Positions 1 through 64,000 of a stretch of DNA of 64,000 bases are shown piece after piece. The stretch is taken from positions 124,001 to 188,000 of the forward strand of contig NIVC01001256.1 of assembly GCA_002269645.1 (NCBI GenBank), in the 5' to 3' direction. A model generated the notes under the pieces. It saw only the letters and a program-made list of their open reading frames with translations. It did no database searches and was not told the origin of the DNA. The position numbers were made by a program, and so were the translations under genes. Source of the stretch: Macrostomum lignano (taxonomy: Eukaryota). Position 1 is the first letter of the stretch; the number at the start of each line of letters is the position of its first letter.

Positions 1-890
<890 letters not shown>

Positions 891-1625
891 TGAAGCTGGA
901 AGTCCCCACTAGCAGTCAGCACAGCTCTTCAAGTTATCCAGCAATTTTGTCCGGAAAAAATGGACGCATGCTCACGCAATACTACTCATGTCCGCTGTGG
1001 CGAGTCAGTTAGGGTTCTCAGGATACCGGAGAGAAATTAGGGGGGTCGAGAGGCTCTCCGAAATTTCTTGTCTATCAATCGAACCATGAGGACACCGTAA
1101 TCTATTATACCCAATCTATGAAATTCCCTCATATTTGTGATTTCAGATCATCTCAAAATGTATAGACACAAACTCAAATCATTTCATTTTCTTGTGAACA
1201 TGGTATTGAAGATATTTACGCAGCTTGTCTGTCCAAGTAAACCACAAGCCGCATTCTGCTGTAGCCAAAATAAACTCACACACAATCAACAGTCCTGCTT
1301 GTTCTAGACTGACGGCCTTCTCTCTTTATTCGAAACTCGAAAGCATTCAGTCTGCTTCTCATATATGTATAATTTCTCATACGAGCTACATGTATATGTT
1401 TGTTCTCATTGCTTTTATCTTCTGGAGCTTTTGCGTTCGTTTCTGGACAGAGTAATCCATCCAGACTCCGCCAGCTCCCTCATCGCCTGTTCATCCATTC
1501 TGTGCTCAGCCCTATCCATCATCCTGAGGGGGACTCTGCTTGGGATACTTCTGCTTTGGGAAGTTGGCTGTTTTGAATGTCAAAAATACAAGTTCACACA
1601 CAGATACTGTCATATCTACTTTCAA

Positions 1626-2069
1626 TCAGTCAGTCAGTCAGTCAGTCAGTCAGTCAGTCAGTCAGTCAGTCAGTCAGTCAGTCAGTCAGTCAGTCAGTCA
1701 GTCAGTCAGTCAGTCAGTCAGTCAGTCAGTCAGTCAGTCAGTCAGTCAGTCAGTCAGTCAGTCAGTCAGTCAGTCAGTCAGTCAGTCAGTCAGTCAGTCA
1801 GTCAGTCAGTCAGTCAGTCAGTCAGTCAGTCAGTCAGTCAGTCAGTCAGTCAGTCAGTCAGTCAGTCAGTCAGTCAGTCAGTCAGTCAGTCAGTCAGTCA
1901 GTCAGTCAGTCAGTCAGTCAGTCAGTCAGTCAGTCAGTCAGTCAGTCAGTCAGTCAGTCAGTCAGTCAGTCAGTCAGTCAGTCAGTCAGTCAGTCAGTCA
2001 GTCAGTCAGTCAGTCAGTCAGTCAGTCAGTCAGTCAGTCAGTCAGTCAGTCAGTCAGTCAGTCAGTCAG
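1626..2069. repeat. (TCAG)n
   Basis: Direct reading. Confidence 0.98.
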
Positions 2070-2858
2070 ACGGTCATCGGCACCACTCTAATTAATAACC
2101 CGAGCAGCTGCCCGTTCCGGATGAGCTCCGGTGAGTTCTGCCCCCCCCCCCGTCCCCTCCCCAACCCTAAGCGGAAGAAGCTGGGAGGCAGCCTTGAATT
2201 GCTCAATTTTTTCTTCTAATGCCTCGGCTGTGACAGCGCGCTGCGCCTCACCCCAGGCTGGGCATCCAGGATCAGCATCGCCAGCTAAGCGCGGCAAGCA
2301 GAGCATAAATCACGCCAGAATCCCGGGAGGAAGCCGGTGTGTTTGTCAACCACGTGGGGTCGGCAACGCCGACTTGGCGCAAAGTTTTCGGCGCAGGCTG
2401 GCCGCGCGCTCTTCATGCAGTTCAATAATTTATTGGCGGGCCTCCATTTATGAGCATTCGGTCATCGCACCCTTCAGGGTCCTCTGTCGGCCGATGGGAG
2501 CAGAGCTGCCAGACCACCCGCTGGCTCGCCACTCAGTTCCACCTCCCACGCCACAGCCGGCGATTGGCTGCCTGGAGTCGATCATTGATGCTGGGAGCAG
2601 GGGGGGGGGCTGAGCCATCCCCGTCCCAGCTCAAGGATGTCAAAAAGAATCGAGAGACCTAAGCAGCTCATTAGCCTCAGAGCGGCCAGTCTTCTCATCC
2701 TGGCCTCCCCGAACTCCGCAGCCATGCAGCACCGTCCACGGCTTGTGCAAATTGGCAGGCAGAACAGCTCCATGACCTTCATCACGGTGAGGCCCGCGGG
2801 GCGGAGGGAGGCTGAGCTGACATCAAATTTGCACTGTTGGATTGGACTGAGAAGTCGA

Positions 2859-3297
2859 GACTCTTGAGCGGGACTGAATTCGGGACTCTTGAGCGGGACT
2901 AAATTCGGGACTCCTGAGCGGGACTGAATTCGGGACTCTTGAGTGGGACTGAATTCGGGACTCTTGAGCGGGACTGAATTCGGGACTCTTGAGCGGGACT
3001 GAATTCGGGACTCCTGAGTGGGACTGAATTCGGGACTCCTGAGCGGGACTGAATTCGGGACTCCTGAGTGGGACTGAATTGGGGACTCCTGAGCGGGACT
3101 GAATTCGGGACTCTTGAGCGGGACTGAATTCAGGACTCTTGAGCGGGACTAAATTCGGGACTCCTGAGCGGGACTGAATTCGGGACTCTTGAGTGGGACT
3201 GAATTCGGGACTCCTGAGTGGGACTGAATTCGGGACTCTTGAGTGGGACTGAATTCGGGACTCTTGAGCGGGACTGAATTCGGGACTCTTGAGCGGG
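2859..3297. repeat. 25-bp minisatellite gactcttgagcgggactgaattcgg
   Basis: Period 25. Confidence 0.95.
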
Positions 3298-3572
3298 GTT
3301 AAGCTACTGAGAATTGAACTCGGGAGCCGGGATTAGAATTCGGATAAATTGCTTGAGTGAAGTCGCAGCAATCTGAGCATCAATTAATATTTACTGGTAC
3401 TCGGGATAAAGTTGGGGAACACTCACAGACTCACTCAGGCAGAGGTGCCCACGGGGATTTTGCACATGTAGGGGAGTCCGTTGTACTTTTCCTCAGCTCT
3501 TAGTTTGCTGTGAGGGTGGGACAGTAATTTTCAGAGGACAGTAGGGACAGTAGCCCCGGGATCCAATCTTTT

Positions 3573-4005
3573 TGGCGCCCCGGGAACTCATCTCCTTGGC
3601 GCCCGGGAACTCATCTCTTTGGTGCCCTAGTAACTAATCTTTTTGGCGCCCCGGGAACTCATCTCCTTGGCGCCCCGGGAACTCATCTCTTTGGTGCCCT
3701 AGTAACTAATCTTTTTGGCGCCCCGGGAACTCATCTCCTTGGCGCCCCGGGAACTCATCTCCTCGGCGCCCCGGGAACTCATCTCCTTGGCGCCCTGGGA
3801 ACTTATCTCCTTGGCGCCCCGGCAACTTATCTCCTTGGCGCCCCGGCAACTTATCTCCTTGGCGCCCTGGGAACTTATCTCCTTGGCGCCCCGGCAACTT
3901 ATCTCCTTGGCGCCCCGGGAACTCATCTCCTTGGCGCCCCGGGAACTGATCTCCTTGGCGCCCCGGGAACTCATCTCCTTGGCGCCCCGGGAATTAATCT
4001 TGGCA
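3573..4005. repeat. 24-bp minisatellite ggcgccccgggaactcatctcctt
   Basis: Period 24. Confidence 0.95.
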
Positions 4006-5188
4006 CCTTGTCCTTAGCTTTCGGCGCATTTGTAAGTCCAAAAAGATATTTTAGGCAGTGGAATTCTCCTGAGCACTGCAGAACAAGCGAGGAGTCGCGG
4101 CGAACTTCCAGATTTGCCCTAGCAAAATTTCTTTGTCCCCGCAATAAAAAGAACTCCCAGTGCTTGAGAACTGTTTGCCTGGAAACAAGCGACTGAAGCG
4201 TCTAATGAAAACTAATTTTCAATCATTAGGGAAAAGTTGGCCCTCAGCTTGAACGGGAAGAGCGGGAAGGATTAGGATTAGCAGTGCGTGGGTGAGCCTG
4301 GGCTGCCGCCGCTACCACGGTGTCCCCGTCAGTCCAGCTTCCTTCCTGGCACCGATGCAGTCCGGCCTCATGCATAATTACAGTTCAGCATTCCCGCCCA
4401 GCCTTGGACTCTCGCAGCCCTTGTCTACTTCTCCCCGCTGCTATGCTCAAACTGTGTTTTCCCTGCCGTGATCCGGGAGTACTGCAGTAATTGCTGCCAG
4501 TTTGGCAGGCCCAGCCTGTATGCGCCGCAGATGGCCTTCAAATTGGATCGCCAACCCATGAATGAGAGGCGGTATCTCAGCCGCTCTCCTGAGCTAAATT
4601 AATTTGGCCCGCCATAGCAGATTTGCATAAATGCTCAGCCGCTGCAGGGGCTCTGTCTGACCCGGCGGCTTGGCTTTCCCAGCCCTTGTAGCTTCGATGC
4701 CAAATAGATGAAGGAATTGGTGAGCAACAGAGGAGAATAGGTGGGGGGGAGAATAATCCTCTCAGGCTTTTCTGAACTACCGATATGTAGAGTAGCAAAC
4801 TTATCTTGAAGGCAATGCGATTTTTTACAGCTCGGCATGAAATGCACTTTATCGATTGAAATTCGAATATATCTATTCGAAGTAACAAATATGGCCAAAT
4901 ATAGAATTTCCCCGCGGGATAAATTGCTGTGGCCCGGCCCTGCCCGCATCACTGCAGGCAGCTGTGCCGAATCCCCGCATTTGCTTGCCGCCAGGTCGGG
5001 GCTGCCAGCTGGGCCTCATCAGCTCAGCTCGGCTGTTGTTTTCCCCCTCGCCTCTCGCCCGAACTGGCGCGCCGGGCGGCTGCTCAAAGCGAGCCGAAAT
5101 GCGGGAAACGAGCTGGAGTGAGACTGGGAGACCTTTGAGAGCTCTGCCTGCTGCCGCCCTCAGCAGCGCGGCATCTCCGCCTCTCACT

Positions 5189-5670
5189 TTGTCTCCCTTC
5201 CCCTCTCTGTGTCTCCCTTCCCCTCTCTGTGTCTCCCTTCCCCTCTCTGTGTTTCCCTTCCCCTCTCTGTGTCTTCCTTCCCCTCTCTGTGTCTCCCTTC
5301 CCCTCTCTGTGTTTCCCTTCCCTTCTCTGTGTCTCCCTTCCCCTCTCTGTGTTTCCCTTCCCCTCTCTGTGTCTCCCTTCCCCTCTCTGTGTTTCCCTTC
5401 CCTTCTCTGTGTCTCCCTTCCCCTCTCTGTGTTTCCCTTCCCCTCTCTGTGTCTCCCTTCCCCTCTCTGTGTCTCCCTTCCCCTCTCTGTGTTTCCCTTC
5501 CCCTCTCTGTGTCTCCCTTCCCCTCTCTGTGTCTCCCTTCCTCTCTCTGTGTCTCCCTTCCCCTCTCTGTGTCTCCCTTCCCCTCTCTGTGTCTCCCTTC
5601 CCCTCTCTGTGTCTCCCTTCCCCTCTCTGTGTCTCCCTTCCCCTCTCTTTGGCTCCCTTCCCCTCTCTCT
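5189..5670. repeat. 20-bp pyrimidine-rich minisatellite gtctcccttcccctctctgt
   Basis: Period 20. Confidence 0.95.
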
Positions 5671-7116
5671 ATCTTCTTTTTTTTACCGCTGTCTATCTCT
5701 GGACTCCCCTTCAGTAATAATAATACTAATTCCAGAAGCAATAAATTATAATAATAATAAGTCCCTGGCGCAACGTCTTTTGCCAACAATCTCCCATCCA
5801 CTCTCTCCCTTTCTCTCTGCCTCCCTCTCTATTTCACAGCATCCCGTTCCCAAAGCTGTCGTCCCTCTTCAATGCGCTGCAGATTAATTTAAACAGACAG
5901 GCGCCTGTGGCGGAGGAGGGACAGAGGTCAAAATCTCAGGATGCAGGCCTCCTCGCTGTGTATCCCAAGTGCCTACAAAAGTTACTAATAAATAACGCTA
6001 AGGTGTTGCTGGCAACCCGCCGTCCCTACTCGGTCAGCCCACGGGCCTAATTGGCTTCACCTTTAGTCATCCATGCCGCGGATATGCGGATCTTCCGCCC
6101 CTTGCTTTCCGCCCCCCCCCCGCACCGGACCCAGCAATAGAGCAATATTAGTGCGGAAAGTGCAATAACAGACAGACTTTTGCTGTCCTTCCGACCCCCC
6201 CCCCCAGCATAAAACTGATTCCCCTCCCCCAGTATTGCGCGCACTCCGCGCACTCCACGCAGCCCCGCTGGCATTTGGCTGCCGCCCCCGCCGGCCAAAG
6301 TGCGCCGTCCGCTGCCGCCCGCCGTCTGCTGCTGCTGCTGCTGCTTGCTACTCTCCCCTTCCTCTCGCAAATGTCGGAGGACCGAATCACTGAGATGGAG
6401 GTGACTGCCGGCTGCCTGTCTGCCGTCTCCCGTAGAGTCCGAGCGTAGAGTACGGCTGCTTAAATTTTCACTGGCACATTCTCATCTCCTACTCATAGTA
6501 GCCAGTGCTCACAGAGCTATTTGCCATAGCCAGCCGAGGGGAGGGACAGGGAGGGAGGGAGGAAACTGTGGGGGGATGTTGGGAAGAATGGGGAGCCTAA
6601 ATCCTGGAGGATTTCATGGGAGGGATCCGCGGGGCGATATGCGTGCGCGGCTGCCTTCGGACCTGAGGCCCGAAATGTGACGAATGTTCCCCTCGTTGCT
6701 CTTCCCCCGCCCTCTCCACAAGGTGGGGATCCAGAGGAAGGAGGAAGTCGTCGATTGGGCAGCGGCGGCTTAGCGAAGTGGATTAGGTGCGACTGCCGGG
6801 GAGACCGGGGCCCCGGCCTGCTGGCCCGGGGATTGGCCGCCGCGCTCGCTCTAAAAACAGCAGCACTGCGGGATCGCGGTGTTCCTCCGCCTCCCATTCT
6901 TTGCCCCCCCTCTCTCCCTCTCTGTCTTGGCCTCCAAATGCCCCTATAGAAATCCCGTCGGACTGCACAGTTCAGTCTGGGAAAGACAGAGGCGCAGACG
7001 GGAAAAATCCCCTACGCAAGCGGCGGCCGCAGCTGCGTCATCAGAACAGAGCTTCATCAGCGTCAGCCCCGATCTCCCCTGCCCCGCGCAGGCTGGAGGC
7101 AGGTCAGCAGCCGGGG

Positions 7117-23977
<16,861 letters not shown>

Positions 23978-24000
23978 CGACCTGCGGCTGCTGGTGGCGG

Positions 24001-24568
24001 CCCGACTGCACTGCCCACTGCCCCGATTGCACTGCCCACTACCCCGATTGCACTGCTCACTGCCCCGATTGCACTGCCTGCCCACTGCCCCGATTGCACT
24101 GCCTGCCCACTGCCCCGATTGCACTGCCCACTGCCCCGATTGCACTGCCCACTGCCCCGACTGCACTGCCCACTGCCCCGATTGCACTGCCCACTGCCCG
24201 ATTGCACTGCCTACTGCCCCGATTGCACTGCCCACTGCCCCGACTGCACTGCCCACTGCCCCGATTGCACTGCCCACTGCCCCGATTGCACTGCCTACTG
24301 CCCCGATTGCTCTGCCCACTGCCCCGATTGCACTGCCCACTGCCCCGACTGCACTGCCCACTGCCCCGATTGCACTGCCCACTGCCCCGATTGCACTGCC
24401 TACTGCCCCGATTGCACTGCCCACTGCCCCGATTGCACTGCCCACTGCCCCGACTGCACTGCCACTGCCCCGATTGCACTGCCCACTGCCCCGATTGCAC
24501 TGCCCACTGCCCCGATTGCACTGCCCACTGCCCCGACTGCACTGCCCACTGCCCCGACTGCACTGCCC
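24001..24568. repeat. 21-bp minisatellite cccgattgcactgcccactgc just after the channel stop codon
   Basis: Period 21. Confidence 0.95.
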
Positions 24569-26825
24569 GCCTTCAACCTACAAACCCGGAGACCGCTGCA
24601 CCCGCTGCCCCAGCATGCCGCCTGGTGCAGCCGACTGCCAGCTTCAAAGGGCGACACAACGCGGGAACAGAAGCAGAAACTTAAAAAAAACAGCGGCTTT
24701 AATCGCACGGTAGGCAGAACTGACGTGCCGCTTGCTCTGCGGTTTGCATGCCGTTTCTCCGGTGTTGTTTCTCCGCTGCTTTATTAGCCTACTAATAGTA
24801 GAGATGACAGCTTCCTAATGAAGAACCGGCCAACCCCCTGCTGCAGAACAAGATCCAGTTCTACCAGATGGTGGAAAGCCACGGCCGCGGCGCCAACCGC
24901 AAAAACTCAGTTGGAGCCGACCTGGCCCGGCGCCAGCATCACCAGCATCATCACCGGAGGAATCACAATCAGCTGACAGGTGGCGCCAGGTGACAGACTG
25001 CTTGCTGTCCCTCGCCGCCTCTGTGTCCCCCCCCCAAGCCGGTCCGCTCTTAGCCAGGACAATCAATGCGCCAAGTATAAATTATAGTTTCATATTTTTC
25101 GTTGCTGCTAATAAATACTTGTAATAATGATTCATCAACTTTCCTTTCGCCGTTTACTGCACCAATTTCCCCTGCAATCAGTAACAGTCACGTGCAGCTC
25201 GCATGCATCTGATGAGCAGTTTGAGTTCATCAGTTTTCTCCCGAACTCCCGAAGACTCCACAAGCCCCGAAAGGAACATCTTATTGCATTTTGCCCAGGT
25301 TTCGCTATAATCACACCTGCAATCAGTTATAATTAATACTTCTATTGCTGCTGTTGTTATACTTTGATGTCAATAGCGCGCCAAATTAAACTAATTCAAA
25401 CGCTCGAGCAAATTTTAACGAGCGAGTTGTTAACCCCGCCGAGTCCCGGGCAGCCCGTCACAGGCTCAATGAGTCAGATTGCAAATTTCCAAAAATATAA
25501 AGAGTAAATATTTATATCTTACTTTAACCTAGCAGTGATCTATCCGAATGAAACAGCAAGTGAACTCATTGATTTTAAATAAATTATTAATTTCAAATAA
25601 ATGGATTACTTAGCAAAAACTTGACTGCCACATCCGTGAACTTGGTTGTAAAAACAAGCTCAATCTCTGACTACAAAAAACACAGTACGCCCGCATAAAT
25701 AAATATAATTGATTTATTTTATAGAAAAAACAAACGATAAGAAATGCGATAGTCTACTGAAATAAGTAGATTGCCATGCGTGTGAACATTCGGTTTCATT
25801 CTTCATGGGCTTCATTCACGCATAGTTCACAGACTCTCCGCAATGTTCACACAATCCCCGCATAATTCACACACATCCTTCATCATTCACAACCTAGCAT
25901 AACTCATTCACACACTCGAAGAAGTATCCAAAATCATTCACGCAATCCTAGCATCGTTCACCCACTTGCAGCAGCATTCACACTCTCTCGCACACCGTGA
26001 TGAAAGCTCATCGGACTCAAACACAGGCTGCGCCAATATCGATCTTGAGTTCTGCTAAGCGAAAGGGATATCTGTTTGACCAGTGGCTGGAGCGACTGTA
26101 GCGGCTCTGATCCCAAATTCCTTTCCTCCTCCTCATCCTCCTCCTCCGCTGCATCCTCGTTTCCTGAGTCCTTCTAGGGGCAGAAATCGTCTCTCTCTCT
26201 CTCTCTCTCTTCCCTCCTTCGGATGCTTTTTTCACCCCCGCACTTTCAGTCTGCACAGCACAGGCCGGCAGCCAAGCGTACGCACTGGGGGTTTCACTGC
26301 TCGGTTCGAGTGGCAGTAGAGTTGATCTCGCATTCAACTGGGGGGACAGCCGGTTAAAGCCACCACCCAGAGCAGCGAGCAATCCTCTGGCTCACAGTTG
26401 AGTGGAGGGGATTTCATCCCGCCGGAGGGAGGGACAGCGTCGAAGAAGGGAGAGTGGGGATAATGCTAGAAAAGGAGGGAAGAGAAGAGAGGAGGGGAAG
26501 AGAGGCAGCAGAGAGCTAATAGAGATGAGGAATCCGATGGGAAGAGGGGAGCGGAGCTCAGCCGACACCAGCCTCTCGAATCCGCAGCCCCCGTTGCTGA
26601 GTTGGGCAGGCAGCGAGGCGAGAAAGAATAAGAAATGCAGCGAGCCTCGAGGGCGCAGGGATGCGAGCCAAAAATCTACAAAGCGGCCAGGCGGGCAGCG
26701 GCTTGCCAGGCACTTGGGGGAGCAGCGACCACGCCCGCCAGCCCTGACTGGCTACGGTGCAAGCGGACTTGAGAACTGGCCCAGATTCTAATACTCAGAG
26801 CCACACCTGGACACCTGGGCGAGCA

Positions 26826-28584
26826 ATGCGGCCATCTGGCGAACTCGACGGCATTGCAGCCGCCTTCTGGCCTCGGCGTCACGGGCGCCTTCGCTGGCGG
26901 CTGGTGCAGACTGGCGCGGCCGCCCTGCTGCTGTCCGCCCTGCTGCTCTACCTGACCTCGTCGTCTACCACCCGACATATGTCGGCCCTGTCAGCCTCGC
27001 CGACTGTCGGGCAGTCGTCTCAACGACGTCTCCTGCTGGAGGCAGCAGTGATTAACGAATCGGTTAACAGCAACTTGTCCGAGCGGCAGCTGCAGCTGAG
27101 CAGAAAATACTGGGCAAAGGTAGAGTAGGTAGAGTAGAATAGAGTGGAGAAGAGTAGAGTAGAGTAGAGTAGAGTAGAGTAGAGTAGAGTAGAGTAGAGT
27201 AGAGTAGAGTAGAGTAGAGTAGAGTAGAGAGGAGTAGAGTAGAGTAGAGTAGAGTAGAGTAGAGTAGAGTAGAGCAGAATAGAGTAGAGTAGAGTAGAGT
27301 AGAGCAGAGGAGAGTAGAATAGAGTAGAGTAGGGCAGAGTAAGATAGAGTAGAGTAGAGCAGAGGAGAGAGAGTAGAGTAGAGTAGAGTAGAGTAGAGTA
27401 GAGTAGAGTAGAGTAGAGTAGAGTAGAGCAGAGTAGAGTATAATAGAGTAGAGTAGGGCAGAGCAGAGTAGAGTAGAGTAGAGTAGAGTAGAGTAGAGTA
27501 GAGTAGAGTAGAGTAGAGTAGAGTAGAGTAGAGTAGAGTAGAGTGGAGAAGAGGAAGGTAGAGTAGAGTAGAGCAGAGGAGAGAGAATAGCGCGAGAGGA
27601 AAGACAGGATTACTGCCATGCTGAATTCAATTTCTGTTTGTTTTCCAGGTGCAGCTGCACTTTTCCAACGGCGGCGCCGACTCCCCACACTACCGGATGC
27701 TTGAGTCCCGATGCAGCGTCCCCGACAACGAGACCGAGCCGATCCAGGCGCTCCAGTTGCCCCCGACCGGCTTCTCTGACCACCCCTACCTGATCAACTC
27801 CGGCCCCTGCACCGGCCGCGTCTCCATCGTCCTCGCCGTTCACTCGGCCATCGGGCACTCGGACCGGCGCCGTGTCATCCGCGAGACCTGGGGCAGCGTC
27901 CGCTACGTCCGCGGCCGCCGGCTGCTGCTCGTTTTCTTTCTCGGCCGGCCGGCCGGCGACGCCGAGCAGCGGCAGCAGGCCGCAGTGGCGGAGGAGGCGG
28001 CCCGCCACCAGGACATTGTGCAGCGCGACTTTGTTGACAGCTACAGGAACATGACCATCAAGCACCTGGGCATCTACGACTGGCTGTTCGAGTTCTGCAA
28101 GTCCGCCGACTGGCTCGTCAAGGTCGACGACGATGTGTTTGTCGACGTCTTCCACCTGGAGGCGTTTCTCAGCACCTACCGGCCGGGCGCTGGGCTCTGC
28201 TGCAAGGTGCAGAGCGGCAGGCCGGAGCGAGTCCCCAGCGACAAGTGGTTCGTCACCAGGCGGGAGTTCCCCGGCGACAAGTACCCAAAGTACTGCGAAG
28301 GCTACGCCTACATCATCAAGCCGACGCTCGCCCGGCTGCTCTACTGGTGCTCCGTGTTCTCCAGACGTCTGTGGATCGATGACGTCTACGTGCTGGGCAT
28401 CCTAGTGCAGCGGCTGGGCCTCCGGCACCAGCCAGCCCTGCAGGGTCACCTGTGGGCCGACCTGCTGCCCAGCCACATGGGAAAGGCCATTGTTGATTAC
28501 GTCTTCCTGGTGGACAGGCACAACGGACTCCAGGCCAGCACCTGGCGGAGACTGCACAGGGCTGCTGTGAAGTACTCCTACTGA
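26826..28584 (+). CDS. GT31-family beta-1,3-galactosyltransferase-like type II membrane protein, about 409 aa
   Basis: Exon 1 26826-27119 carries the signal anchor AAALLLSALLLYL; exon 2 27649-28584; phase-0 join. Motifs: RR.VIRETWG, DIVQRDFVDSYRNMTIK, VKVDDDVFV, KWFV..EFPGDKYPKYCEGYAY, IDDVYVLG. Confidence 0.93.
27120..27590. repeat. (TAGAG)n filling the GT31 intron, starting at the donor GT
   Basis: aag|gtagag.. Confidence 0.97.
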
Positions 28585-29426
28585 CCTGCCTGCGCGCACA
28601 CAAGCTGCTGTGCGAGTGTTAATACGCGCATTAACAAACGTATTTATTTTTGTTAATATCGATAAGAATATTGTTTACATGTTGCAAAATAAATTTGAGA
28701 AAATAATTTTAGATTTCTTTTTATAGATCGATCGGTTTTATTAATCCGAAATTAAATTATCAATCACAATTTTCTGTCACTTTAGAGTCATGATTGCCTC
28801 CACCAAAAATGATGCCGACCAACTGATGCCACAGCAGCTCTGAAAGGAAGATTGTATAAATTATCGAGTGAATTCAGTGCACACAACCGGCGAGGGCCAT
28901 TGCTGCCCATTCCGCCGACTCCCCTGAGCAGGCGCACAAGCGCGCGGATACGTACGCAGGCACACACTCACACAGGAGTGTACAGCGGCCCTAACTTTAT
29001 TTATCGTTAGGCATGTACACTTCACTGCGGCTTGCGGGTTGGCCCTCAAGGGCGTTTAAAATTGCACGAGCAGAGCCAAGCCGAGATTCCAATTTAGCCC
29101 CAAATTAATGTGACTGCACTTGGAATCGAGCCTGGGCCGCTGGAACATCAGACCGCCGCGCTGGGCGTTAAAGATGGTTAATTATAATTATTATGGTTAA
29201 TGAAGAACGGTATTGAACGAGAAGAGAAATAAGGGGATTGTAGATAAGATTAGATAAGCTAACGAAGATAAGGTAAGGACCAGACCAGGGCATGGGGTTT
29301 CGGGTGGAGAGGCCAGCCCCCCATTTTAATAAGAGCAGGCTCTTTTTCAGCTGAGAATCTGGGACGCCCTGGGTGAAGCATGCACTGGTCAGTTGTTTCA
29401 AGTGAATGCTGACGCACCGCATTGAG

Positions 29427-29754
29427 CTACTGGAGAATGATAGCCTCTACCGTAGTGGCGTCCATTTGCAGAAGGTCGTCAAGGCTTTTTGGCGCCTCTG
29501 TGGTCTCCTGTTCGTGAGCTCGCATTTTCTGAACGAACGGCTTCAGCTTCTGGATGCACTGAGACACCCCCTTGGGGTCCGGCATCGGGCGGTCGGTGGG
29601 CGGAGAGCCCTGGGACGGCGAGGTCTCTAAAAGTTCAAGTAAAAAATGCAAGTAAACAATGATTTGCAGTATCCTAATTAACATAATGAGCTCACTCACC
29701 GAGCACCAGGATCAGGGCGAACAGCAGAACAGTTGACAGGCAGAGAGTTCGCAT
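29427..29754 (-). CDS. Small secreted protein, family member C (84 aa, ends AIILQ)
   Basis: Exon 1 29754-29700 (MRTLCLSTVLLFALILVL, |gtgagt, phase 1); 73-nt intron; exon 2 29626-29427 after ttttag|; ATTAAA about 100 nt after the stop. Confidence 0.72.
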
Positions 29755-30349
29755 TGTGGAAGCGTTGGCAGTGCGTGACTATGCGGCAAAACTAATTGAG
29801 TCGAGTCAGTTGAGTCTTATCTGCAATGCTCCGAGCACCTCATATTTATTTATTTCTGCATCCGCGCCCACTCAAAGTCAAGTGCAGACTTCTTTAGCAG
29901 GCAATTAATTTTCCGGTTTCGATTGCTCTCAGTTTTCAGACAGCTGTTTCTACTGCGATCTTAGGATTTAAACGCCCACCAAACTTTGAGTTTCCGTGCT
30001 CAGGTGTGCCACAAAAAACCGAGAAACAAATCAAAGGAGAAAATGAATGCCCCGAGCAACAGATTACAGCGAAAGTGCTGATTACATGAGGATTTGGTGA
30101 CAGATGAGGCTTCAACTGAGTCCTCAGTCCCAGCTCGGATTTCGGTGTGAAAGCCACAGCTGGCGGGCCAGAAATTATAATTAAAAATATACTGTGCTAC
30201 TCTATATGCCCTCGGAGTTAAGCAGTTCACGAACTCAAAGAGACTTAACTTCAGAGAACACAAGTTTCCTTTTAACTTTATTGGGAATTGGAGCAGTTCA
30301 GTCACTGTAAAAAATTCTTAATTCCTTTGCACCCTATGGACTTCAGAAT

Positions 30350-31120
30350 TACAAATGGAAAAAGTTTTATTGGAAAGCGACGCCATAGACATTCAAGCCA
30401 GGCCACAGGCTCGGGCTGCTTGGGAATACACAACCATACGAGAGAATGTGGATTCGGTCGTAGAATGTGGAATGGACAATAAAAATGGGAAAATGCCATT
30501 CAAAACGGGAATTCGCCCAATTTAATGTATTTTTTATATCTCAGGGTCACTGGAATATTTAAAAGTGAACTAAGTGTCCGTTATCGGAAGCAAAACAAAA
30601 GTAACTCAGAACTCCTTGAGAGTCAGGAAAGGATTTTCATCGAGTTTCTCAACCAAGAATTCCCCCATTTCCTGATCGGCCTTGCACAATCCTTCTTTCC
30701 GACCACCGCGAGGAAGGGATTCTGCACTCTGCCATCGAGTCGAAAGTTGGCAGCGATTCGGAATGCGGTTGTTTTCTTGATTTGCAAGATTCTTGCAGCT
30801 CCTGCGATGCATGACCCTTGTTCAATCGCATCAGTCAGCCGCTGGCGATCTGCTAAAGGAATTGGTGGCGCCATTGAATGGGGTCATTTTCAGGCCAAAG
30901 ACGAGCAAACAGGGGAGGGAGGGACAGAGAGCTAAAAAATCTCAGTCCTATTCCCGTTTTGAATGGCTTTTTCCCATATTGAATGTCCAAAGTTATAGTC
31001 TATGGCCAAGCCTCCCTCAGTAGACTGCTAAACTGCTTAAGTCCATGACTAAGGGTGTGATCTGTGGCCTGGCTTGAATTTCTATGGCGTCTCGTTTTGA
31101 TTGTCCAAATTCCCATTTAG
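30350..31120 (-). mobile_element. Internally deleted Tc1/IS630-like DNA transposon with long imperfect TIRs
   Basis: Frameshifted HTH-type N-terminus on the minus strand (RQRLTDAIEQG..ARILQIKKTTAFRIA / LPRGGRK..DQEMGEFLVEKLDENPFLTLKE). Inverted matches: gacgccatagacattcaagccaggccacag vs ctgtggcctggcttgaatttctatggcgtc, and atgggaaaatgccattcaaaacgggaat vs attcccgttttgaatggctttttcccat. Exact ends not resolved. Confidence 0.7.
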
Positions 31121-31773
31121 ATCGACAAAACCGATTATTTATTTTCCATTTATACATGTCTAGGGCAATAAATGCAATAAATGAAAATCTAAGCGGGGTC
31201 TAAATTTATCCAAAAAACGGTTTTGCTGTCGATGGTCCAACTCTTCCTTGAATTATGGAAGCCAGAAATCCTGCTGGCGGATTGAAATTGTTTCGTTGAG
31301 ATGCTCTGTTGTCTATGGCCAACGTTTGAAGCCAACTGTACCCTTTAAACACAGAGAGATAAGTTAAGAGGAGTTAACAGAGATCAGGAAGATTCGGAAA
31401 TCTCTCTCGATCTGTTATAAAGTCGATATTTTCTGCCAAAGTAATCCAATGGTCGAAAGATTTCAAAATATAAACGAGAACGAATTTAACACAATCTTTC
31501 ATGGAGACATGCGAGTGGTTGGTAGCTCGTAGCCACGTTTAAGGAGTGGTACTACGAGGCGAAAAAAACAAACTCAGAGTTCAGGCGATGGACCTGCAAT
31601 GATGCATGGTTCTGAAAGAGATGGACGAGTTCACCAAGTCTGAATCTTAACTGGCTGATGAAAATGTTCATTCTGGAGGTGAGGGCTAAGCGTAGAGAGA
31701 GTTATTCAACTGGGACGTTGAAAGATTTCTATTCGTCGATTCAGTACTGAATTCATTGGTGCTGAATTATTCT

Positions 31774-32810
31774 GGGGGATTTGTAGCCTAGTGTTAAGTG
31801 GTAAGTCGCTGACTGCGCCGGCAGCTCAACCCCCTGGCCAGTTGCAACTCTGTCAGGCTGAAGTGGATCCCAGGGCACGCAGGGTTTCCGGGGAACGAGT
31901 TGGCAGACACCCTCGCCAAGAGGGGTGGCTCTGGCTCCTTCCTAGGCCCTGCTCCCCTGGTCCCTATCCCTTCTACGGTCATCAATCGTCAGATCGATGA
32001 CTGGGCTGATTCCCTTCACAGGGACAGATGGGCGGGCGCCCAGAACTGCTGGCAATCACGTCCTGCGGTTCCGTGCCCCTCTCGCAGGCTCAGGAACATC
32101 TTTCGGAACCAAAACCGGAAGGTTTAAAAACCTTTACCGGCCATGGCTACCTCGCTAGACACTGCTTCCTCCCTTCCTCCGAGGAGACCTCGAGAGTGAA
32201 CTTTGCCCTTTTTGCGAGTACGGTAATGAAGATGCTCAGCACTTTGTCTGTCACTGCCCTTTCTTTACCATGCAGAGACCGGCTACGCTACCTCGGACCG
32301 AACCCGTCCATTGACGAGGTCTGCCAGCCCGACAGCATCCCACGGCTCATCCAGTTCCTTCGGGCGACAAGACGAGCGACTTTCTTCCCCACGGAAGATC
32401 ACGCTGCAGGACGGACCGGCGGACCACCCTGACCGGCCCCACGCCTCTGCCTGTCTGCGGGGCTTTAGGGGCTGGCGGAATGGGCGACCCTGCAGCTAGT
32501 CAAGTCAAGTAATTCAAGTGGTAAGATCGCCAGACTCACAACTGAAGGTCGAGGGTTCGATTCTCGACACATTCAGAACAATCTGTGTGCATGAGCAAGA
32601 CACTTAACTCTGCATTCTTTCACTTCACCCAGCTGTAAAATGGGTGCCAGCATTAGCTGGGGTAATAGAGGGTGTGTGGCGACCCCCAGTCCTTGGAATA
32701 AAAAGCTGTAGGCAGCCTTCAGATGCATTGCGCAATAGCCCCGGCTGAGCACATGTGGGTTGCACATGTGGCCCAATTGGGGCAGGTGTAATCAATCATT
32801 ATTATTATTT
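31774..32810 (+). mobile_element. tRNA-derived SINE (Nin/Deu-like core), split by a LINE insertion
   Basis: Head ggggatttgtagcctagtg..gtggtaag, B-box ggttcgattc near 32554, core tgagcaagacacttaactc..cacccagctgtaaaatgggt, (att)n tail near 32800. The core family assignment is from memory only. Confidence 0.6.
31806..32515 (+). mobile_element. 5'-truncated non-LTR retrotransposon (RNase H plus CCHC C-terminus)
   Basis: LASCNSVRLKWIPGHAGFPGNELADTLAKRG (RNase HI), TGHGYLARH, CPFCEYGNEDAQHFVCHCP, (tcaag)n tail; flanked by duplicated aagtggtaag at 31796-31805 and 32516-32525. Confidence 0.85.
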
Positions 32811-32999
32811 ATCAGTACCAAATGCGGAACGTTAACGGCCGGCTGTAAAGCATCTGGATGGATCCGGACATGGTAGATACTGACTTTGGTGCAAGTGCAA
32901 ATAAATGAAATAAACAACTGGATCATAGGGGAGTGTTCGGGGTTCGGGATCGGGTTAGGAATAAAAATGACAAATAGTACCAGAGATGCATGCCCTATT

Positions 33000-34130
33000 G
33001 GGCTCTACGTCCAATCTGCAGCCCCCGCCGCAGCTCCTCGTCGCGGAGGGGAGCTTCCCCTGGGAGGAGTCGAAGAGCGCCGTAACCCGGACATCATGTC
33101 GTGAGTACGAATCGGTTTTACACCGGGGGAGCTAGTTCTGCGGCCCACTACCTCCCTGCTCTGCTGCTTAGAAGGGCCGGTGATATCGAGACGAACCCGG
33201 GGCCCGCGAGCAACTGCGGGCAGGTCGAATGCGGTCGGCCCCTGCGTGGCAGATTCCTGCACTGCAGCAGCTGCGGCCTCGACTACCACCTGAGCCGCTG
33301 GGCTGCGAACAGAGCGGTTGATGCTCCCAACTGGAGCTGCCGTGTTTGCGCCAACCGTCCTACAGCCACCCCTGTTGTTCAATCAGCACCAGAGCTGGTG
33401 GAGTCCGACTCGCCTCATCAATCCGAGAGTTGTGCTGCGCGGCGAGAAGCTCTGCTGTGCCGCCTTCAGCAAGACAAACCTAACTGCGCCAACTGCCGTA
33501 AACCCGTGCAGGTTAGCCCCGTCATAGCTTGCTGTTACATCTGTGAGTGCTTCTTCCACAATGCCTGCCCTCGCGCCACTCGGGAGCAGATTAAGAAAGA
33601 GGTCAGCTGCGGCGGTGCCTAAACTGCACCACGGCTGCCTGCCGCCCTGATGGGGGAGCTTAAGGATCTGGTCGTCCGTCTCAATGCGGACATTGCCACT
33701 GTTCAAGAATCCAACCTCACCTCTTTTAATAAGATGCCGAAAGTTCCTGGCTTCGTCACGGCGCGCAAAGACCGGAAGATATTCAGAATGGACCCAAACA
33801 TTAAGGTGGGGGATGGTCTCTTGTTCCTGGTCGCCGGAAGCTGCAGGGCTCGACCGGTGGCACGACTGAAGGCTGCCGAATCTCCATCAGCACGTCCGCC
33901 AGCAAAAAGATCGTCATCTCCAACATCTACCGCCCTCCGATCCGGCAGTCCGAAGGCACCGACCACCGTGAGCACCCGAGCGTTGACAGCTGGCTTCGGT
34001 GCTTTCAACCCGCTGTGGGGCAGCGAACCCCATCGCCTCATTGACTGGTGTACCACCACCAGCTACCGGATCCTGAATAATGAGCAGCACACGTGCGTAG
34101 ACCGGCGCTCGGGCCGCACCTCCATAACAT
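33000..34130 (+). mobile_element. Decayed 5' part of an APE-type non-LTR element (2A, PHD-like fingers, AP endonuclease)
   Basis: LLRRAGDIETNPGP; Cys/His clusters C..C..HCSSC..H..CRVC and CANC..CYICECFFHNAC; APE motifs DIATVQESNL and FGAFNPLWGS; frameshifts and stops present. Confidence 0.8.
33161..33205 (+). other. 2A (StopGo) ribosomal-skip motif LLLRRAGDIETNPG|P
   Basis: Exact match to D-[V/I]-E-x-N-P-G-P (D codon at 33182). Confidence 0.8.
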
Positions 34131-34629
34131 TTGTCAAATTCCAAGTTAAAAATTATAATAAATTATTATGCTTGTCAATTTAGCTTAGATCTACAAATAT
34201 GTGCATCTATAGCACAGGTATTATAATCCTAGATACTTGAATCTTTAGTTGATTCCACGGAAATCGCATCGCTCACTGCTAGAGCCTACTATCGGTGTAG
34301 TAGTCTGTACAGATATAACTATTATTAAGATGCACCAATAAATGCTGTAATCTCATCAGTCTGATTCAATGTTTTTGATAGTAGCTCGTAAATCATACTT
34401 GGATCATCAGATGTTGAATTAAAATGCGTTTGCACTGCTGAACTGACGAGTAGTTTATCGTCAACAAGCATTTGCGCACTTGTAGGGATTTTTCATCAAA
34501 AATGAGCGAAAAGCAATTGGAGAAGAAATTTAGCTTGAAATGTCTATTAACCACACTTAAATATGAGCGTTCATTTATTCAGAATATCTCAGCCAGTCGG
34601 GCGAGCTTTGATGTCTTCTCATCTCTGAT

Positions 34630-34898
34630 AAAAGAATCCAGCTCGAAGGTCTATCTGGAGGAATATGGCTCCTTCAATGTCCGGCTCAGTTACTTTGGCG
34701 GAGGCGGTGAGCTCCGACTCGCTGGTGGTGCTGAGCAGTTCCGCTATCAGACCCAGAAGCTGCTGCACCCTGTGGTGGCTCAGATTTGGCTGCTCCGATG
34801 CTGTTCGTACCGGATGGCGGCGCGGCTGCCGTCACGCCTGGAATTGAACCGGATGGAGTTCAGGGACTGCCTGGCACTGAATACCGGTCTCTTCTGCA
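34630..34898 (-). pseudogene. Orphan duplicate of exon 2 of secreted-family member B
   Basis: Near-identical to about 35840-36113 (offset 1215 nt); carries the 3' UTR homologous to member A, with AATAAA at 34574-34579; no exon 1 of its own. Confidence 0.6.
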
Positions 34899-34924
34899 CT
34901 GATTGCATGTAATTGAAGTTTTCT

Positions 34925-35830
34925 TCTCTTTATCCAGTTCCTATCCAGTCCCTATTCGGTCTCTATCCAGTCTCTATCCAGTCTCTATCCATTCTCTATC
35001 CAGTCCATCCAGTCTCTATCCAGTCCCTATCCAGTCTCTATCTAGTCTCTATCCAGTCTCTATCCAGTCTCTATCCAGTCTCTATCCAGTCTCTATCTAG
35101 TCTCTATCTAGTCTCTATCCAGTCTCTTTCTAGTCTCTATCCAGTCTCTATCCAGTCTCTATCCAGTCTCTATCTAGTCTCTATCCAGTCTCTATCCAGT
35201 CTCTATCTAGTCTCTATCCAGTCTCTATCCAGTCTCTGTCTAGTATCTATCCAGTCTCTATCCAGTCTCTATTGCGGTCTCTATCCAGTCTCTATCCAGT
35301 CCCTATCCAGTCTCCATCCAGTATCTATTGCAGTCTCTATCCATTCTCTATCCAGTCTCTATCCAGTCTCTATCCAGTCTCTATCCAGTCTCTATCTAGT
35401 CTCTATCCAGTCTCTATCCAGTCTCTATCCAGTCTCTATCCAGTCTCTATCTAGTCTCTATTGCAGTCTCTATCCATTCTCTATCCAGTCCATCCAGTCT
35501 CTATCCAGTCCCTATCCAGTCTCTATCCAGTCCCTATCCAGTCTCTATCTAGTCTCTATCCAGTCTCTATCCAGTCTCTATCCAGTCTCTATCCAGTCTC
35601 TATCTAGTCTCTATCTAGTCTCTATCCAGTCTCTATCTAGTCTCTATCCAGTCTCTATCCAGTCTCTATCCAGTCTCTATCTAGTCTCTATCCAGTCTCT
35701 ATCCAGTCTCTATCCAGTCTCTATCCAGTCTCTATCCAGTCTCTATCTAGTATCTATCCAGTCTCTATCCAGTCTCTATCCAGTCTCTATCCAGTCTCTA
35801 TCTAGTCTCTATTGCAGTCTCTATCCATTC
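34925..35830. repeat. About 11-bp ctatccagtct repeat; related arrays at 36135-36298 and 39045-39400
   Basis: Direct reading; lies in introns of secreted-family members. Confidence 0.93.
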
Positions 35831-35835
35831 TCTCT

Positions 35836-36364
35836 ATCTCTGATGGAAGAATCCAGCTCGAAGGTCTATCTGGAGGAATATGGCTCCTTCAATGTCCGGC
35901 TCAGTTACTTTGGCGGAGGCGGTGAGCTCCGGCTTGCTGGTGGTGCTGAGCAGTTCCGCTATCAGACCCATAAGCTGCTGCACCCTGTGGTGGCTCAGAT
36001 TTGGCTGCTCCGATGCTGTTCGGACCGGATGGCGGCGCGGCTGCCGTCACGCCTGGAATTGAACCGGATGGAGTTCAGGGACTGCCTGGCACTGAATACC
36101 GGTCTCTTCTGCACTGATTGCATGTAATTGAAGTTTTCTTCTCTTTATCCAGTTCCTATCCAGTCCCTATTCGGTCTCTATCCAGTCTCTATCCAGTCTC
36201 TATCCATTCTCTATCCAGTCCATCCAGTCTCTATCCAGTCCCTATCCAGTCTCTATCTAGTTCCTATCCTGTCCCTATAAGGTCTCTATCCAGTCTCGCA
36301 AGTGAAACTCACCGATCAACATTGTCACAAAAAGGCAGACGAGAATGGCGGAGACGAGTCGCAT
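35836..36364 (-). pseudogene. Secreted-family member B (signal exon intact, exon 2 interrupted or truncated)
   Basis: Exon 1 36364-36313 (MRLVSAILVCLFVTMLI, |gtgagt) is homologous to member A exon 1. Acceptors at 36114/36109. The frame homologous to A (VPEL..EQPNL..QQLL..AIFLQ) has a TGA after QFQA. Confidence 0.6.
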
Positions 36365-36457
36365 TGTTACGGTCAAAGTCTGCTTGGTAGAGAACAAGTA
36401 AGTCCTGGCTGCGTCAGTTCACCGATTGAGTCCCCAGTTCTGAGCAGTGTGCCAGAA

Positions 36458-36463
36458 TTTATA
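36458..36463 (-). promoter_or_regulatory. TATA box of member B
   Basis: TATAAA about 95 nt upstream of ATG 36364. Confidence 0.55.
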
Positions 36464-36699
36464 CCAAAAATAAGTGCCATAGACACCTGATAGCCCTTCA
36501 AATTTGAATTCTGTTCAAAAAAGTTGCATTCGAATACGATTTAGAAAATGGCAGAATTCAGAGCTCAAGCGTTCCAAGCCTCAGGCAGCTGAATAGTTTC
36601 TTGAAAAGTGAGTAAGTCTCTCAACAAGCTGCTCCCAGTGAGTGACGTGGCAGCTACTGATAAAGTTTTCACAGGCTGTTTGCAGCTGACAACAAGTGC

Positions 36700-37400
36700 C
36701 TATCCGTAGTCGAAAGAATGTGCGAGACTTTTGCAGGCATCCAGTCTTAAAAGAAGCATGTGTGACATTGCTATGCCCCGAAGGCTCAAGTCAAAGGTTT
36801 TGGGGGAAGCAGGCGAGGAATTCAAGATGTTTCCAGAGCTGGTTGACGGTGCAAAAAGGGGTGACGAGGGCATCGTGGGAGAAGCGAGTGGAACCATCCC
36901 GGAGGGAGGGCCGCGGAGTTGGTGATTTTTAACAGACGGATCAGGCAAAATGGAGTCAAGTGTGTCACGTGGAGTTGTAGAGAGGAACTCTTTGGGTGGC
37001 AACAGCAGGTTAACTGCACGTGCAGCTCCATGGTGGTAGGTGGGTGGGTGAGCGACTGGTGCATCACGACCCAGTGGATAATGCCCGGTCACACGGACAT
37101 CCATGGCAACAAAAGAGCGGACGAGTTGGCAAAGATGGCAACTCAGCTGGACCAGAGCACGACCGCGGAGACACTTTAGAGACCGCTCGAAGCCTAACAA
37201 TCCGGTCGGTGTACAGTAGTAAGATTGAGTACCCCGACGCTGGCAGAAGGATTACAACGCTGTTGGAGCAGCTGCGTAGGCACAAAATACTGGCGGCAGA
37301 ATGTCGGGTTAGAGCCGAGAGCAGTGTGTGACAACTGCGGCTGATGGGACGGCCTTAGAAAGCGCCTGCCCGATGCAGTCGCTGGCTGATTTGAACAAAG
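36700..37400 (+). mobile_element. Decayed non-LTR RNase H region
   Basis: Broken IF(T)DGS motif near 36920 and QWIMPGHTDIHGNKRADELAKMA; multiple frameshifts. Confidence 0.6.
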
Positions 37401-37841
37401 GTGAGATTGTGCAGTCGCAAAAAGTCCTCAGGGCGGGCCATCCGCAGTGAAGAGAGTGTACCGAGGACACAAGCAACAAAATACCGTGTCAGATATTGAA
37501 GAGTTTAAGAGTGGTGATCAGTCACTCAAAAACTCCCACTTCTAGACACTGGGGAACAAGTGCCTAGGTATTTACCAGTTCAAACAACTTACTGCAGCGA
37601 ATCCTCTTGGGGTCGGCAGCCGGTGGAGTTCTGTGGCGCGTCGGGATAGCAAGCTTGCTGAGCGGTTACGGCGACCGGTTCCGGTGAACAACTGTTTTTC
37701 TTTGGTGTCCTTAACTTTATCTGTGGGTCGACCAAACGAGAGCGAATCAGAACTTCTTAACGGTCCTCGAGCTCGAAATTCACAATAGAACGTGCACGTG
37801 CGCCCTTATGAACAATTGAATTCTCTGACTGTCTGTACTAG

Positions 37842-37888
37842 GTCCTCCTGAAGGGCGTCTTCTTCGTACGTCCGAAACGTAACGGATA
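37842..37888 (+). other. Degenerate minimal hammerhead-like motif (Penelope pLTR style)
   Basis: ctgaag-ggcgt..acgtcc-gaaacgta followed by aataaa. The CUGANGA core is imperfect and stem I is mismatched. Confidence 0.33.
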
Positions 37889-38759
37889 ACTCAATTAACT
37901 CAATAAATCCTCTAGGAATATCCTAGGAAACAAGGAGGCCTTTCTCAAATGTATCAACAATGAACTGCTCTCGTATAACTCAATTAACCAACTTATTAAC
38001 GCTAGTAACAAATAACTAAATCGGGTAAACGCTTACCAATTGGACAGGTGTGGTCCCTCAGAGATTGGTCTTCTTGTTTCTTCAGAGTCTTCTTAGAGAT
38101 TGCTCCGAGTCTGAATTTTTGACTCGAATTTTGACTTATATTTATAGCAAAATTTTGGAGAAAAACCGGTTTGGGATTGGGTATTTACTTAGGTCAAAAA
38201 TGTTTGATTAAGCGGTCATGCATGTTTGAGCATTACCATATATGGAGTTAAACAAATACAGCTGTTGAAATCCGGTTCCTTGATCAAACAATGTAGGTTT
38301 CTAAATCATTCTGTTTGCGCGTGATTCCTAAAATAGATATGACTCATTTTGAAAGAAATTGACTTCCTTAGAATATTACTTTAAGTAGAGTAGTACATGG
38401 TCTAATAACTCTCTGCAATATGATACAACCACAGAGTCTCAGGCGCCTCTCTGGGCTTGGGCTGCACCGCTGACCAAACCCGGAGCGCCGGAATCAGTGA
38501 CTTTCATAGCTTTGATTCAGATCTTAATTTAAAATGAGTTTGTACTACTCAACTGACTAGTAGTTTATCGTTAAACTATATCGAAACCAGCAGTCGTGCA
38601 CTTTCGGGATAATAAAAAATTAACGAAAAGCAATAGGGGATTTGCTTGAAACGTCTATTAACCAGATTTGTTAATAAGAATTTATTTGTTTGGAATATCT
38701 CAGCCAGTCAGCGAGCACTGATGTCTTCTCGTCTCTGATGAAGAATCCAGCTCGAAGCT

Positions 38760-39575
38760 CTATTGGAGGATCATTCTTTTCTCGTACTTGGCGACCGGCC
38801 TGATTTCGGGGGTGGTGGTTGGCTCCGGCATCCTGTTGGTGTCCCGGTCCAGCAGTTTCTGCAGAACAGCCAGCAGCTTCTGCAGATTGGGCTTCTCTTT
38901 TTGGTTCTTGTGATCCCGGTTTTTTAAAATGAACGGCGTGACGGTCGAAACGTCTGGAATCAGATCGATTGAGAGTTCAGGGAGTTCGTTGAAGCTGAGC
39001 ATTCCACGGGATCGGGTCTCTCTCTCCTCTACTGAATTGGAGCCTATCCTGCCTATATCCAGTTTCTATCCTGCCTATATCCAGTTTCTATCTAGCCTAT
39101 ATCCATTTTCTATCCTGCCTATATCCAGTTTCTATCCTGCCTATATCCAGTTCTATCTAGCCTATATCCATTTTCTATCCTGCCTATATCCAGTTTCTAT
39201 CCTGCCTATATCCAGTTTCTATCTAGCCTATATCCAGTTTCTATCTAGCCTATATCCAGTTTCTATCTAGCCTATATCCAGTTTCTATCTAGCCTATATC
39301 CAGTCTCTATCTAAGCCTATATAGTCTCTAATCTTGTTTATATCAAGTCTATCTAGTCTATATCTAGTCCCTATTTAGTCTGTATCTAGTCTCCTTCTAG
39401 TTTTCATCCCTTCTCTTACGAGCGTATACCATTTGTCGCTCAATTCTGCCCCCTCCTGAAGGACAGGAGGCACTCTGTTCTTTCTCCGAATGCTTTGTTA
39501 GCCAGCCCCGAGCTGAAACTTACCGATCAGCAGAGCCACAAAAAGGCACACAAGAATTGAGGAGGCGATTCGCAT
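38760..39575 (-). CDS. Small secreted protein, family member A (107 aa, ends RMILQ)
   Basis: Exon 1 39575-39524 (MRIASSILVCLFVALLI, |gtaagt, phase 1); exon 2 39031-38760 after aattcag|; AATAAA at 38681-38686. Confidence 0.76.
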
Positions 39576-39653
39576 TGTTCCTGTTTAAGCCTGCCTTAGC
39601 TGAGCACAAATGAGTTTTGCTGACTCAGCTCCCCTGTTCTCTCGGGCATCAAA

Positions 39654-39661
39654 TTTATATA
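39654..39661 (-). promoter_or_regulatory. TATA box of member A
   Basis: TATATAAA about 80 nt upstream of ATG 39575. Confidence 0.6.
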
Positions 39662-40586
39662 GTAAAAATTCAATGGCGAAAAGTCAGTCAGTTGCTACTT
39701 CAGGCTCGAATAAAGTGACTTCTGCGTCTTTTTTTCGCAGAATGCAAAAACTTTAAGTGTCCTTTTTGAATAAGAAGTGTTTTGAAAAGTGGAAAATTTC
39801 TCTCAGAATGCCTGAAAAATTCTGCAGCTACGGATAAAGTTTCAGCCTCTTTTTCTCCTTTTTCTTCCAAAATCTCGACAGCAGCGGGAAAGCAGATGTG
39901 CTCACGATCTGCTGAGAGCTTAGGTGAGATATTCCTGCCATCGCAACTCAACTCTCTGACTGTCGCGACTTTCCTAGTCATTTCTTAGTTCACCTTCAAT
40001 TGTCTCTGTTTACTCCGTTTTCTCTCTCTCTGTCTAGCTCAATCTTGTTATTCTTATCTCTCTCTCCCTTGCTGCGTTCTGATTGGCTCTCCGTTCTCGC
40101 CTCTTTCCTCAGTCGCGCACTCCACCCCCTCTCTTTATTATTCTGGGCTCAACCCCCCAAAGTTAAATGTTCTATAAATATATCGGTTTGGGCCCTGCGC
40201 CCACTTACTCCTCCTCCTGCTCCTTCAATTTAACTCTAATTAAATAGTCTTCAGTTTAGTATTTTTTCTACACTGACCTCTCGGCAGCTGAAGGAAACTG
40301 ATTAAACTTGTGCATATTTACCTTATGAAGGTGGGACTGAATGCCTTTGTCGCTTTGAGTAAACTTTTCATGACCCGAGTTCCACGCCAATTAGGGACCA
40401 ACCCAAAATCAAATAAATCGTTTATTTTATTTTTTGTTTGTGGGGAGCCGCCATAGCAACCGGGTCGGCACAGAAGATAAAATAGCGGAGGTGCTTCCCA
40501 GCACTCCACCGTCTATTCTCCCCCGAGGAAAAAGAGGGCAATCACTGACAAGAATACACTGAAGATACACTCGTAGTTGCCAAGCT

Positions 40587-41336
40587 ATGAGGTGCGAATT
40601 AGCCGTCGCAATTCTGATCCTGAGCAGCCAGTTGGAGCCAGCCAAGGCCGTCTGTCCCGCGCCGTTCGCTACCGAGGCGGGCAGGTGTGTATTGATAAAC
40701 CGACTGCAGGCCTACAGCTGGTGCGAGGCCAACCTGCAGTGCGAAGCCCTCGGAGGCGAGCTCATCAACTCGTACAGCTCGCTGAAGCTGCTGGCCGACA
40801 TGCCGAGCTTTCAATGCGCCGACACGAGCAAGAGCAGCGGTGTGTGGCTCGGGGTGACCGACCTGGCCGAGGAGAGGGGGACCAACAGGTCCGGCTGGCA
40901 GCTGGGGAACAGGAACGGCGTACTGCCCCTGAACGACTCCCTGTGGTTCCCCGACACGCCCAGCAGCAAAAGCAGCGACCAGGACTGCCTGTCCACCTCC
41001 GACTTCTCAACTGAACTCATCGATCTGAAGTGCTCAACTCTGCGCGGATTTGCCTGCGAGTTCGTGGGAGCCGCGGCTCGGAATTTGACGGTGAGAGCCA
41101 CGTGGCGGCGGGTGCAGTTCAGGCGCTTGGACTTCAGCTCTGAGTATTGCTATGCGGATGTGCGGCGAGTGCTCAGCCCGATTCACTGCTTGGCGGCCGC
41201 CACCAAGGCTGGCAAAAGCAAGGACCTGCTGTACAACAGCAAGCTGAGGACCTGCCGTCTGCTGCTGTTCTCTGACGCCCAGGTTCAGGAGCAGATCGAG
41301 ACCAGCGCCGACTGGGTGAAGTTCAGCGCCTACTGA
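40587..41336 (+). CDS. Intronless secreted C-type lectin-domain protein with a degenerate PAN/apple-like C-terminal domain (249 aa)
   Basis: Signal MRCELAVAILILS..AKA; CTLD pattern CP..F....GRC, SWCEAN..C..LGG.L, VWLGVTD, WFPDTP...DCL, LIDLKC...FACE; tail C..A..LLYN..LRTCRLL. Confidence 0.88.
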   Translation: MRCELAVAILILSSQLEPAKAVCPAPFATEAGRCVLINRLQAYSWCEANLQCEALGGELINSYSSLKLLADMPSFQCADTSKSSGVWLGVTDLAEERGTNRSGWQLGNRNGVLPLNDSLWFPDTPSSKSSDQDCLSTSDFSTELIDLKCSTLRGFACEFVGAAARNLTVRATWRRVQFRRLDFSSEYCYADVRRVLSPIHCLAAATKAGKSKDLLYNSKLRTCRLLLFSDAQVQEQIETSADWVKFSAY

Positions 41337-41802
41337 CGCGCGAAAGGCCCCGATGCGAGTGGGTGTCCTGAATCAAATTCCACCAAAGCTCCGTTCTCTA
41401 AACGTTTCCCAAAGAGGCAGCCTTGCACCTGTCCGGTGCACAGGTTGTTGTACAAGTGTATCGATTTGTATTCTAACAAAATACAACTTGAGTACTCCAG
41501 CCATGTGAACTCCAGGTCTCCATGGTCTCTCCAAGATAATCGCATCAAATAAAAAATAAATTGAACATCATTTTTTGTTCGGCCGGGCAAAGTCAATTAA
41601 AAAAAACAAAGCAAGACTTTTTATCATTCCTATGTTGCCACGCGTTAAAATACTCGAAGTAATTTGTTTTCAACATATTAAGCGAAAGATACCACAGAAA
41701 CTGCGTTATGCGGCAAAAGTGACCGCATATGAATTCTTTGTCATCAGCTTAGCCGCATCTCGCCTCTCCACCTGCCGCTCCGCCTGCCGCTCCACCTGCC
41801 GC

Positions 41803-43372
41803 TAGTAGCTGATAGCTGGTAGCTGGTAGCTGGTAGCTGGTAGCTGGTAGCTGGTGGCTGGTAGCTGGTAGCCGATAGCTGGTAGCTAGTAGCTGGTAGC
41901 TGATAGCTGGTAGCTGATAGCTGGTAGCTGGTTGCTGGTAGCTGGTAGCTGGTAGCTGATAGCTGGTAGCTGGTAGCTGATAGCAGGTAGCTGATAGCTG
42001 GTAGCTGGTAGCTGGTAGCTGGTAGCTGATAGCTGGTAGCTGATAGCTGGTAGCTGGTAGCTGGTAGCTTATAGCTGGTAGCTGGTAGCTGATAGCCGAT
42101 AGCTGGTAGCTGATAGCTGGTAGCTGGTAGCTGGTAGCTGATAGCCGATAGCTGGTAGCTGATAGCTGGTAGCTGGTAGCTGATAGCTGATAGCTGGTAG
42201 CTGATAGCTGGTAGCTGGTAGCTGGTAGCTGATAGCTGGTAGCTGGTAGCTGGGTAGCTGGTAGCTGGTAGCTGGGTAGCTGGTAGCTGGTAGCTGGGTA
42301 GCTGGTAGCTGATAGCCGATAGCTGGTAGCTGATAGCCGATAGCTGGTAGCTAGTAGCTGGGTAGCTGGTAGCTGGTAGCTGATAGCCGATAGCTGATAG
42401 CCGATAGCTGGTAGCTGGGTAGCTGGTAGCTGATAGCCGATAGCTGGTAGCTGATAGCTGGTAGCTGGTAGCTGGTAGCTGGTAGCTGATAGCCGATAGC
42501 TGGTAGCTGATAGCTGGTAGCTGGTAGCTGATAGCTGGTAGCTGGTAGCTGGTAGCTGATAGCCGATAGCTGGTAGCTGGTAGCTGGGTAGCTGGTAGCT
42601 GGGTAGCTGGTAGCTGATAGCCGATAGCTGATAGCCGATAGCTGGTAGCTGGTAGCTGGGTAGCTGCTAGCTGCTAGCTGATAGCCGATAGCTGGTAGCT
42701 GATAGCCGATAGCTGGTAGCTGGTAGCTGGGTAGCTGGTAGCTGCTAGCTGATAGCCGATAGCTGGTAGCTGATAGCCGATAGCTGGTAGCTGGTAGCTG
42801 GTAGCTGATAACCGATAGCTGGTAGCTGATAGCCGATAGCTGGTAGCTGATAGCCGATAGCTGGTAGCTGGTAGCTGGTAGCTGATAACCGATAGCTGGT
42901 AGCTGATAGCCGATAGCTGGTAGCTGGTAGCTGGTAGCTGATAACCGATAGCTGGTAGCTGATAGCCGATAGCTGGTAGCTGATAGCTGGTAGCTGGTAG
43001 CTGGTAGCTTATAGCTGGTAGCTGGTAGCTGATAGCCGATAGCTCGTAGCTGGTAGCTGGGTAGCTGGTAGCTGCTAGCTGATAGCAGGTAGCTGATAGC
43101 CGATAGCTGGTAGCTGGTAGCTGGTAGCTGGGTAGCTGGTAGCTGCTAGCTGATAGCCGATAGCTGGTAGCTGATAGCCGATAGCTGGTAGCTGGTAGCT
43201 GGGTAGCTGGTAGCTGGGTAGCTGGTAGCTGATAGCCGATAGCTGGTAGCTGATAGCCGATAGCTGGTAGCTGATAGCGGGTAGCTGATAGCCGATAAGC
43301 CGATAGCTGGTAGCTGATAGCGGGTAGCTGATAGCCGATAAGCCGATAGCTGGTAGCTGTTAGCTGTTAGCA
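41803..43372. repeat. 7-bp tagctgg/tagctga/tagccga repeat
   Basis: Direct reading. Confidence 0.96.
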
Positions 43373-43740
43373 TGTATAAGGGACGAGAGTCGCATTTTCG
43401 GGAAACAAACAAGCGGTACACCCACATATAAAATGAAATTTGCCTTGTAAGGATTCCGGTAAAAGTCAAAACCAGTTAATTTTGCTAATCATACGTCCAT
43501 ATTTCAGATTTTTTCATATTACTAGGCACATAATTAGTAATTTCTGACACACTTCCAGTTAAGATTTGAGGAGCCCCTAATAAAGTGAAGATATTACGCT
43601 TGTGGAATCAGAATTTTATGCATAAATAGCCGATATTAATTTTATTAATGAATAAATATTTCCCAGCAAGAGTTTATATATAGCGTTATGATTTCCGAGT
43701 CCGGTAAATGTCGGGCTGACCTGCCACCAACTGGCGCAGC

Positions 43741-43986
43741 TCAAGGCACGACGGCTTTCGCCACCTTGCCAACCACCTTGAGAACGCGGACCACCTTCCT
43801 GAGTCGGATGCGCTTCTTGACGAGTCCTTCGTCGCGCTCCTCGGACAGGTCGGACTCGTCAATGTTGGACAGGGCCTCCAGGGCGGCCACAGTCTCCGCC
43901 TCCTCATCGGTCAGGTGCTGCTGGCTGGGCACGGCAGCGGCCAGGACGGCGCACAGCAGGAGGCCGAGAGCGAGCTGCCACTTCAT
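43741..43986 (-). CDS. Putative cationic antimicrobial peptide precursor (81 aa)
   Basis: MKWQLALGLLLCAVLAAA signal, then an acidic propiece (12 D/E), then GLVKKRIRLRKVVRVLKVVGKVAKAVVP (10 K/R, no acidic residues); AATAAA at 43641-43646. Confidence 0.85.
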   Translation of the reverse strand: MKWQLALGLLLCAVLAAAVPSQQHLTDEEAETVAALEALSNIDESDLSEERDEGLVKKRIRLRKVVRVLKVVGKVAKAVVP

Positions 43987-44741
43987 GCTGATTGAAGTAT
44001 TCCGGCTGTCTGTAGATGAGGCTTGGAGGAGTCTGCAATTGCTGGCTTGGTCCGCTAAGCAGTGCGGACTAAGCAGTGCTAAGCGGCGCATTTATGCACT
44101 CAAAACTGACACGTTTTTCCGGTTCGAAGGATCGACGCGCACTGCTGAGCTGCGGGCCGCACGTGAGCAAAGAACGAAGCGCTCTGACCCGCTCAGGACA
44201 AATATTTCAAACTACTGTATAGAATTCCGGCACACAGTCCCCGTTGTTTGTTAAAGGCTGCCTGACAAGATGCCACAGTGTCCTTTGTGCGAACTGTCAA
44301 TATTGACAACAGTTTCAGGGTGCCCTTTGCTATTTATCATTTCTTACAGTGCATTTGCTTGCTTTGCTTAGATTAAGCAATCCAAAGCAGCAGACACAAA
44401 AAGATGAGAAGTAATTTACGAGCGTACATAGTCTGTAATCTCAAATGTTTCACATTCCATTTGATGATGATGATGATCCTCATCATCCTCAGATGATGAT
44501 CATCATCATCCTCAGCTTCTTGAGCACTGCAGCGTAGCTCGCTGAACGCAAACTTCGACAAAGACTTGATGGAGCAGATCTCAGACTGTCACGTCAGCTG
44601 CTTGACGCCCCTCAAATGTTTTCTACTCACAGAATATTTGGAATCTTAAACCTCTCAAACCCTTTCATCAAGTCATGGCTTCGAGAAGACCTGCTTCCAG
44701 ACAGGCCCTGCTTGCTGAAAGGCGCAGACTTAGTCTTGACT

Positions 44742-46021
44742 CGGACATCCGATACAAGCTCTGATTCGGACACGGATACAAGCTCTGATTCGGACACGGA
44801 TACAAGCTCTGATTCGGACACGGATACAAGCTCTGATTCGGACACGGATACAAGCTCTGATTCGGACACGGACACAAGCTCTGATTCGGACACGGACACA
44901 AGCTCTGATTCGGACACGGACACAAGCTCTGATTCGGACACGGACACAAGCTCTGATTCGGACACGGACACAAGCTCTGATTCGGACACGGATACAAGCT
45001 CTGATTCGGACACGGATACAAGCTCTGATTCGGACACGGACACAAGCTCTGATTCGGACACGGATACAAGCTCTGATTCGGACACGGATGCACAAGCTCT
45101 GATTCGGACACGGATACAAGCTCTGATTCGGACACGGACACAAGCTCTGATTCCGACACGGATACAAGCTCTGATTCGGACACGGACACAAGCTCTGATT
45201 CGGACATGGATACAAGCTCTGATTCGGACACGGACACAAGCTCTGATTCCGACACGGATACAAGCTCTGATTCGGACACGGACACAAGCTCTGATTCGGA
45301 CACGGACACAAGCTCTGATTCGGACATGGATACAAGCTCTGATTCGGACACGGACACAAGCTCTGATTCCGACACGGATACAAGCTCTGATTCGGACACG
45401 GACACAAGCTCTGATTCCGACACGGATACAAGCTCTGATTCGGACACGGACACAAGCTCTGATTCGGACACGGATACAAGCTCTGATTCGGACACGGATA
45501 CAAGCTCTGATTCGGACACGGATACAAGCTCTGATTCGGACACGGATACAAGCTCTGATTCGGACACGGATACAAGCTGATTCGGACACGGATACAAGCT
45601 CTGATTCGGACACGGACACAAGCTCTGATTCGGACACGGATACAAGCTCTGATTCGGACACGGATACACAAGCTCTGATTCGGACACGGACACAAGCTCT
45701 GATTCGGACACGGATACAAGCTCTGATTCGGACACGGACACAAGCTCTGATTCGGACCCGGATACAAGCTCTGATTCGGACACGGACACAAGCTCTGATT
45801 CGGACACGGATACAAGCTCTGATTCGGACACGGACACAAGCTCTGATTCGGACCCGGATACAAGCTCTGATTCGGACACGGATACCAGCTCTGATTCGGA
45901 CACGGATACAAGCTCTGATTCGGACACGGATACAAGCTCTGATTCGGACACGGATACCAGCTCTGATTCGGACACGGATACAAGCTCTGATTCGGACACG
46001 GATACAAGCTCTGATTCGGAC
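44742..46021. repeat. 24-bp minisatellite gacacggatacaagctctgattcg
   Basis: Period 24 with three 2-nt indels. Confidence 0.97.
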
Positions 46022-46287
46022 TGTTGAGAAGATTGCTTCATTAGTAAAGAACGAAACTCATAGAGCTCAGCTCAACAACATCCTGAGAACGCAGTTCGAA
46101 AAATGCAACACCAGGTAAAATGCGGCTTGCACAGGTAATAATTAATGCAAAATACTGCGCATGCAGTCTTGTATTTTTAATAATTTTACGGTTAGCTCGT
46201 CAAAATTTGTGAATGCACAAAGTATTTTTTGGCCAGTAAATTTCAAATGATTCTACGAAATGCGTGTTCGCCACTGAAGGCTCCCGA

Positions 46288-48810
46288 TCAGGTAGCCACT
46301 GCCGCCACCAGTCGCGTCTGCAGCAGGGCGGCCACGTGCATCGACAGCGGAACGTCCGGCGGGCTTCCACCGAGCAGCAGGTAGACGCGGCGCCGACGAC
46401 GGTCGAAAGCGGCCACGCAGGCGAGGGCGTAATCGGACACGGATTTGGCCGGCGGCGCCTGCCGAGACCAGCCGTCCGAGGCTGCGTCATCGAGGGAGGC
46501 GGTCTGCAAATTCCGGGTAGGGTTGGCGAATACCGACACTGAAATCCCGAATACCGACACTGAAATCCCGAATATCGACACTGAAATCTCGAATTCCGAC
46601 ACTGAAATCCCGAATACCGACACTGAAATCCCGAATACCGACACTGAAATCCCGAATACCGACACTGAAATCCCGAATACCGACACTGAAATCCCGAATA
46701 CCGACACTGAAATCCCGAATACCGACACTGAAATCCCGAATACCGACACTGAAATCCTGAATACCGACACTGAAATTCCGAATTCCGACACTGAAATCCC
46801 GAATACCGACACTGAAATCCCGACTACCGACACTGAAATCTCGACTACCGACACTGAAATCCCGAATACCGACACTGAAATCCCGACTACCGACACTGAA
46901 ATCCCGACTACCGACACCGAAATCAAGAATACCGACACTAAAATCAAGAATACCGACACTGAAATCCCGAATATCGACACTGAAATCAAGAATACCGACA
47001 CTGAAATCCCGAATATCGACACTGAAATCTCGAATTCCGACACTGAAATCCCGAATACCGACACTGAAATCCCGAATACCGACACTGAAATCCCGAATAC
47101 CGACACTGAAATCCCGAATACCGACACTGAAATCCCGAATACCAACACTGAAATCCTGAATACCGACACTGAAATTCCGAATTCCGACACTGAAATCCCG
47201 AATACCGACACTGAAATCCCGACTACCGACACTGAAATCTCGACTACCGACACTGAAATCCCGAATACCGACACTGAAATCCCGACTACCGACACTGAAA
47301 TCCCGACTACCGACACTGAAATCCCGACTACCGACACCGAAATCAAGAATACCGACACTAAAATCAAGAATACCGACACCTGGGAGGCACCTTTCCTCAG
47401 ATTAAGGATTACCAGAATGCCATTGGGATCTTTCGCAAGATTTTCGGGGTGGGGAATTCCACTGTTAGGGACACAGCCTATACGATCGGATTTCTCATCC
47501 TCTGAACCGGCAGTCACGTGACAAACTTTAAATAAGATGACGGCGCCGGGCACCAGCTGGTCGGGGATCCGTAGAGGCAGGTAGCGCATTGGATTTTCGA
47601 CAGCGTCGCGAAAGGCTGCCCAATCGATGCTTGGCGGAGGCGGCGGCGGCGGAGGCGGAGGCGGAGGTGGCGCCGGTAGGGGAGGCGCTTGTCTTGCTGG
47701 CTGGCGCCGCTGCTTCCGTGGCGATGGCGCAGCGGCCACTGGCGCGTCGGCTTGCGAGCCGCCCTGGCAGATCCGCGCGTCGGCTTGCGAGCCGCCCTGG
47801 CAGATCCGGGCCAGCTGCCGCTGCTGCTGTTCAAGCAGGGCGCCGAGGCGCTGGAACTGGCGCTCGTTGTCTGCCCGCATCGACTGCAGCAGGCCGAACA
47901 GCTGGGCCAGCTGACTGGCCTCGGCTGGGCTGGCGGGCGCGGCGATGGGAGCCGCGGCCACCGCCTCCCTGGCAGCCGTCGCTCTGCGGAACGAAGAATT
48001 CCCAGCCTCCGTAGGAGCGGCAAGCGTGCGATTTGAACTATAATCAGCGTCCTTAGCAACCTCCTTAGCAACGTTCTTAGCCGCATCTGATTGATTGCAC
48101 AGCCGGCCCGAGTCCCTGGCAACATTGCGCCGATCCGCAGGCTGGCAGAAGGCCAGGCAGTCCGGGTGGCTCAGCAGACTTTTGCCGGCCAGCGCTGCCG
48201 CGTTCGCCTCGTTGCATTCGAGCAGCGCCGAGCAGCTGGACGCTTCGTTGTATTCCAGCTGGCGCCGCTTCTCGGCCGCCTCTCGGCGACGCTTTGGCGA
48301 CGGCCCGGCAACGACGGCAACGCCGGCGGCGTCCACAGTGACGCAGCCGCGACGCTTCAAGCCGCGCCGCTGGTCGCCAAGCCGCTGAAATGCGGCGGCG
48401 TCGCCAAACGGCGCGTCGGCGTCGGCCTCGCGCGCCTCACCATCAGAGTCGAACTCCAGCCGGCGCGGCGGCTGCCAGGCGACACCGACTGGAAGAGCCA
48501 ACTTGCGCGGCGGCCGGCCGAGGCGGGGCAGCGACCCAACCTGCGGCGACGCTGCTGTTGTTGACGACTCGGGCACCAACGACGATGCGTTTGCCGCCGC
48601 TGCTGCCGTAGCCTTCCGCTTGACCCGGCGTCTTCGACGTCGACTACGCCGACGCGGCGACTCGTCGACGGCGGCGCTGCTCGTCGCGGCCGGCGTCGGC
48701 GCGGAAGTGACGGTGGCGGAGGACGGCGCGCCGACTTGGCGCCGCTCTATCGGAGCAGCTGTCGGCGGCTCGCTCTCGGAGTCGTCGCTGTCGGTGGCGA
48801 CTTTCTGCGT
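46288..48810 (-). CDS. Low-complexity nuclear protein with a coilin-type Tudor-like C-terminus (about 500 aa); start codon not found in the genome
   Basis: Exon 48810-47527 after ttttttccag|, exon 46503-46288. Joined C-terminus YLPLRIPDQLVPGAVILFK|TASL..SVSDYALACVAAFD...VYLLL..LLQTRLV recalls coilin LP.....VG.KIAFK..VSDY..RL. Basic NLS RRRSRRRRRRVKRK. The coilin N-terminal domain is not seen. Confidence 0.62.
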   Translation of the reverse strand, partial: TQKVATDSDDSESEPPTAAPIERRQVGAPSSATVTSAPTPAATSSAAVDESPRRRSRRRRRRVKRKATAAAAANASSLVPESSTTAASPQVGSLPRLGRPPRKLALPVGVAWQPPRRLEFDSDGEAREADADAPFGDAAAFQRLGDQRRGLKRRGCVTVDAAGVAVVAGPSPKRRREAAEKRRQLEYNEASSCSALLECNEANAAALAGKSLLSHPDCLAFCQPADRRNVARDSGRLCNQSDAAKNVAKEVAKDADYSSNRTLAAPTEAGNSSFRRATAAREAVAAAPIAAPASPAEASQLAQLFGLLQSMRADNERQFQRLGALLEQQQRQLARICQGGSQADARICQGGSQADAPVAAAPSPRKQRRQPARQAPPLPAPPPPPPPPPPPPPSIDWAAFRDAVENPMRYLPLRIPDQLVPGAVILFKVCHVTAGSEDEKSDRIGCVPNSGIPHPENLAKDPNGILVILNLRKGASQVSVFLILVSVFLISVSVVGISVSVVGISVSVVGISVSVFGISVSVVEISVSVVGISVSVFGISVSEFGISVSVFRISVLVFGISVSVFGISVSVFGISVSVFGISVSVFGISVSEFEISVSIFGISVSVFLISVSIFGISVSVFLILVSVFLISVSVVGISVSVVGISVSVFGISVSVVEISVSVVGISVSVFGISVSEFGISVSVFRISVSVFGISVSVFGISVSVFGISVSVFGISVSVFGISVSVFGISVSVFGISVSEFEISVSIFGISVSVFGISVSVFANPTRNLQTASLDDAASDGWSRQAPPAKSVSDYALACVAAFDRRRRRVYLLLGGSPPDVPLSMHVAALLQTRLVAAVAT
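46531..47379. repeat. 21-bp minisatellite accgacactgaaatcccgaat with a higher-order duplication
   Basis: The order of variant units recurs at about 420 bp spacing. Confidence 0.95.
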
Positions 48811-49265
48811 CTGGAAAAAATGAGGCGAATAGAAATGAAATGCGGAATAGAAGCGATAGATACTACTGCACCAGAGTTTCAGTAGTGTGCTAAAGAAATC
48901 AGTCGTAAAAAGAATTCCTGCATAAATTAAGCAGCTATTTAATAAAGAATCCAGACAGTGTATTTACACAGAGCCATGGTAGAAATAGAAAACAGTCAAC
49001 CGCAACAGATAAAAAGGTGTCAGACGTGGAGAATTCATTAAAATTGATAGGCCACACAATATTATGAAAAAACAAGTTGTGAGTTTGCAGTTTAAATAGC
49101 TACAAGAAAAATTTGGCAATGGCCCCAACCTCAACCTTGGCGCTCTCTGATTGGCTGCGGCCCGCATTGATAAGTTCGTGCACCGGAATGCTAAGCAACA
49201 GAAACAAATAAACAAAGAGTTCAATCCACCAAAAATTGACAGAGTTTTACGGCTCGTAGCAGCCA

Positions 49266-52569
<3,304 letters not shown>

Positions 52570-53349
52570 CTGTCAGAAAAGTACATTGAGTTTTTACACC
52601 CTTCTTGCATTTTTCCAGCTGATATCGAAAATTTTATGGTAATAACCTGACTTATATACTTTTAGTAGGCTAATAAATGAAAAATAAGAAATCTCGCATA
52701 CTCTCGAAATTACCATTTTAAATAAACAAATTAATGCTAACAACCCTACTTTTCTGCTAATAGTAGCCAAAATAGTTTTTGGTGTTTGTTTCTCATTCGG
52801 CACCATTTCACTAACAGATGCTAATTTACAGCCCCGGCTGGCCCCACCAGGGATGACTAACAAGATCTATAGGGTGAAGTCAGCTATTTCACCTGGGTAC
52901 TGCAGGGCTCAATGTGAGGTAGGCGCCCCAAAAAAACAAAAACTTTGCACACTTTCAGCAATGAATTTTTCAGAGCGAAACAAAAAAGAATCAATTTTGG
53001 TTAAATTTCTCATAATATATTGTGATTAAAAAATGGATATTTTGTTTATCTGGAACAGCTACGCTCGTAAATAAAATTTTACGCATACGATTTCTAAAGA
53101 ACGTATGCTGATAAAATTACTTTACAATATAACAATTAGCTTAATAAATAATAATTAGACATAATAAAATCACAACACCATACAGAGAGACAGCAGATGT
53201 GTGTGGGAGAAATGTTATGGAGGAGGGCCTACTAGCATATTTTAAAGCTTTATTTTGACCAACCAGATTTTATGGGACTGCTCTGCTGCGGAGGAACGAG
53301 CCTCAACTGAGCATTGGCTCGCTATGCGACTGTGCACTCCTACAGCGTA

Positions 53350-54125
53350 TGTACATAGGGGGTAGAGATTTGACTTTCTCGGGAGCTTGTGTACATAGGG
53401 GGTAGGGACGTGGTTTTCTCGGGAGCGTGTGTACATAGGGGGTAGAGATTTGACTTTCTCGGGAGCTTGTGTACATAGGGGGTAGGGACGTGGTTTTCTC
53501 GGGAGCGTGTGTACATAGGGGTAGAGATTTGACTTTCCCGGGAGCTTGTGTACACAGATGGTAGAGAGTTGATTTTCTCGGGAGCGTGTGCACACAGGGG
53601 GTAGAGAGTTGATTTTCTCGGGAGCGTGTGTACACAGGGGGTAGAGAGTTGATTTTCTCGGGAGCTTGTGCACACAGGGGGTAGAGAGTTGATTTTCTCG
53701 GGAGCTTTTGCACACAGGGGGTAGAGAGTTGATTTTCTCGGGAGCGTGTGCACACAGGGGCTAGAGTTGATTTTCTCGGGAGCTTTTGCACACAGGGGGT
53801 AGAGAGTTGATTTTCTCGGGAGCGTGTGCACACAGGGGCTAGAGTTGATTTTCTCGGGAGCTTGTGCACACAGGGGGTACAGAGTTGATTTTCCCGGGAG
53901 CGTGTGCACACAGAGGGTAGAGAGTTTATTTTCTCGGGAGCTTGTGCACATATGGGGTAGAGAGTTTACTTTCCCGGGAGCTTGTGTACAAAGGGGGTAT
54001 GGACTTGGTTTTCTCGGAAGCTTGTGTACACAGGGGATAGAGAGCTGATTTTCTTGGGAGCTTGTGCACATAGGGGGTAGAGAGCTTGTGCACATAGGGG
54101 GTAGAGAGCTTGTGTACATAGGGGG
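53350..54125. repeat. About 40-bp minisatellite gtagagagttgattttctcgggagcgtgtgcacacagggg
   Basis: Period about 40. Confidence 0.94.
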
Positions 54126-55223
54126 AGGGAGAGTAGAAAGCTGACTTTCTCGACAGTTAGGGATGTAAAAGGATATCAGATCGCACAAACGAATATCCCA
54201 AAAACGGCTGATAGGACAAAAATATAATTTTTGGAACAAGATGAACAAGAACAGCAGGGGAACAGGGTTGAGTATGCAAATTATTAATAAAGGAAAACAG
54301 TAGCAAAGCAGCATAATGAGGCGCGGTAAATTACACATAATGATAGAAAAAAAGCAGAATTCGCGCCAATAAACAGCTGTCAAGCGACAGAAAAAAGCCA
54401 GGATTAAATAAGCGGCAACTATTTACTAATAGTAGCATAGAATAGAAATCGAACTAAGATCTGCGCAGCTCTCATTCTAAGCACAAATAATGAGTTTAAT
54501 ATTGACAACCCAGCCAATACAGAATAAACGAAGCGAACACAGACGGGGAGCAGTACAATTGGACACGAGAAAATTGGGCAGATATTCGAGCATGCACAGA
54601 TATACAGAATCTCGTCAGCAACAATTTAGTTGATATATTATTAAGAGGGGAAGTATATGGAATTGTTAAAGCTGTTTAATTAATTCACAGGATGCCAGTG
54701 ACAATGCAAAACTGCAATGCCCCCCAGGTCTCAGCTGTGGCGATGAGGCTGTAGTAATAGATAATGAAATACAGTAAGGATAATAACATAATAGCAGGAT
54801 TAATCTGAGTGTAAAGTACACCACTTTGGATCAGTCAGGCAAATACTTAGTGAGAAAAATTAATAGTGCGATTAACTAAATAATATTCATTGTCTATATA
54901 TGTATTAACGTATAATATATGCACAAAAACAACACTGAACAAAGACCTGGCTTAACAAAGACATAAGCCCAGTTATAAGCATTGGTGTCACAGTACATTG
55001 TACACTTTAAGGAATTTAATTCAGGGCTTAAAAAAGTACACAGACAGTCAATTATTATATTGAGGAAAGGAACAGATACCGTTTGAAGAACAATACAAGC
55101 ACAGAGAGGCAGGCGAAGACCCCAAGCCGTGTCTCTGGCTAATGAAATTCATTCTACGTATGCAGCAGACCGAGGAGCCCCGCTCTCGCAGATGGCGGCA
55201 GTGGGCGGCTAAAATTCGCAGCT

Positions 55224-57074
55224 TCACTTCGGCTCAGCCTGTGGCACACCTTGCGATCGGTGAAAGTGCACATTGATCCACTTGGAGTCGCGGCGGCACC
55301 AGACCCGGGTCTCCTCCGACTGCCGGCTGCGCGGATTGTTGGACCTGGGGCGGGATTGATTGCGATATTAGCTGGTGGCCTACTACTGTCAGTAGCGTGT
55401 TGCGATATTAGCTGGTGGCCTACTACTGTCAGTAGCGTGTTGCGATATTAGCTGGTGGCCTACTACTGTCAGTAGCGTGTTGCGATATTAGCTGCTGGCC
55501 TACTACTGTCAGTAGCGAGTTGCGATATTAGCTGGTGGCCTACTACTGTCAGTAGCGTGTTGCGATATTAGCTGCTGGCCTACTACTGTCAGTAGCGAGT
55601 TGCGATATTAGCTGCTGGCCTACTACTGTCAGTAGTGAGTTGCGATATTAGCTGCTGGCCTACTACTGTCAGTAGTGAGTTGCGATATTAGCTGCTGGCC
55701 TACTACTGTCAGTAATGATAGGGTCTTATGAAATGCGGCTCTCACTTGTCGAGAAACTGGGTCAGCCGTATGTAAGCAATGCAGGCGGAATCCTCACTCA
55801 GCAGGTGCACAGTCGGGTTCAGAATGCTGGTGTGCACCGCCTTGCTGCTGTTCTTGCCTGCGGGTAGGAGAGAGGGGGTTTGTCTACCTGTCTGATACCT
55901 GCCCTGTCCACCTGTCTGATACCTGCCCTGTCTACCTGTCTGATACCTGCCCTGTCCACCTGTCTGATACCTGTCCTGTCCGCCTGTCTGATACCTCCCC
56001 TGTCCACCTGTCTGATACCTGCCCTGTCCACCTGTCTGATACCTGCCCTGTCCACCTGTCTGATACCTGCCCTGTCCACCTGTCTGATACCTGCCCTGTC
56101 CACCTGTCTGATTCCTGCCCTGTCTACCTGTCTGATACCTGCCCTGTCTACCTGTTTGATACCTGCCCTGTCCACCTGTCTGATACCTGCCCTGTCCACC
56201 TGTCTGATACCTGTCCTGTCCGCCTGTCTGATACCTGCCCTGTCCACCTGTCTGATACCTGCCCTGTCTACCTGTCTGATACCTGCCCTGTCCACCTGTT
56301 TGATACCTGCCCTGTCCCCATGTCTGATACCTGCCCTGTCCACCTGTCTGATACCTGCCCTATGCGCAGTCCAATCCCTGTTGTTCACCTGTCCGATCCC
56401 TGTCCAATCCCTATTCCCCTGTCCAATCCCTATTCCCTTGTCCAATCCCTATTCCCCTGTCCAATCCCTATCCCCCTGTTCGATCCCTTTCCGATCCCTA
56501 TCCATTAGTCCTGGCTAATCTCACCGTGGTCAAAGTAGAACTTGTGAAAGTCCAAGCCTTCAATAAGGTTGCCGAACGCCTCAGGCTCGAACGCAGTAAT
56601 CTGGGGGTCCGACAACTTTCTGCAAGGCAGAGCAGAGTGCGGCGGTGGTGCGGAACAAGCTGGTGATTTAGCAGCCGAGCATCAAATCTGCACTCACGAA
56701 TAAGTGTCAAAGTCGCTGCTGGCGATGGCCTGCAGCAGCTGCTCGGTGACCTTGATAATCTCCTGCTTCCGAGCTGCAAAGAGTTTGATGAGCAGGGAGC
56801 TTTATGCTCAGATACTCAGCAAATTGGATTGCTAGACTATTCGCAGTCTTATAAACAGTTCTGGCTTAAATTTAAATAAATCGCTAGCCATCTACATAAC
56901 AGATGCAGTCAGTGAGAACTGAACACAGTTAGATAGGCTCAGTGAAATTTCCAATTGGAAATGGCATGCAACATTCACAATGCGAGACTTCTAAAGAGTT
57001 TTTTTTGGCTTTCAAAAACAGTTTATTTATCTATCGGGCCCATCTTGACAACCACGGGGATTCACTGCCTGCTA

Positions 57075-57130
<56 letters not shown>

Positions 57131-60100
57131 CCTCTCATGTACCGCCTTAAACCTTGTATTATCACGACAGCACAGTAATAGCAATTATATAATAGGGGCT
57201 ATTATTAATAAAATTCGCTACAAAAGACGCTTGTTTTGCTACAACAAAAGCGGAGCAGAAGTGGCAAACAAAATCCAAGGACGGAAAGAAAACTCGATGG
57301 CTGCTAAGGGGGGCGGCGGAGCAAAATAGCTGGGAGGGGGGGGGGCTGAGGGCGCGTCACAAGAAGAGGCAGGCGGCGCGGGTTTGCGCGGCGCCAAAAC
57401 TGGAAGGTAAAATTTGATTCGGGAGGCGGCGACGCTGGCGGCTTGGGGATTCCAGGCGAACGGAGCGGCCGTTCCAGAGTGAGTGAATGGAGGCTGGATG
57501 AGGAAGCTGGCAGACACACAGACAAATACAGAAAGACACAAACAGTCGGGAAGACAGACAGGCACGGAAAGACACAGACACAAAGGCAGACAGGAAGACG
57601 CAGACAGGCATATAGAGAGACGCGGAAAGACACAGGACACAAGCAGACACAGGAAGACACAAACAGACACGGGAGGACACAAACAGAAAAGGAAAGACAC
57701 AAACAGACACAGGAGGACACAAACAGAAAAGGAAAGACACAAACAGACACAGGAAGAGACAAAACAGACAGACACGGGAGGACACAAACAGGCACGGGAA
57801 GACACAGGCAGACACACAGGCAGACACAAACAGGCAGACACAAACAGACACACAGGCAGACACACAGGCAGACACACAGGCAGACACAAACAGACACAAA
57901 CAGACACAGACAGACACACAGACAGACACACAGACAGACACAGACAGACACACAGGCAGACACAAACAGACACACAGGCAGACACAAACAGACACACAGG
58001 CAGACACAGACAGACACACAGACAGACACACAGACAGACACAAACAGACACACAGGCAGACACAAACAGACACACAGGCAGACACAGACAGACATACATG
58101 CAGACACAAACAGACACACAGGCAGACACAGACACACAGGCAGACACAAACAGACACACAGGCATACACAGACAGACACAAACAGACACACAGACAGACA
58201 CAGACAGACACACAGGCAGACACAAACAGGCAGACACAAACAGACACACAGGCAGACACAAACAGACACAGACAGACACACAAGCAGACACAAAGCCATC
58301 CAATCCCAGAAGCCAGTTGCACAGTGCGGCGTGAAAAGAAGGCAAATAAATGGATTGCCGGATGCAGTGAAAACAAAGCCGGACAGCACAGCGGTGCCCG
58401 GACCGCAGTGCACTAGCAGGCAGGGGCTGAGGGGGGGGGGCAGGACTCACTCTCATTACCGCCACCGCCACCGGCACAGACGTCAGACTTGACAACGGTG
58501 CCAGAAGAAGTCAGTGTGGCGTTAAAGCAGTTGACGGCTGGAAAAAATTGTTAGAAAAAAACACTAAATTTTTCAATCCGAAGATTTTAGCCCGGCGTGT
58601 ATGAAGGCGGCCGGACAGAAATGGCTGCTTCAGCTTGAGAATAAAAAATCGCCGTCTCCAGAAAAGAGAACGCCAAAAAGAGAGGCATTCTGTTGAAGCA
58701 AGCAGGTGCAGCTACCGCACAGCGGTGTCAAGCGAGAGGAGCAGACCGCTCACAGCGTGTGAAACGCGTGAGCAGACAACAGGTAAAACACAGGAGAAGC
58801 TCTATAGCCTGCAAAGCCACACTGATGATTTCATTTGCAGCATCAATCAAGTCCGCCGTGACCCAAGCGACAAAAGTCAAGTTCTTTCGCCCTCACTGTC
58901 AGTTTATCAATCATTTCAGCAATCAGATGCTGCAATCAATAAAATTTCCTACACAAAGGTTAACAATACATCCGATTAGCAAACACTAATGATATTTTAA
59001 TCAGCAATCTTGGAAAGCTAAATTTAGAAATGATTAAAAATGCTGAATGTGGCCGACTCCGGACTCACCTTTGGCTTCCTCGGCCTCCTCAATGGTGGTG
59101 GCGCCGCTGTCTGCCGATTCGCGAATCCCATTGCCGGAGGCCTTCTTGGCGGCCGTGACCACCTTGCTGGCGCTGCTGGCTGCAGGGGCGGGGGTTGTGG
59201 GATCCAGCATTAGCGGGGTGCCGTCACTTGATAATTAATTAATGCTTATTGACAGGCGTGCGTGGATAATCATTAAAGTAAGCAATTAAAAAGATCTTTA
59301 ATTTAATGCATTTATAGCAGCCCTAATTAGCTAACACTTTCGGAGAGACTAATAATACCATGTGGCAACAGATTCTTTTGATGACGTGGCTGGTTAAGGT
59401 GGCTAATATGAAGGAGAGGAGTAGCGAGAGGAGAACGGGGTGATAGGCAAATAGAGGTTGGAGAAGTCAAAGGCGGAGGGTCGAGGGAGACAAGGAGAGG
59501 ACAGAGAGACAGGGAGAGGACAGAGAGAGGACAGAGAGACAGGGGGAGGACAGAGAGACAGGGAGAGGACAGAGGGAGACAGGGAGAGGAAAGGGAGAGG
59601 ACAGAGAGACAGGGGGAGGACAGAGAGACAGGGAGAGGACAGAGAGACAGGGGGAGGACAGAGAGACAGGGAGAGGACAGAGGGAGACAGGGAGAGAACA
59701 GGAGACAGGGAGAGGAAAGGGAGAGGACAGAGAGACAGGGAGAGAACAGGAGACAGGGAGAGGAAAGGGAGAGGACAGAGAGACAGGGAGAGAACAGGAG
59801 ACAGGGAGAGGAAAGGGAGAGGACAGAGAGACAGGGGGAGGACAGAGAGACAGGGAGAAGACAGAGAGACAGGGGGAGGACAGAGAGACAGGGAGAGGAC
59901 AGGGAGACAGGGAGACAAGGAGAAGACAGAGGGAGACAGGGAGAGAACAGGAGACAGGGAGAGGAAAGGGAGAGGACAGAGAGACAGGGGGAGGACAGAG
60001 AGACAGGGAGAGGACAGAGAGACAGGGAGAGGACAGAGAGACAGGGGGAGGACAGAGAGACAGGGAGAGGACAGAGAGACAGGGAGACAAGGAGAAGACA

Positions 60101-63100
60101 GAGGGAGACAGGGAGAGAACAGGAGACAGGGAGAGGAAAGGGAGAGGACAGAGAGACAGGGGAGGACAGAGAGACAGGGAGAGGACAGAGAGACAGGGGG
60201 AGGACAGAGAGACAGGGAGAGGACAGAGGGAGACAGGGAGAGGAAAGGGAGAGGACAGAGAGACAGGGGGAGGACAGAGAGACAGGGAGAGGACAGAGAG
60301 ACAGGGGGAGGACAGAGAGACAGGGAGAGGACAGAGAGACAGGGGGAGGACAGAGAGACAGGGAGAGGACAGAGACGGAGAGGACAGAGAGACAGGGAGA
60401 GGACAGGGAGACAGGGAGACAAGGAGAAGACAGAGAGAGAGACAGGGAGAGGACAGAGAGAGACAGGGAGAGGACAGAGAGAGACAAGGAGAAGACAGAG
60501 AAAGACAAGGAGAAGACAGAGGGAGAGACAGGGAGAGGACAGAGAGAGACAGGGAGAGGACAGAGAGAGACAAGGAGAAGACAGAGGGAGACAGGTGGAG
60601 GACAGAGGGTAGACAGAAAGGGGCAGAGAGCAGAGAAGAGGGGAGAAAAGATTGCGAACAATCTTGAATAGCATGGGATAGTACCCGTACATGCACATGG
60701 GAAATCTTAGGCATAGCAATACACTTGTATCGCACTAATATAGTTAATATAAAAACGGCGGCCTACCTGAGACGGCTGCCATAGAAGAGAAGCAAGAATA
60801 AAAATGCCTACAGGATTAGCCCTGAGAGACCTGGGGCAGAGTTTTGTACAAAAATAGAATGAAGGCAAATCTGGACGGTGTTAAAAGAAAAAATTGTCTG
60901 CGAGACCCTGTCTGACAGGCCGAAGAAATTCGAGCCGCCAATGGAGCGAATGGATTGACCCCCCCCCTATGGGATTATAGCGACTCCTCATTCCCTTCAC
61001 CGCCACCCCTGCCTTCAGGCTCAGTGCTGACAGGCGTGGGAACCGCACAGTCGACTCCAACAGAGTCGGCATGTGACTCCTGCTGGCCCAATAGTCTAGT
61101 AGCGAGCGTGAACACTACTAGTGGCGAGTGTGAACAGTGAACACTGCTAGCAACAAGTGTGAACCTCCTAGTAGTGTGAACCCCACTAGTAGCGTTTCAA
61201 CCCTCCTAGCCAATGGTATTAGCCTCCTAGTAAAGAGTGTGAATCCCTCAGTAAAGAGCGTGAATCCCCCAGTAAATAATGTGAATCCCTCAGTAAATAG
61301 TGTGAAACCCCCCGTAAAGAGTGTGAATCCCTCAGTAAATAGTGTGAATCCCCCAATAAAGAGTGTGAATCACCTAGTAAAATAGTGTGAATCACCTAGT
61401 AAAGAGTGTGAATCCCTCAGTAAGGAGTGTGAATCCCCCAAAAAAGAGTGTGAATCCCCAGTAAAGAGTGTGAATCACCTAGTAAGAGTGTGAATCCCTC
61501 AGTAAAGAGTGCGAATCCCCCAATAAAGAGTGTAAATCCCCAGTAAAGAGTGTGAATCATCTAGTAAAGAGTGTGAATCACCTAGTAAGAGTGTGAATCC
61601 CCTAGTAAAGAGTGTGAATCCCTGAGTAAATAGTGTGAATCCCCCAATAAAGAGTGTGAATCACCTAGTAAGAGTGTGAATCCCCTAGTAAAGAGTGTGA
61701 ATCCCTCAGTAAATAGTGTGAATCCCCCAAAAAAGAGTGTAAATCCCCAGTAAAGAGTGTGAATCATCTAGTAAAGAGTGTGAATCACCTAGTAAGAGTG
61801 TGAATCCCCTAGTAAAGAGTGTGAATCCCTCAAAAAAGAGTGTGAATCCCCAGTAAAGAGTGTGAATCCCCTAGTAAGAGTGTGAATTCCCTAGTAAAGA
61901 GTGTGAATCCCCTAGTAAGAGTGTGAATCCCCTAGTAAGAGTGTGAATCCCCTAGTACTCGTAAGAGTGTGAATCACCTAGTAAAGAGTGTGAATCCCTG
62001 AGTAAATAGTGTGAATCCCCCAATAAAGAGTGTGAATCACCTAGTAAGAGTGTGAATCACCTAGTAAAGAGTGAATCCCTCATTAAATAGTGTGAATCCC
62101 TCAAAAAAGAGTGTGAATCCCCAGTGAAGAGTGTGAATCACCTAGTAAAGAGTGTGAATCCCCTAGTAAGAGTGTGAATCCCCTAGTAAAGAGTGTGAAT
62201 CCATCAGTTAAGAATGCGTCCAGTTACTACAGAAGCAACTTCAAGAGAAAATAATTTATAAGAAATTAGAAATTATGGGCAGCAAGTGACAAGAATAGCA
62301 AATGTTAATAATTTAAAGAGAATTATTATATGCAATACAAACATTATTTGACGGCGAAGCAAGAAATTAAGAATAAAAAGAAAATTTTACAAGTGGAGCG
62401 CAATGACCAATACACGAGAGACAGTAGCCTTCAGTTGCAGAGGAATTACCAACCAATACGGGTACAATGTTAGAGTAAGCCATTAAGTTTATTCAGAGTG
62501 AAAGCTAAGTGTAAAATTATGCACAGTTAACTTAGAAATAGCTGCATATTACTTCATAGTGGAATAAACGGTTAAGAAATCAATAAAATATTGAATTATT
62601 AAAATATATCAAGCATTGACACAGACGGCGGCTCGTACTTACACTTGTTCACTGCGCAGCGGGGAGGGCGGGTGATGCTCAATGAGAGTGCGATTACAAA
62701 TAGTGAAATTCCCAAAATAGCCGCTGCACTGATCCCCAGATCTGCATGCCATTGTTGCTGTGCAGTTAAAATTTCTTCGATTATAAGATTTCCAATTATT
62801 CAGCAGGTGAGGCTCGAGATCTCAAAGGCAAAGTGAAGCGCCATGCATCCAGAATTTGGCTGGCCTACACTGACTACTGGTTCTAATTTATAATTCATCT
62901 CCATGACCGTTGCCTAGGCAACCAAATGACTGTCTGTCTGTCTGTCTGTTCCATCTGTGTGTCTGTCTGTCTGTCTGTCTGTCTGTTCCATCTGTGTGTC
63001 TGTCTGTCTGTCTGTCTGTTCCATCTGTGTGTCTGTCTGTCTGTCTGTCTGTGTGTCTGTCTGTGTGTCTGTCTGTCTGTGTGCCTGTCTGTCTGTCTGT

Positions 63101-63153
63101 CTGTCCGTCTGTCTGTCTGTGTGTCTGTGTGTCTGTGTGTCTGTCTGTCTGTG

Positions 63154-63212
<59 letters not shown>

Positions 63213-63375
63213 CTTAGTGTCTGTCTATCTGTCTGTGTGTCTGTCTGTCTGTCTGTCTGTGTGTCTGTCTGTCTGTGTGTCTGTCTGTCTGTCTGTCTTA
63301 GTGTCTGTCTGTTCTATCTGTCTGTCTGTCTGTCTTAGTGTCTGTCTGTCCGTCTGTCTTAGTGTCTGTCTATCT

Positions 63376-63409
<34 letters not shown>

Positions 63410-63424
63410 CTTAGTGTCTGTCTA

Positions 63425-63485
<61 letters not shown>

Positions 63486-63500
63486 CTTAGTGTCTGTCTA

Positions 63501-63545
<45 letters not shown>

Positions 63546-63560
63546 CTTAGTGTCTGTCTA

Positions 63561-63597
<37 letters not shown>

Positions 63598-63866
63598 AAA
63601 TCACATCAAACGAGTCAATAGTTTATCATAAGCCTCGCAAATTCCCAAACAACATGAAAATCACATCGAAAGCAAGCCAACTTCATTTGATTTTTTATGT
63701 TTTCCAGCCATTCAACAAGCGGCTCCAAGCTGCAAAATTTGGGCAGCGGGTCTCAACAATAAAAAGGTGAAAATTGCAGGTTCGCAACGCGTCTGGCAGC
63801 GGGCCAGTTCAATCGGCACTCACTGGAAAAATTCCGCGTAGCCAGCATGGTCGTCAGAATGGCGCC
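55224..63866 (-). CDS. CaMKII: Ca2+/calmodulin-dependent protein kinase II, 3' half (regulatory segment, linker, hub domain); the gene continues beyond the window
   Basis: Exons 63866-63824 ([14 protein letters not shown]), 59179-59069 ([21 protein letters not shown]), 56773-56698 ([13 protein letters not shown]), 56619-56525 ([26 protein letters not shown]), 55857-55746 ([23 protein letters not shown]), 55344-55224 ([18 protein letters not shown]); splice phases are consistent. Confidence 0.96.
55362..56360. repeat. 40-bp (55362-55713) and 24-bp (55880-56360) minisatellites in CaMKII introns
   Basis: tactactgtcagtagcgtgttgcgatattagctggtggcc; cctgtccacctgtctgatacctgc. Confidence 0.94.
58451..58537 (-). 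CDS. CaMKII: Candidate 87-nt CaMKII cassette exon ([28 protein letters not shown])
   Basis: ttttttccag| ... |gtgagt; phase 1-1; open in the required frame. Confidence 0.6.
60767..60775 (-). CDS. CaMKII: Candidate 9-nt CaMKII linker microexon (CCGTCTCAG)
   Basis: cttgcttctcttctatggcag| ... |gtaggc; phase 1-1. Confidence 0.5.
62643..62651 (-). CDS. CaMKII: Candidate 9-nt CaMKII linker microexon (TGAACAAGT)
   Basis: cccgccctccccgctgcgcag| ... |gtaagt; phase 1-1; gives RNFS-MNK-S. Confidence 0.65.
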
Positions 63867-64000
63867 CTGGAATGAAAGCAATGAGAACCGGGCTGTGGCA
63901 TTTTGCTTCGAGAAGCAGTGGCATTGCCAGCAATATCCTTATGGTTTGAGTCTGATGAGTAGCTACTTGCAGATCCCTATCCAGTATGCTGTTATCCCCA

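Follow-up and report, generated by a model that had tools for sequence, protein, structure and literature searches.

Three neighbouring genes of Macrostomum lignano, here called A, B and C, probably form a tandem, same-strand cluster of orphan genes restricted to the M. lignano lineage, each coding for a very small secreted protein. They lie on scaffold NIVC01001256.1 of assembly Mlig_3_7, within the 64,000-nucleotide stretch analysed here (the window), whose numbering is used throughout; features are on the minus strand unless marked otherwise. The cluster is a real but fairly ordinary lineage-specific set. A and C are already annotated in GenBank as ‘hypothetical protein’ (A copies PAA70240.1, PAA66587.1 and PAA65259.1; C copies PAA70239.1, PAA66588.1 and PAA65258.1), and B and C carry the UniProt label ‘Secreted protein’ (B, A0A1I8I0T9 and A0A1I8IBS6; C variants, A0A1I8IBH3 and A0A1I8HVM3). 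The first-pass annotation of this DNA had described the genes as unrecognised, which they are not; only the family relationship had gone undescribed, the genes themselves being in public databases. The A and C products in these entries are identical to our models, and the B entries correspond to exon 1 joined at the homologous acceptor. The entries carry names only, and the family, the paralogy, the frame-shift and the exon duplication are absent from them. One A copy has an N-terminal extension that is probably artefactual. Gene B and a secreted C-type lectin open reading frame 1 kb from the cluster, which starts GCTATGAGG, are missing from the Mlig_3_7 annotation, and we flag both as gaps.

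The window contains four copies of the 9-nt start context ACAATGCGA, where 0.33 would be expected. A, B and C start at three of them (39575, 36364 and 29754, respectively), which bears out the common acaATGCGA start proposed earlier; at the fourth, on the plus strand at 56977, we found no signal-peptide ORF. Also as proposed, the coding part of exon 1 measures 52 nt in A (39524–39575; MRIASSILVCLFVALLI plus 1 nt), 52 nt in B (36313–36364; MRLVSAILVCLFVTMLI plus 1 nt) and 55 nt in C (29700–29754; MRTLCLSTVLLFALILVL plus 1 nt), ending TCG|GT in phase 1. TATA-like boxes precede the ATG by 86 nt in A (TATATAAA, 39654–39661), 99 nt in B (TATAAAT, 36457–36463) and about 90–100 nt in C (an A/T box, AAATAAATAAATAT, 29842–29855), and those of A and B are conserved in both homeologous loci, L001 and L002. 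The putative signal peptides have the n-region MR and a hydrophobic core with a mean Kyte-Doolittle value of 2.7–3.0 over residues 3–17.

The models of A and C are exactly those first drawn. In A (exon 1, 39575–39524; exon 2, 38953–38760), a 570-nt intron (GTAAGT…CAG, 38954–39523), which contains a 22-nt satellite at 39044–39400 and is 523 and 887 nt long in the homeologs, is followed by an exon 2 coding part that includes the stop and ends RMILQ*, and by an AATAAA polyadenylation signal at 38681–38686 that aligns with that of B. The spliced product of 81 amino acids is identical to PAA70240.1 (BOX15_Mlig023216g1, Mlig023216.g1), and its predicted mature peptide of about 64 residues has a charge of +5 (+4.9) and a pI of 9.9. 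In C (29754–29700 and 29626–29427), the intron is 73 nt long (GTGAGT…TTTTAG, 29627–29699), exon 2 ends AIILQ* with the stop included, and ATTAAA at 29325–29330 is a candidate polyadenylation signal. The 84-residue product is identical to PAA70239.1, PAA65258.1 and PAA66588.1 (Mlig032925), with a predicted mature peptide of about 66 residues that is acidic (charge −3; −3.1). GenBank gene models for M. lignano were built solely from RNA-seq transcript assembly (PMC5730564), and the spliced A and C products match these models exactly; both junctions are therefore supported. Spliced transcripts are thus present for A and C, and there is a B transcript too. Of the amphipathic segments that had been predicted, those of A (the 14-mer LQKLLAVLQKLLDR, hydrophobic moment 0.65) and C (moment 0.57) were recovered, and AlphaFold places helices at residues 40–56 of A and 36–57 of C, in both cases with low confidence.

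Pfam searches found no domain in the A, B or C products, and a search of the PDB gave nothing below E 0.5. Word-indexed searches of 5.8 billion proteins returned M. lignano entries only, and phmmer (HMMER) with C against 1.84 billion representative proteins returned only C itself; other Macrostomum transcriptomes probably fall outside these libraries. The description of the genes as small, with two exons, a signal peptide and a product in which no domain can be recognised, stands. Several gene classes were considered and rejected. An origin from a transposable element or repeat was set aside, as Pfam gave no TE domains and the 64-kb window holds no additional copies; the L001 and L002 copies are syntenic homeologous loci rather than dispersed repeats, and repetitive sequence is confined to the intron and 3′ satellite. 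For a neuropeptide or prohormone precursor, A offers a single KR (EKR|MILQ) that has changed in the L002 copy (QAKIILQ), C has no dibasic cleavage site, and no G-K/R amidation motif was found in the cluster peptides. A micro-exon gene (MEG) was rejected on structure, there being two exons only, of 52–55 nt and about 195–200 nt coding. The cluster resembles flatworm MEGs and other orphan secreted proteins in being flatworm-restricted, small, secreted, domain-free and fast-evolving, but MEGs have many symmetric micro-exons and are known from parasitic flatworms, whereas these genes have two ordinary exons.

Judged from the alignments, the homology of A and B is solid, and B is clearly a tandem paralogue of A. 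DNA similarity extends over the whole gene, through the promoter, exon 1, intron satellite, exon 2 and 3′UTR, and shuffle tests of the proteins gave p < 0.003. Exon 1 is 81% identical between the two (and 100% identical among the three B homeologs) and the 3′UTR 85.5%, against 72% with five indels in the exon-2 coding region; as first suggested, the mature part of these two paralogues has diverged more quickly than their signal exon and UTRs.

The structure of B turned out to be more complex than first drawn. Intron 1 (260 nt, 36053–36312) holds an 11-nt satellite, CTGGATAGAGA, at 36142–36297, and is followed by two copies of exon 2. Copy a (35834–36052) carries a 67-amino-acid frame which, read from the homologous acceptor, stops at 35901, and its 3′UTR is truncated by satellite after about 30 nt. 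Copy b (34574–34837) is 98% identical to copy a, with the 67-amino-acid frame as coding sequence 34837–34686, followed by the full 3′UTR and AATAAA at 34579–34574. A 907-bp array of the 11-nt satellite separates the copies (34927–35833); it is missing at this position in L001 and L002 and was likely the substrate of the duplication. A and B do share a 3′UTR and AATAAA, as claimed, but the B coordinates first given stop short of them: they lie 1.2 kb further along, past the second exon-2 copy that had been missed.

When exon 1 is joined to copy b, the resulting protein matches UniProt A0A1I8IBS6 in full, in the 67-amino-acid frame, whose product is rich in Ala, Gly, Pro and Gln. In all three homeologous loci, a splice at the homologous acceptor leaves B out of frame with A, and the stop that followed LQ has been lost: a series of indels (−1, +2, …, +1) causes the transcript to read exon 2 in a new frame. 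The B protein originally proposed (PNLSHHRVQQLLGL…AIFLQ) cannot be reached from exon 1 through the A-homologous acceptor (36052), as that splice leads into the other frame, to a 67-amino-acid product ending RLRQSN*. The A-like frame of copy a (PNL…AIFLQ) is out of phase and has lost its ancestral stop; it would require a non-homologous acceptor at 36015 and, without a stop after LQ, continues IDLRAGFFHQR*. Copy a also reads QQLMGL, not QQLLGL.

These features raise the possibility, which we consider real but the less likely one, that B is a transcribed pseudogene and that the A/B lineage may be decaying, its ‘fast evolution’ being neutral drift after recent genome duplication. The frame-shift and lost stop in all copies, the duplicated exon 2 and the 3′UTR disrupted by satellite are consistent with this, as are the absence of B from the GenBank core gene set and the lack of purifying selection in either candidate frame (pN roughly matching or exceeding pS in each). 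However, only 2 of 152 positions of the proximal promoter and exon 1 differ between the window and L002, compared with 6–18% of the introns and 6% of exon 2; both candidate ORFs are open in all four exon-2 copies; and B transcription is still tissue-specific, according to the second-hand record described below. For A, pN/pS is 1.34 against the L002 copy and ranges from 1.34 to 1.51 across homeologs, but since a ratio above 1 rests on 5.5 synonymous and 22.5 non-synonymous changes it is indistinguishable from neutrality, as decay would predict. Against decay, the A frame, in which changes are concentrated in the C-terminal half, survives in-frame indels of 3 and 21 nt with its ILQ end retained. 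C behaves differently from what had been claimed: its mature region, said to diverge strongly, is identical in the three homeologous loci, and no part of the gene varies, intron and UTRs included, against a divergence of 2–4% from L002 in its flanks. The members differ sharply in rate, A being fast, C frozen and B frame-shifted, and we infer relaxed or diversifying selection for the A/B lineage, with constraint or gene conversion acting on C.

Whether C belongs with A and B is less clear-cut than the A–B relationship. Similarity at the sequence level is marginal or non-significant: BLASTP gave E-values of 0.016–0.66 with a non-colinear best match, hhalign a probability of 0.7% and shuffle tests p = 0.05–0.48; tblastn between A/B and C yielded no cross-match, and promoter and exon-1 DNA showed no significant similarity. 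Phase-1 introns after signal peptides are common in any case. It could therefore be argued that C is unrelated, with its MR start, phase-1 intron, size and ILQ end coincidental or convergent among neighbours, but we consider this unlikely. The genes agree in start context, signal-peptide exon, intron phase, tandem one-strand layout and an ILQ-type C-terminus (in B, out of frame and without a stop). The start context is identical and non-generic, as the different start of the neighbouring lectin ORF illustrates, and exon-1 length, the TCG|GT end, strand and adjacency all concur. A and C both end I-L-Q-stop, for which we estimate a chance of about 1e-4 in unrelated proteins, and against an A/B profile C outscores 98.9% of shuffles (p about 0.011), albeit on a non-colinear motif. 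The family membership first proposed for C is thus backed by gene structure and the shared ILQ end and not by the sequence tests, and C probably stems from an old duplication in the A/B series and has since diverged strongly.

Expression data for the cluster come from B. Of the two in situ primers for transcript RNA815_42823, the forward one matches the B 5′UTR exactly (36386–36408) and the reverse one matches the 3′UTR (34608–34631, plus strand), with 2 mismatches here and exactly in L001. Table S11 of Brand et al. 2020, citing Ramm et al. 2019, gives the in situ pattern of RNA815_42823 as ‘gonads’. On that second-hand record, the sole expression datum in the cluster, B is transcribed and its RNA is present in gonads. 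B may be a decaying copy, in which case its expression would say little about function. No place could be found for RNA815_42823 in the current M. lignano gene set. In the same table, every in situ-tested transcript from prostate, tail or antrum is matched to Mlig_37v3; Mlig023216, Mlig032925 and Mlig028569 are absent from the full table and from the supplementary files of Weber et al. 2018.

Our best guess, guided by this record, is that A, B and C are gonad-associated secreted peptides. Each gene has a TATA-type promoter, with a first exon coding for the putative signal peptide alone, then a phase-1 intron, filled in A and B with CTGGATAGAGA-type satellite, and an exon 2 coding for a peptide of about 50–65 amino acids. 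B arose from A by tandem duplication, after which indels changed the exon-2 frame and recombination involving satellite duplicated exon 2 in the NIVC01001256.1 scaffold. The peptides would enter the ER via the signal peptide and be released as short, mostly disordered chains that carry a single amphipathic helix, cationic in A and acidic in C; once secreted, they may serve reproduction from outside the cell, either within the gonads or after leaving them.

We found nothing in support of the toxin and seminal-fluid roles suggested by the first-pass annotation, nor of a role in mucus. A case for seminal-fluid peptides, made by prostate gland cells and transferred at mating, could cite that the cluster's products are small, fast-evolving signal-peptide orphans, like many of the 76 prostate-limited M. 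lignano transcripts, which have signal peptides in 38 of 65 cases (PMC5977470); genes of the tail region are signal-peptide-enriched and fast-evolving (PMC7336406). We regard this role as very improbable, because the tabulated in situ pattern of B is ‘gonads’ and not ‘prostate’ and the cluster's gene IDs appear neither among the tested prostate and tail transcripts of Table S11 nor in the Weber supplements. A host-defence role, with A as a membrane-disrupting cationic amphipathic helix and the cluster, next to a C-type lectin ORF, as an innate-immunity locus, is somewhat easier to entertain but still quite unlikely. The charge and pI of A, the moment of LQKLLAVLQKLLDR, its predicted helix, the conserved signal exon with a diverging mature part and the secreted lectin 1 kb away all fit such a role. 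Yet only A (+4.9) and A′ (+3.9) are cationic, C being at −3.1 and the A-like B frame at −1.9 (about −2); the A helix is embedded in a mostly disordered 64-residue peptide; there is neither propeptide or dibasic processing architecture nor similarity to a Pfam AMP family; and the one expression record, as cited, is gonadal.

Drosophila accessory-gland peptide genes form fast-evolving, lineage-restricted tandem clusters coding for a signal and a short mature peptide, with dN/dS near or above 1 and frequent pseudogenisation. The present cluster is like them in tandem duplication, architecture, dN/dS, pseudogenisation and lineage restriction, but there is no homology, and expression is in the accessory gland there and, as cited for B, in gonads here. 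Precursors of linear cationic alpha-helical antimicrobial peptides, of the cecropin, magainin and dermaseptin types, share two exons, an intron just after the signal peptide and a conserved signal with a hypervariable mature region, and their cationic amphipathic helix recalls A; the cluster differs in lacking an acidic propiece, a dibasic site and a family match, in the acidity of C and the A-like B frame, and in a longer, mostly disordered mature peptide. The putative seminal fluid proteins Mlig-pro1-76, among them suckless-1 and -2 (Weber et al. 2018, PMC5977470), are from the same species; they are short, signal-peptide-bearing, mostly without homologues, and also reproduction-related and, as a class, fast-evolving. 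Mlig-pro is, however, defined by prostate-limited in situ signal, whereas B is listed under ‘gonads’ and A and C are outside the tested transcripts as tabulated.

If the reproductive reading is true, the cluster ties the socially sensitive gonad transcript RNA815_42823, as so described, to a small tandem family, and offers a compact test case for the birth, diversification and decay of orphan reproductive peptides in a recently polyploid hermaphrodite. Otherwise, it is an ordinary lineage-specific secreted-peptide cluster of already public genes. A bolder and improbable extension is that A, B and C are an undescribed Macrostomum-specific, gonad-expressed family under sexual selection, in which B was re-coded by frame-shift into a new low-complexity secreted protein and then lengthened by in-frame, satellite-mediated exon duplication; new protein sequence would then have been caught arising by frame-shift and repeat-driven exon duplication. 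In that case, a three-exon B mRNA using an AAA|GTAACT donor at 35908 would encode 115 amino acids with a duplicated 48-residue unit. The calculated length of such an mRNA between the in situ primers is 476 nt, and the reported length is 477 nt.

The minus-strand loci A, B and C of the window (starts at 39575, 36364 and 29754) are three tandem genes, each with a TATA box and a signal-peptide exon, and A and B derive from a duplication. The window contains four copies of the start motif ACAATGCGA, where 0.33 would be expected; three of them mark the gene starts of A, B and C, and the fourth (56977, plus strand) is a chance match. Exon 1 measures 52, 52 and 55 nt in A, B and C, respectively, ending in TCG|GT in phase 1, and TATA-like boxes lie 86 nt (A), 99 nt (B) and about 90–100 nt (C) upstream. 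Gene A (39575–39524 joined to 38953–38760, minus strand) encodes 81 aa with the terminus RMILQ-stop, and gene C (29754–29700 joined to 29626–29427, minus strand) encodes 84 aa with the terminus AIILQ-stop. The shared start, signal exon and TATA-like boxes, along with both gene models, had been proposed in the first-pass annotation and are correct.

By exact-sequence look-up, the spliced A product is GenBank PAA70240.1 (BOX15_Mlig023216g1) and the spliced C product is PAA70239.1, PAA66588.1 and PAA65258.1 (BOX15_Mlig032925g1/g3). The PAA70240.1 gene spans 816 bp on NIVC01001256.1 of GCA_002269645.1 (Mlig_3_7), with the 84-aa gene 9,821 bp downstream, matching the layout of the window. The Mlig_3_7 GenBank annotation was built from RNA-seq transcript assemblies only (StringTie/TACO, de novo transcripts, TBONE, TransDecoder), and non-coding and repeat-overlapping transcripts were dropped before submission (PMC5730564). 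As the deposited products equal the spliced models residue for residue, the junctions of both A and C are transcript-supported, which answers the earlier concern that spliced transcripts might be lacking. The products of all three genes are already in GenBank or UniProt as unnamed proteins; new here are their paralogy, the re-framing and exon duplication of B, the tie between the published transcript RNA815_42823 and the locus, and the contrasting evolutionary rates.

The order A-B-C recurs at ~87–97% identity on two further scaffolds, NIVC01001548.1 (L001) and NIVC01001670.1 (L002), which fits the partial genome duplication known for Macrostomum lignano (PMC5730564). The L002 A product, PAA65259.1 (115 aa), begins 26 codons upstream of the signal-peptide ATG. 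The segment concerned (L002 10001–10078) is the homeolog of window positions about 39653–39576; its upstream ATG lies 3 nt past the TATA box, and the window counterpart hits a stop. This N-terminal extension is probably a longest-ORF artefact. Two C variants in UniProt, A0A1I8IBH3 (93 aa) and A0A1I8HVM3 (97 aa), which stem from the older ML2 annotation, differ after ...MDATT, and their break point coincides with a GT (ACG|GTAGAG, 29449–29450, minus strand) within C exon 2. The coincidence points to a splice, predicted or alternative, by which the VEAIILQ end would be swapped out.

B is clearly a paralogue of A and aligns with it in the promoter, exon 1, the satellite-filled intron, exon 2 and the 3′UTR. 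Compared with A, B has indels of -1, +2, -6, -3 and +1 nt in exon 2. Read from the acceptor homologous to that of A (36052), B is in a frame unlike A's, encoding 67 aa with the terminus RLRQSN-stop; UniProt A0A1I8I0T9 and A0A1I8IBS6 (‘Secreted protein’, older ML2 assembly) are exactly these 67-aa B products. The protein first ascribed to B (PNLSHHRV...AIFLQ) must be given up. Its A-like frame meets a TGA straight after the homologous acceptor, is open only via a non-homologous acceptor at 36015, and has lost the stop after LQ, continuing as IDLRAGFFHQR-stop. L001 and L002 share these lesions, which therefore arose before the three loci diverged.

On the window scaffold B has two copies of exon 2, against a single one in each of L001 and L002. 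The first copy, 2a (36052–35834, minus strand), has its 3′UTR cut ~30 nt in by satellite, and an 11-nt satellite array of 907 bp (34927–35833, minus strand) separates it from the second copy, 2b (from 34837, minus strand), which is preceded by a repeat of the intron end, is 98% identical to 2a and has the full 3′UTR. The exon duplication is associated with this satellite region. A0A1I8IBS6 corresponds to B exon 1 plus 2b. A 3′UTR and AATAAA shared by A and B had been claimed and do exist, but the B signal (34579–34574, minus strand) lies behind exon 2b, outside the extent originally given to the gene. Satellites occupy the same place in the introns of A (39044–39400, 22-nt unit) and B (36142–36297, 11-nt CTGGATAGAGA), and the A unit looks, by eye, like two diverged 11-mers; if this apparent kinship of the units is real, the repeat is older than the A/B duplication. 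No two copies have arrays of equal length, and the introns measure 523–887 nt in A and 260–579 nt in B.

Evidence for the expression of B comes from a published in situ hybridisation. The entry for RNA815_42823 in Table S11 of Brand et al. 2020 gives primers, a length of 477 nt and the pattern ‘gonads’, with Ramm et al. 2019 as reference, and flags that the transcript could not be mapped to the Mlig_37v3 gene set (PMC7336406). The forward primer matches the B 5′UTR (36386–36408) exactly once its first six bases are left off, and the reverse primer matches the B 3′UTR (34608–34631) with two mismatches in the window and exactly in L001. On the strength of this table entry, B is transcribed, in the gonads. 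Judged by the forward primer, the transcript begins 52 nt or more before the ATG and about 45 nt past the TATA box, where a TATA-driven start would be expected. A hypothetical mRNA in which exon 1 is followed by the initial 144 nt of 2a (donor AAA|GTAACT, 35908) and then by 2b would span 476 nt from primer to primer, against 477, and would be in frame, encoding 115 aa with a 48-aa unit doubled. Such a three-exon mRNA is speculative and the length match deserves little weight, since AG dinucleotides in the intron satellite could yield almost any length. The A and C gene IDs are absent from the complete Table S11 (PMC7336406), so there has apparently been no in situ hybridisation of either gene so far; a search for A and C primers by short UTR words matched only the B row. 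Gene IDs and accessions found no match in literature text or other supplements, an absence that is informative for Table S11 alone.

No purifying selection was seen among the B copies in either frame, judged by substitutions. That B, or the whole A/B lineage, consists of decaying pseudogenes is a minority reading that we nevertheless take seriously: the indels and the substitution pattern would suit it, and set against it are the gonad transcript and an A gene whose 3-nt and 21-nt indels among homeologs keep the frame and the ILQ end. Between A and B, identity is 81% in exon 1, 78% in the 5′ flank, 85.5% in the 3′UTR and 72% in exon 2, the last with five indels. Window A differs from L001 by two changes, both non-synonymous; against L002, pS is 0.092 and pN 0.123 (ratio 1.34), and L001 against L002 gives a ratio of 1.51. 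The changes in A between homeologs are almost all confined to the C-terminal half. With so few substitutions (5.5 synonymous and 22.5 non-synonymous), selection on A is relaxed or diversifying and positive selection is unproven.

The claim that the mature regions diverge strongly holds for A and B but not for C, whose three homeologous copies are identical through promoter, exons, intron and 3′UTR (0–1 difference in about 935 nt). The flanks of C differ from L002 by 2–4%. The divergence-free island (about 29250–30000) extends ~250 nt upstream and 180 nt downstream of the gene, and indicates either gene conversion or an unusually strong constraint that extends to intron and UTRs.

BLASTP of A and B against C gave E values from 0.016, through a non-colinear motif (PFILKNRDHKNQ / PFVQKMRAHEQE), to 0.66; hhalign returned a probability of 0.7%, shuffle tests (global, local and semiglobal) gave p = 0.05–0.48, and tblastn found no cross-match. 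C scored above 98.9% of shuffles against an A/B profile, through the non-colinear motif again. Promoter and exon-1 DNA of A and C had no significant similarity; the promoter part of this comparison has low power, since it did not detect the genuine paralogues A and B either. These statistics would suit a C unrelated to A and B, which we consider doubtful; A/B and C agree in how long exon 1 is and how it ends, in intron phase, in size, in strand and in adjacency, A and C share the I-L-Q-stop terminus, and the 9-nt start context is identical in the three genes and differs at the start of the neighbouring lectin ORF. A common origin of C with A and B is likely but unproven, as sequence statistics fail to show it.

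Pfam gave no family match for A, B or C, and the PDB no sequence below E 0.5. Homology searches returned two M. lignano proteins for A and one for C; word-indexed protein searches gave no homologues beyond M. lignano entries, and neither did HMMER with C as query against the full set of 1.84 billion representatives. Mature A, of about 7.5 kDa (charge +5, pI 9.9), combines one strongly amphipathic helix (LQKLLAVLQKLLDR) with a tail rich in Thr and Pro; mature C has a central helix and is acidic (-3, pI 4.9); and the 67-aa B product is Ala/Gly/Pro/Gln-rich and lacks any amphipathic segment. AlphaFold single-sequence models of A and C were of low confidence (pLDDT 59 and 62). We infer that the products would be secreted co-translationally, would be short and mostly disordered apart from a single helix, and may act in or from the gonads as reproduction-related factors. 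Fast-evolving tandem reproductive-peptide clusters of insects are analogous. A gonadal reproductive role fits the fast evolution of reproduction-related Macrostomum genes, which lose detectable homologues (PMC7336406). The cationic, amphipathic A peptide could instead serve defence or act as an antimicrobial, which seems unlikely beside the gonad pattern of its paralogue B. The closest known proteins are the orphan secreted reproductive proteins of the M. lignano Mlig-pro set (PMC5977470); the one feature checked, prostate-limited expression, speaks against membership in that set, and a role as prostate seminal-fluid peptides is less likely still. Neuropeptide-precursor, micro-exon-gene and transposable-element readings were rejected, their defining features being absent.

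Several neighbouring features were noted. About 1 kb from the A promoter and divergent from it, an intact single-exon ORF of 249 aa (40587–41336, plus strand) combines a signal-like N-terminus with a C-type lectin domain (Pfam Lectin_C, 28.1 bits against a cutoff of 22.6); it is missing from the GenBank gene calls for this stretch. Its L001 counterpart is intact (94% aa identity), and the L002 one carries a premature stop. Convergent with C, about 840 bp from its stop, an ORF at 27649–28584 (plus strand) carries a beta-1,3-galactosyltransferase domain (Pfam Galactosyl_T, E 1.3e-41) and probably lacks its first exon in the ORF view. Two near-duplicate exon-like segments at 18300–19135 (plus strand) look by eye like putative Cys-loop receptor transmembrane stretches; in L002, an annotated 632-aa gene with Neur_chan_LBD lies past C near the locus end (19321–21235). 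The annotated upstream neighbour (46288–48804, minus strand) encodes a 497-aa GenBank product with no Pfam match, and a long tandem repeat interrupts or overlaps its CDS. The L002 homeolog is instead listed with Cupin_8 (425 aa), so the two neighbours may be non-equivalent.

The window sequence is eukaryotic, with extremely high tandem-repeat content; a bacterial promoter and terminator scan, irrelevant here, gave chance-level results. Kilobase micro- and minisatellite arrays lie at 12653–13670, 16546–18387, 44616–46118, 46445–47521, 57239–58495 and 59327–60735. Such arrays are open in several frames and account for most of the long ‘ORFs’ here, which makes them a pitfall when genes of the M. 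lignano genome are called from ORFs.

Follow-up and report, generated by a model that had tools for sequence, protein, structure and literature searches.

A short Macrostomum lignano gene for a predicted secreted cationic peptide belongs to a Macrostomum family with a conserved prepro region and hypervariable tails

What product, if any, is encoded by the short open reading frame at positions 43741-43986 on the minus strand of the 64,000-nucleotide stretch of Macrostomum lignano DNA analyzed here (hereafter the window)? A sequence-only reading had described it as a novel prepro gene for an antimicrobial-like peptide. Translation confirmed the location and yielded MKWQLALGLLLCAVLAAAVPSQQHLTDEEAETVAALEALSNIDESDLSEERDEGLVKKRIRLRKVVRVLKVVGKVAKAVVP followed by a stop codon. 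The ORF is intact, has no intron, and is a real gene, not a chance ORF and not an orphan. Phmmer searches with the window protein against 5.8 and 1.8 billion proteins returned matches at E = 1e-14 to 5e-14, an exhaustive protein search gave E = 4.9e-14, and seven M. lignano proteins matched over the signal peptide and propiece at E = 1.2e-14 to 3e-8. At the nucleotide level, the prepro coding sequence is 76-88% identical to family relatives. The third-position GC of the ORF is 0.84, alongside 0.83 and 0.89 for the two other credible genes of the window; the overall GC of its flanks is 0.55 and 0.38. The exact protein had no match in a collection of 15 billion proteins drawn from annotations and assemblies, the Pfam scan of the ORF gave no family at E <= 10, and tblastn found no further paralogue within the 64 kb. 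Judged by these alignments, the gene is an unannotated new member of a family of M. lignano proteins already deposited as "hypothetical proteins", and the claim of novelty as an isolated sequence falls with those relatives.

Other reading frames across the locus were rejected. An extended ORF of 116 aa would open at an in-frame ATG at 44091, and it was dismissed as the product because this ATG sits inside the TATA-like box described below. The overlapping ORFs 43688-44254 (plus strand) and 43686-43907 (minus strand) lack homologues, and their GC by codon position is what reading the real frame out of register would give. The features of the gene are as follows.

43741-43986, minus strand: ORF of 81 codons in a single exon, translated as MKWQLALGLLLCAVLAAAVPSQQHLTDEEAETVAALEALSNIDESDLSEERDEGLVKKRIRLRKVVRVLKVVGKVAKAVVP
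43741..43743, minus strand: stop codon TGA
43933..43986, minus strand: signal peptide, codons 1-18, MKWQLALGLLLCAVLAAA, with predicted cleavage at Ala18|Val19
43819..43932, minus strand: acidic propiece, codons 19-56, VPSQQHLTDEEAETVAALEALSNIDESDLSEERDEGLV, net charge -11
43810..43818, minus strand: basic processing site K57-K58-R59, K58 being invariant in 22/22 aligned members
43744..43809, minus strand: predicted mature peptide, codons 60-81, IRLRKVVRVLKVVGKVAKAVVP, 22 aa, net charge +7, 59% I/L/V/A
44090..44120, minus strand: family-specific putative core promoter, made of GGAAAAACGTG, a 12-nt spacer and the TATA-like GCATAAAT
44120-44110, minus strand: GGAAAAACGTG element
44097-44090, minus strand: TATA-like GCATAAAT
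43987..44065, minus strand: predicted 5' UTR of about 75-80 nt, placed from the TATA position
43641..43646, minus strand: AATAAA, the probable polyadenylation signal, within TTAATAAAATTAAT, 95 nt past the stop

The upstream region carries a signature that recurs across the family, with the consensus GGAAA[AC]ACGTG-N-GCATAAAT, in which the TATA-like part may also be written (GCA/TA)TAAAT. The 31-nt motif has a single exact match in the 64 kb, located 104-134 nt upstream of the window ATG and free of mismatches. When the pattern was scanned as GGAAAMACGTG-N(8-18)-GCATAAAT, for which the chance expectation from 100 shuffles is 0, one match was found upstream of 14/17 family gene copies in loci L001-L011, and recognizable variants were seen in L012 and L013. 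Alignment of the upstream regions explained the misses in L008/L009 by a mismatch, and L002 keeps the TATA-like element alone. Counted by locus, 12 of the 13 have the motif ahead of their family genes, about 85-135 nt from the ATG, and L002 is the exception. The consensus would act as a promoter, and the position of the TATA-like box would place the start site of the window gene about 30 nt below it; at locus L004, a transcript-based M. lignano gene model begins 30 nt after the same box. The predicted 5' UTR of the window gene holds no upstream ATG. At the other end, the AATAAA reported about 95 nt downstream is indeed there (43646-43641), and it is the sole AATAAA near the gene on the minus strand. 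A similar TTAATAAAATTG follows the stop of the paralogue at L002, and ATAAATAAAA follows that at L013.

The three parts of the precursor have evolved in quite different ways. The signal peptide is the most conserved segment of the family, in which M1, L7, G8 and L9-L11 are invariant and A18 nearly so, and its dN/dS of 0.07-0.26 at dS 0.3-1.0 indicates strong purifying selection on the sequence. Cleavage at Ala18|Val19 is predicted and fits the (-3,-1) rule. The propiece of the window protein carries the family motif ALEALSN-DES. L36, E37 and L39 are invariant in a 15-member alignment, and L39 is nearly invariant among 22. With a dN/dS of 0.6-1.0, the propiece has a relaxed sequence that nonetheless stays acidic. 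Counting residues 20-54 gave the 12 D/E and one K/R that had been claimed for the propiece, and the charges of the pro and mature parts nearly cancel as stated, residues 20-81 summing to a net -1. At the cleavage site, the relatives have KK or KKK, the next residue being F, W, I or L, and K57-K58-R59 of the window protein would be cut by an enzyme of the prohormone-convertase type. In the AlphaFold model, helices occupy residues 4-18 (the signal peptide), 28-42 in the propiece and 54-79, the last with pLDDT of about 67-73 in a low-confidence model whose overall mean is 63. All the family-invariant residues (M1, L7, G8, L9-L11, ALEAL and the cleavage-site Lys) are present in the window protein. 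The layout of signal peptide, anionic propiece, basic cleavage site and cationic tail is real, and it is reinforced by the relatives.

For the cationic tail, the charges that the sequence-only reading gave, +10 for the 28-mer GLVKK..VVP and +7 for the 22-mer left after KKR, are both correct. The alternating basic and Val/Leu patches, taken as a helical amphipath, found only moderate support: at 100 degrees, the hydrophobic moment on the Eisenberg scale reaches 0.51 in the 23-mer (z = 1.7, p = 0.06) and 0.47 in the 22-mer (p = 0.09), neither of them significant when compared with shuffled sequences. The moment of the tail peaks at 100-110 degrees and not at 180. Val, in which the peptide is rich, is a weak helix former. 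A PDB sequence search with the 23-mer gave no match at E <= 10. The tail ends in ..AVVP and has no C-terminal Gly, so that no amidation is predicted. Counted after KK its charge is +8 against the -11 of the propiece, which places it on the family charge trend. Its homology to the tail of BOX15_Mlig024774 (P0013: ..RKAIRVAGKVAKAVL) allowed selection to be estimated, with dN/dS of 0.18 at dS 1.3. Both the signal peptide and the tail of the window protein show purifying selection in comparisons with relatives at dS 0.3-1.3.

The closest true homologues are BOX15_Mlig024774g1-g3 and Mlig026085 (PAA73004.1, PAA62922.1, PAA68914.1; P0013, P0014), which share with the window gene the signal peptide, the ALEAL propiece, the cleavage Lys, the single exon and the promoter motif. 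The nearest tail is that of BOX15_Mlig024774, where the C-terminus reads GKVAKAVL and that of the window protein GKVAKAVVP. The overall identity of these proteins to the window protein is nevertheless only 55-59%, and the N-terminal half of the tail differs, with WRRRRRFRWRKAIRVA against IRLRKVVRVLKVV. The Mlig024774 genes form an inverted pair 4 kb apart in M. lignano, whereas the window holds a single copy.

The family as a whole comprises at least 24 distinct proteins, which were seen in Macrostomum lignano alone, with one unlabelled Logan contig in addition; relatives in the profile search reach E = 1e-35. All are deposited as "hypothetical protein", among them BOX15_Mlig004661, 010792, 022076 and 024774. 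The PF22991 'Lock_Gag1-like' label on P0001 was rejected, as it stems from a 17-residue match that is significant solely through a chimeric duplication. The genes are single exons of 60-100 codons, often in tandem or inverted pairs, and the proteins all start with a near-identical signal peptide (MKWQLALGLLLC..), continue in an acidic propiece that contains ALEAL and have an invariant Lys where cleavage is predicted. Beyond this site the tails are hypervariable and mostly Arg-rich, from 6 to 38 residues long and with charges up to +14, and 19/24 end in G or GK, an amidation signal. They are unalignable between subfamilies, even though the signal peptides are nearly identical. Among near-identical paralogues, whose upstream DNA is 98-100% identical, codons with a changed amino acid number 4/11 in the tail versus 4/53 in the prepro part (Fisher p = 0.024). 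Across 24 members the charges of propiece and tail are inversely correlated (Spearman rho = -0.83, p = 6e-7, a statistic that ignores kinship). The tails fall into helical ones of 20-34 residues and Arg/Val amidated ones of 8-10 residues with a beta-strand pattern, with one Pro/Arg-rich and one two-Cys tail as further classes. Several members are outliers. At pH 7, FIHIHF-G, GFHVHFH-G and FHLHLP-GK are neutral tails that misfit a cationic antimicrobial peptide, and AVYKPNYYKD is rich in Tyr and Lys. The neutral His-alternating tails, the Tyr/Lys tail and the short tails ending in ..RVRI/RVRL-amide may leave room for other functions.

The gene occupies a unique island of 1.37 kb, with a (GCTGGTA)n array (41801-43371) on one side and a 24-mer array (44737-46021) on the other. 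A C-type lectin is the only neighbor suggestive of an immune context, and its exact protein is not on record in the protein collection. No synteny is kept between family loci, and since the neighbors vary by locus (CRAL_TRIO, EF-hand, DUF1258), the adjacent lectin is not a family-wide partner. Elsewhere in the window, a GalT-like ORF is without a close match (best 44%), a SINE-like repeat has variants in common with different copies from M. lignano, and Rfam and tRNA scans were negative. The protein and repeat comparisons point to M. lignano or to a very close relative as the source of the DNA.

Then, what would such a gene do? The predicted product is a secreted precursor releasing a short, cationic and hydrophobic peptide, and the best-supported reading is that of a precursor of a host-defence or membrane-active peptide, to which we give about an even chance of being right. 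The original proposal of an antimicrobial or cytolytic precursor gains from the layout and from the charge matching of propiece and tail (Spearman -0.83), and loses from the modest helical amphipathicity. The TATA-type promoter with the upstream GGAAAAACGTG would drive a transcript of about 440 nt, and the signal peptide would direct the 81-aa product into the ER, where it would be cut after Ala18. The acidic, partly helical propiece (-11) would then neutralize the +10 C-terminal part in transport and storage, presumably as protection, until a convertase cleaved K57-K58-R59 and freed IRLRKVVRVLKVVGKVAKAVVP (+7). The free peptide would bind and permeabilize anionic membranes, probably as an amphipathic helix. 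The family would thereby reuse one secretory cassette and one promoter for many different cationic tails, and such tail diversity on a shared cassette is what would be expected of effectors aimed at outside targets. A wider proposal is that this single cassette of promoter, signal peptide and acidic propiece launches unrelated effectors (helical, beta-strand Arg/Val amides, Pro/Arg-rich, His-switch and disulfide-loop forms) as the main antimicrobial and microbiome-shaping arsenal of a free-living flatworm, with GGAAAAACGTG as an immune or tissue-specific switch. The family would then parallel, by convergence, the dermaseptins of frogs, the cathelicidins and the arminins of Hydra. Taken as one package, this proposal is tentative and somewhat more apt to be wrong than right.

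Outside targets need not be microbes. The peptides may be aimed at animals, as a predator deterrent, a prey toxin of epidermal or pharyngeal glands, or a seminal-fluid peptide for the mating partner, which we consider unlikely; the precursor would work in the same way and only its target would differ. A conserved signal peptide and propiece before a hypervariable mature peptide are equally typical of venom peptides. The cytolytic cupiennins of spiders are made from precursors whose propeptides are anionic (PMC7889660), genes related to reproduction evolve fast in Macrostomum (PMC7336406), and its putative seminal fluid proteins include many short secreted orphans (PMC5977470), all of which count toward an animal target. 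No sequence feature separates animal-directed from antimicrobial action, and the family identifiers turned up neither in the main texts of the searchable literature nor in supplements to two expression studies of M. lignano; literature searches for the signal-peptide strings and tail peptides were negative as well. A neuropeptide or peptide-hormone precursor, amidated by way of the KK site and the C-terminal Gly, with the window gene as a long-tailed offshoot, seems quite unlikely. Of the tails, which begin directly after a basic cleavage site, 19/24 do end in G or GK, and the candidate products FVRVRVRL-NH2, IFRVRVRI-NH2 and IFRVHVRF-NH2, whose -VRI, -VRL and -VRF amide ends resemble schistosome GFVRIamide and lophotrochozoan FVRIamide, could have a function related to that of FVRIamide, GFVRIamide or RFamide peptides. 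However, the mature peptide is usually conserved in such precursors and is here the most variable part, with the signal peptide the most conserved; each family precursor has a single peptide copy, the tails run from 6 to 38 residues and up to +14, and protein and profile searches saw the family in Macrostomum only. Moreover, the amidation Gly is missing from the window peptide and its closest relative, and the peptide strings of the family did not turn up in the searchable literature.

The gene copy itself might be silent or decaying, a paralogue stranded between satellite arrays within a family that is otherwise real. The absence of its exact protein from the 15-billion-protein collection, its confinement to the 1.37-kb unique island and the want of a partner copy in the window, unlike several relatives, would all suit this account, which we nonetheless hold improbable, given the intact ORF, the promoter motif without mismatch, the polyadenylation signal and the purifying selection on signal peptide and tail. 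The collection also lacks the remaining two credible genes of the window, so the absence of this protein probably reflects missing annotation and not silence. Least probable is that the tails are structural or self-assembling secreted materials for mucus, adhesive or hardened structures, in which tails with a strict hydrophobic/basic or hydrophobic/His alternation would form beta-sheet assemblies, the His variants would act as pH or metal switches and the Tyr/Lys-rich tails would be adhesive-like. Short tails such as FVRVRARIRL do have a strong 180-degree periodicity with a moment of 1.3-1.4, and the His-alternating variants and AVYKPNYYKD exist; yet the periodicity of the window peptide is maximal at 100-110 degrees, and charge-matched propieces and such sequence diversity would be needless for a structural material.

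If the family is antimicrobial, it would give M. lignano, a model with RNAi and transgenesis, a defined effector set, and its compact promoter (about 130 bp) could serve as a reporter for microbe control in an animal without adaptive immunity. It would also stand as a clean example of convergence on a hypervariable peptide behind a conserved prepro cassette, and would offer natural cationic peptides of several structural classes as a small library. If it is not, the family is still an expanded, fast-evolving, lineage-restricted set of secreted peptides annotated only as hypothetical proteins. What the searchable literature contains on flatworm effector peptides is a set of in-silico screens in parasitic helminths plus a single validated peptide from a cestode, with none for Macrostomum.

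That validated flatworm antimicrobial peptide, mesco-2, has an intronless gene and a signal peptide (PMC11546468). Mesco-1/2/3 of the tapeworm Mesocestoides corti resemble the window gene as short intronless flatworm genes, each coding for a strongly cationic peptide behind a signal peptide (PMC11546468). The mesco peptide turns helical on anionic membranes, and Mesco-2 is experimentally antibacterial; unlike the window peptide, it has a GRGIGRG kink and a disulfide-bridged C-terminal tail (PMC11546468). Neither mesco nor any other cestode protein was found in protein and profile homology searches. Membership in the helminth defence molecules (HDM/Sm16-like), a class marked by homology to FhHDM-1-type proteins, was rejected, as the same searches gave no trematode match. 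Membership in the cathelicidins was rejected, as there is no Pfam match at E <= 10 and the propiece lacks Cys, of which the cathelin proregion needs four. The FVRIamide, GFVRIamide (NPP-1) and RFamide peptides are approached by short family members ending in -RVRI, -RVRL or -VRF amide after a basic site, whereas the family peptide is variable and present in one copy per precursor, and that of the window has 22 residues and no Gly. With its ..AVVP end, its single peptide and a tail that is the least conserved part, the window gene was not accepted as an FVRIamide/NPP-1/FMRFamide-like precursor. In honeybee prepromelittin, a signal peptide and an acidic propeptide precede a membrane-active peptide that is cationic and amphipathic. 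The same holds for the spider cupiennins (PMC7889660), and both are like the window precursor without homology to it. Processing of the cupiennin and melittin type differs, relying on a processing quadruplet motif or on steps by dipeptidyl peptidase, and several peptides may be carried by one cupiennin precursor.

A variable peptide on a conserved cassette is a pattern familiar from conotoxins and other venom peptides and from the antimicrobial peptides of frogs and Hydra. In amphibian preprodermaseptin precursors, a highly conserved signal peptide and acidic propiece are followed by a basic cleavage site and a hypervariable C-terminal peptide, frequently with Gly amidation. They share the design of conserved prepro part and hypervariable mature peptide with the Macrostomum family and have no sequence similarity to it; the signal-peptide exon of the frog genes is followed by an intron whereas the Macrostomum genes have none, and the cleavage site is KR in the frog precursors, KK or KKK in the Macrostomum family and KKR in the window copy. 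Membership in the preprodermaseptin superfamily was rejected, there being no amphibian match in protein and profile searches and no intron in the window gene. In Hydra, antimicrobial peptides with a bipartite charge are restricted to the genus and come from paralogues arranged in tandem (PMC10945409). The Hydra arminins match the Macrostomum family in working logic and evolutionary pattern, both being genus-restricted sets of tandem paralogues whose products have a signal peptide and a charge split into a negative and a positive part (PMC10945409). The cationic C-terminal peptide is Arg/Trp/Val-rich and often amidated in both families, as in arminin 1a-C (KPWRFRRAIRRVRWRKVAPYIPFVVKTVGKK-NH2) (PMC10945409; PMC6217004 Table 1), a composition close to that of family tails such as WRIRFRRIRIRWRRV.... 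Arminin 1a-C belongs to another phylum and has no detectable homology to the family (BLASTP E = 2.0 and 3.6), and arminin membership was rejected because the likeness is compositional only, with no cnidarian matches in protein and profile searches. By its design, the window protein is analogous, not homologous, to the Hydra arminins and the frog preprodermaseptins.

By its sequence, the window gene adds an unannotated member to a lineage-specific, uncharacterised family, and the best-supported proposal for its product is a precursor of a host-defence-type effector peptide. The gene and its neighbours in the window are listed below.

Features of the window
27649-28584 (+): beta-1,3-galactosyltransferase-like ORF (PF01762, E = 1e-41)
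28879-29162 (+) and 30924-31134: short interspersed (SINE-like) repeats, sharing 88-91% identity with copies at several M. lignano loci
33101-33622 (+): ORF with a near-perfect 2A 'ribosome-skipping' motif, ALLLRRAGDIETNPGP, at about 33182
33650-34183 (+): ORF starting like an AP-endonuclease (..IATVQESNL..)
40587-41336 (+): C-type lectin ORF, single exon, 249 aa, N-terminal signal-like segment (PF00059, E = 3.6e-6)
43741-43986 (-): window peptide ORF, ATG to TGA, 81 codons, from translation
44090-44120 (-): promoter pattern, single match in the 64-kb window, 104-134 nt upstream of the ATG

The translation of 43741-43986 is identical to that claimed by the sequence-only reading, whose descriptive statements are all correct. 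Residues 20-54 form an acidic propiece with 12 Asp/Glu and one basic residue, the net charge is +10 for the 28-mer from G54 and +7 for the 22-mer after K57-K58-R59, and the near cancellation of the two parts holds as well, with residues 20-81 totalling -1. The AATAAA lies at 43646-43641, 95 nt past the stop, and is the only coding-strand copy near the gene.

Repeats are very abundant in this eukaryotic window, mini- and microsatellite arrays making up about 37.5% of it; high-scoring arrays include (GCTGGTA)n at 41801-43371 and a 24-mer at 44737-46021. Such arrays give rise to many spurious long ORFs. The peptide gene lies in a 1.37-kb unique island flanked by two arrays. We consider it a gene rather than a chance ORF because of its homologues, codon GC, promoter, start-site fit, selection and membership of an intronless family. 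A phmmer search of 5.8 billion word-indexed proteins gave seven M. lignano matches (best E = 1.2e-14). Searched exhaustively, 1.8 billion representatives yielded six more hits to M. lignano proteins and a seventh to an unlabelled Logan contig, and a family profile collected 27 proteins, of which only that contig's was not from M. lignano. The GC content by codon position is 0.74, 0.37 and 0.84 for the first, second and third positions, respectively. Third-position GC is 0.83 in the lectin and 0.89 in the galactosyltransferase-like ORF, the two other credible genes of the window, and the 200-nt flanks of the peptide ORF have a GC of 0.55 and 0.38. Introns are absent from all family genes. Selection was estimated by the Nei-Gojobori method against 13 paralogous coding sequences.

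dN/dS of the window gene by region
Signal peptide: dN/dS 0.07-0.26, dS 0.3-1.0
Propiece: dN/dS 0.6-1.0, dS 0.3-0.6
Tail, against P0013 at locus L010, the only relative with an alignable tail: dN/dS 0.18, dS 1.3

These values indicate that the window copy is kept by selection.

When the 160 nt preceding each family gene were aligned, a conserved block emerged, GGAAA[AC]ACGTG followed by a spacer of about 12 nt and GCATAAAT. The pattern had no match in 100 shuffles and occurs once upstream of 14/17 family gene copies (loci L001-L011). The distant subfamilies carry variants, GGAAAAACGTG..TATAAAT at L012 and GAAAACGTG..TATAAATA at L013. The transcript-derived gene model at L004 starts 30 nt past the TATA-like box, which is where a TATA-driven start would be expected. 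We infer the transcription start and polyadenylation site of the window gene; by analogy with L004 its transcript would start near 44060, and the predicted 5' UTR from there to the ATG is free of upstream ATGs. A 116-aa ORF from an in-frame ATG at 44091 was rejected, that ATG falling within the TATA-like box.

What is shared among the family members, and what varies? The signal peptide follows the consensus M[KR]W[QE][LIF][AV]LGLLLC.. with a nearly invariant Ala18 just before the predicted cut, the acidic propiece contains ALEAL(S/A)N-DE, and the processing site is KK or KKK with an invariant final Lys. Past this Lys the tails are unalignable between subfamilies.

Tails of the family
Short Arg/Val: FVRVRVRLG, FVRVRARIRLG, FIRARVRVRLG, WLRVRARVRIG, IFRVRVRIG, IFRVRARIHIG, IFRVHVRFG
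His-alternating hydrophobic, with amidation signals: FIHIHF-G, GFHVHFH-G, FHLHLP-GK
Long Arg/Trp/Tyr: WRIRFRRIRIRWRRVYRVVRTAYRIYRHLPFPGK, WLLRRIRIRWRRVLRVASRVYRIYRYLPIGK, FRIRIRWGRVARNVLRLLGK
Pro/Arg: FLRVRLPRVRMPRVRLPRVRLPRLRVRFRWSKK (L011)
Two-Cys: WRIKSACKIFRRLLHLARKCYAKKG
Arg/Tyr/His: 38 residues
P0013 type: WRRRRRFRWRKAIRVAGKVAKAVL, C-terminus matching ..VVGKVAKAVVP of the window peptide
Tyr/Lys-rich, not cationic: AVYKPNYYKD

A C-terminal G or GK, the usual amide-donor signal, ends 19/24 tails, the window peptide and P0013 being without it. The net charges of propiece and tail are inversely correlated (Spearman -0.83, p = 6e-7, n = 24, shared ancestry ignored). Family genes are frequently paired, in tandem or inverted, 1.5-4 kb apart. 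Genes of the closest subfamily share 98-100% identity over the 110 nt upstream, whereas amino-acid-changing codons amount to 4/11 in the tail versus 4/53 across the prepro part (Fisher p = 0.024); a two-codon indel also falls within the tail. The His-alternating and Tyr/Lys-rich tails (P0058, P0059/P0060, P0061 and P0012/P0016 of M. lignano) are near-neutral at pH 7, so the family is not uniformly one of cationic AMPs; such tails may be switched by pH or metals, or may self-assemble. The Pro/Arg-repeat member at 541-813 of the Logan contig SRR31628392_42504 (L011) is the only one that does not come from the M. lignano GenBank assembly; as the contig carries the promoter motif, it is genomic DNA. 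The NCBI models P0001, P0009/P0015 and P0049 (L003 10001-12935; L010 10001-14554; P0049) are chimeras of two adjacent family genes, with duplicated propieces or two signal peptides, and the label 'SERPIN domain-containing protein' that UniRef gives P0004 is unfounded.

In the window protein, alignment with the KKK|I subfamily makes a cut at KKR|I most likely, which would give IRLRKVVRVLKVVGKVAKAVVP with basic residues at positions 2, 4, 5, 8, 11, 15 and 18. The hydrophobic moment of the tail peaks at 100-110 degrees, with values of 0.51 (23-mer; z = 1.7, p = 0.06) and 0.47 (22-mer; p = 0.09), suggestive of an amphipathic helix, though not conclusive. The earlier reading as a putative antimicrobial precursor is supported in part: its layout was borne out, and the amphipathicity proved modest. 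In the short family tails the periodicity is instead that of a beta-strand (180 degrees, moment 1.3-1.4). AlphaFold2 with a 22-sequence family alignment hints at helices at 4-18, 28-42 and 54-79, the mean pLDDT being just 63 and about 73 over the first half of the tail.

We propose a secreted prepropeptide in which the acidic propiece would neutralise a cationic, membrane-active tail before its release by a convertase. The sequences themselves show family homology, a shared promoter, selection acting on both signal peptide and tail, matched propiece and tail charges among the members, tail-focused changes and frequent amidation signals; the signal-peptide and convertase cuts, helix formation, membrane action and target are predicted. 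A neuropeptide is kept as a rival, since the short amidated tails of the family recall FVRIamide and GFVRIamide. The frozen signal peptide with a variable tail, the lineage restriction and the local duplications argue for an external and changing target rather than a receptor-matched neuropeptide. Antimicrobial action is not distinguished by this evolutionary pattern from anti-predator, anti-prey or partner-directed action.

The lectin ORF is convergent with the peptide gene at a distance of 2.4 kb, with the (GCTGGTA)n array between them, and might be an immune-type neighbour; no lectin was found near other family loci. The best relatives of the galactosyltransferase-like ORF are a Logan contig (44% identical) and then Fasciola hepatica (40%), and the database search found none in M. 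lignano. The ORFs in 33101-34183 together resemble the 5' region of a non-LTR retrotransposon that carries a 2A peptide at its N-terminus, and neither matched in a Pfam scan. The window SINE-like copy has variants in common with different M. lignano copies, consistent with an origin in M. lignano or a very near relative.

Pfam, PDB and protein database searches revealed no homologous AMP, toxin or neuropeptide family; the window ORF had no match in the Pfam scan, nor its 23-mer in the PDB sequence search. The protein collection contains none of the three credible genes of the window, so the locus is either unannotated or belongs to a different assembly or species. GenBank has the family as hypothetical proteins only, and the searchable literature does not mention it. 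A large in-silico helminth screen does not mention Macrostomum in its main text (PMC10414684). The family is the first candidate set of effector peptides for a flatworm that is both free-living and tractable, and with a small promoter and short peptides it lends itself to direct testing. Judged by its architecture, it falls in a well-known kind, the prepro cationic effector peptides. Frog preprodermaseptins have the same cassette logic but are unrelated, and their genes have an intron, unlike the intronless Macrostomum family. The nearest functional analogue is the Hydra arminin family, which is genus-restricted, with tandem paralogues, bipartite charge and an amidated peptide rich in Arg, Trp and Val at the C-terminus (PMC10945409; PMC6217004). 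Arminin 1a-C gave no significant BLASTP match, and the likeness is one of analogy without homology. A flatworm AMP that has been validated is mesco-2 of Mesocestoides corti, whose gene is intronless (PMC11546468), like those of the Macrostomum family.

What the first reader, a model, noticed from the sequence alone, without database searches (positions are those of the whole stretch)
48780..49270. Gene with no genomic start codon: candidate spliced-leader-donated AUG in an operon-like pair
Seen: the coilin-like ORF begins right after a strong acceptor (tttcatttctattcgcctcattttttccag|ACG CAG AAA) in phase 0, with no in-frame Met for hundreds of codons. The upstream same-strand JmjC gene stops only about 455 nt away, and I found no phase-0 ATG-bearing donor exon in the gap. 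Established: flatworm spliced leaders end in AUG, which can act as the initiator (shown in Schistosoma), and trans-splicing resolves polycistronic transcripts. Inference: SL-AUG plus ACG gives M-T-Q-K-V in frame. This depends on the organism being a flatworm.
Basis: partly seen in the sequence, partly recalled or inferred. Interest (0 to 1): 0.7.

Follow-up and report, generated by a model that had tools for sequence, protein, structure and literature searches.

The report
Flatworm gene started by spliced-leader AUG
In this Macrostomum lignano (flatworm) locus a fast-evolving orphan gene has no start codon of its own and most likely gets its AUG from the trans-spliced leader RNA, a mechanism already known in flatworms, so the case is real but ordinary.

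Summary
On the minus strand a strong 3' splice site (ttttttccag|ACG, 48811|48810) opens a 428-codon exon. Its first in-frame Met is codon 311. The same-strand JmjC gene stops 455 nt upstream.

The window is Macrostomum lignano, record NIVC01001256.1. The M. lignano spliced leader ends in ATG. The deposited annotation, whose gene boundaries were set with SL-containing reads, starts this CDS with a non-Met codon directly after an AG. In the window's own record that is acgcag|AAA (48804). In a homeologous copy it is ccag|ACG. Both sites put the SL AUG in frame.

Three homeologous copies show the exon is coding in this frame. Indels are multiples of 3, differences sit mainly at third codon positions, and dN/dS is about 0.3-0.4. 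The gap carries frameshifting indels.

Caveats:
- No SL reads could be inspected.
- A formal cis alternative exists: ACCATGG at 48977, seven codons, then a weak phase-0 donor GTCTGG.
- A 136-nt invariant CCAAT/TATA-like block in the gap may be an independent promoter, so "operon" is unproven.
- "Coilin-like" is unsupported.

The mechanism has been known since 2006, so novelty is low.

The parts
49266..49430 (-). Last exon of the upstream JmjC/Cupin_8 gene. It carries an EF-hand-like motif and the C-terminal RDEL. The stop TGA is at 49268-49266.
   Evidence: It is 98% identical to the C-terminus of PAA65260.1 (P0001).
48811..49265 (-). 455-nt non-coding gap. It is the JmjC 3' UTR plus the intercistronic region or outron of the downstream gene. 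GC content is 39%.
   Evidence: Indels of 1, 2 and 6 nt among three homeologous copies. No GT[AG]AG donor. No SL sequence, Rfam hit or stable RNA fold.
49081..49216 (-). 136-nt block invariant in all three copies. It contains a CCAAT box (GCCAATCAG, CCAAT at 49154-49150) and TATTTAAA (49098-49091). It is a candidate internal promoter or intercistronic element.
   Evidence: 10.5% of the other gap columns vary, and P for such a run is about 1e-3 or less. Sequence.
48957..48977 (-). Rival cis mini-exon candidate. ATG in the context ACCATGG, seven codons (MALCKYT), then the phase-0 weak donor ACT|GTCTGG.
   Evidence: It is conserved in three copies. The same donor type (ATG|GTCTGT) is used by JmjC exon 3. 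The deposited CDS does not use it.
48938..48943 (-). ATTAAA, a candidate poly(A) signal for the JmjC mRNA, 133 nt before the acceptor. It reads ATGAAA in copy L001.
48811..48827 (-). Polypyrimidine tract and first 3' splice site, cgcctcattttttccag|. The proposed SL trans-splice acceptor.
   Evidence: It matches the motif [T/C]TNCAG (PMC8629364). The annotated CDS of homeolog L002 starts at the next base.
48805..48810 (-). ACGCAG, a second in-frame AG 6 nt downstream that forms a tandem acceptor. The CDS in the window's own GenBank record starts at 48804 (AAA).
47527..48810 (-). Exon 1 of the orphan gene: 428 codons, with no Met before codon 311. It is Arg/Ala/Pro-rich with an RRRSRRRRRRVKRK stretch and a 33-nt coding repeat.
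46504..47526 (-). Intron, donor AAA|GTTTGT. It contains a 21-nt tandem repeat array at 46527-47379.
   Evidence: Indels of 8 nt and 1 nt against L001 directly after the donor. Tandem repeats. The splice ILFK|... is seen in UniRef A0A1I8HW05.
46288..46503 (-). Last exon, ending at the stop TGA at 46290-46288. An alternative acceptor cggcag|GCG at 46458 is used by the UniRef model.
   Evidence: 426 + 71 = 497 aa matches the annotated product length.

Best explanation
The downstream gene is a lineage-restricted, largely disordered protein of about 500 aa. It has no initiation codon in the genome. Its pre-mRNA is SL trans-spliced at the tandem acceptors ttttttccag|ACG (48811|48810) and acgcag|AAA (48805|48804). 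The 35-nt M. lignano spliced leader ends in AUG. Both junctions are phase 0, so that AUG becomes the initiator and gives M-TQKVATD... or M-KVATD....

Shown here: the organism, the SL sequence (from the literature), the coding frame, the absence of any usable genomic AUG, and the annotated CDS starts.

Inferred: that SL reads map to these sites, and that ribosomes start at the SL AUG.

Unresolved: whether the pre-mRNA is a JmjC-orphan polycistron or starts at a promoter inside the gap. I put this at roughly 50:50.
For: Organism and spliced leader:
- The JmjC exons are 97% identical to M. lignano PAA65260.1.
- The window is 100% identical over 12 kb to NIVC01001256.1.
- The SL is CGGTCTCTTACTGCGAAGACTCAATTTATTGCATG. 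About 30% of genes are SL-spliced. The trans-acceptor motif is [T/C]TNCAG (PMC8629364).
- All flatworm SLs end in ATG and can initiate. More than 40 S. mansoni cDNAs need it (PMC12582326; PMC9851317, both citing Cheng et al. 2006).

Annotation:
- Gene boundaries in the Mlig_3_7 annotation were cut at SL-read peaks (PMC5730564).
- The deposited CDS starts at AAA after acgcag in the window's own record (497 aa) and at ACG after ttttttccag in homeolog L002 (499 aa).
- The listed coordinates are CDS extents.

Coding frame:
- 340-355 aligned codons carry no frameshifting indel. Coding indels are 99, 6 and 3 nt.
- Differences by codon position are 8/3/16, 6/4/9 and 6/1/19.
- Synonymous against non-synonymous codon counts are 10/12, 7/8 and 14/10, on 275 and 745 sites.

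No other usable AUG:
- No in-frame AUG lies in the 51 (20 in L001) open codons upstream of the acceptor.
- In the conceptual mRNA the SL AUG opens 500 codons. The next AUGs, at nt 403, 629, 721 and 760, are out of frame.
- There is no GT[AG]AG donor in the gap.
Against: - No RNA read, cDNA or peptide was seen here. The annotated starts are indirect evidence and are precise only to within 2 nt.
- Copy L001 carries no annotated gene here.
- A conserved ATG in perfect Kozak context with a phase-0 GT donor lies 146 nt upstream. Weak donors (GTCTGT, GTTTGT) are demonstrably used in this locus.
- Flatworm acceptors are often shared between cis- and trans-splicing (PMC12582326).
- The second acceptor, ACGCAG, does not fit the published motif.
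Confidence: 0.78

Rival explanations
1. The gene has its own promoter (CCAAT at 49154, TATTTAAA at 49098, TSS near 49070). A cis-spliced first exon supplies the start: ATG 48977 (ACCATGG), GCT CTG TGT AAA TAC ACT, donor |GTCTGG, a 146-nt intron, then the same acceptor. The product would be MALCKYT-TQKV.... This could also coexist with trans-splicing at the shared acceptor.
For: - ATG 48977, its ACCATGG context and the phase-0 GT are conserved in all three copies.
- The only substitution in the 21 nt (TGT to TGC in L001) is synonymous.
- JmjC exon 3 uses the donor ATG|GTCTGT and this gene's own intron uses AAA|GTTTGT, so weak donors work here.
- A 136-nt invariant block with CCAAT and TATA-like motifs lies just upstream.
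- Sharing of acceptors between cis- and trans-splicing is reported in flatworms (PMC12582326).
Against: - The deposited CDS in two copies begins at the acceptor with a non-Met residue. A transcript model containing this exon would have yielded a complete ORF starting MALCKYT.
- The donor scores -5.2 on a generic donor matrix of my own and lacks the GT[AG]AG found in 65% of M. lignano donors.
- Four of the five ATGs in the gap have some phase-0 GT by chance, so a formal candidate is expected.
- The surrounding region is about 90-95% identical anyway, so conservation says little.
Confidence: 0.12
2. Translation starts inside exon 1, at the first genomic in-frame AUG (codon 311, 47880-47878) or at a non-AUG codon. 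The long upstream open frame would then be an untranslated leader.
For: An in-frame Met exists at codon 311 in all copies. L001 and L002 also have one at codon 79.
Against: - Codons 1-310 show third-position-biased divergence and no frameshifting indels.
- A stop-free frame this long arose in 1 of 2000 shuffles.
- Four out-of-frame AUGs precede codon 311 in the mRNA.
- The Met at codon 79 is absent from the window copy.
Confidence: 0.04
3. The locus is not a functional protein-coding gene. It would be a decaying duplicate or a non-coding transcript with an accidental GC-rich open frame.
For: - No homologue outside M. lignano among 1.84 billion representative proteins, and no Pfam domain.
- The sequence is low-complexity.
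- Copy L001 is unannotated.
- The adjacent JmjC copy in this window carries a 1-nt frameshift.
Against: - The frame is preserved in three copies, including across a variable 33-nt repeat.
- dN/dS is about 0.3-0.4.
- A spliced protein model exists independently in UniProt (A0A1I8HW05).
Confidence: 0.04

Closest known systems
[quoted passage not shown] 2006, J Biol Chem 281:733; cited in PMC12582326 and PMC9851317)
   Same: The flatworm SL ends in AUG. The acceptor is in phase 0 with the main ORF. There is no genomic in-frame AUG at the 5' end. The predicted protein is Met plus the exon-encoded sequence.
   Different: This is a free-living macrostomid, not a trematode. Use of the SL Met is not shown experimentally for this gene. 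There are two in-frame acceptors 6 nt apart.
[quoted passage not shown] 2017 (PMC5730564)
   Same: The genes are adjacent on the same strand. The distance is under 1 kb: 455 nt from stop codon to acceptor, or about 110-130 nt if ATTAAA 48943 is the poly(A) signal. The downstream gene starts at a [T/C]TNCAG acceptor.
   Different: Co-transcription was not seen here. A 136-nt invariant CCAAT/TATA-like block lies between the genes. The 5' ends of the upstream gene are heterogeneous.
Caenorhabditis elegans operons resolved by SL2 trans-splicing
   Same: Short intercistronic spacing, with an acceptor lacking a matching upstream donor.
   Different: The nematode SLs do not end in AUG and do not supply the start codon. 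M. lignano has a single SL.
   Same: There is only a loose resemblance, recalled from memory. It consists of a long disordered basic middle region and a C-terminal '...G-x-ILFK ... VSDY...' stretch.
   Different: No Coilin N-terminal or Tudor-like domain was detected by Pfam. There is no PDB relative. The structure model was unusable, with pLDDT 39.

Membership tests
SL-donated initiator AUG (flatworm type) | The organism has an SL RNA whose exon ends in AUG. | tested here: met
   The window is M. lignano NIVC01001256.1. The SL ends ...TTGCATG (PMC8629364; PMC10468722).
SL-donated initiator AUG (flatworm type) | The 5' end of the mature mRNA lies at a 3' splice site with no matching cis donor. 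| tested here: met
   The annotated CDS starts directly after an AG in two copies. The acceptor fits [T/C]TNCAG. There is no GT[AG]AG in the gap. A weak cis donor candidate remains.
SL-donated initiator AUG (flatworm type) | SL-containing reads or cDNA are joined at this acceptor. | not testable with these tools
   No RNA-seq was available. No mention was found in paper supplements.
SL-donated initiator AUG (flatworm type) | The SL AUG is in frame with the main ORF and no other usable AUG exists. | tested here: met
   Both acceptors are phase 0. The ORF from the SL AUG is 500 codons. The next in-frame AUG is codon 311, after four out-of-frame AUGs.
SL-donated initiator AUG (flatworm type) | The protein N-terminus begins with the SL-encoded Met. 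| not testable with these tools
   This needs N-terminal proteomics or ribosome profiling.
SL-resolved operon (M. lignano criteria, PMC8629364) | Adjacent same-strand genes less than 1 kb apart, with the downstream gene SL trans-spliced. | tested here: met
   455 nt from stop codon to acceptor, and the same strand. Trans-splicing of the downstream gene is inferred as above.
SL-resolved operon (M. lignano criteria, PMC8629364) | One pre-mRNA spans both genes and there is no promoter between them. | tested here: inconclusive
   No transcript data were available. The gene numbers g1, g3 and g6 under one transcriptional-unit prefix hint at multi-gene units. Against this, an invariant CCAAT/TATA-like block lies in the gap.
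Coilin | Coilin N-terminal self-association domain. | tested here: not met
   No Pfam hit at E<=10 on the N-terminal 340 aa. The gap cannot encode it, because it carries frameshifting indels and stops.
Coilin | C-terminal Tudor-like domain. | tested here: not met
   No Pfam or PDB sequence hit. The AlphaFold2 single-sequence model had pLDDT 39 and was unusable for fold search.

The most novel reading that the evidence does not exclude
Two consecutive same-strand genes depend entirely on trans-splicing for their start codons. They are the ER-type JmjC hydroxylase, whose three annotated copies are all 5'-partial with no genomic AUG, and the orphan gene. The orphan uses tandem in-frame acceptors to make two N-termini. 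A 136-nt invariant intergenic element acts as an internal promoter or as a processing element within a flatworm operon. Protein output would then be gated at the trans-splicing step and not at transcription alone.
Probability: 0.15. Interest if true: 0.45.

Novelty: new member of a known kind. Interest (0 to 1): 0.25.

Why it matters
The case shows that gene finders that demand a genomic ATG will truncate or drop such genes in flatworm genomes. One copy of this gene is unannotated and the others are deposited as 5'-partial.

For M. lignano, a transgenic model, it offers a compact natural test case. It has a 455-nt gap, one acceptor region and no other AUG. It could be used to measure how often the SL Met is used, and to ask whether short same-strand gene pairs are true operons or carry internal promoters.

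It does not change what is known about the mechanism.

Tried and rejected
- Two word-index protein searches with the orphan protein, plain and with low-complexity runs masked, returned nothing. The 8000-candidate list was saturated. This absence is uninformative, because the UniRef fragment A0A1I8HW05 exists.
- The full HMMER scan of 1.84 billion representatives found only that fragment and one spurious proline-rich hit.
- P0104 is not on record in the contig index.
- I searched the supplements of three M. lignano papers for the gene prefix Mlig019308 and found nothing.
- The SL sequence is not in the window.
- There are no Rfam hits in the window or in the gap.
- The invariant block does not fold better than shuffles, z = +1.3.
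- Coilin tests (Pfam, PDB, AlphaFold2) were all negative or unusable.
- I rejected the cis exon ATG 49038...TCT|GTGTAA. In L001 the ATG reads AAG and a 1-nt deletion shifts the frame.
- I rejected the longer first exon ending CTG|GTAATC at 47410, because 8-nt and 1-nt indels follow 47527.
Full report
**Observation**

The feature is on the minus strand. The sequence tttcatttctattcgcctcattttttccag|ACG CAG AAA lies at 48840..48811|48810. From ACG the frame stays open for 428 codons, to a donor AAA|GTTTGT at 47527|47526. The first in-frame Met is codon 311.

The upstream same-strand gene has Cupin_8/JmjC and EF-hand matches and ends ...ARERDEL-TGA at 49268-49266. The gap is therefore 455 nt. These parts of the finding are correct.

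A stop-free frame this long appeared in 1 of 2000 shuffles of the 69% GC exon.

**Organism and locus**

The JmjC exons are 97% identical to 'hypothetical protein BOX15_Mlig019308g6, partial [Macrostomum lignano]'. Three annotated copies of this gene exist in assembly GCA_002269645.1. Fetching their loci showed that L003 (NIVC01001256.1) is 100% identical to the window over 12 kb. Record coordinate equals window coordinate plus 124000.

L001 (NIVC01001670.1) and L002 (NIVC01001548.1) are homeologous copies, about 94-96% identical. So the window comes from a flatworm, and two diverged copies are available for comparison.

**Gene model and coding evidence**

Against L001, exon 1 has no frameshifting indel. 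Its only length differences are 99 nt (three units of a 33-nt coding repeat) and 6 nt, and the last exon differs by 3 nt. Directly after AAA|GT there are 8-nt and 1-nt indels, which marks the intron.

A UniProt model from the older ML2 assembly (A0A1I8HW05, 156 aa) independently shows the splice ILFK|APPAKSVSDY. The GenBank product length of 497 aa fits the acceptor ttgcag|ACC at 46504|46503 (426 + 71 codons).

Over 340 aligned codons the three pairwise comparisons give differences by codon position of 8/3/16, 6/4/9 and 6/1/19. Synonymous against non-synonymous codon counts are 10/12, 7/8 and 14/10, on about 275 synonymous and 745 non-synonymous sites. That puts dN/dS at roughly 0.3-0.4. The frame that begins at the acceptor is therefore a real coding frame under moderate constraint.

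The protein has no Pfam domain and no relatives outside M. lignano among 1.84 billion representatives.

**The 5' end**

The literature gives a single M. lignano spliced leader, CGGTCTCTTACTGCGAAGACTCAATTTATTGCATG. About 30% of genes are trans-spliced. The top motif at trans-splice acceptors is [T/C]TNCAG, and GT[G/A]AG occurs at about 65% of cis donors (PMC8629364). The acceptor here, TTCCAG, fits that motif.

The Mlig_3_7 annotation cut transcriptional units at peaks of SL-containing reads, using the TBONE pipeline, and then called ORFs with TransDecoder (PMC5730564). In that deposited annotation:
- the CDS of this gene in the window's own record runs 48804..46288 (497 aa) and starts at AAA directly after acgcAG;
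- in L002 the CDS starts at ACG directly after ttttttccAG (499 aa);
- the listed coordinates are CDS extents, since another gene in L001 runs from ATG to TAG.

From my knowledge of TransDecoder, a CDS whose first residue is not Met and which begins at a splice acceptor means the transcript model itself begins there, to within 2 nt. That is what an SL-trimmed 5' end looks like. Two copies give two starts, each right after one AG of CAG|ACGCAG|AAA. This points to tandem acceptors 6 nt apart, both in phase 0.

Joining the SL to the exons gives a 500-codon ORF from the SL AUG, in the context uugcAUGa. The next AUGs, at mRNA nt 403, 629, 721 and 760, are out of frame, and the next in-frame AUG is at nt 966. 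The in-frame extension upstream of the acceptor contains no Met in any copy. It is 51 codons long in the window and L002, and 20 in L001, where a 1-nt indel and a stop intervene.

Flatworm SLs all end in AUG, and this AUG has been shown to initiate translation. More than 40 S. mansoni cDNAs require it (Cheng et al. 2006, as cited in PMC12582326, and PMC9851317). For Macrostomum the terminal ATG is noted as the likely start codon (PMC10468722).

**Rival: a cis exon**

I enumerated every ATG in the gap and every GT or GC at a codon boundary before its stop.

- ATG 49038...TCT|GTGTAA is refuted by L001. There the ATG reads AAG and a 1-nt deletion follows.
- ATG 48977 remains. It sits in ACCATGG and is followed by seven codons (MALCKYT) and ACT|GTCTGG. 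All of this is conserved in the three copies.

The donor is weak, but real donors in this locus include ATG|GTCTGT (JmjC exon 3) and AAA|GTTTGT (this gene). Against it, a transcript model containing this exon would have produced a complete ORF, whereas the deposited CDSs start at the acceptor. Four of the five gap ATGs have some phase-0 GT, so a formal candidate is expected by chance. I give it about 0.12. It may also coexist with trans-splicing, since shared cis/trans acceptors are common in flatworms.

**Operon or own promoter**

By the published distance rule (under 1 kb, downstream gene SL-spliced) the pair counts as an operon. If ATTAAA at 48943 is the JmjC poly(A) signal, the spacing to the acceptor is about 110-130 nt. 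That is near the reported mode of about 100 bp. In L001, however, that hexamer reads ATGAAA.

The JmjC copies are numbered g1, g3 and g6 under one transcriptional-unit prefix, which hints at multi-gene units.

On the other hand, the gap holds a 136-nt block (49216..49081) that is invariant in all three copies. By comparison, 10.5% of the other gap columns vary and 3.5% of exon-1 columns vary. The block contains GCCAATCAG (CCAAT 49154-49150) and, 56 nt downstream, TATTTAAA (49098-49091). It has no Rfam match and folds no better than shuffles. It may be an internal promoter, in which case about 260 nt would be removed as an outron. It may instead be a 3' UTR or intercistronic element. This point is unresolved.

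**'Coilin-like'**

Pfam at E<=10, a PDB sequence search and a single-sequence AlphaFold2 model (pLDDT 39) gave nothing. No coilin N-terminal domain can be encoded in the gap. The label should be dropped. The gene is best described as a Macrostomum-restricted, basic, low-complexity protein.

**Verdict**

It agrees with the public, SL-read-guided annotation of this very record. The mechanism and its occurrence in flatworms are established knowledge, so this is one more member of a known kind and interest is low to moderate. What remains open is direct RNA and protein evidence, the cis mini-exon alternative, and whether the pair is co-transcribed.

Noticed in passing
window 52373-52570 (-); L001 and L002 around 10001: The upstream JmjC gene also has no genomic start codon in its first-exon frame. 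All three GenBank copies are 'partial', with three different CDS starts: after gacag|GC, after cggag|ACG, and at cttg|GCG. The SL AUG would be in frame only at cggag|ACG (52550|52549). That gives [17 protein letters not shown] plus a hydrophobic stretch, a signal peptide placed as in mollusc orthologues.
   Followed up: partly
window about 50841-50847 (-): The window's JmjC copy has one extra C in a C-run relative to both homeologs. This shifts the frame and explains the truncated 343-aa annotated product PAA70242.1 (ends ...LCGPA). It could be a real frameshift or a homopolymer assembly error.
   Followed up: partly
window 49081-49216: A 136-nt intergenic block is identical in three homeologous copies and is more conserved than the flanking coding exons. 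It carries a CCAAT box and a TATA-like TATTTAAA 56 nt apart. There is no RNA-structure signal.
   Followed up: partly
window 47742-47808 (-); L001 about 15640-15830; L002 about 16060-16500: A 33-nt in-frame coding repeat (ARICQGGSQAD) varies in copy number between homeologs: 2 units in the window, 5 in L001 and about 13 in L002. The 499-aa product annotated on L002 implies that about 10 units were skipped in that gene model.
   Followed up: partly
window 46527-47379, 49534-50038, 50225-50754, 51189-51478, 44737-46021, 41801-43371: Introns and intergenic DNA are packed with long tandem arrays, with periods of 21, 14, 34-36, 4, 24 and 7 nt. These create many spurious long ORFs on both strands.
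   Followed up: no
window 55224-62537 (-): A CaMKII-type kinase gene (Pkinase plus CaMKII_AD, from the annotation of the same record) lies upstream on the same strand. That makes three consecutive same-strand genes.
   Followed up: no
window 31813-32124 (+) and 36865-37176 (+): Retroelement remnants. One ORF fragment matches RNase H (Pfam E = 7e-7). A second has an RNase H-like ...GHTDIHGNKRADELAK motif with no significant hit.
   Followed up: no
window 46458 against 46503 (-): There are two alternative 3' splice sites for the last exon. ttgcag|ACC fits the GenBank product length and cggcag|GCG is used by UniProt A0A1I8HW05. They are 45 nt apart and both in frame.
   Followed up: partly
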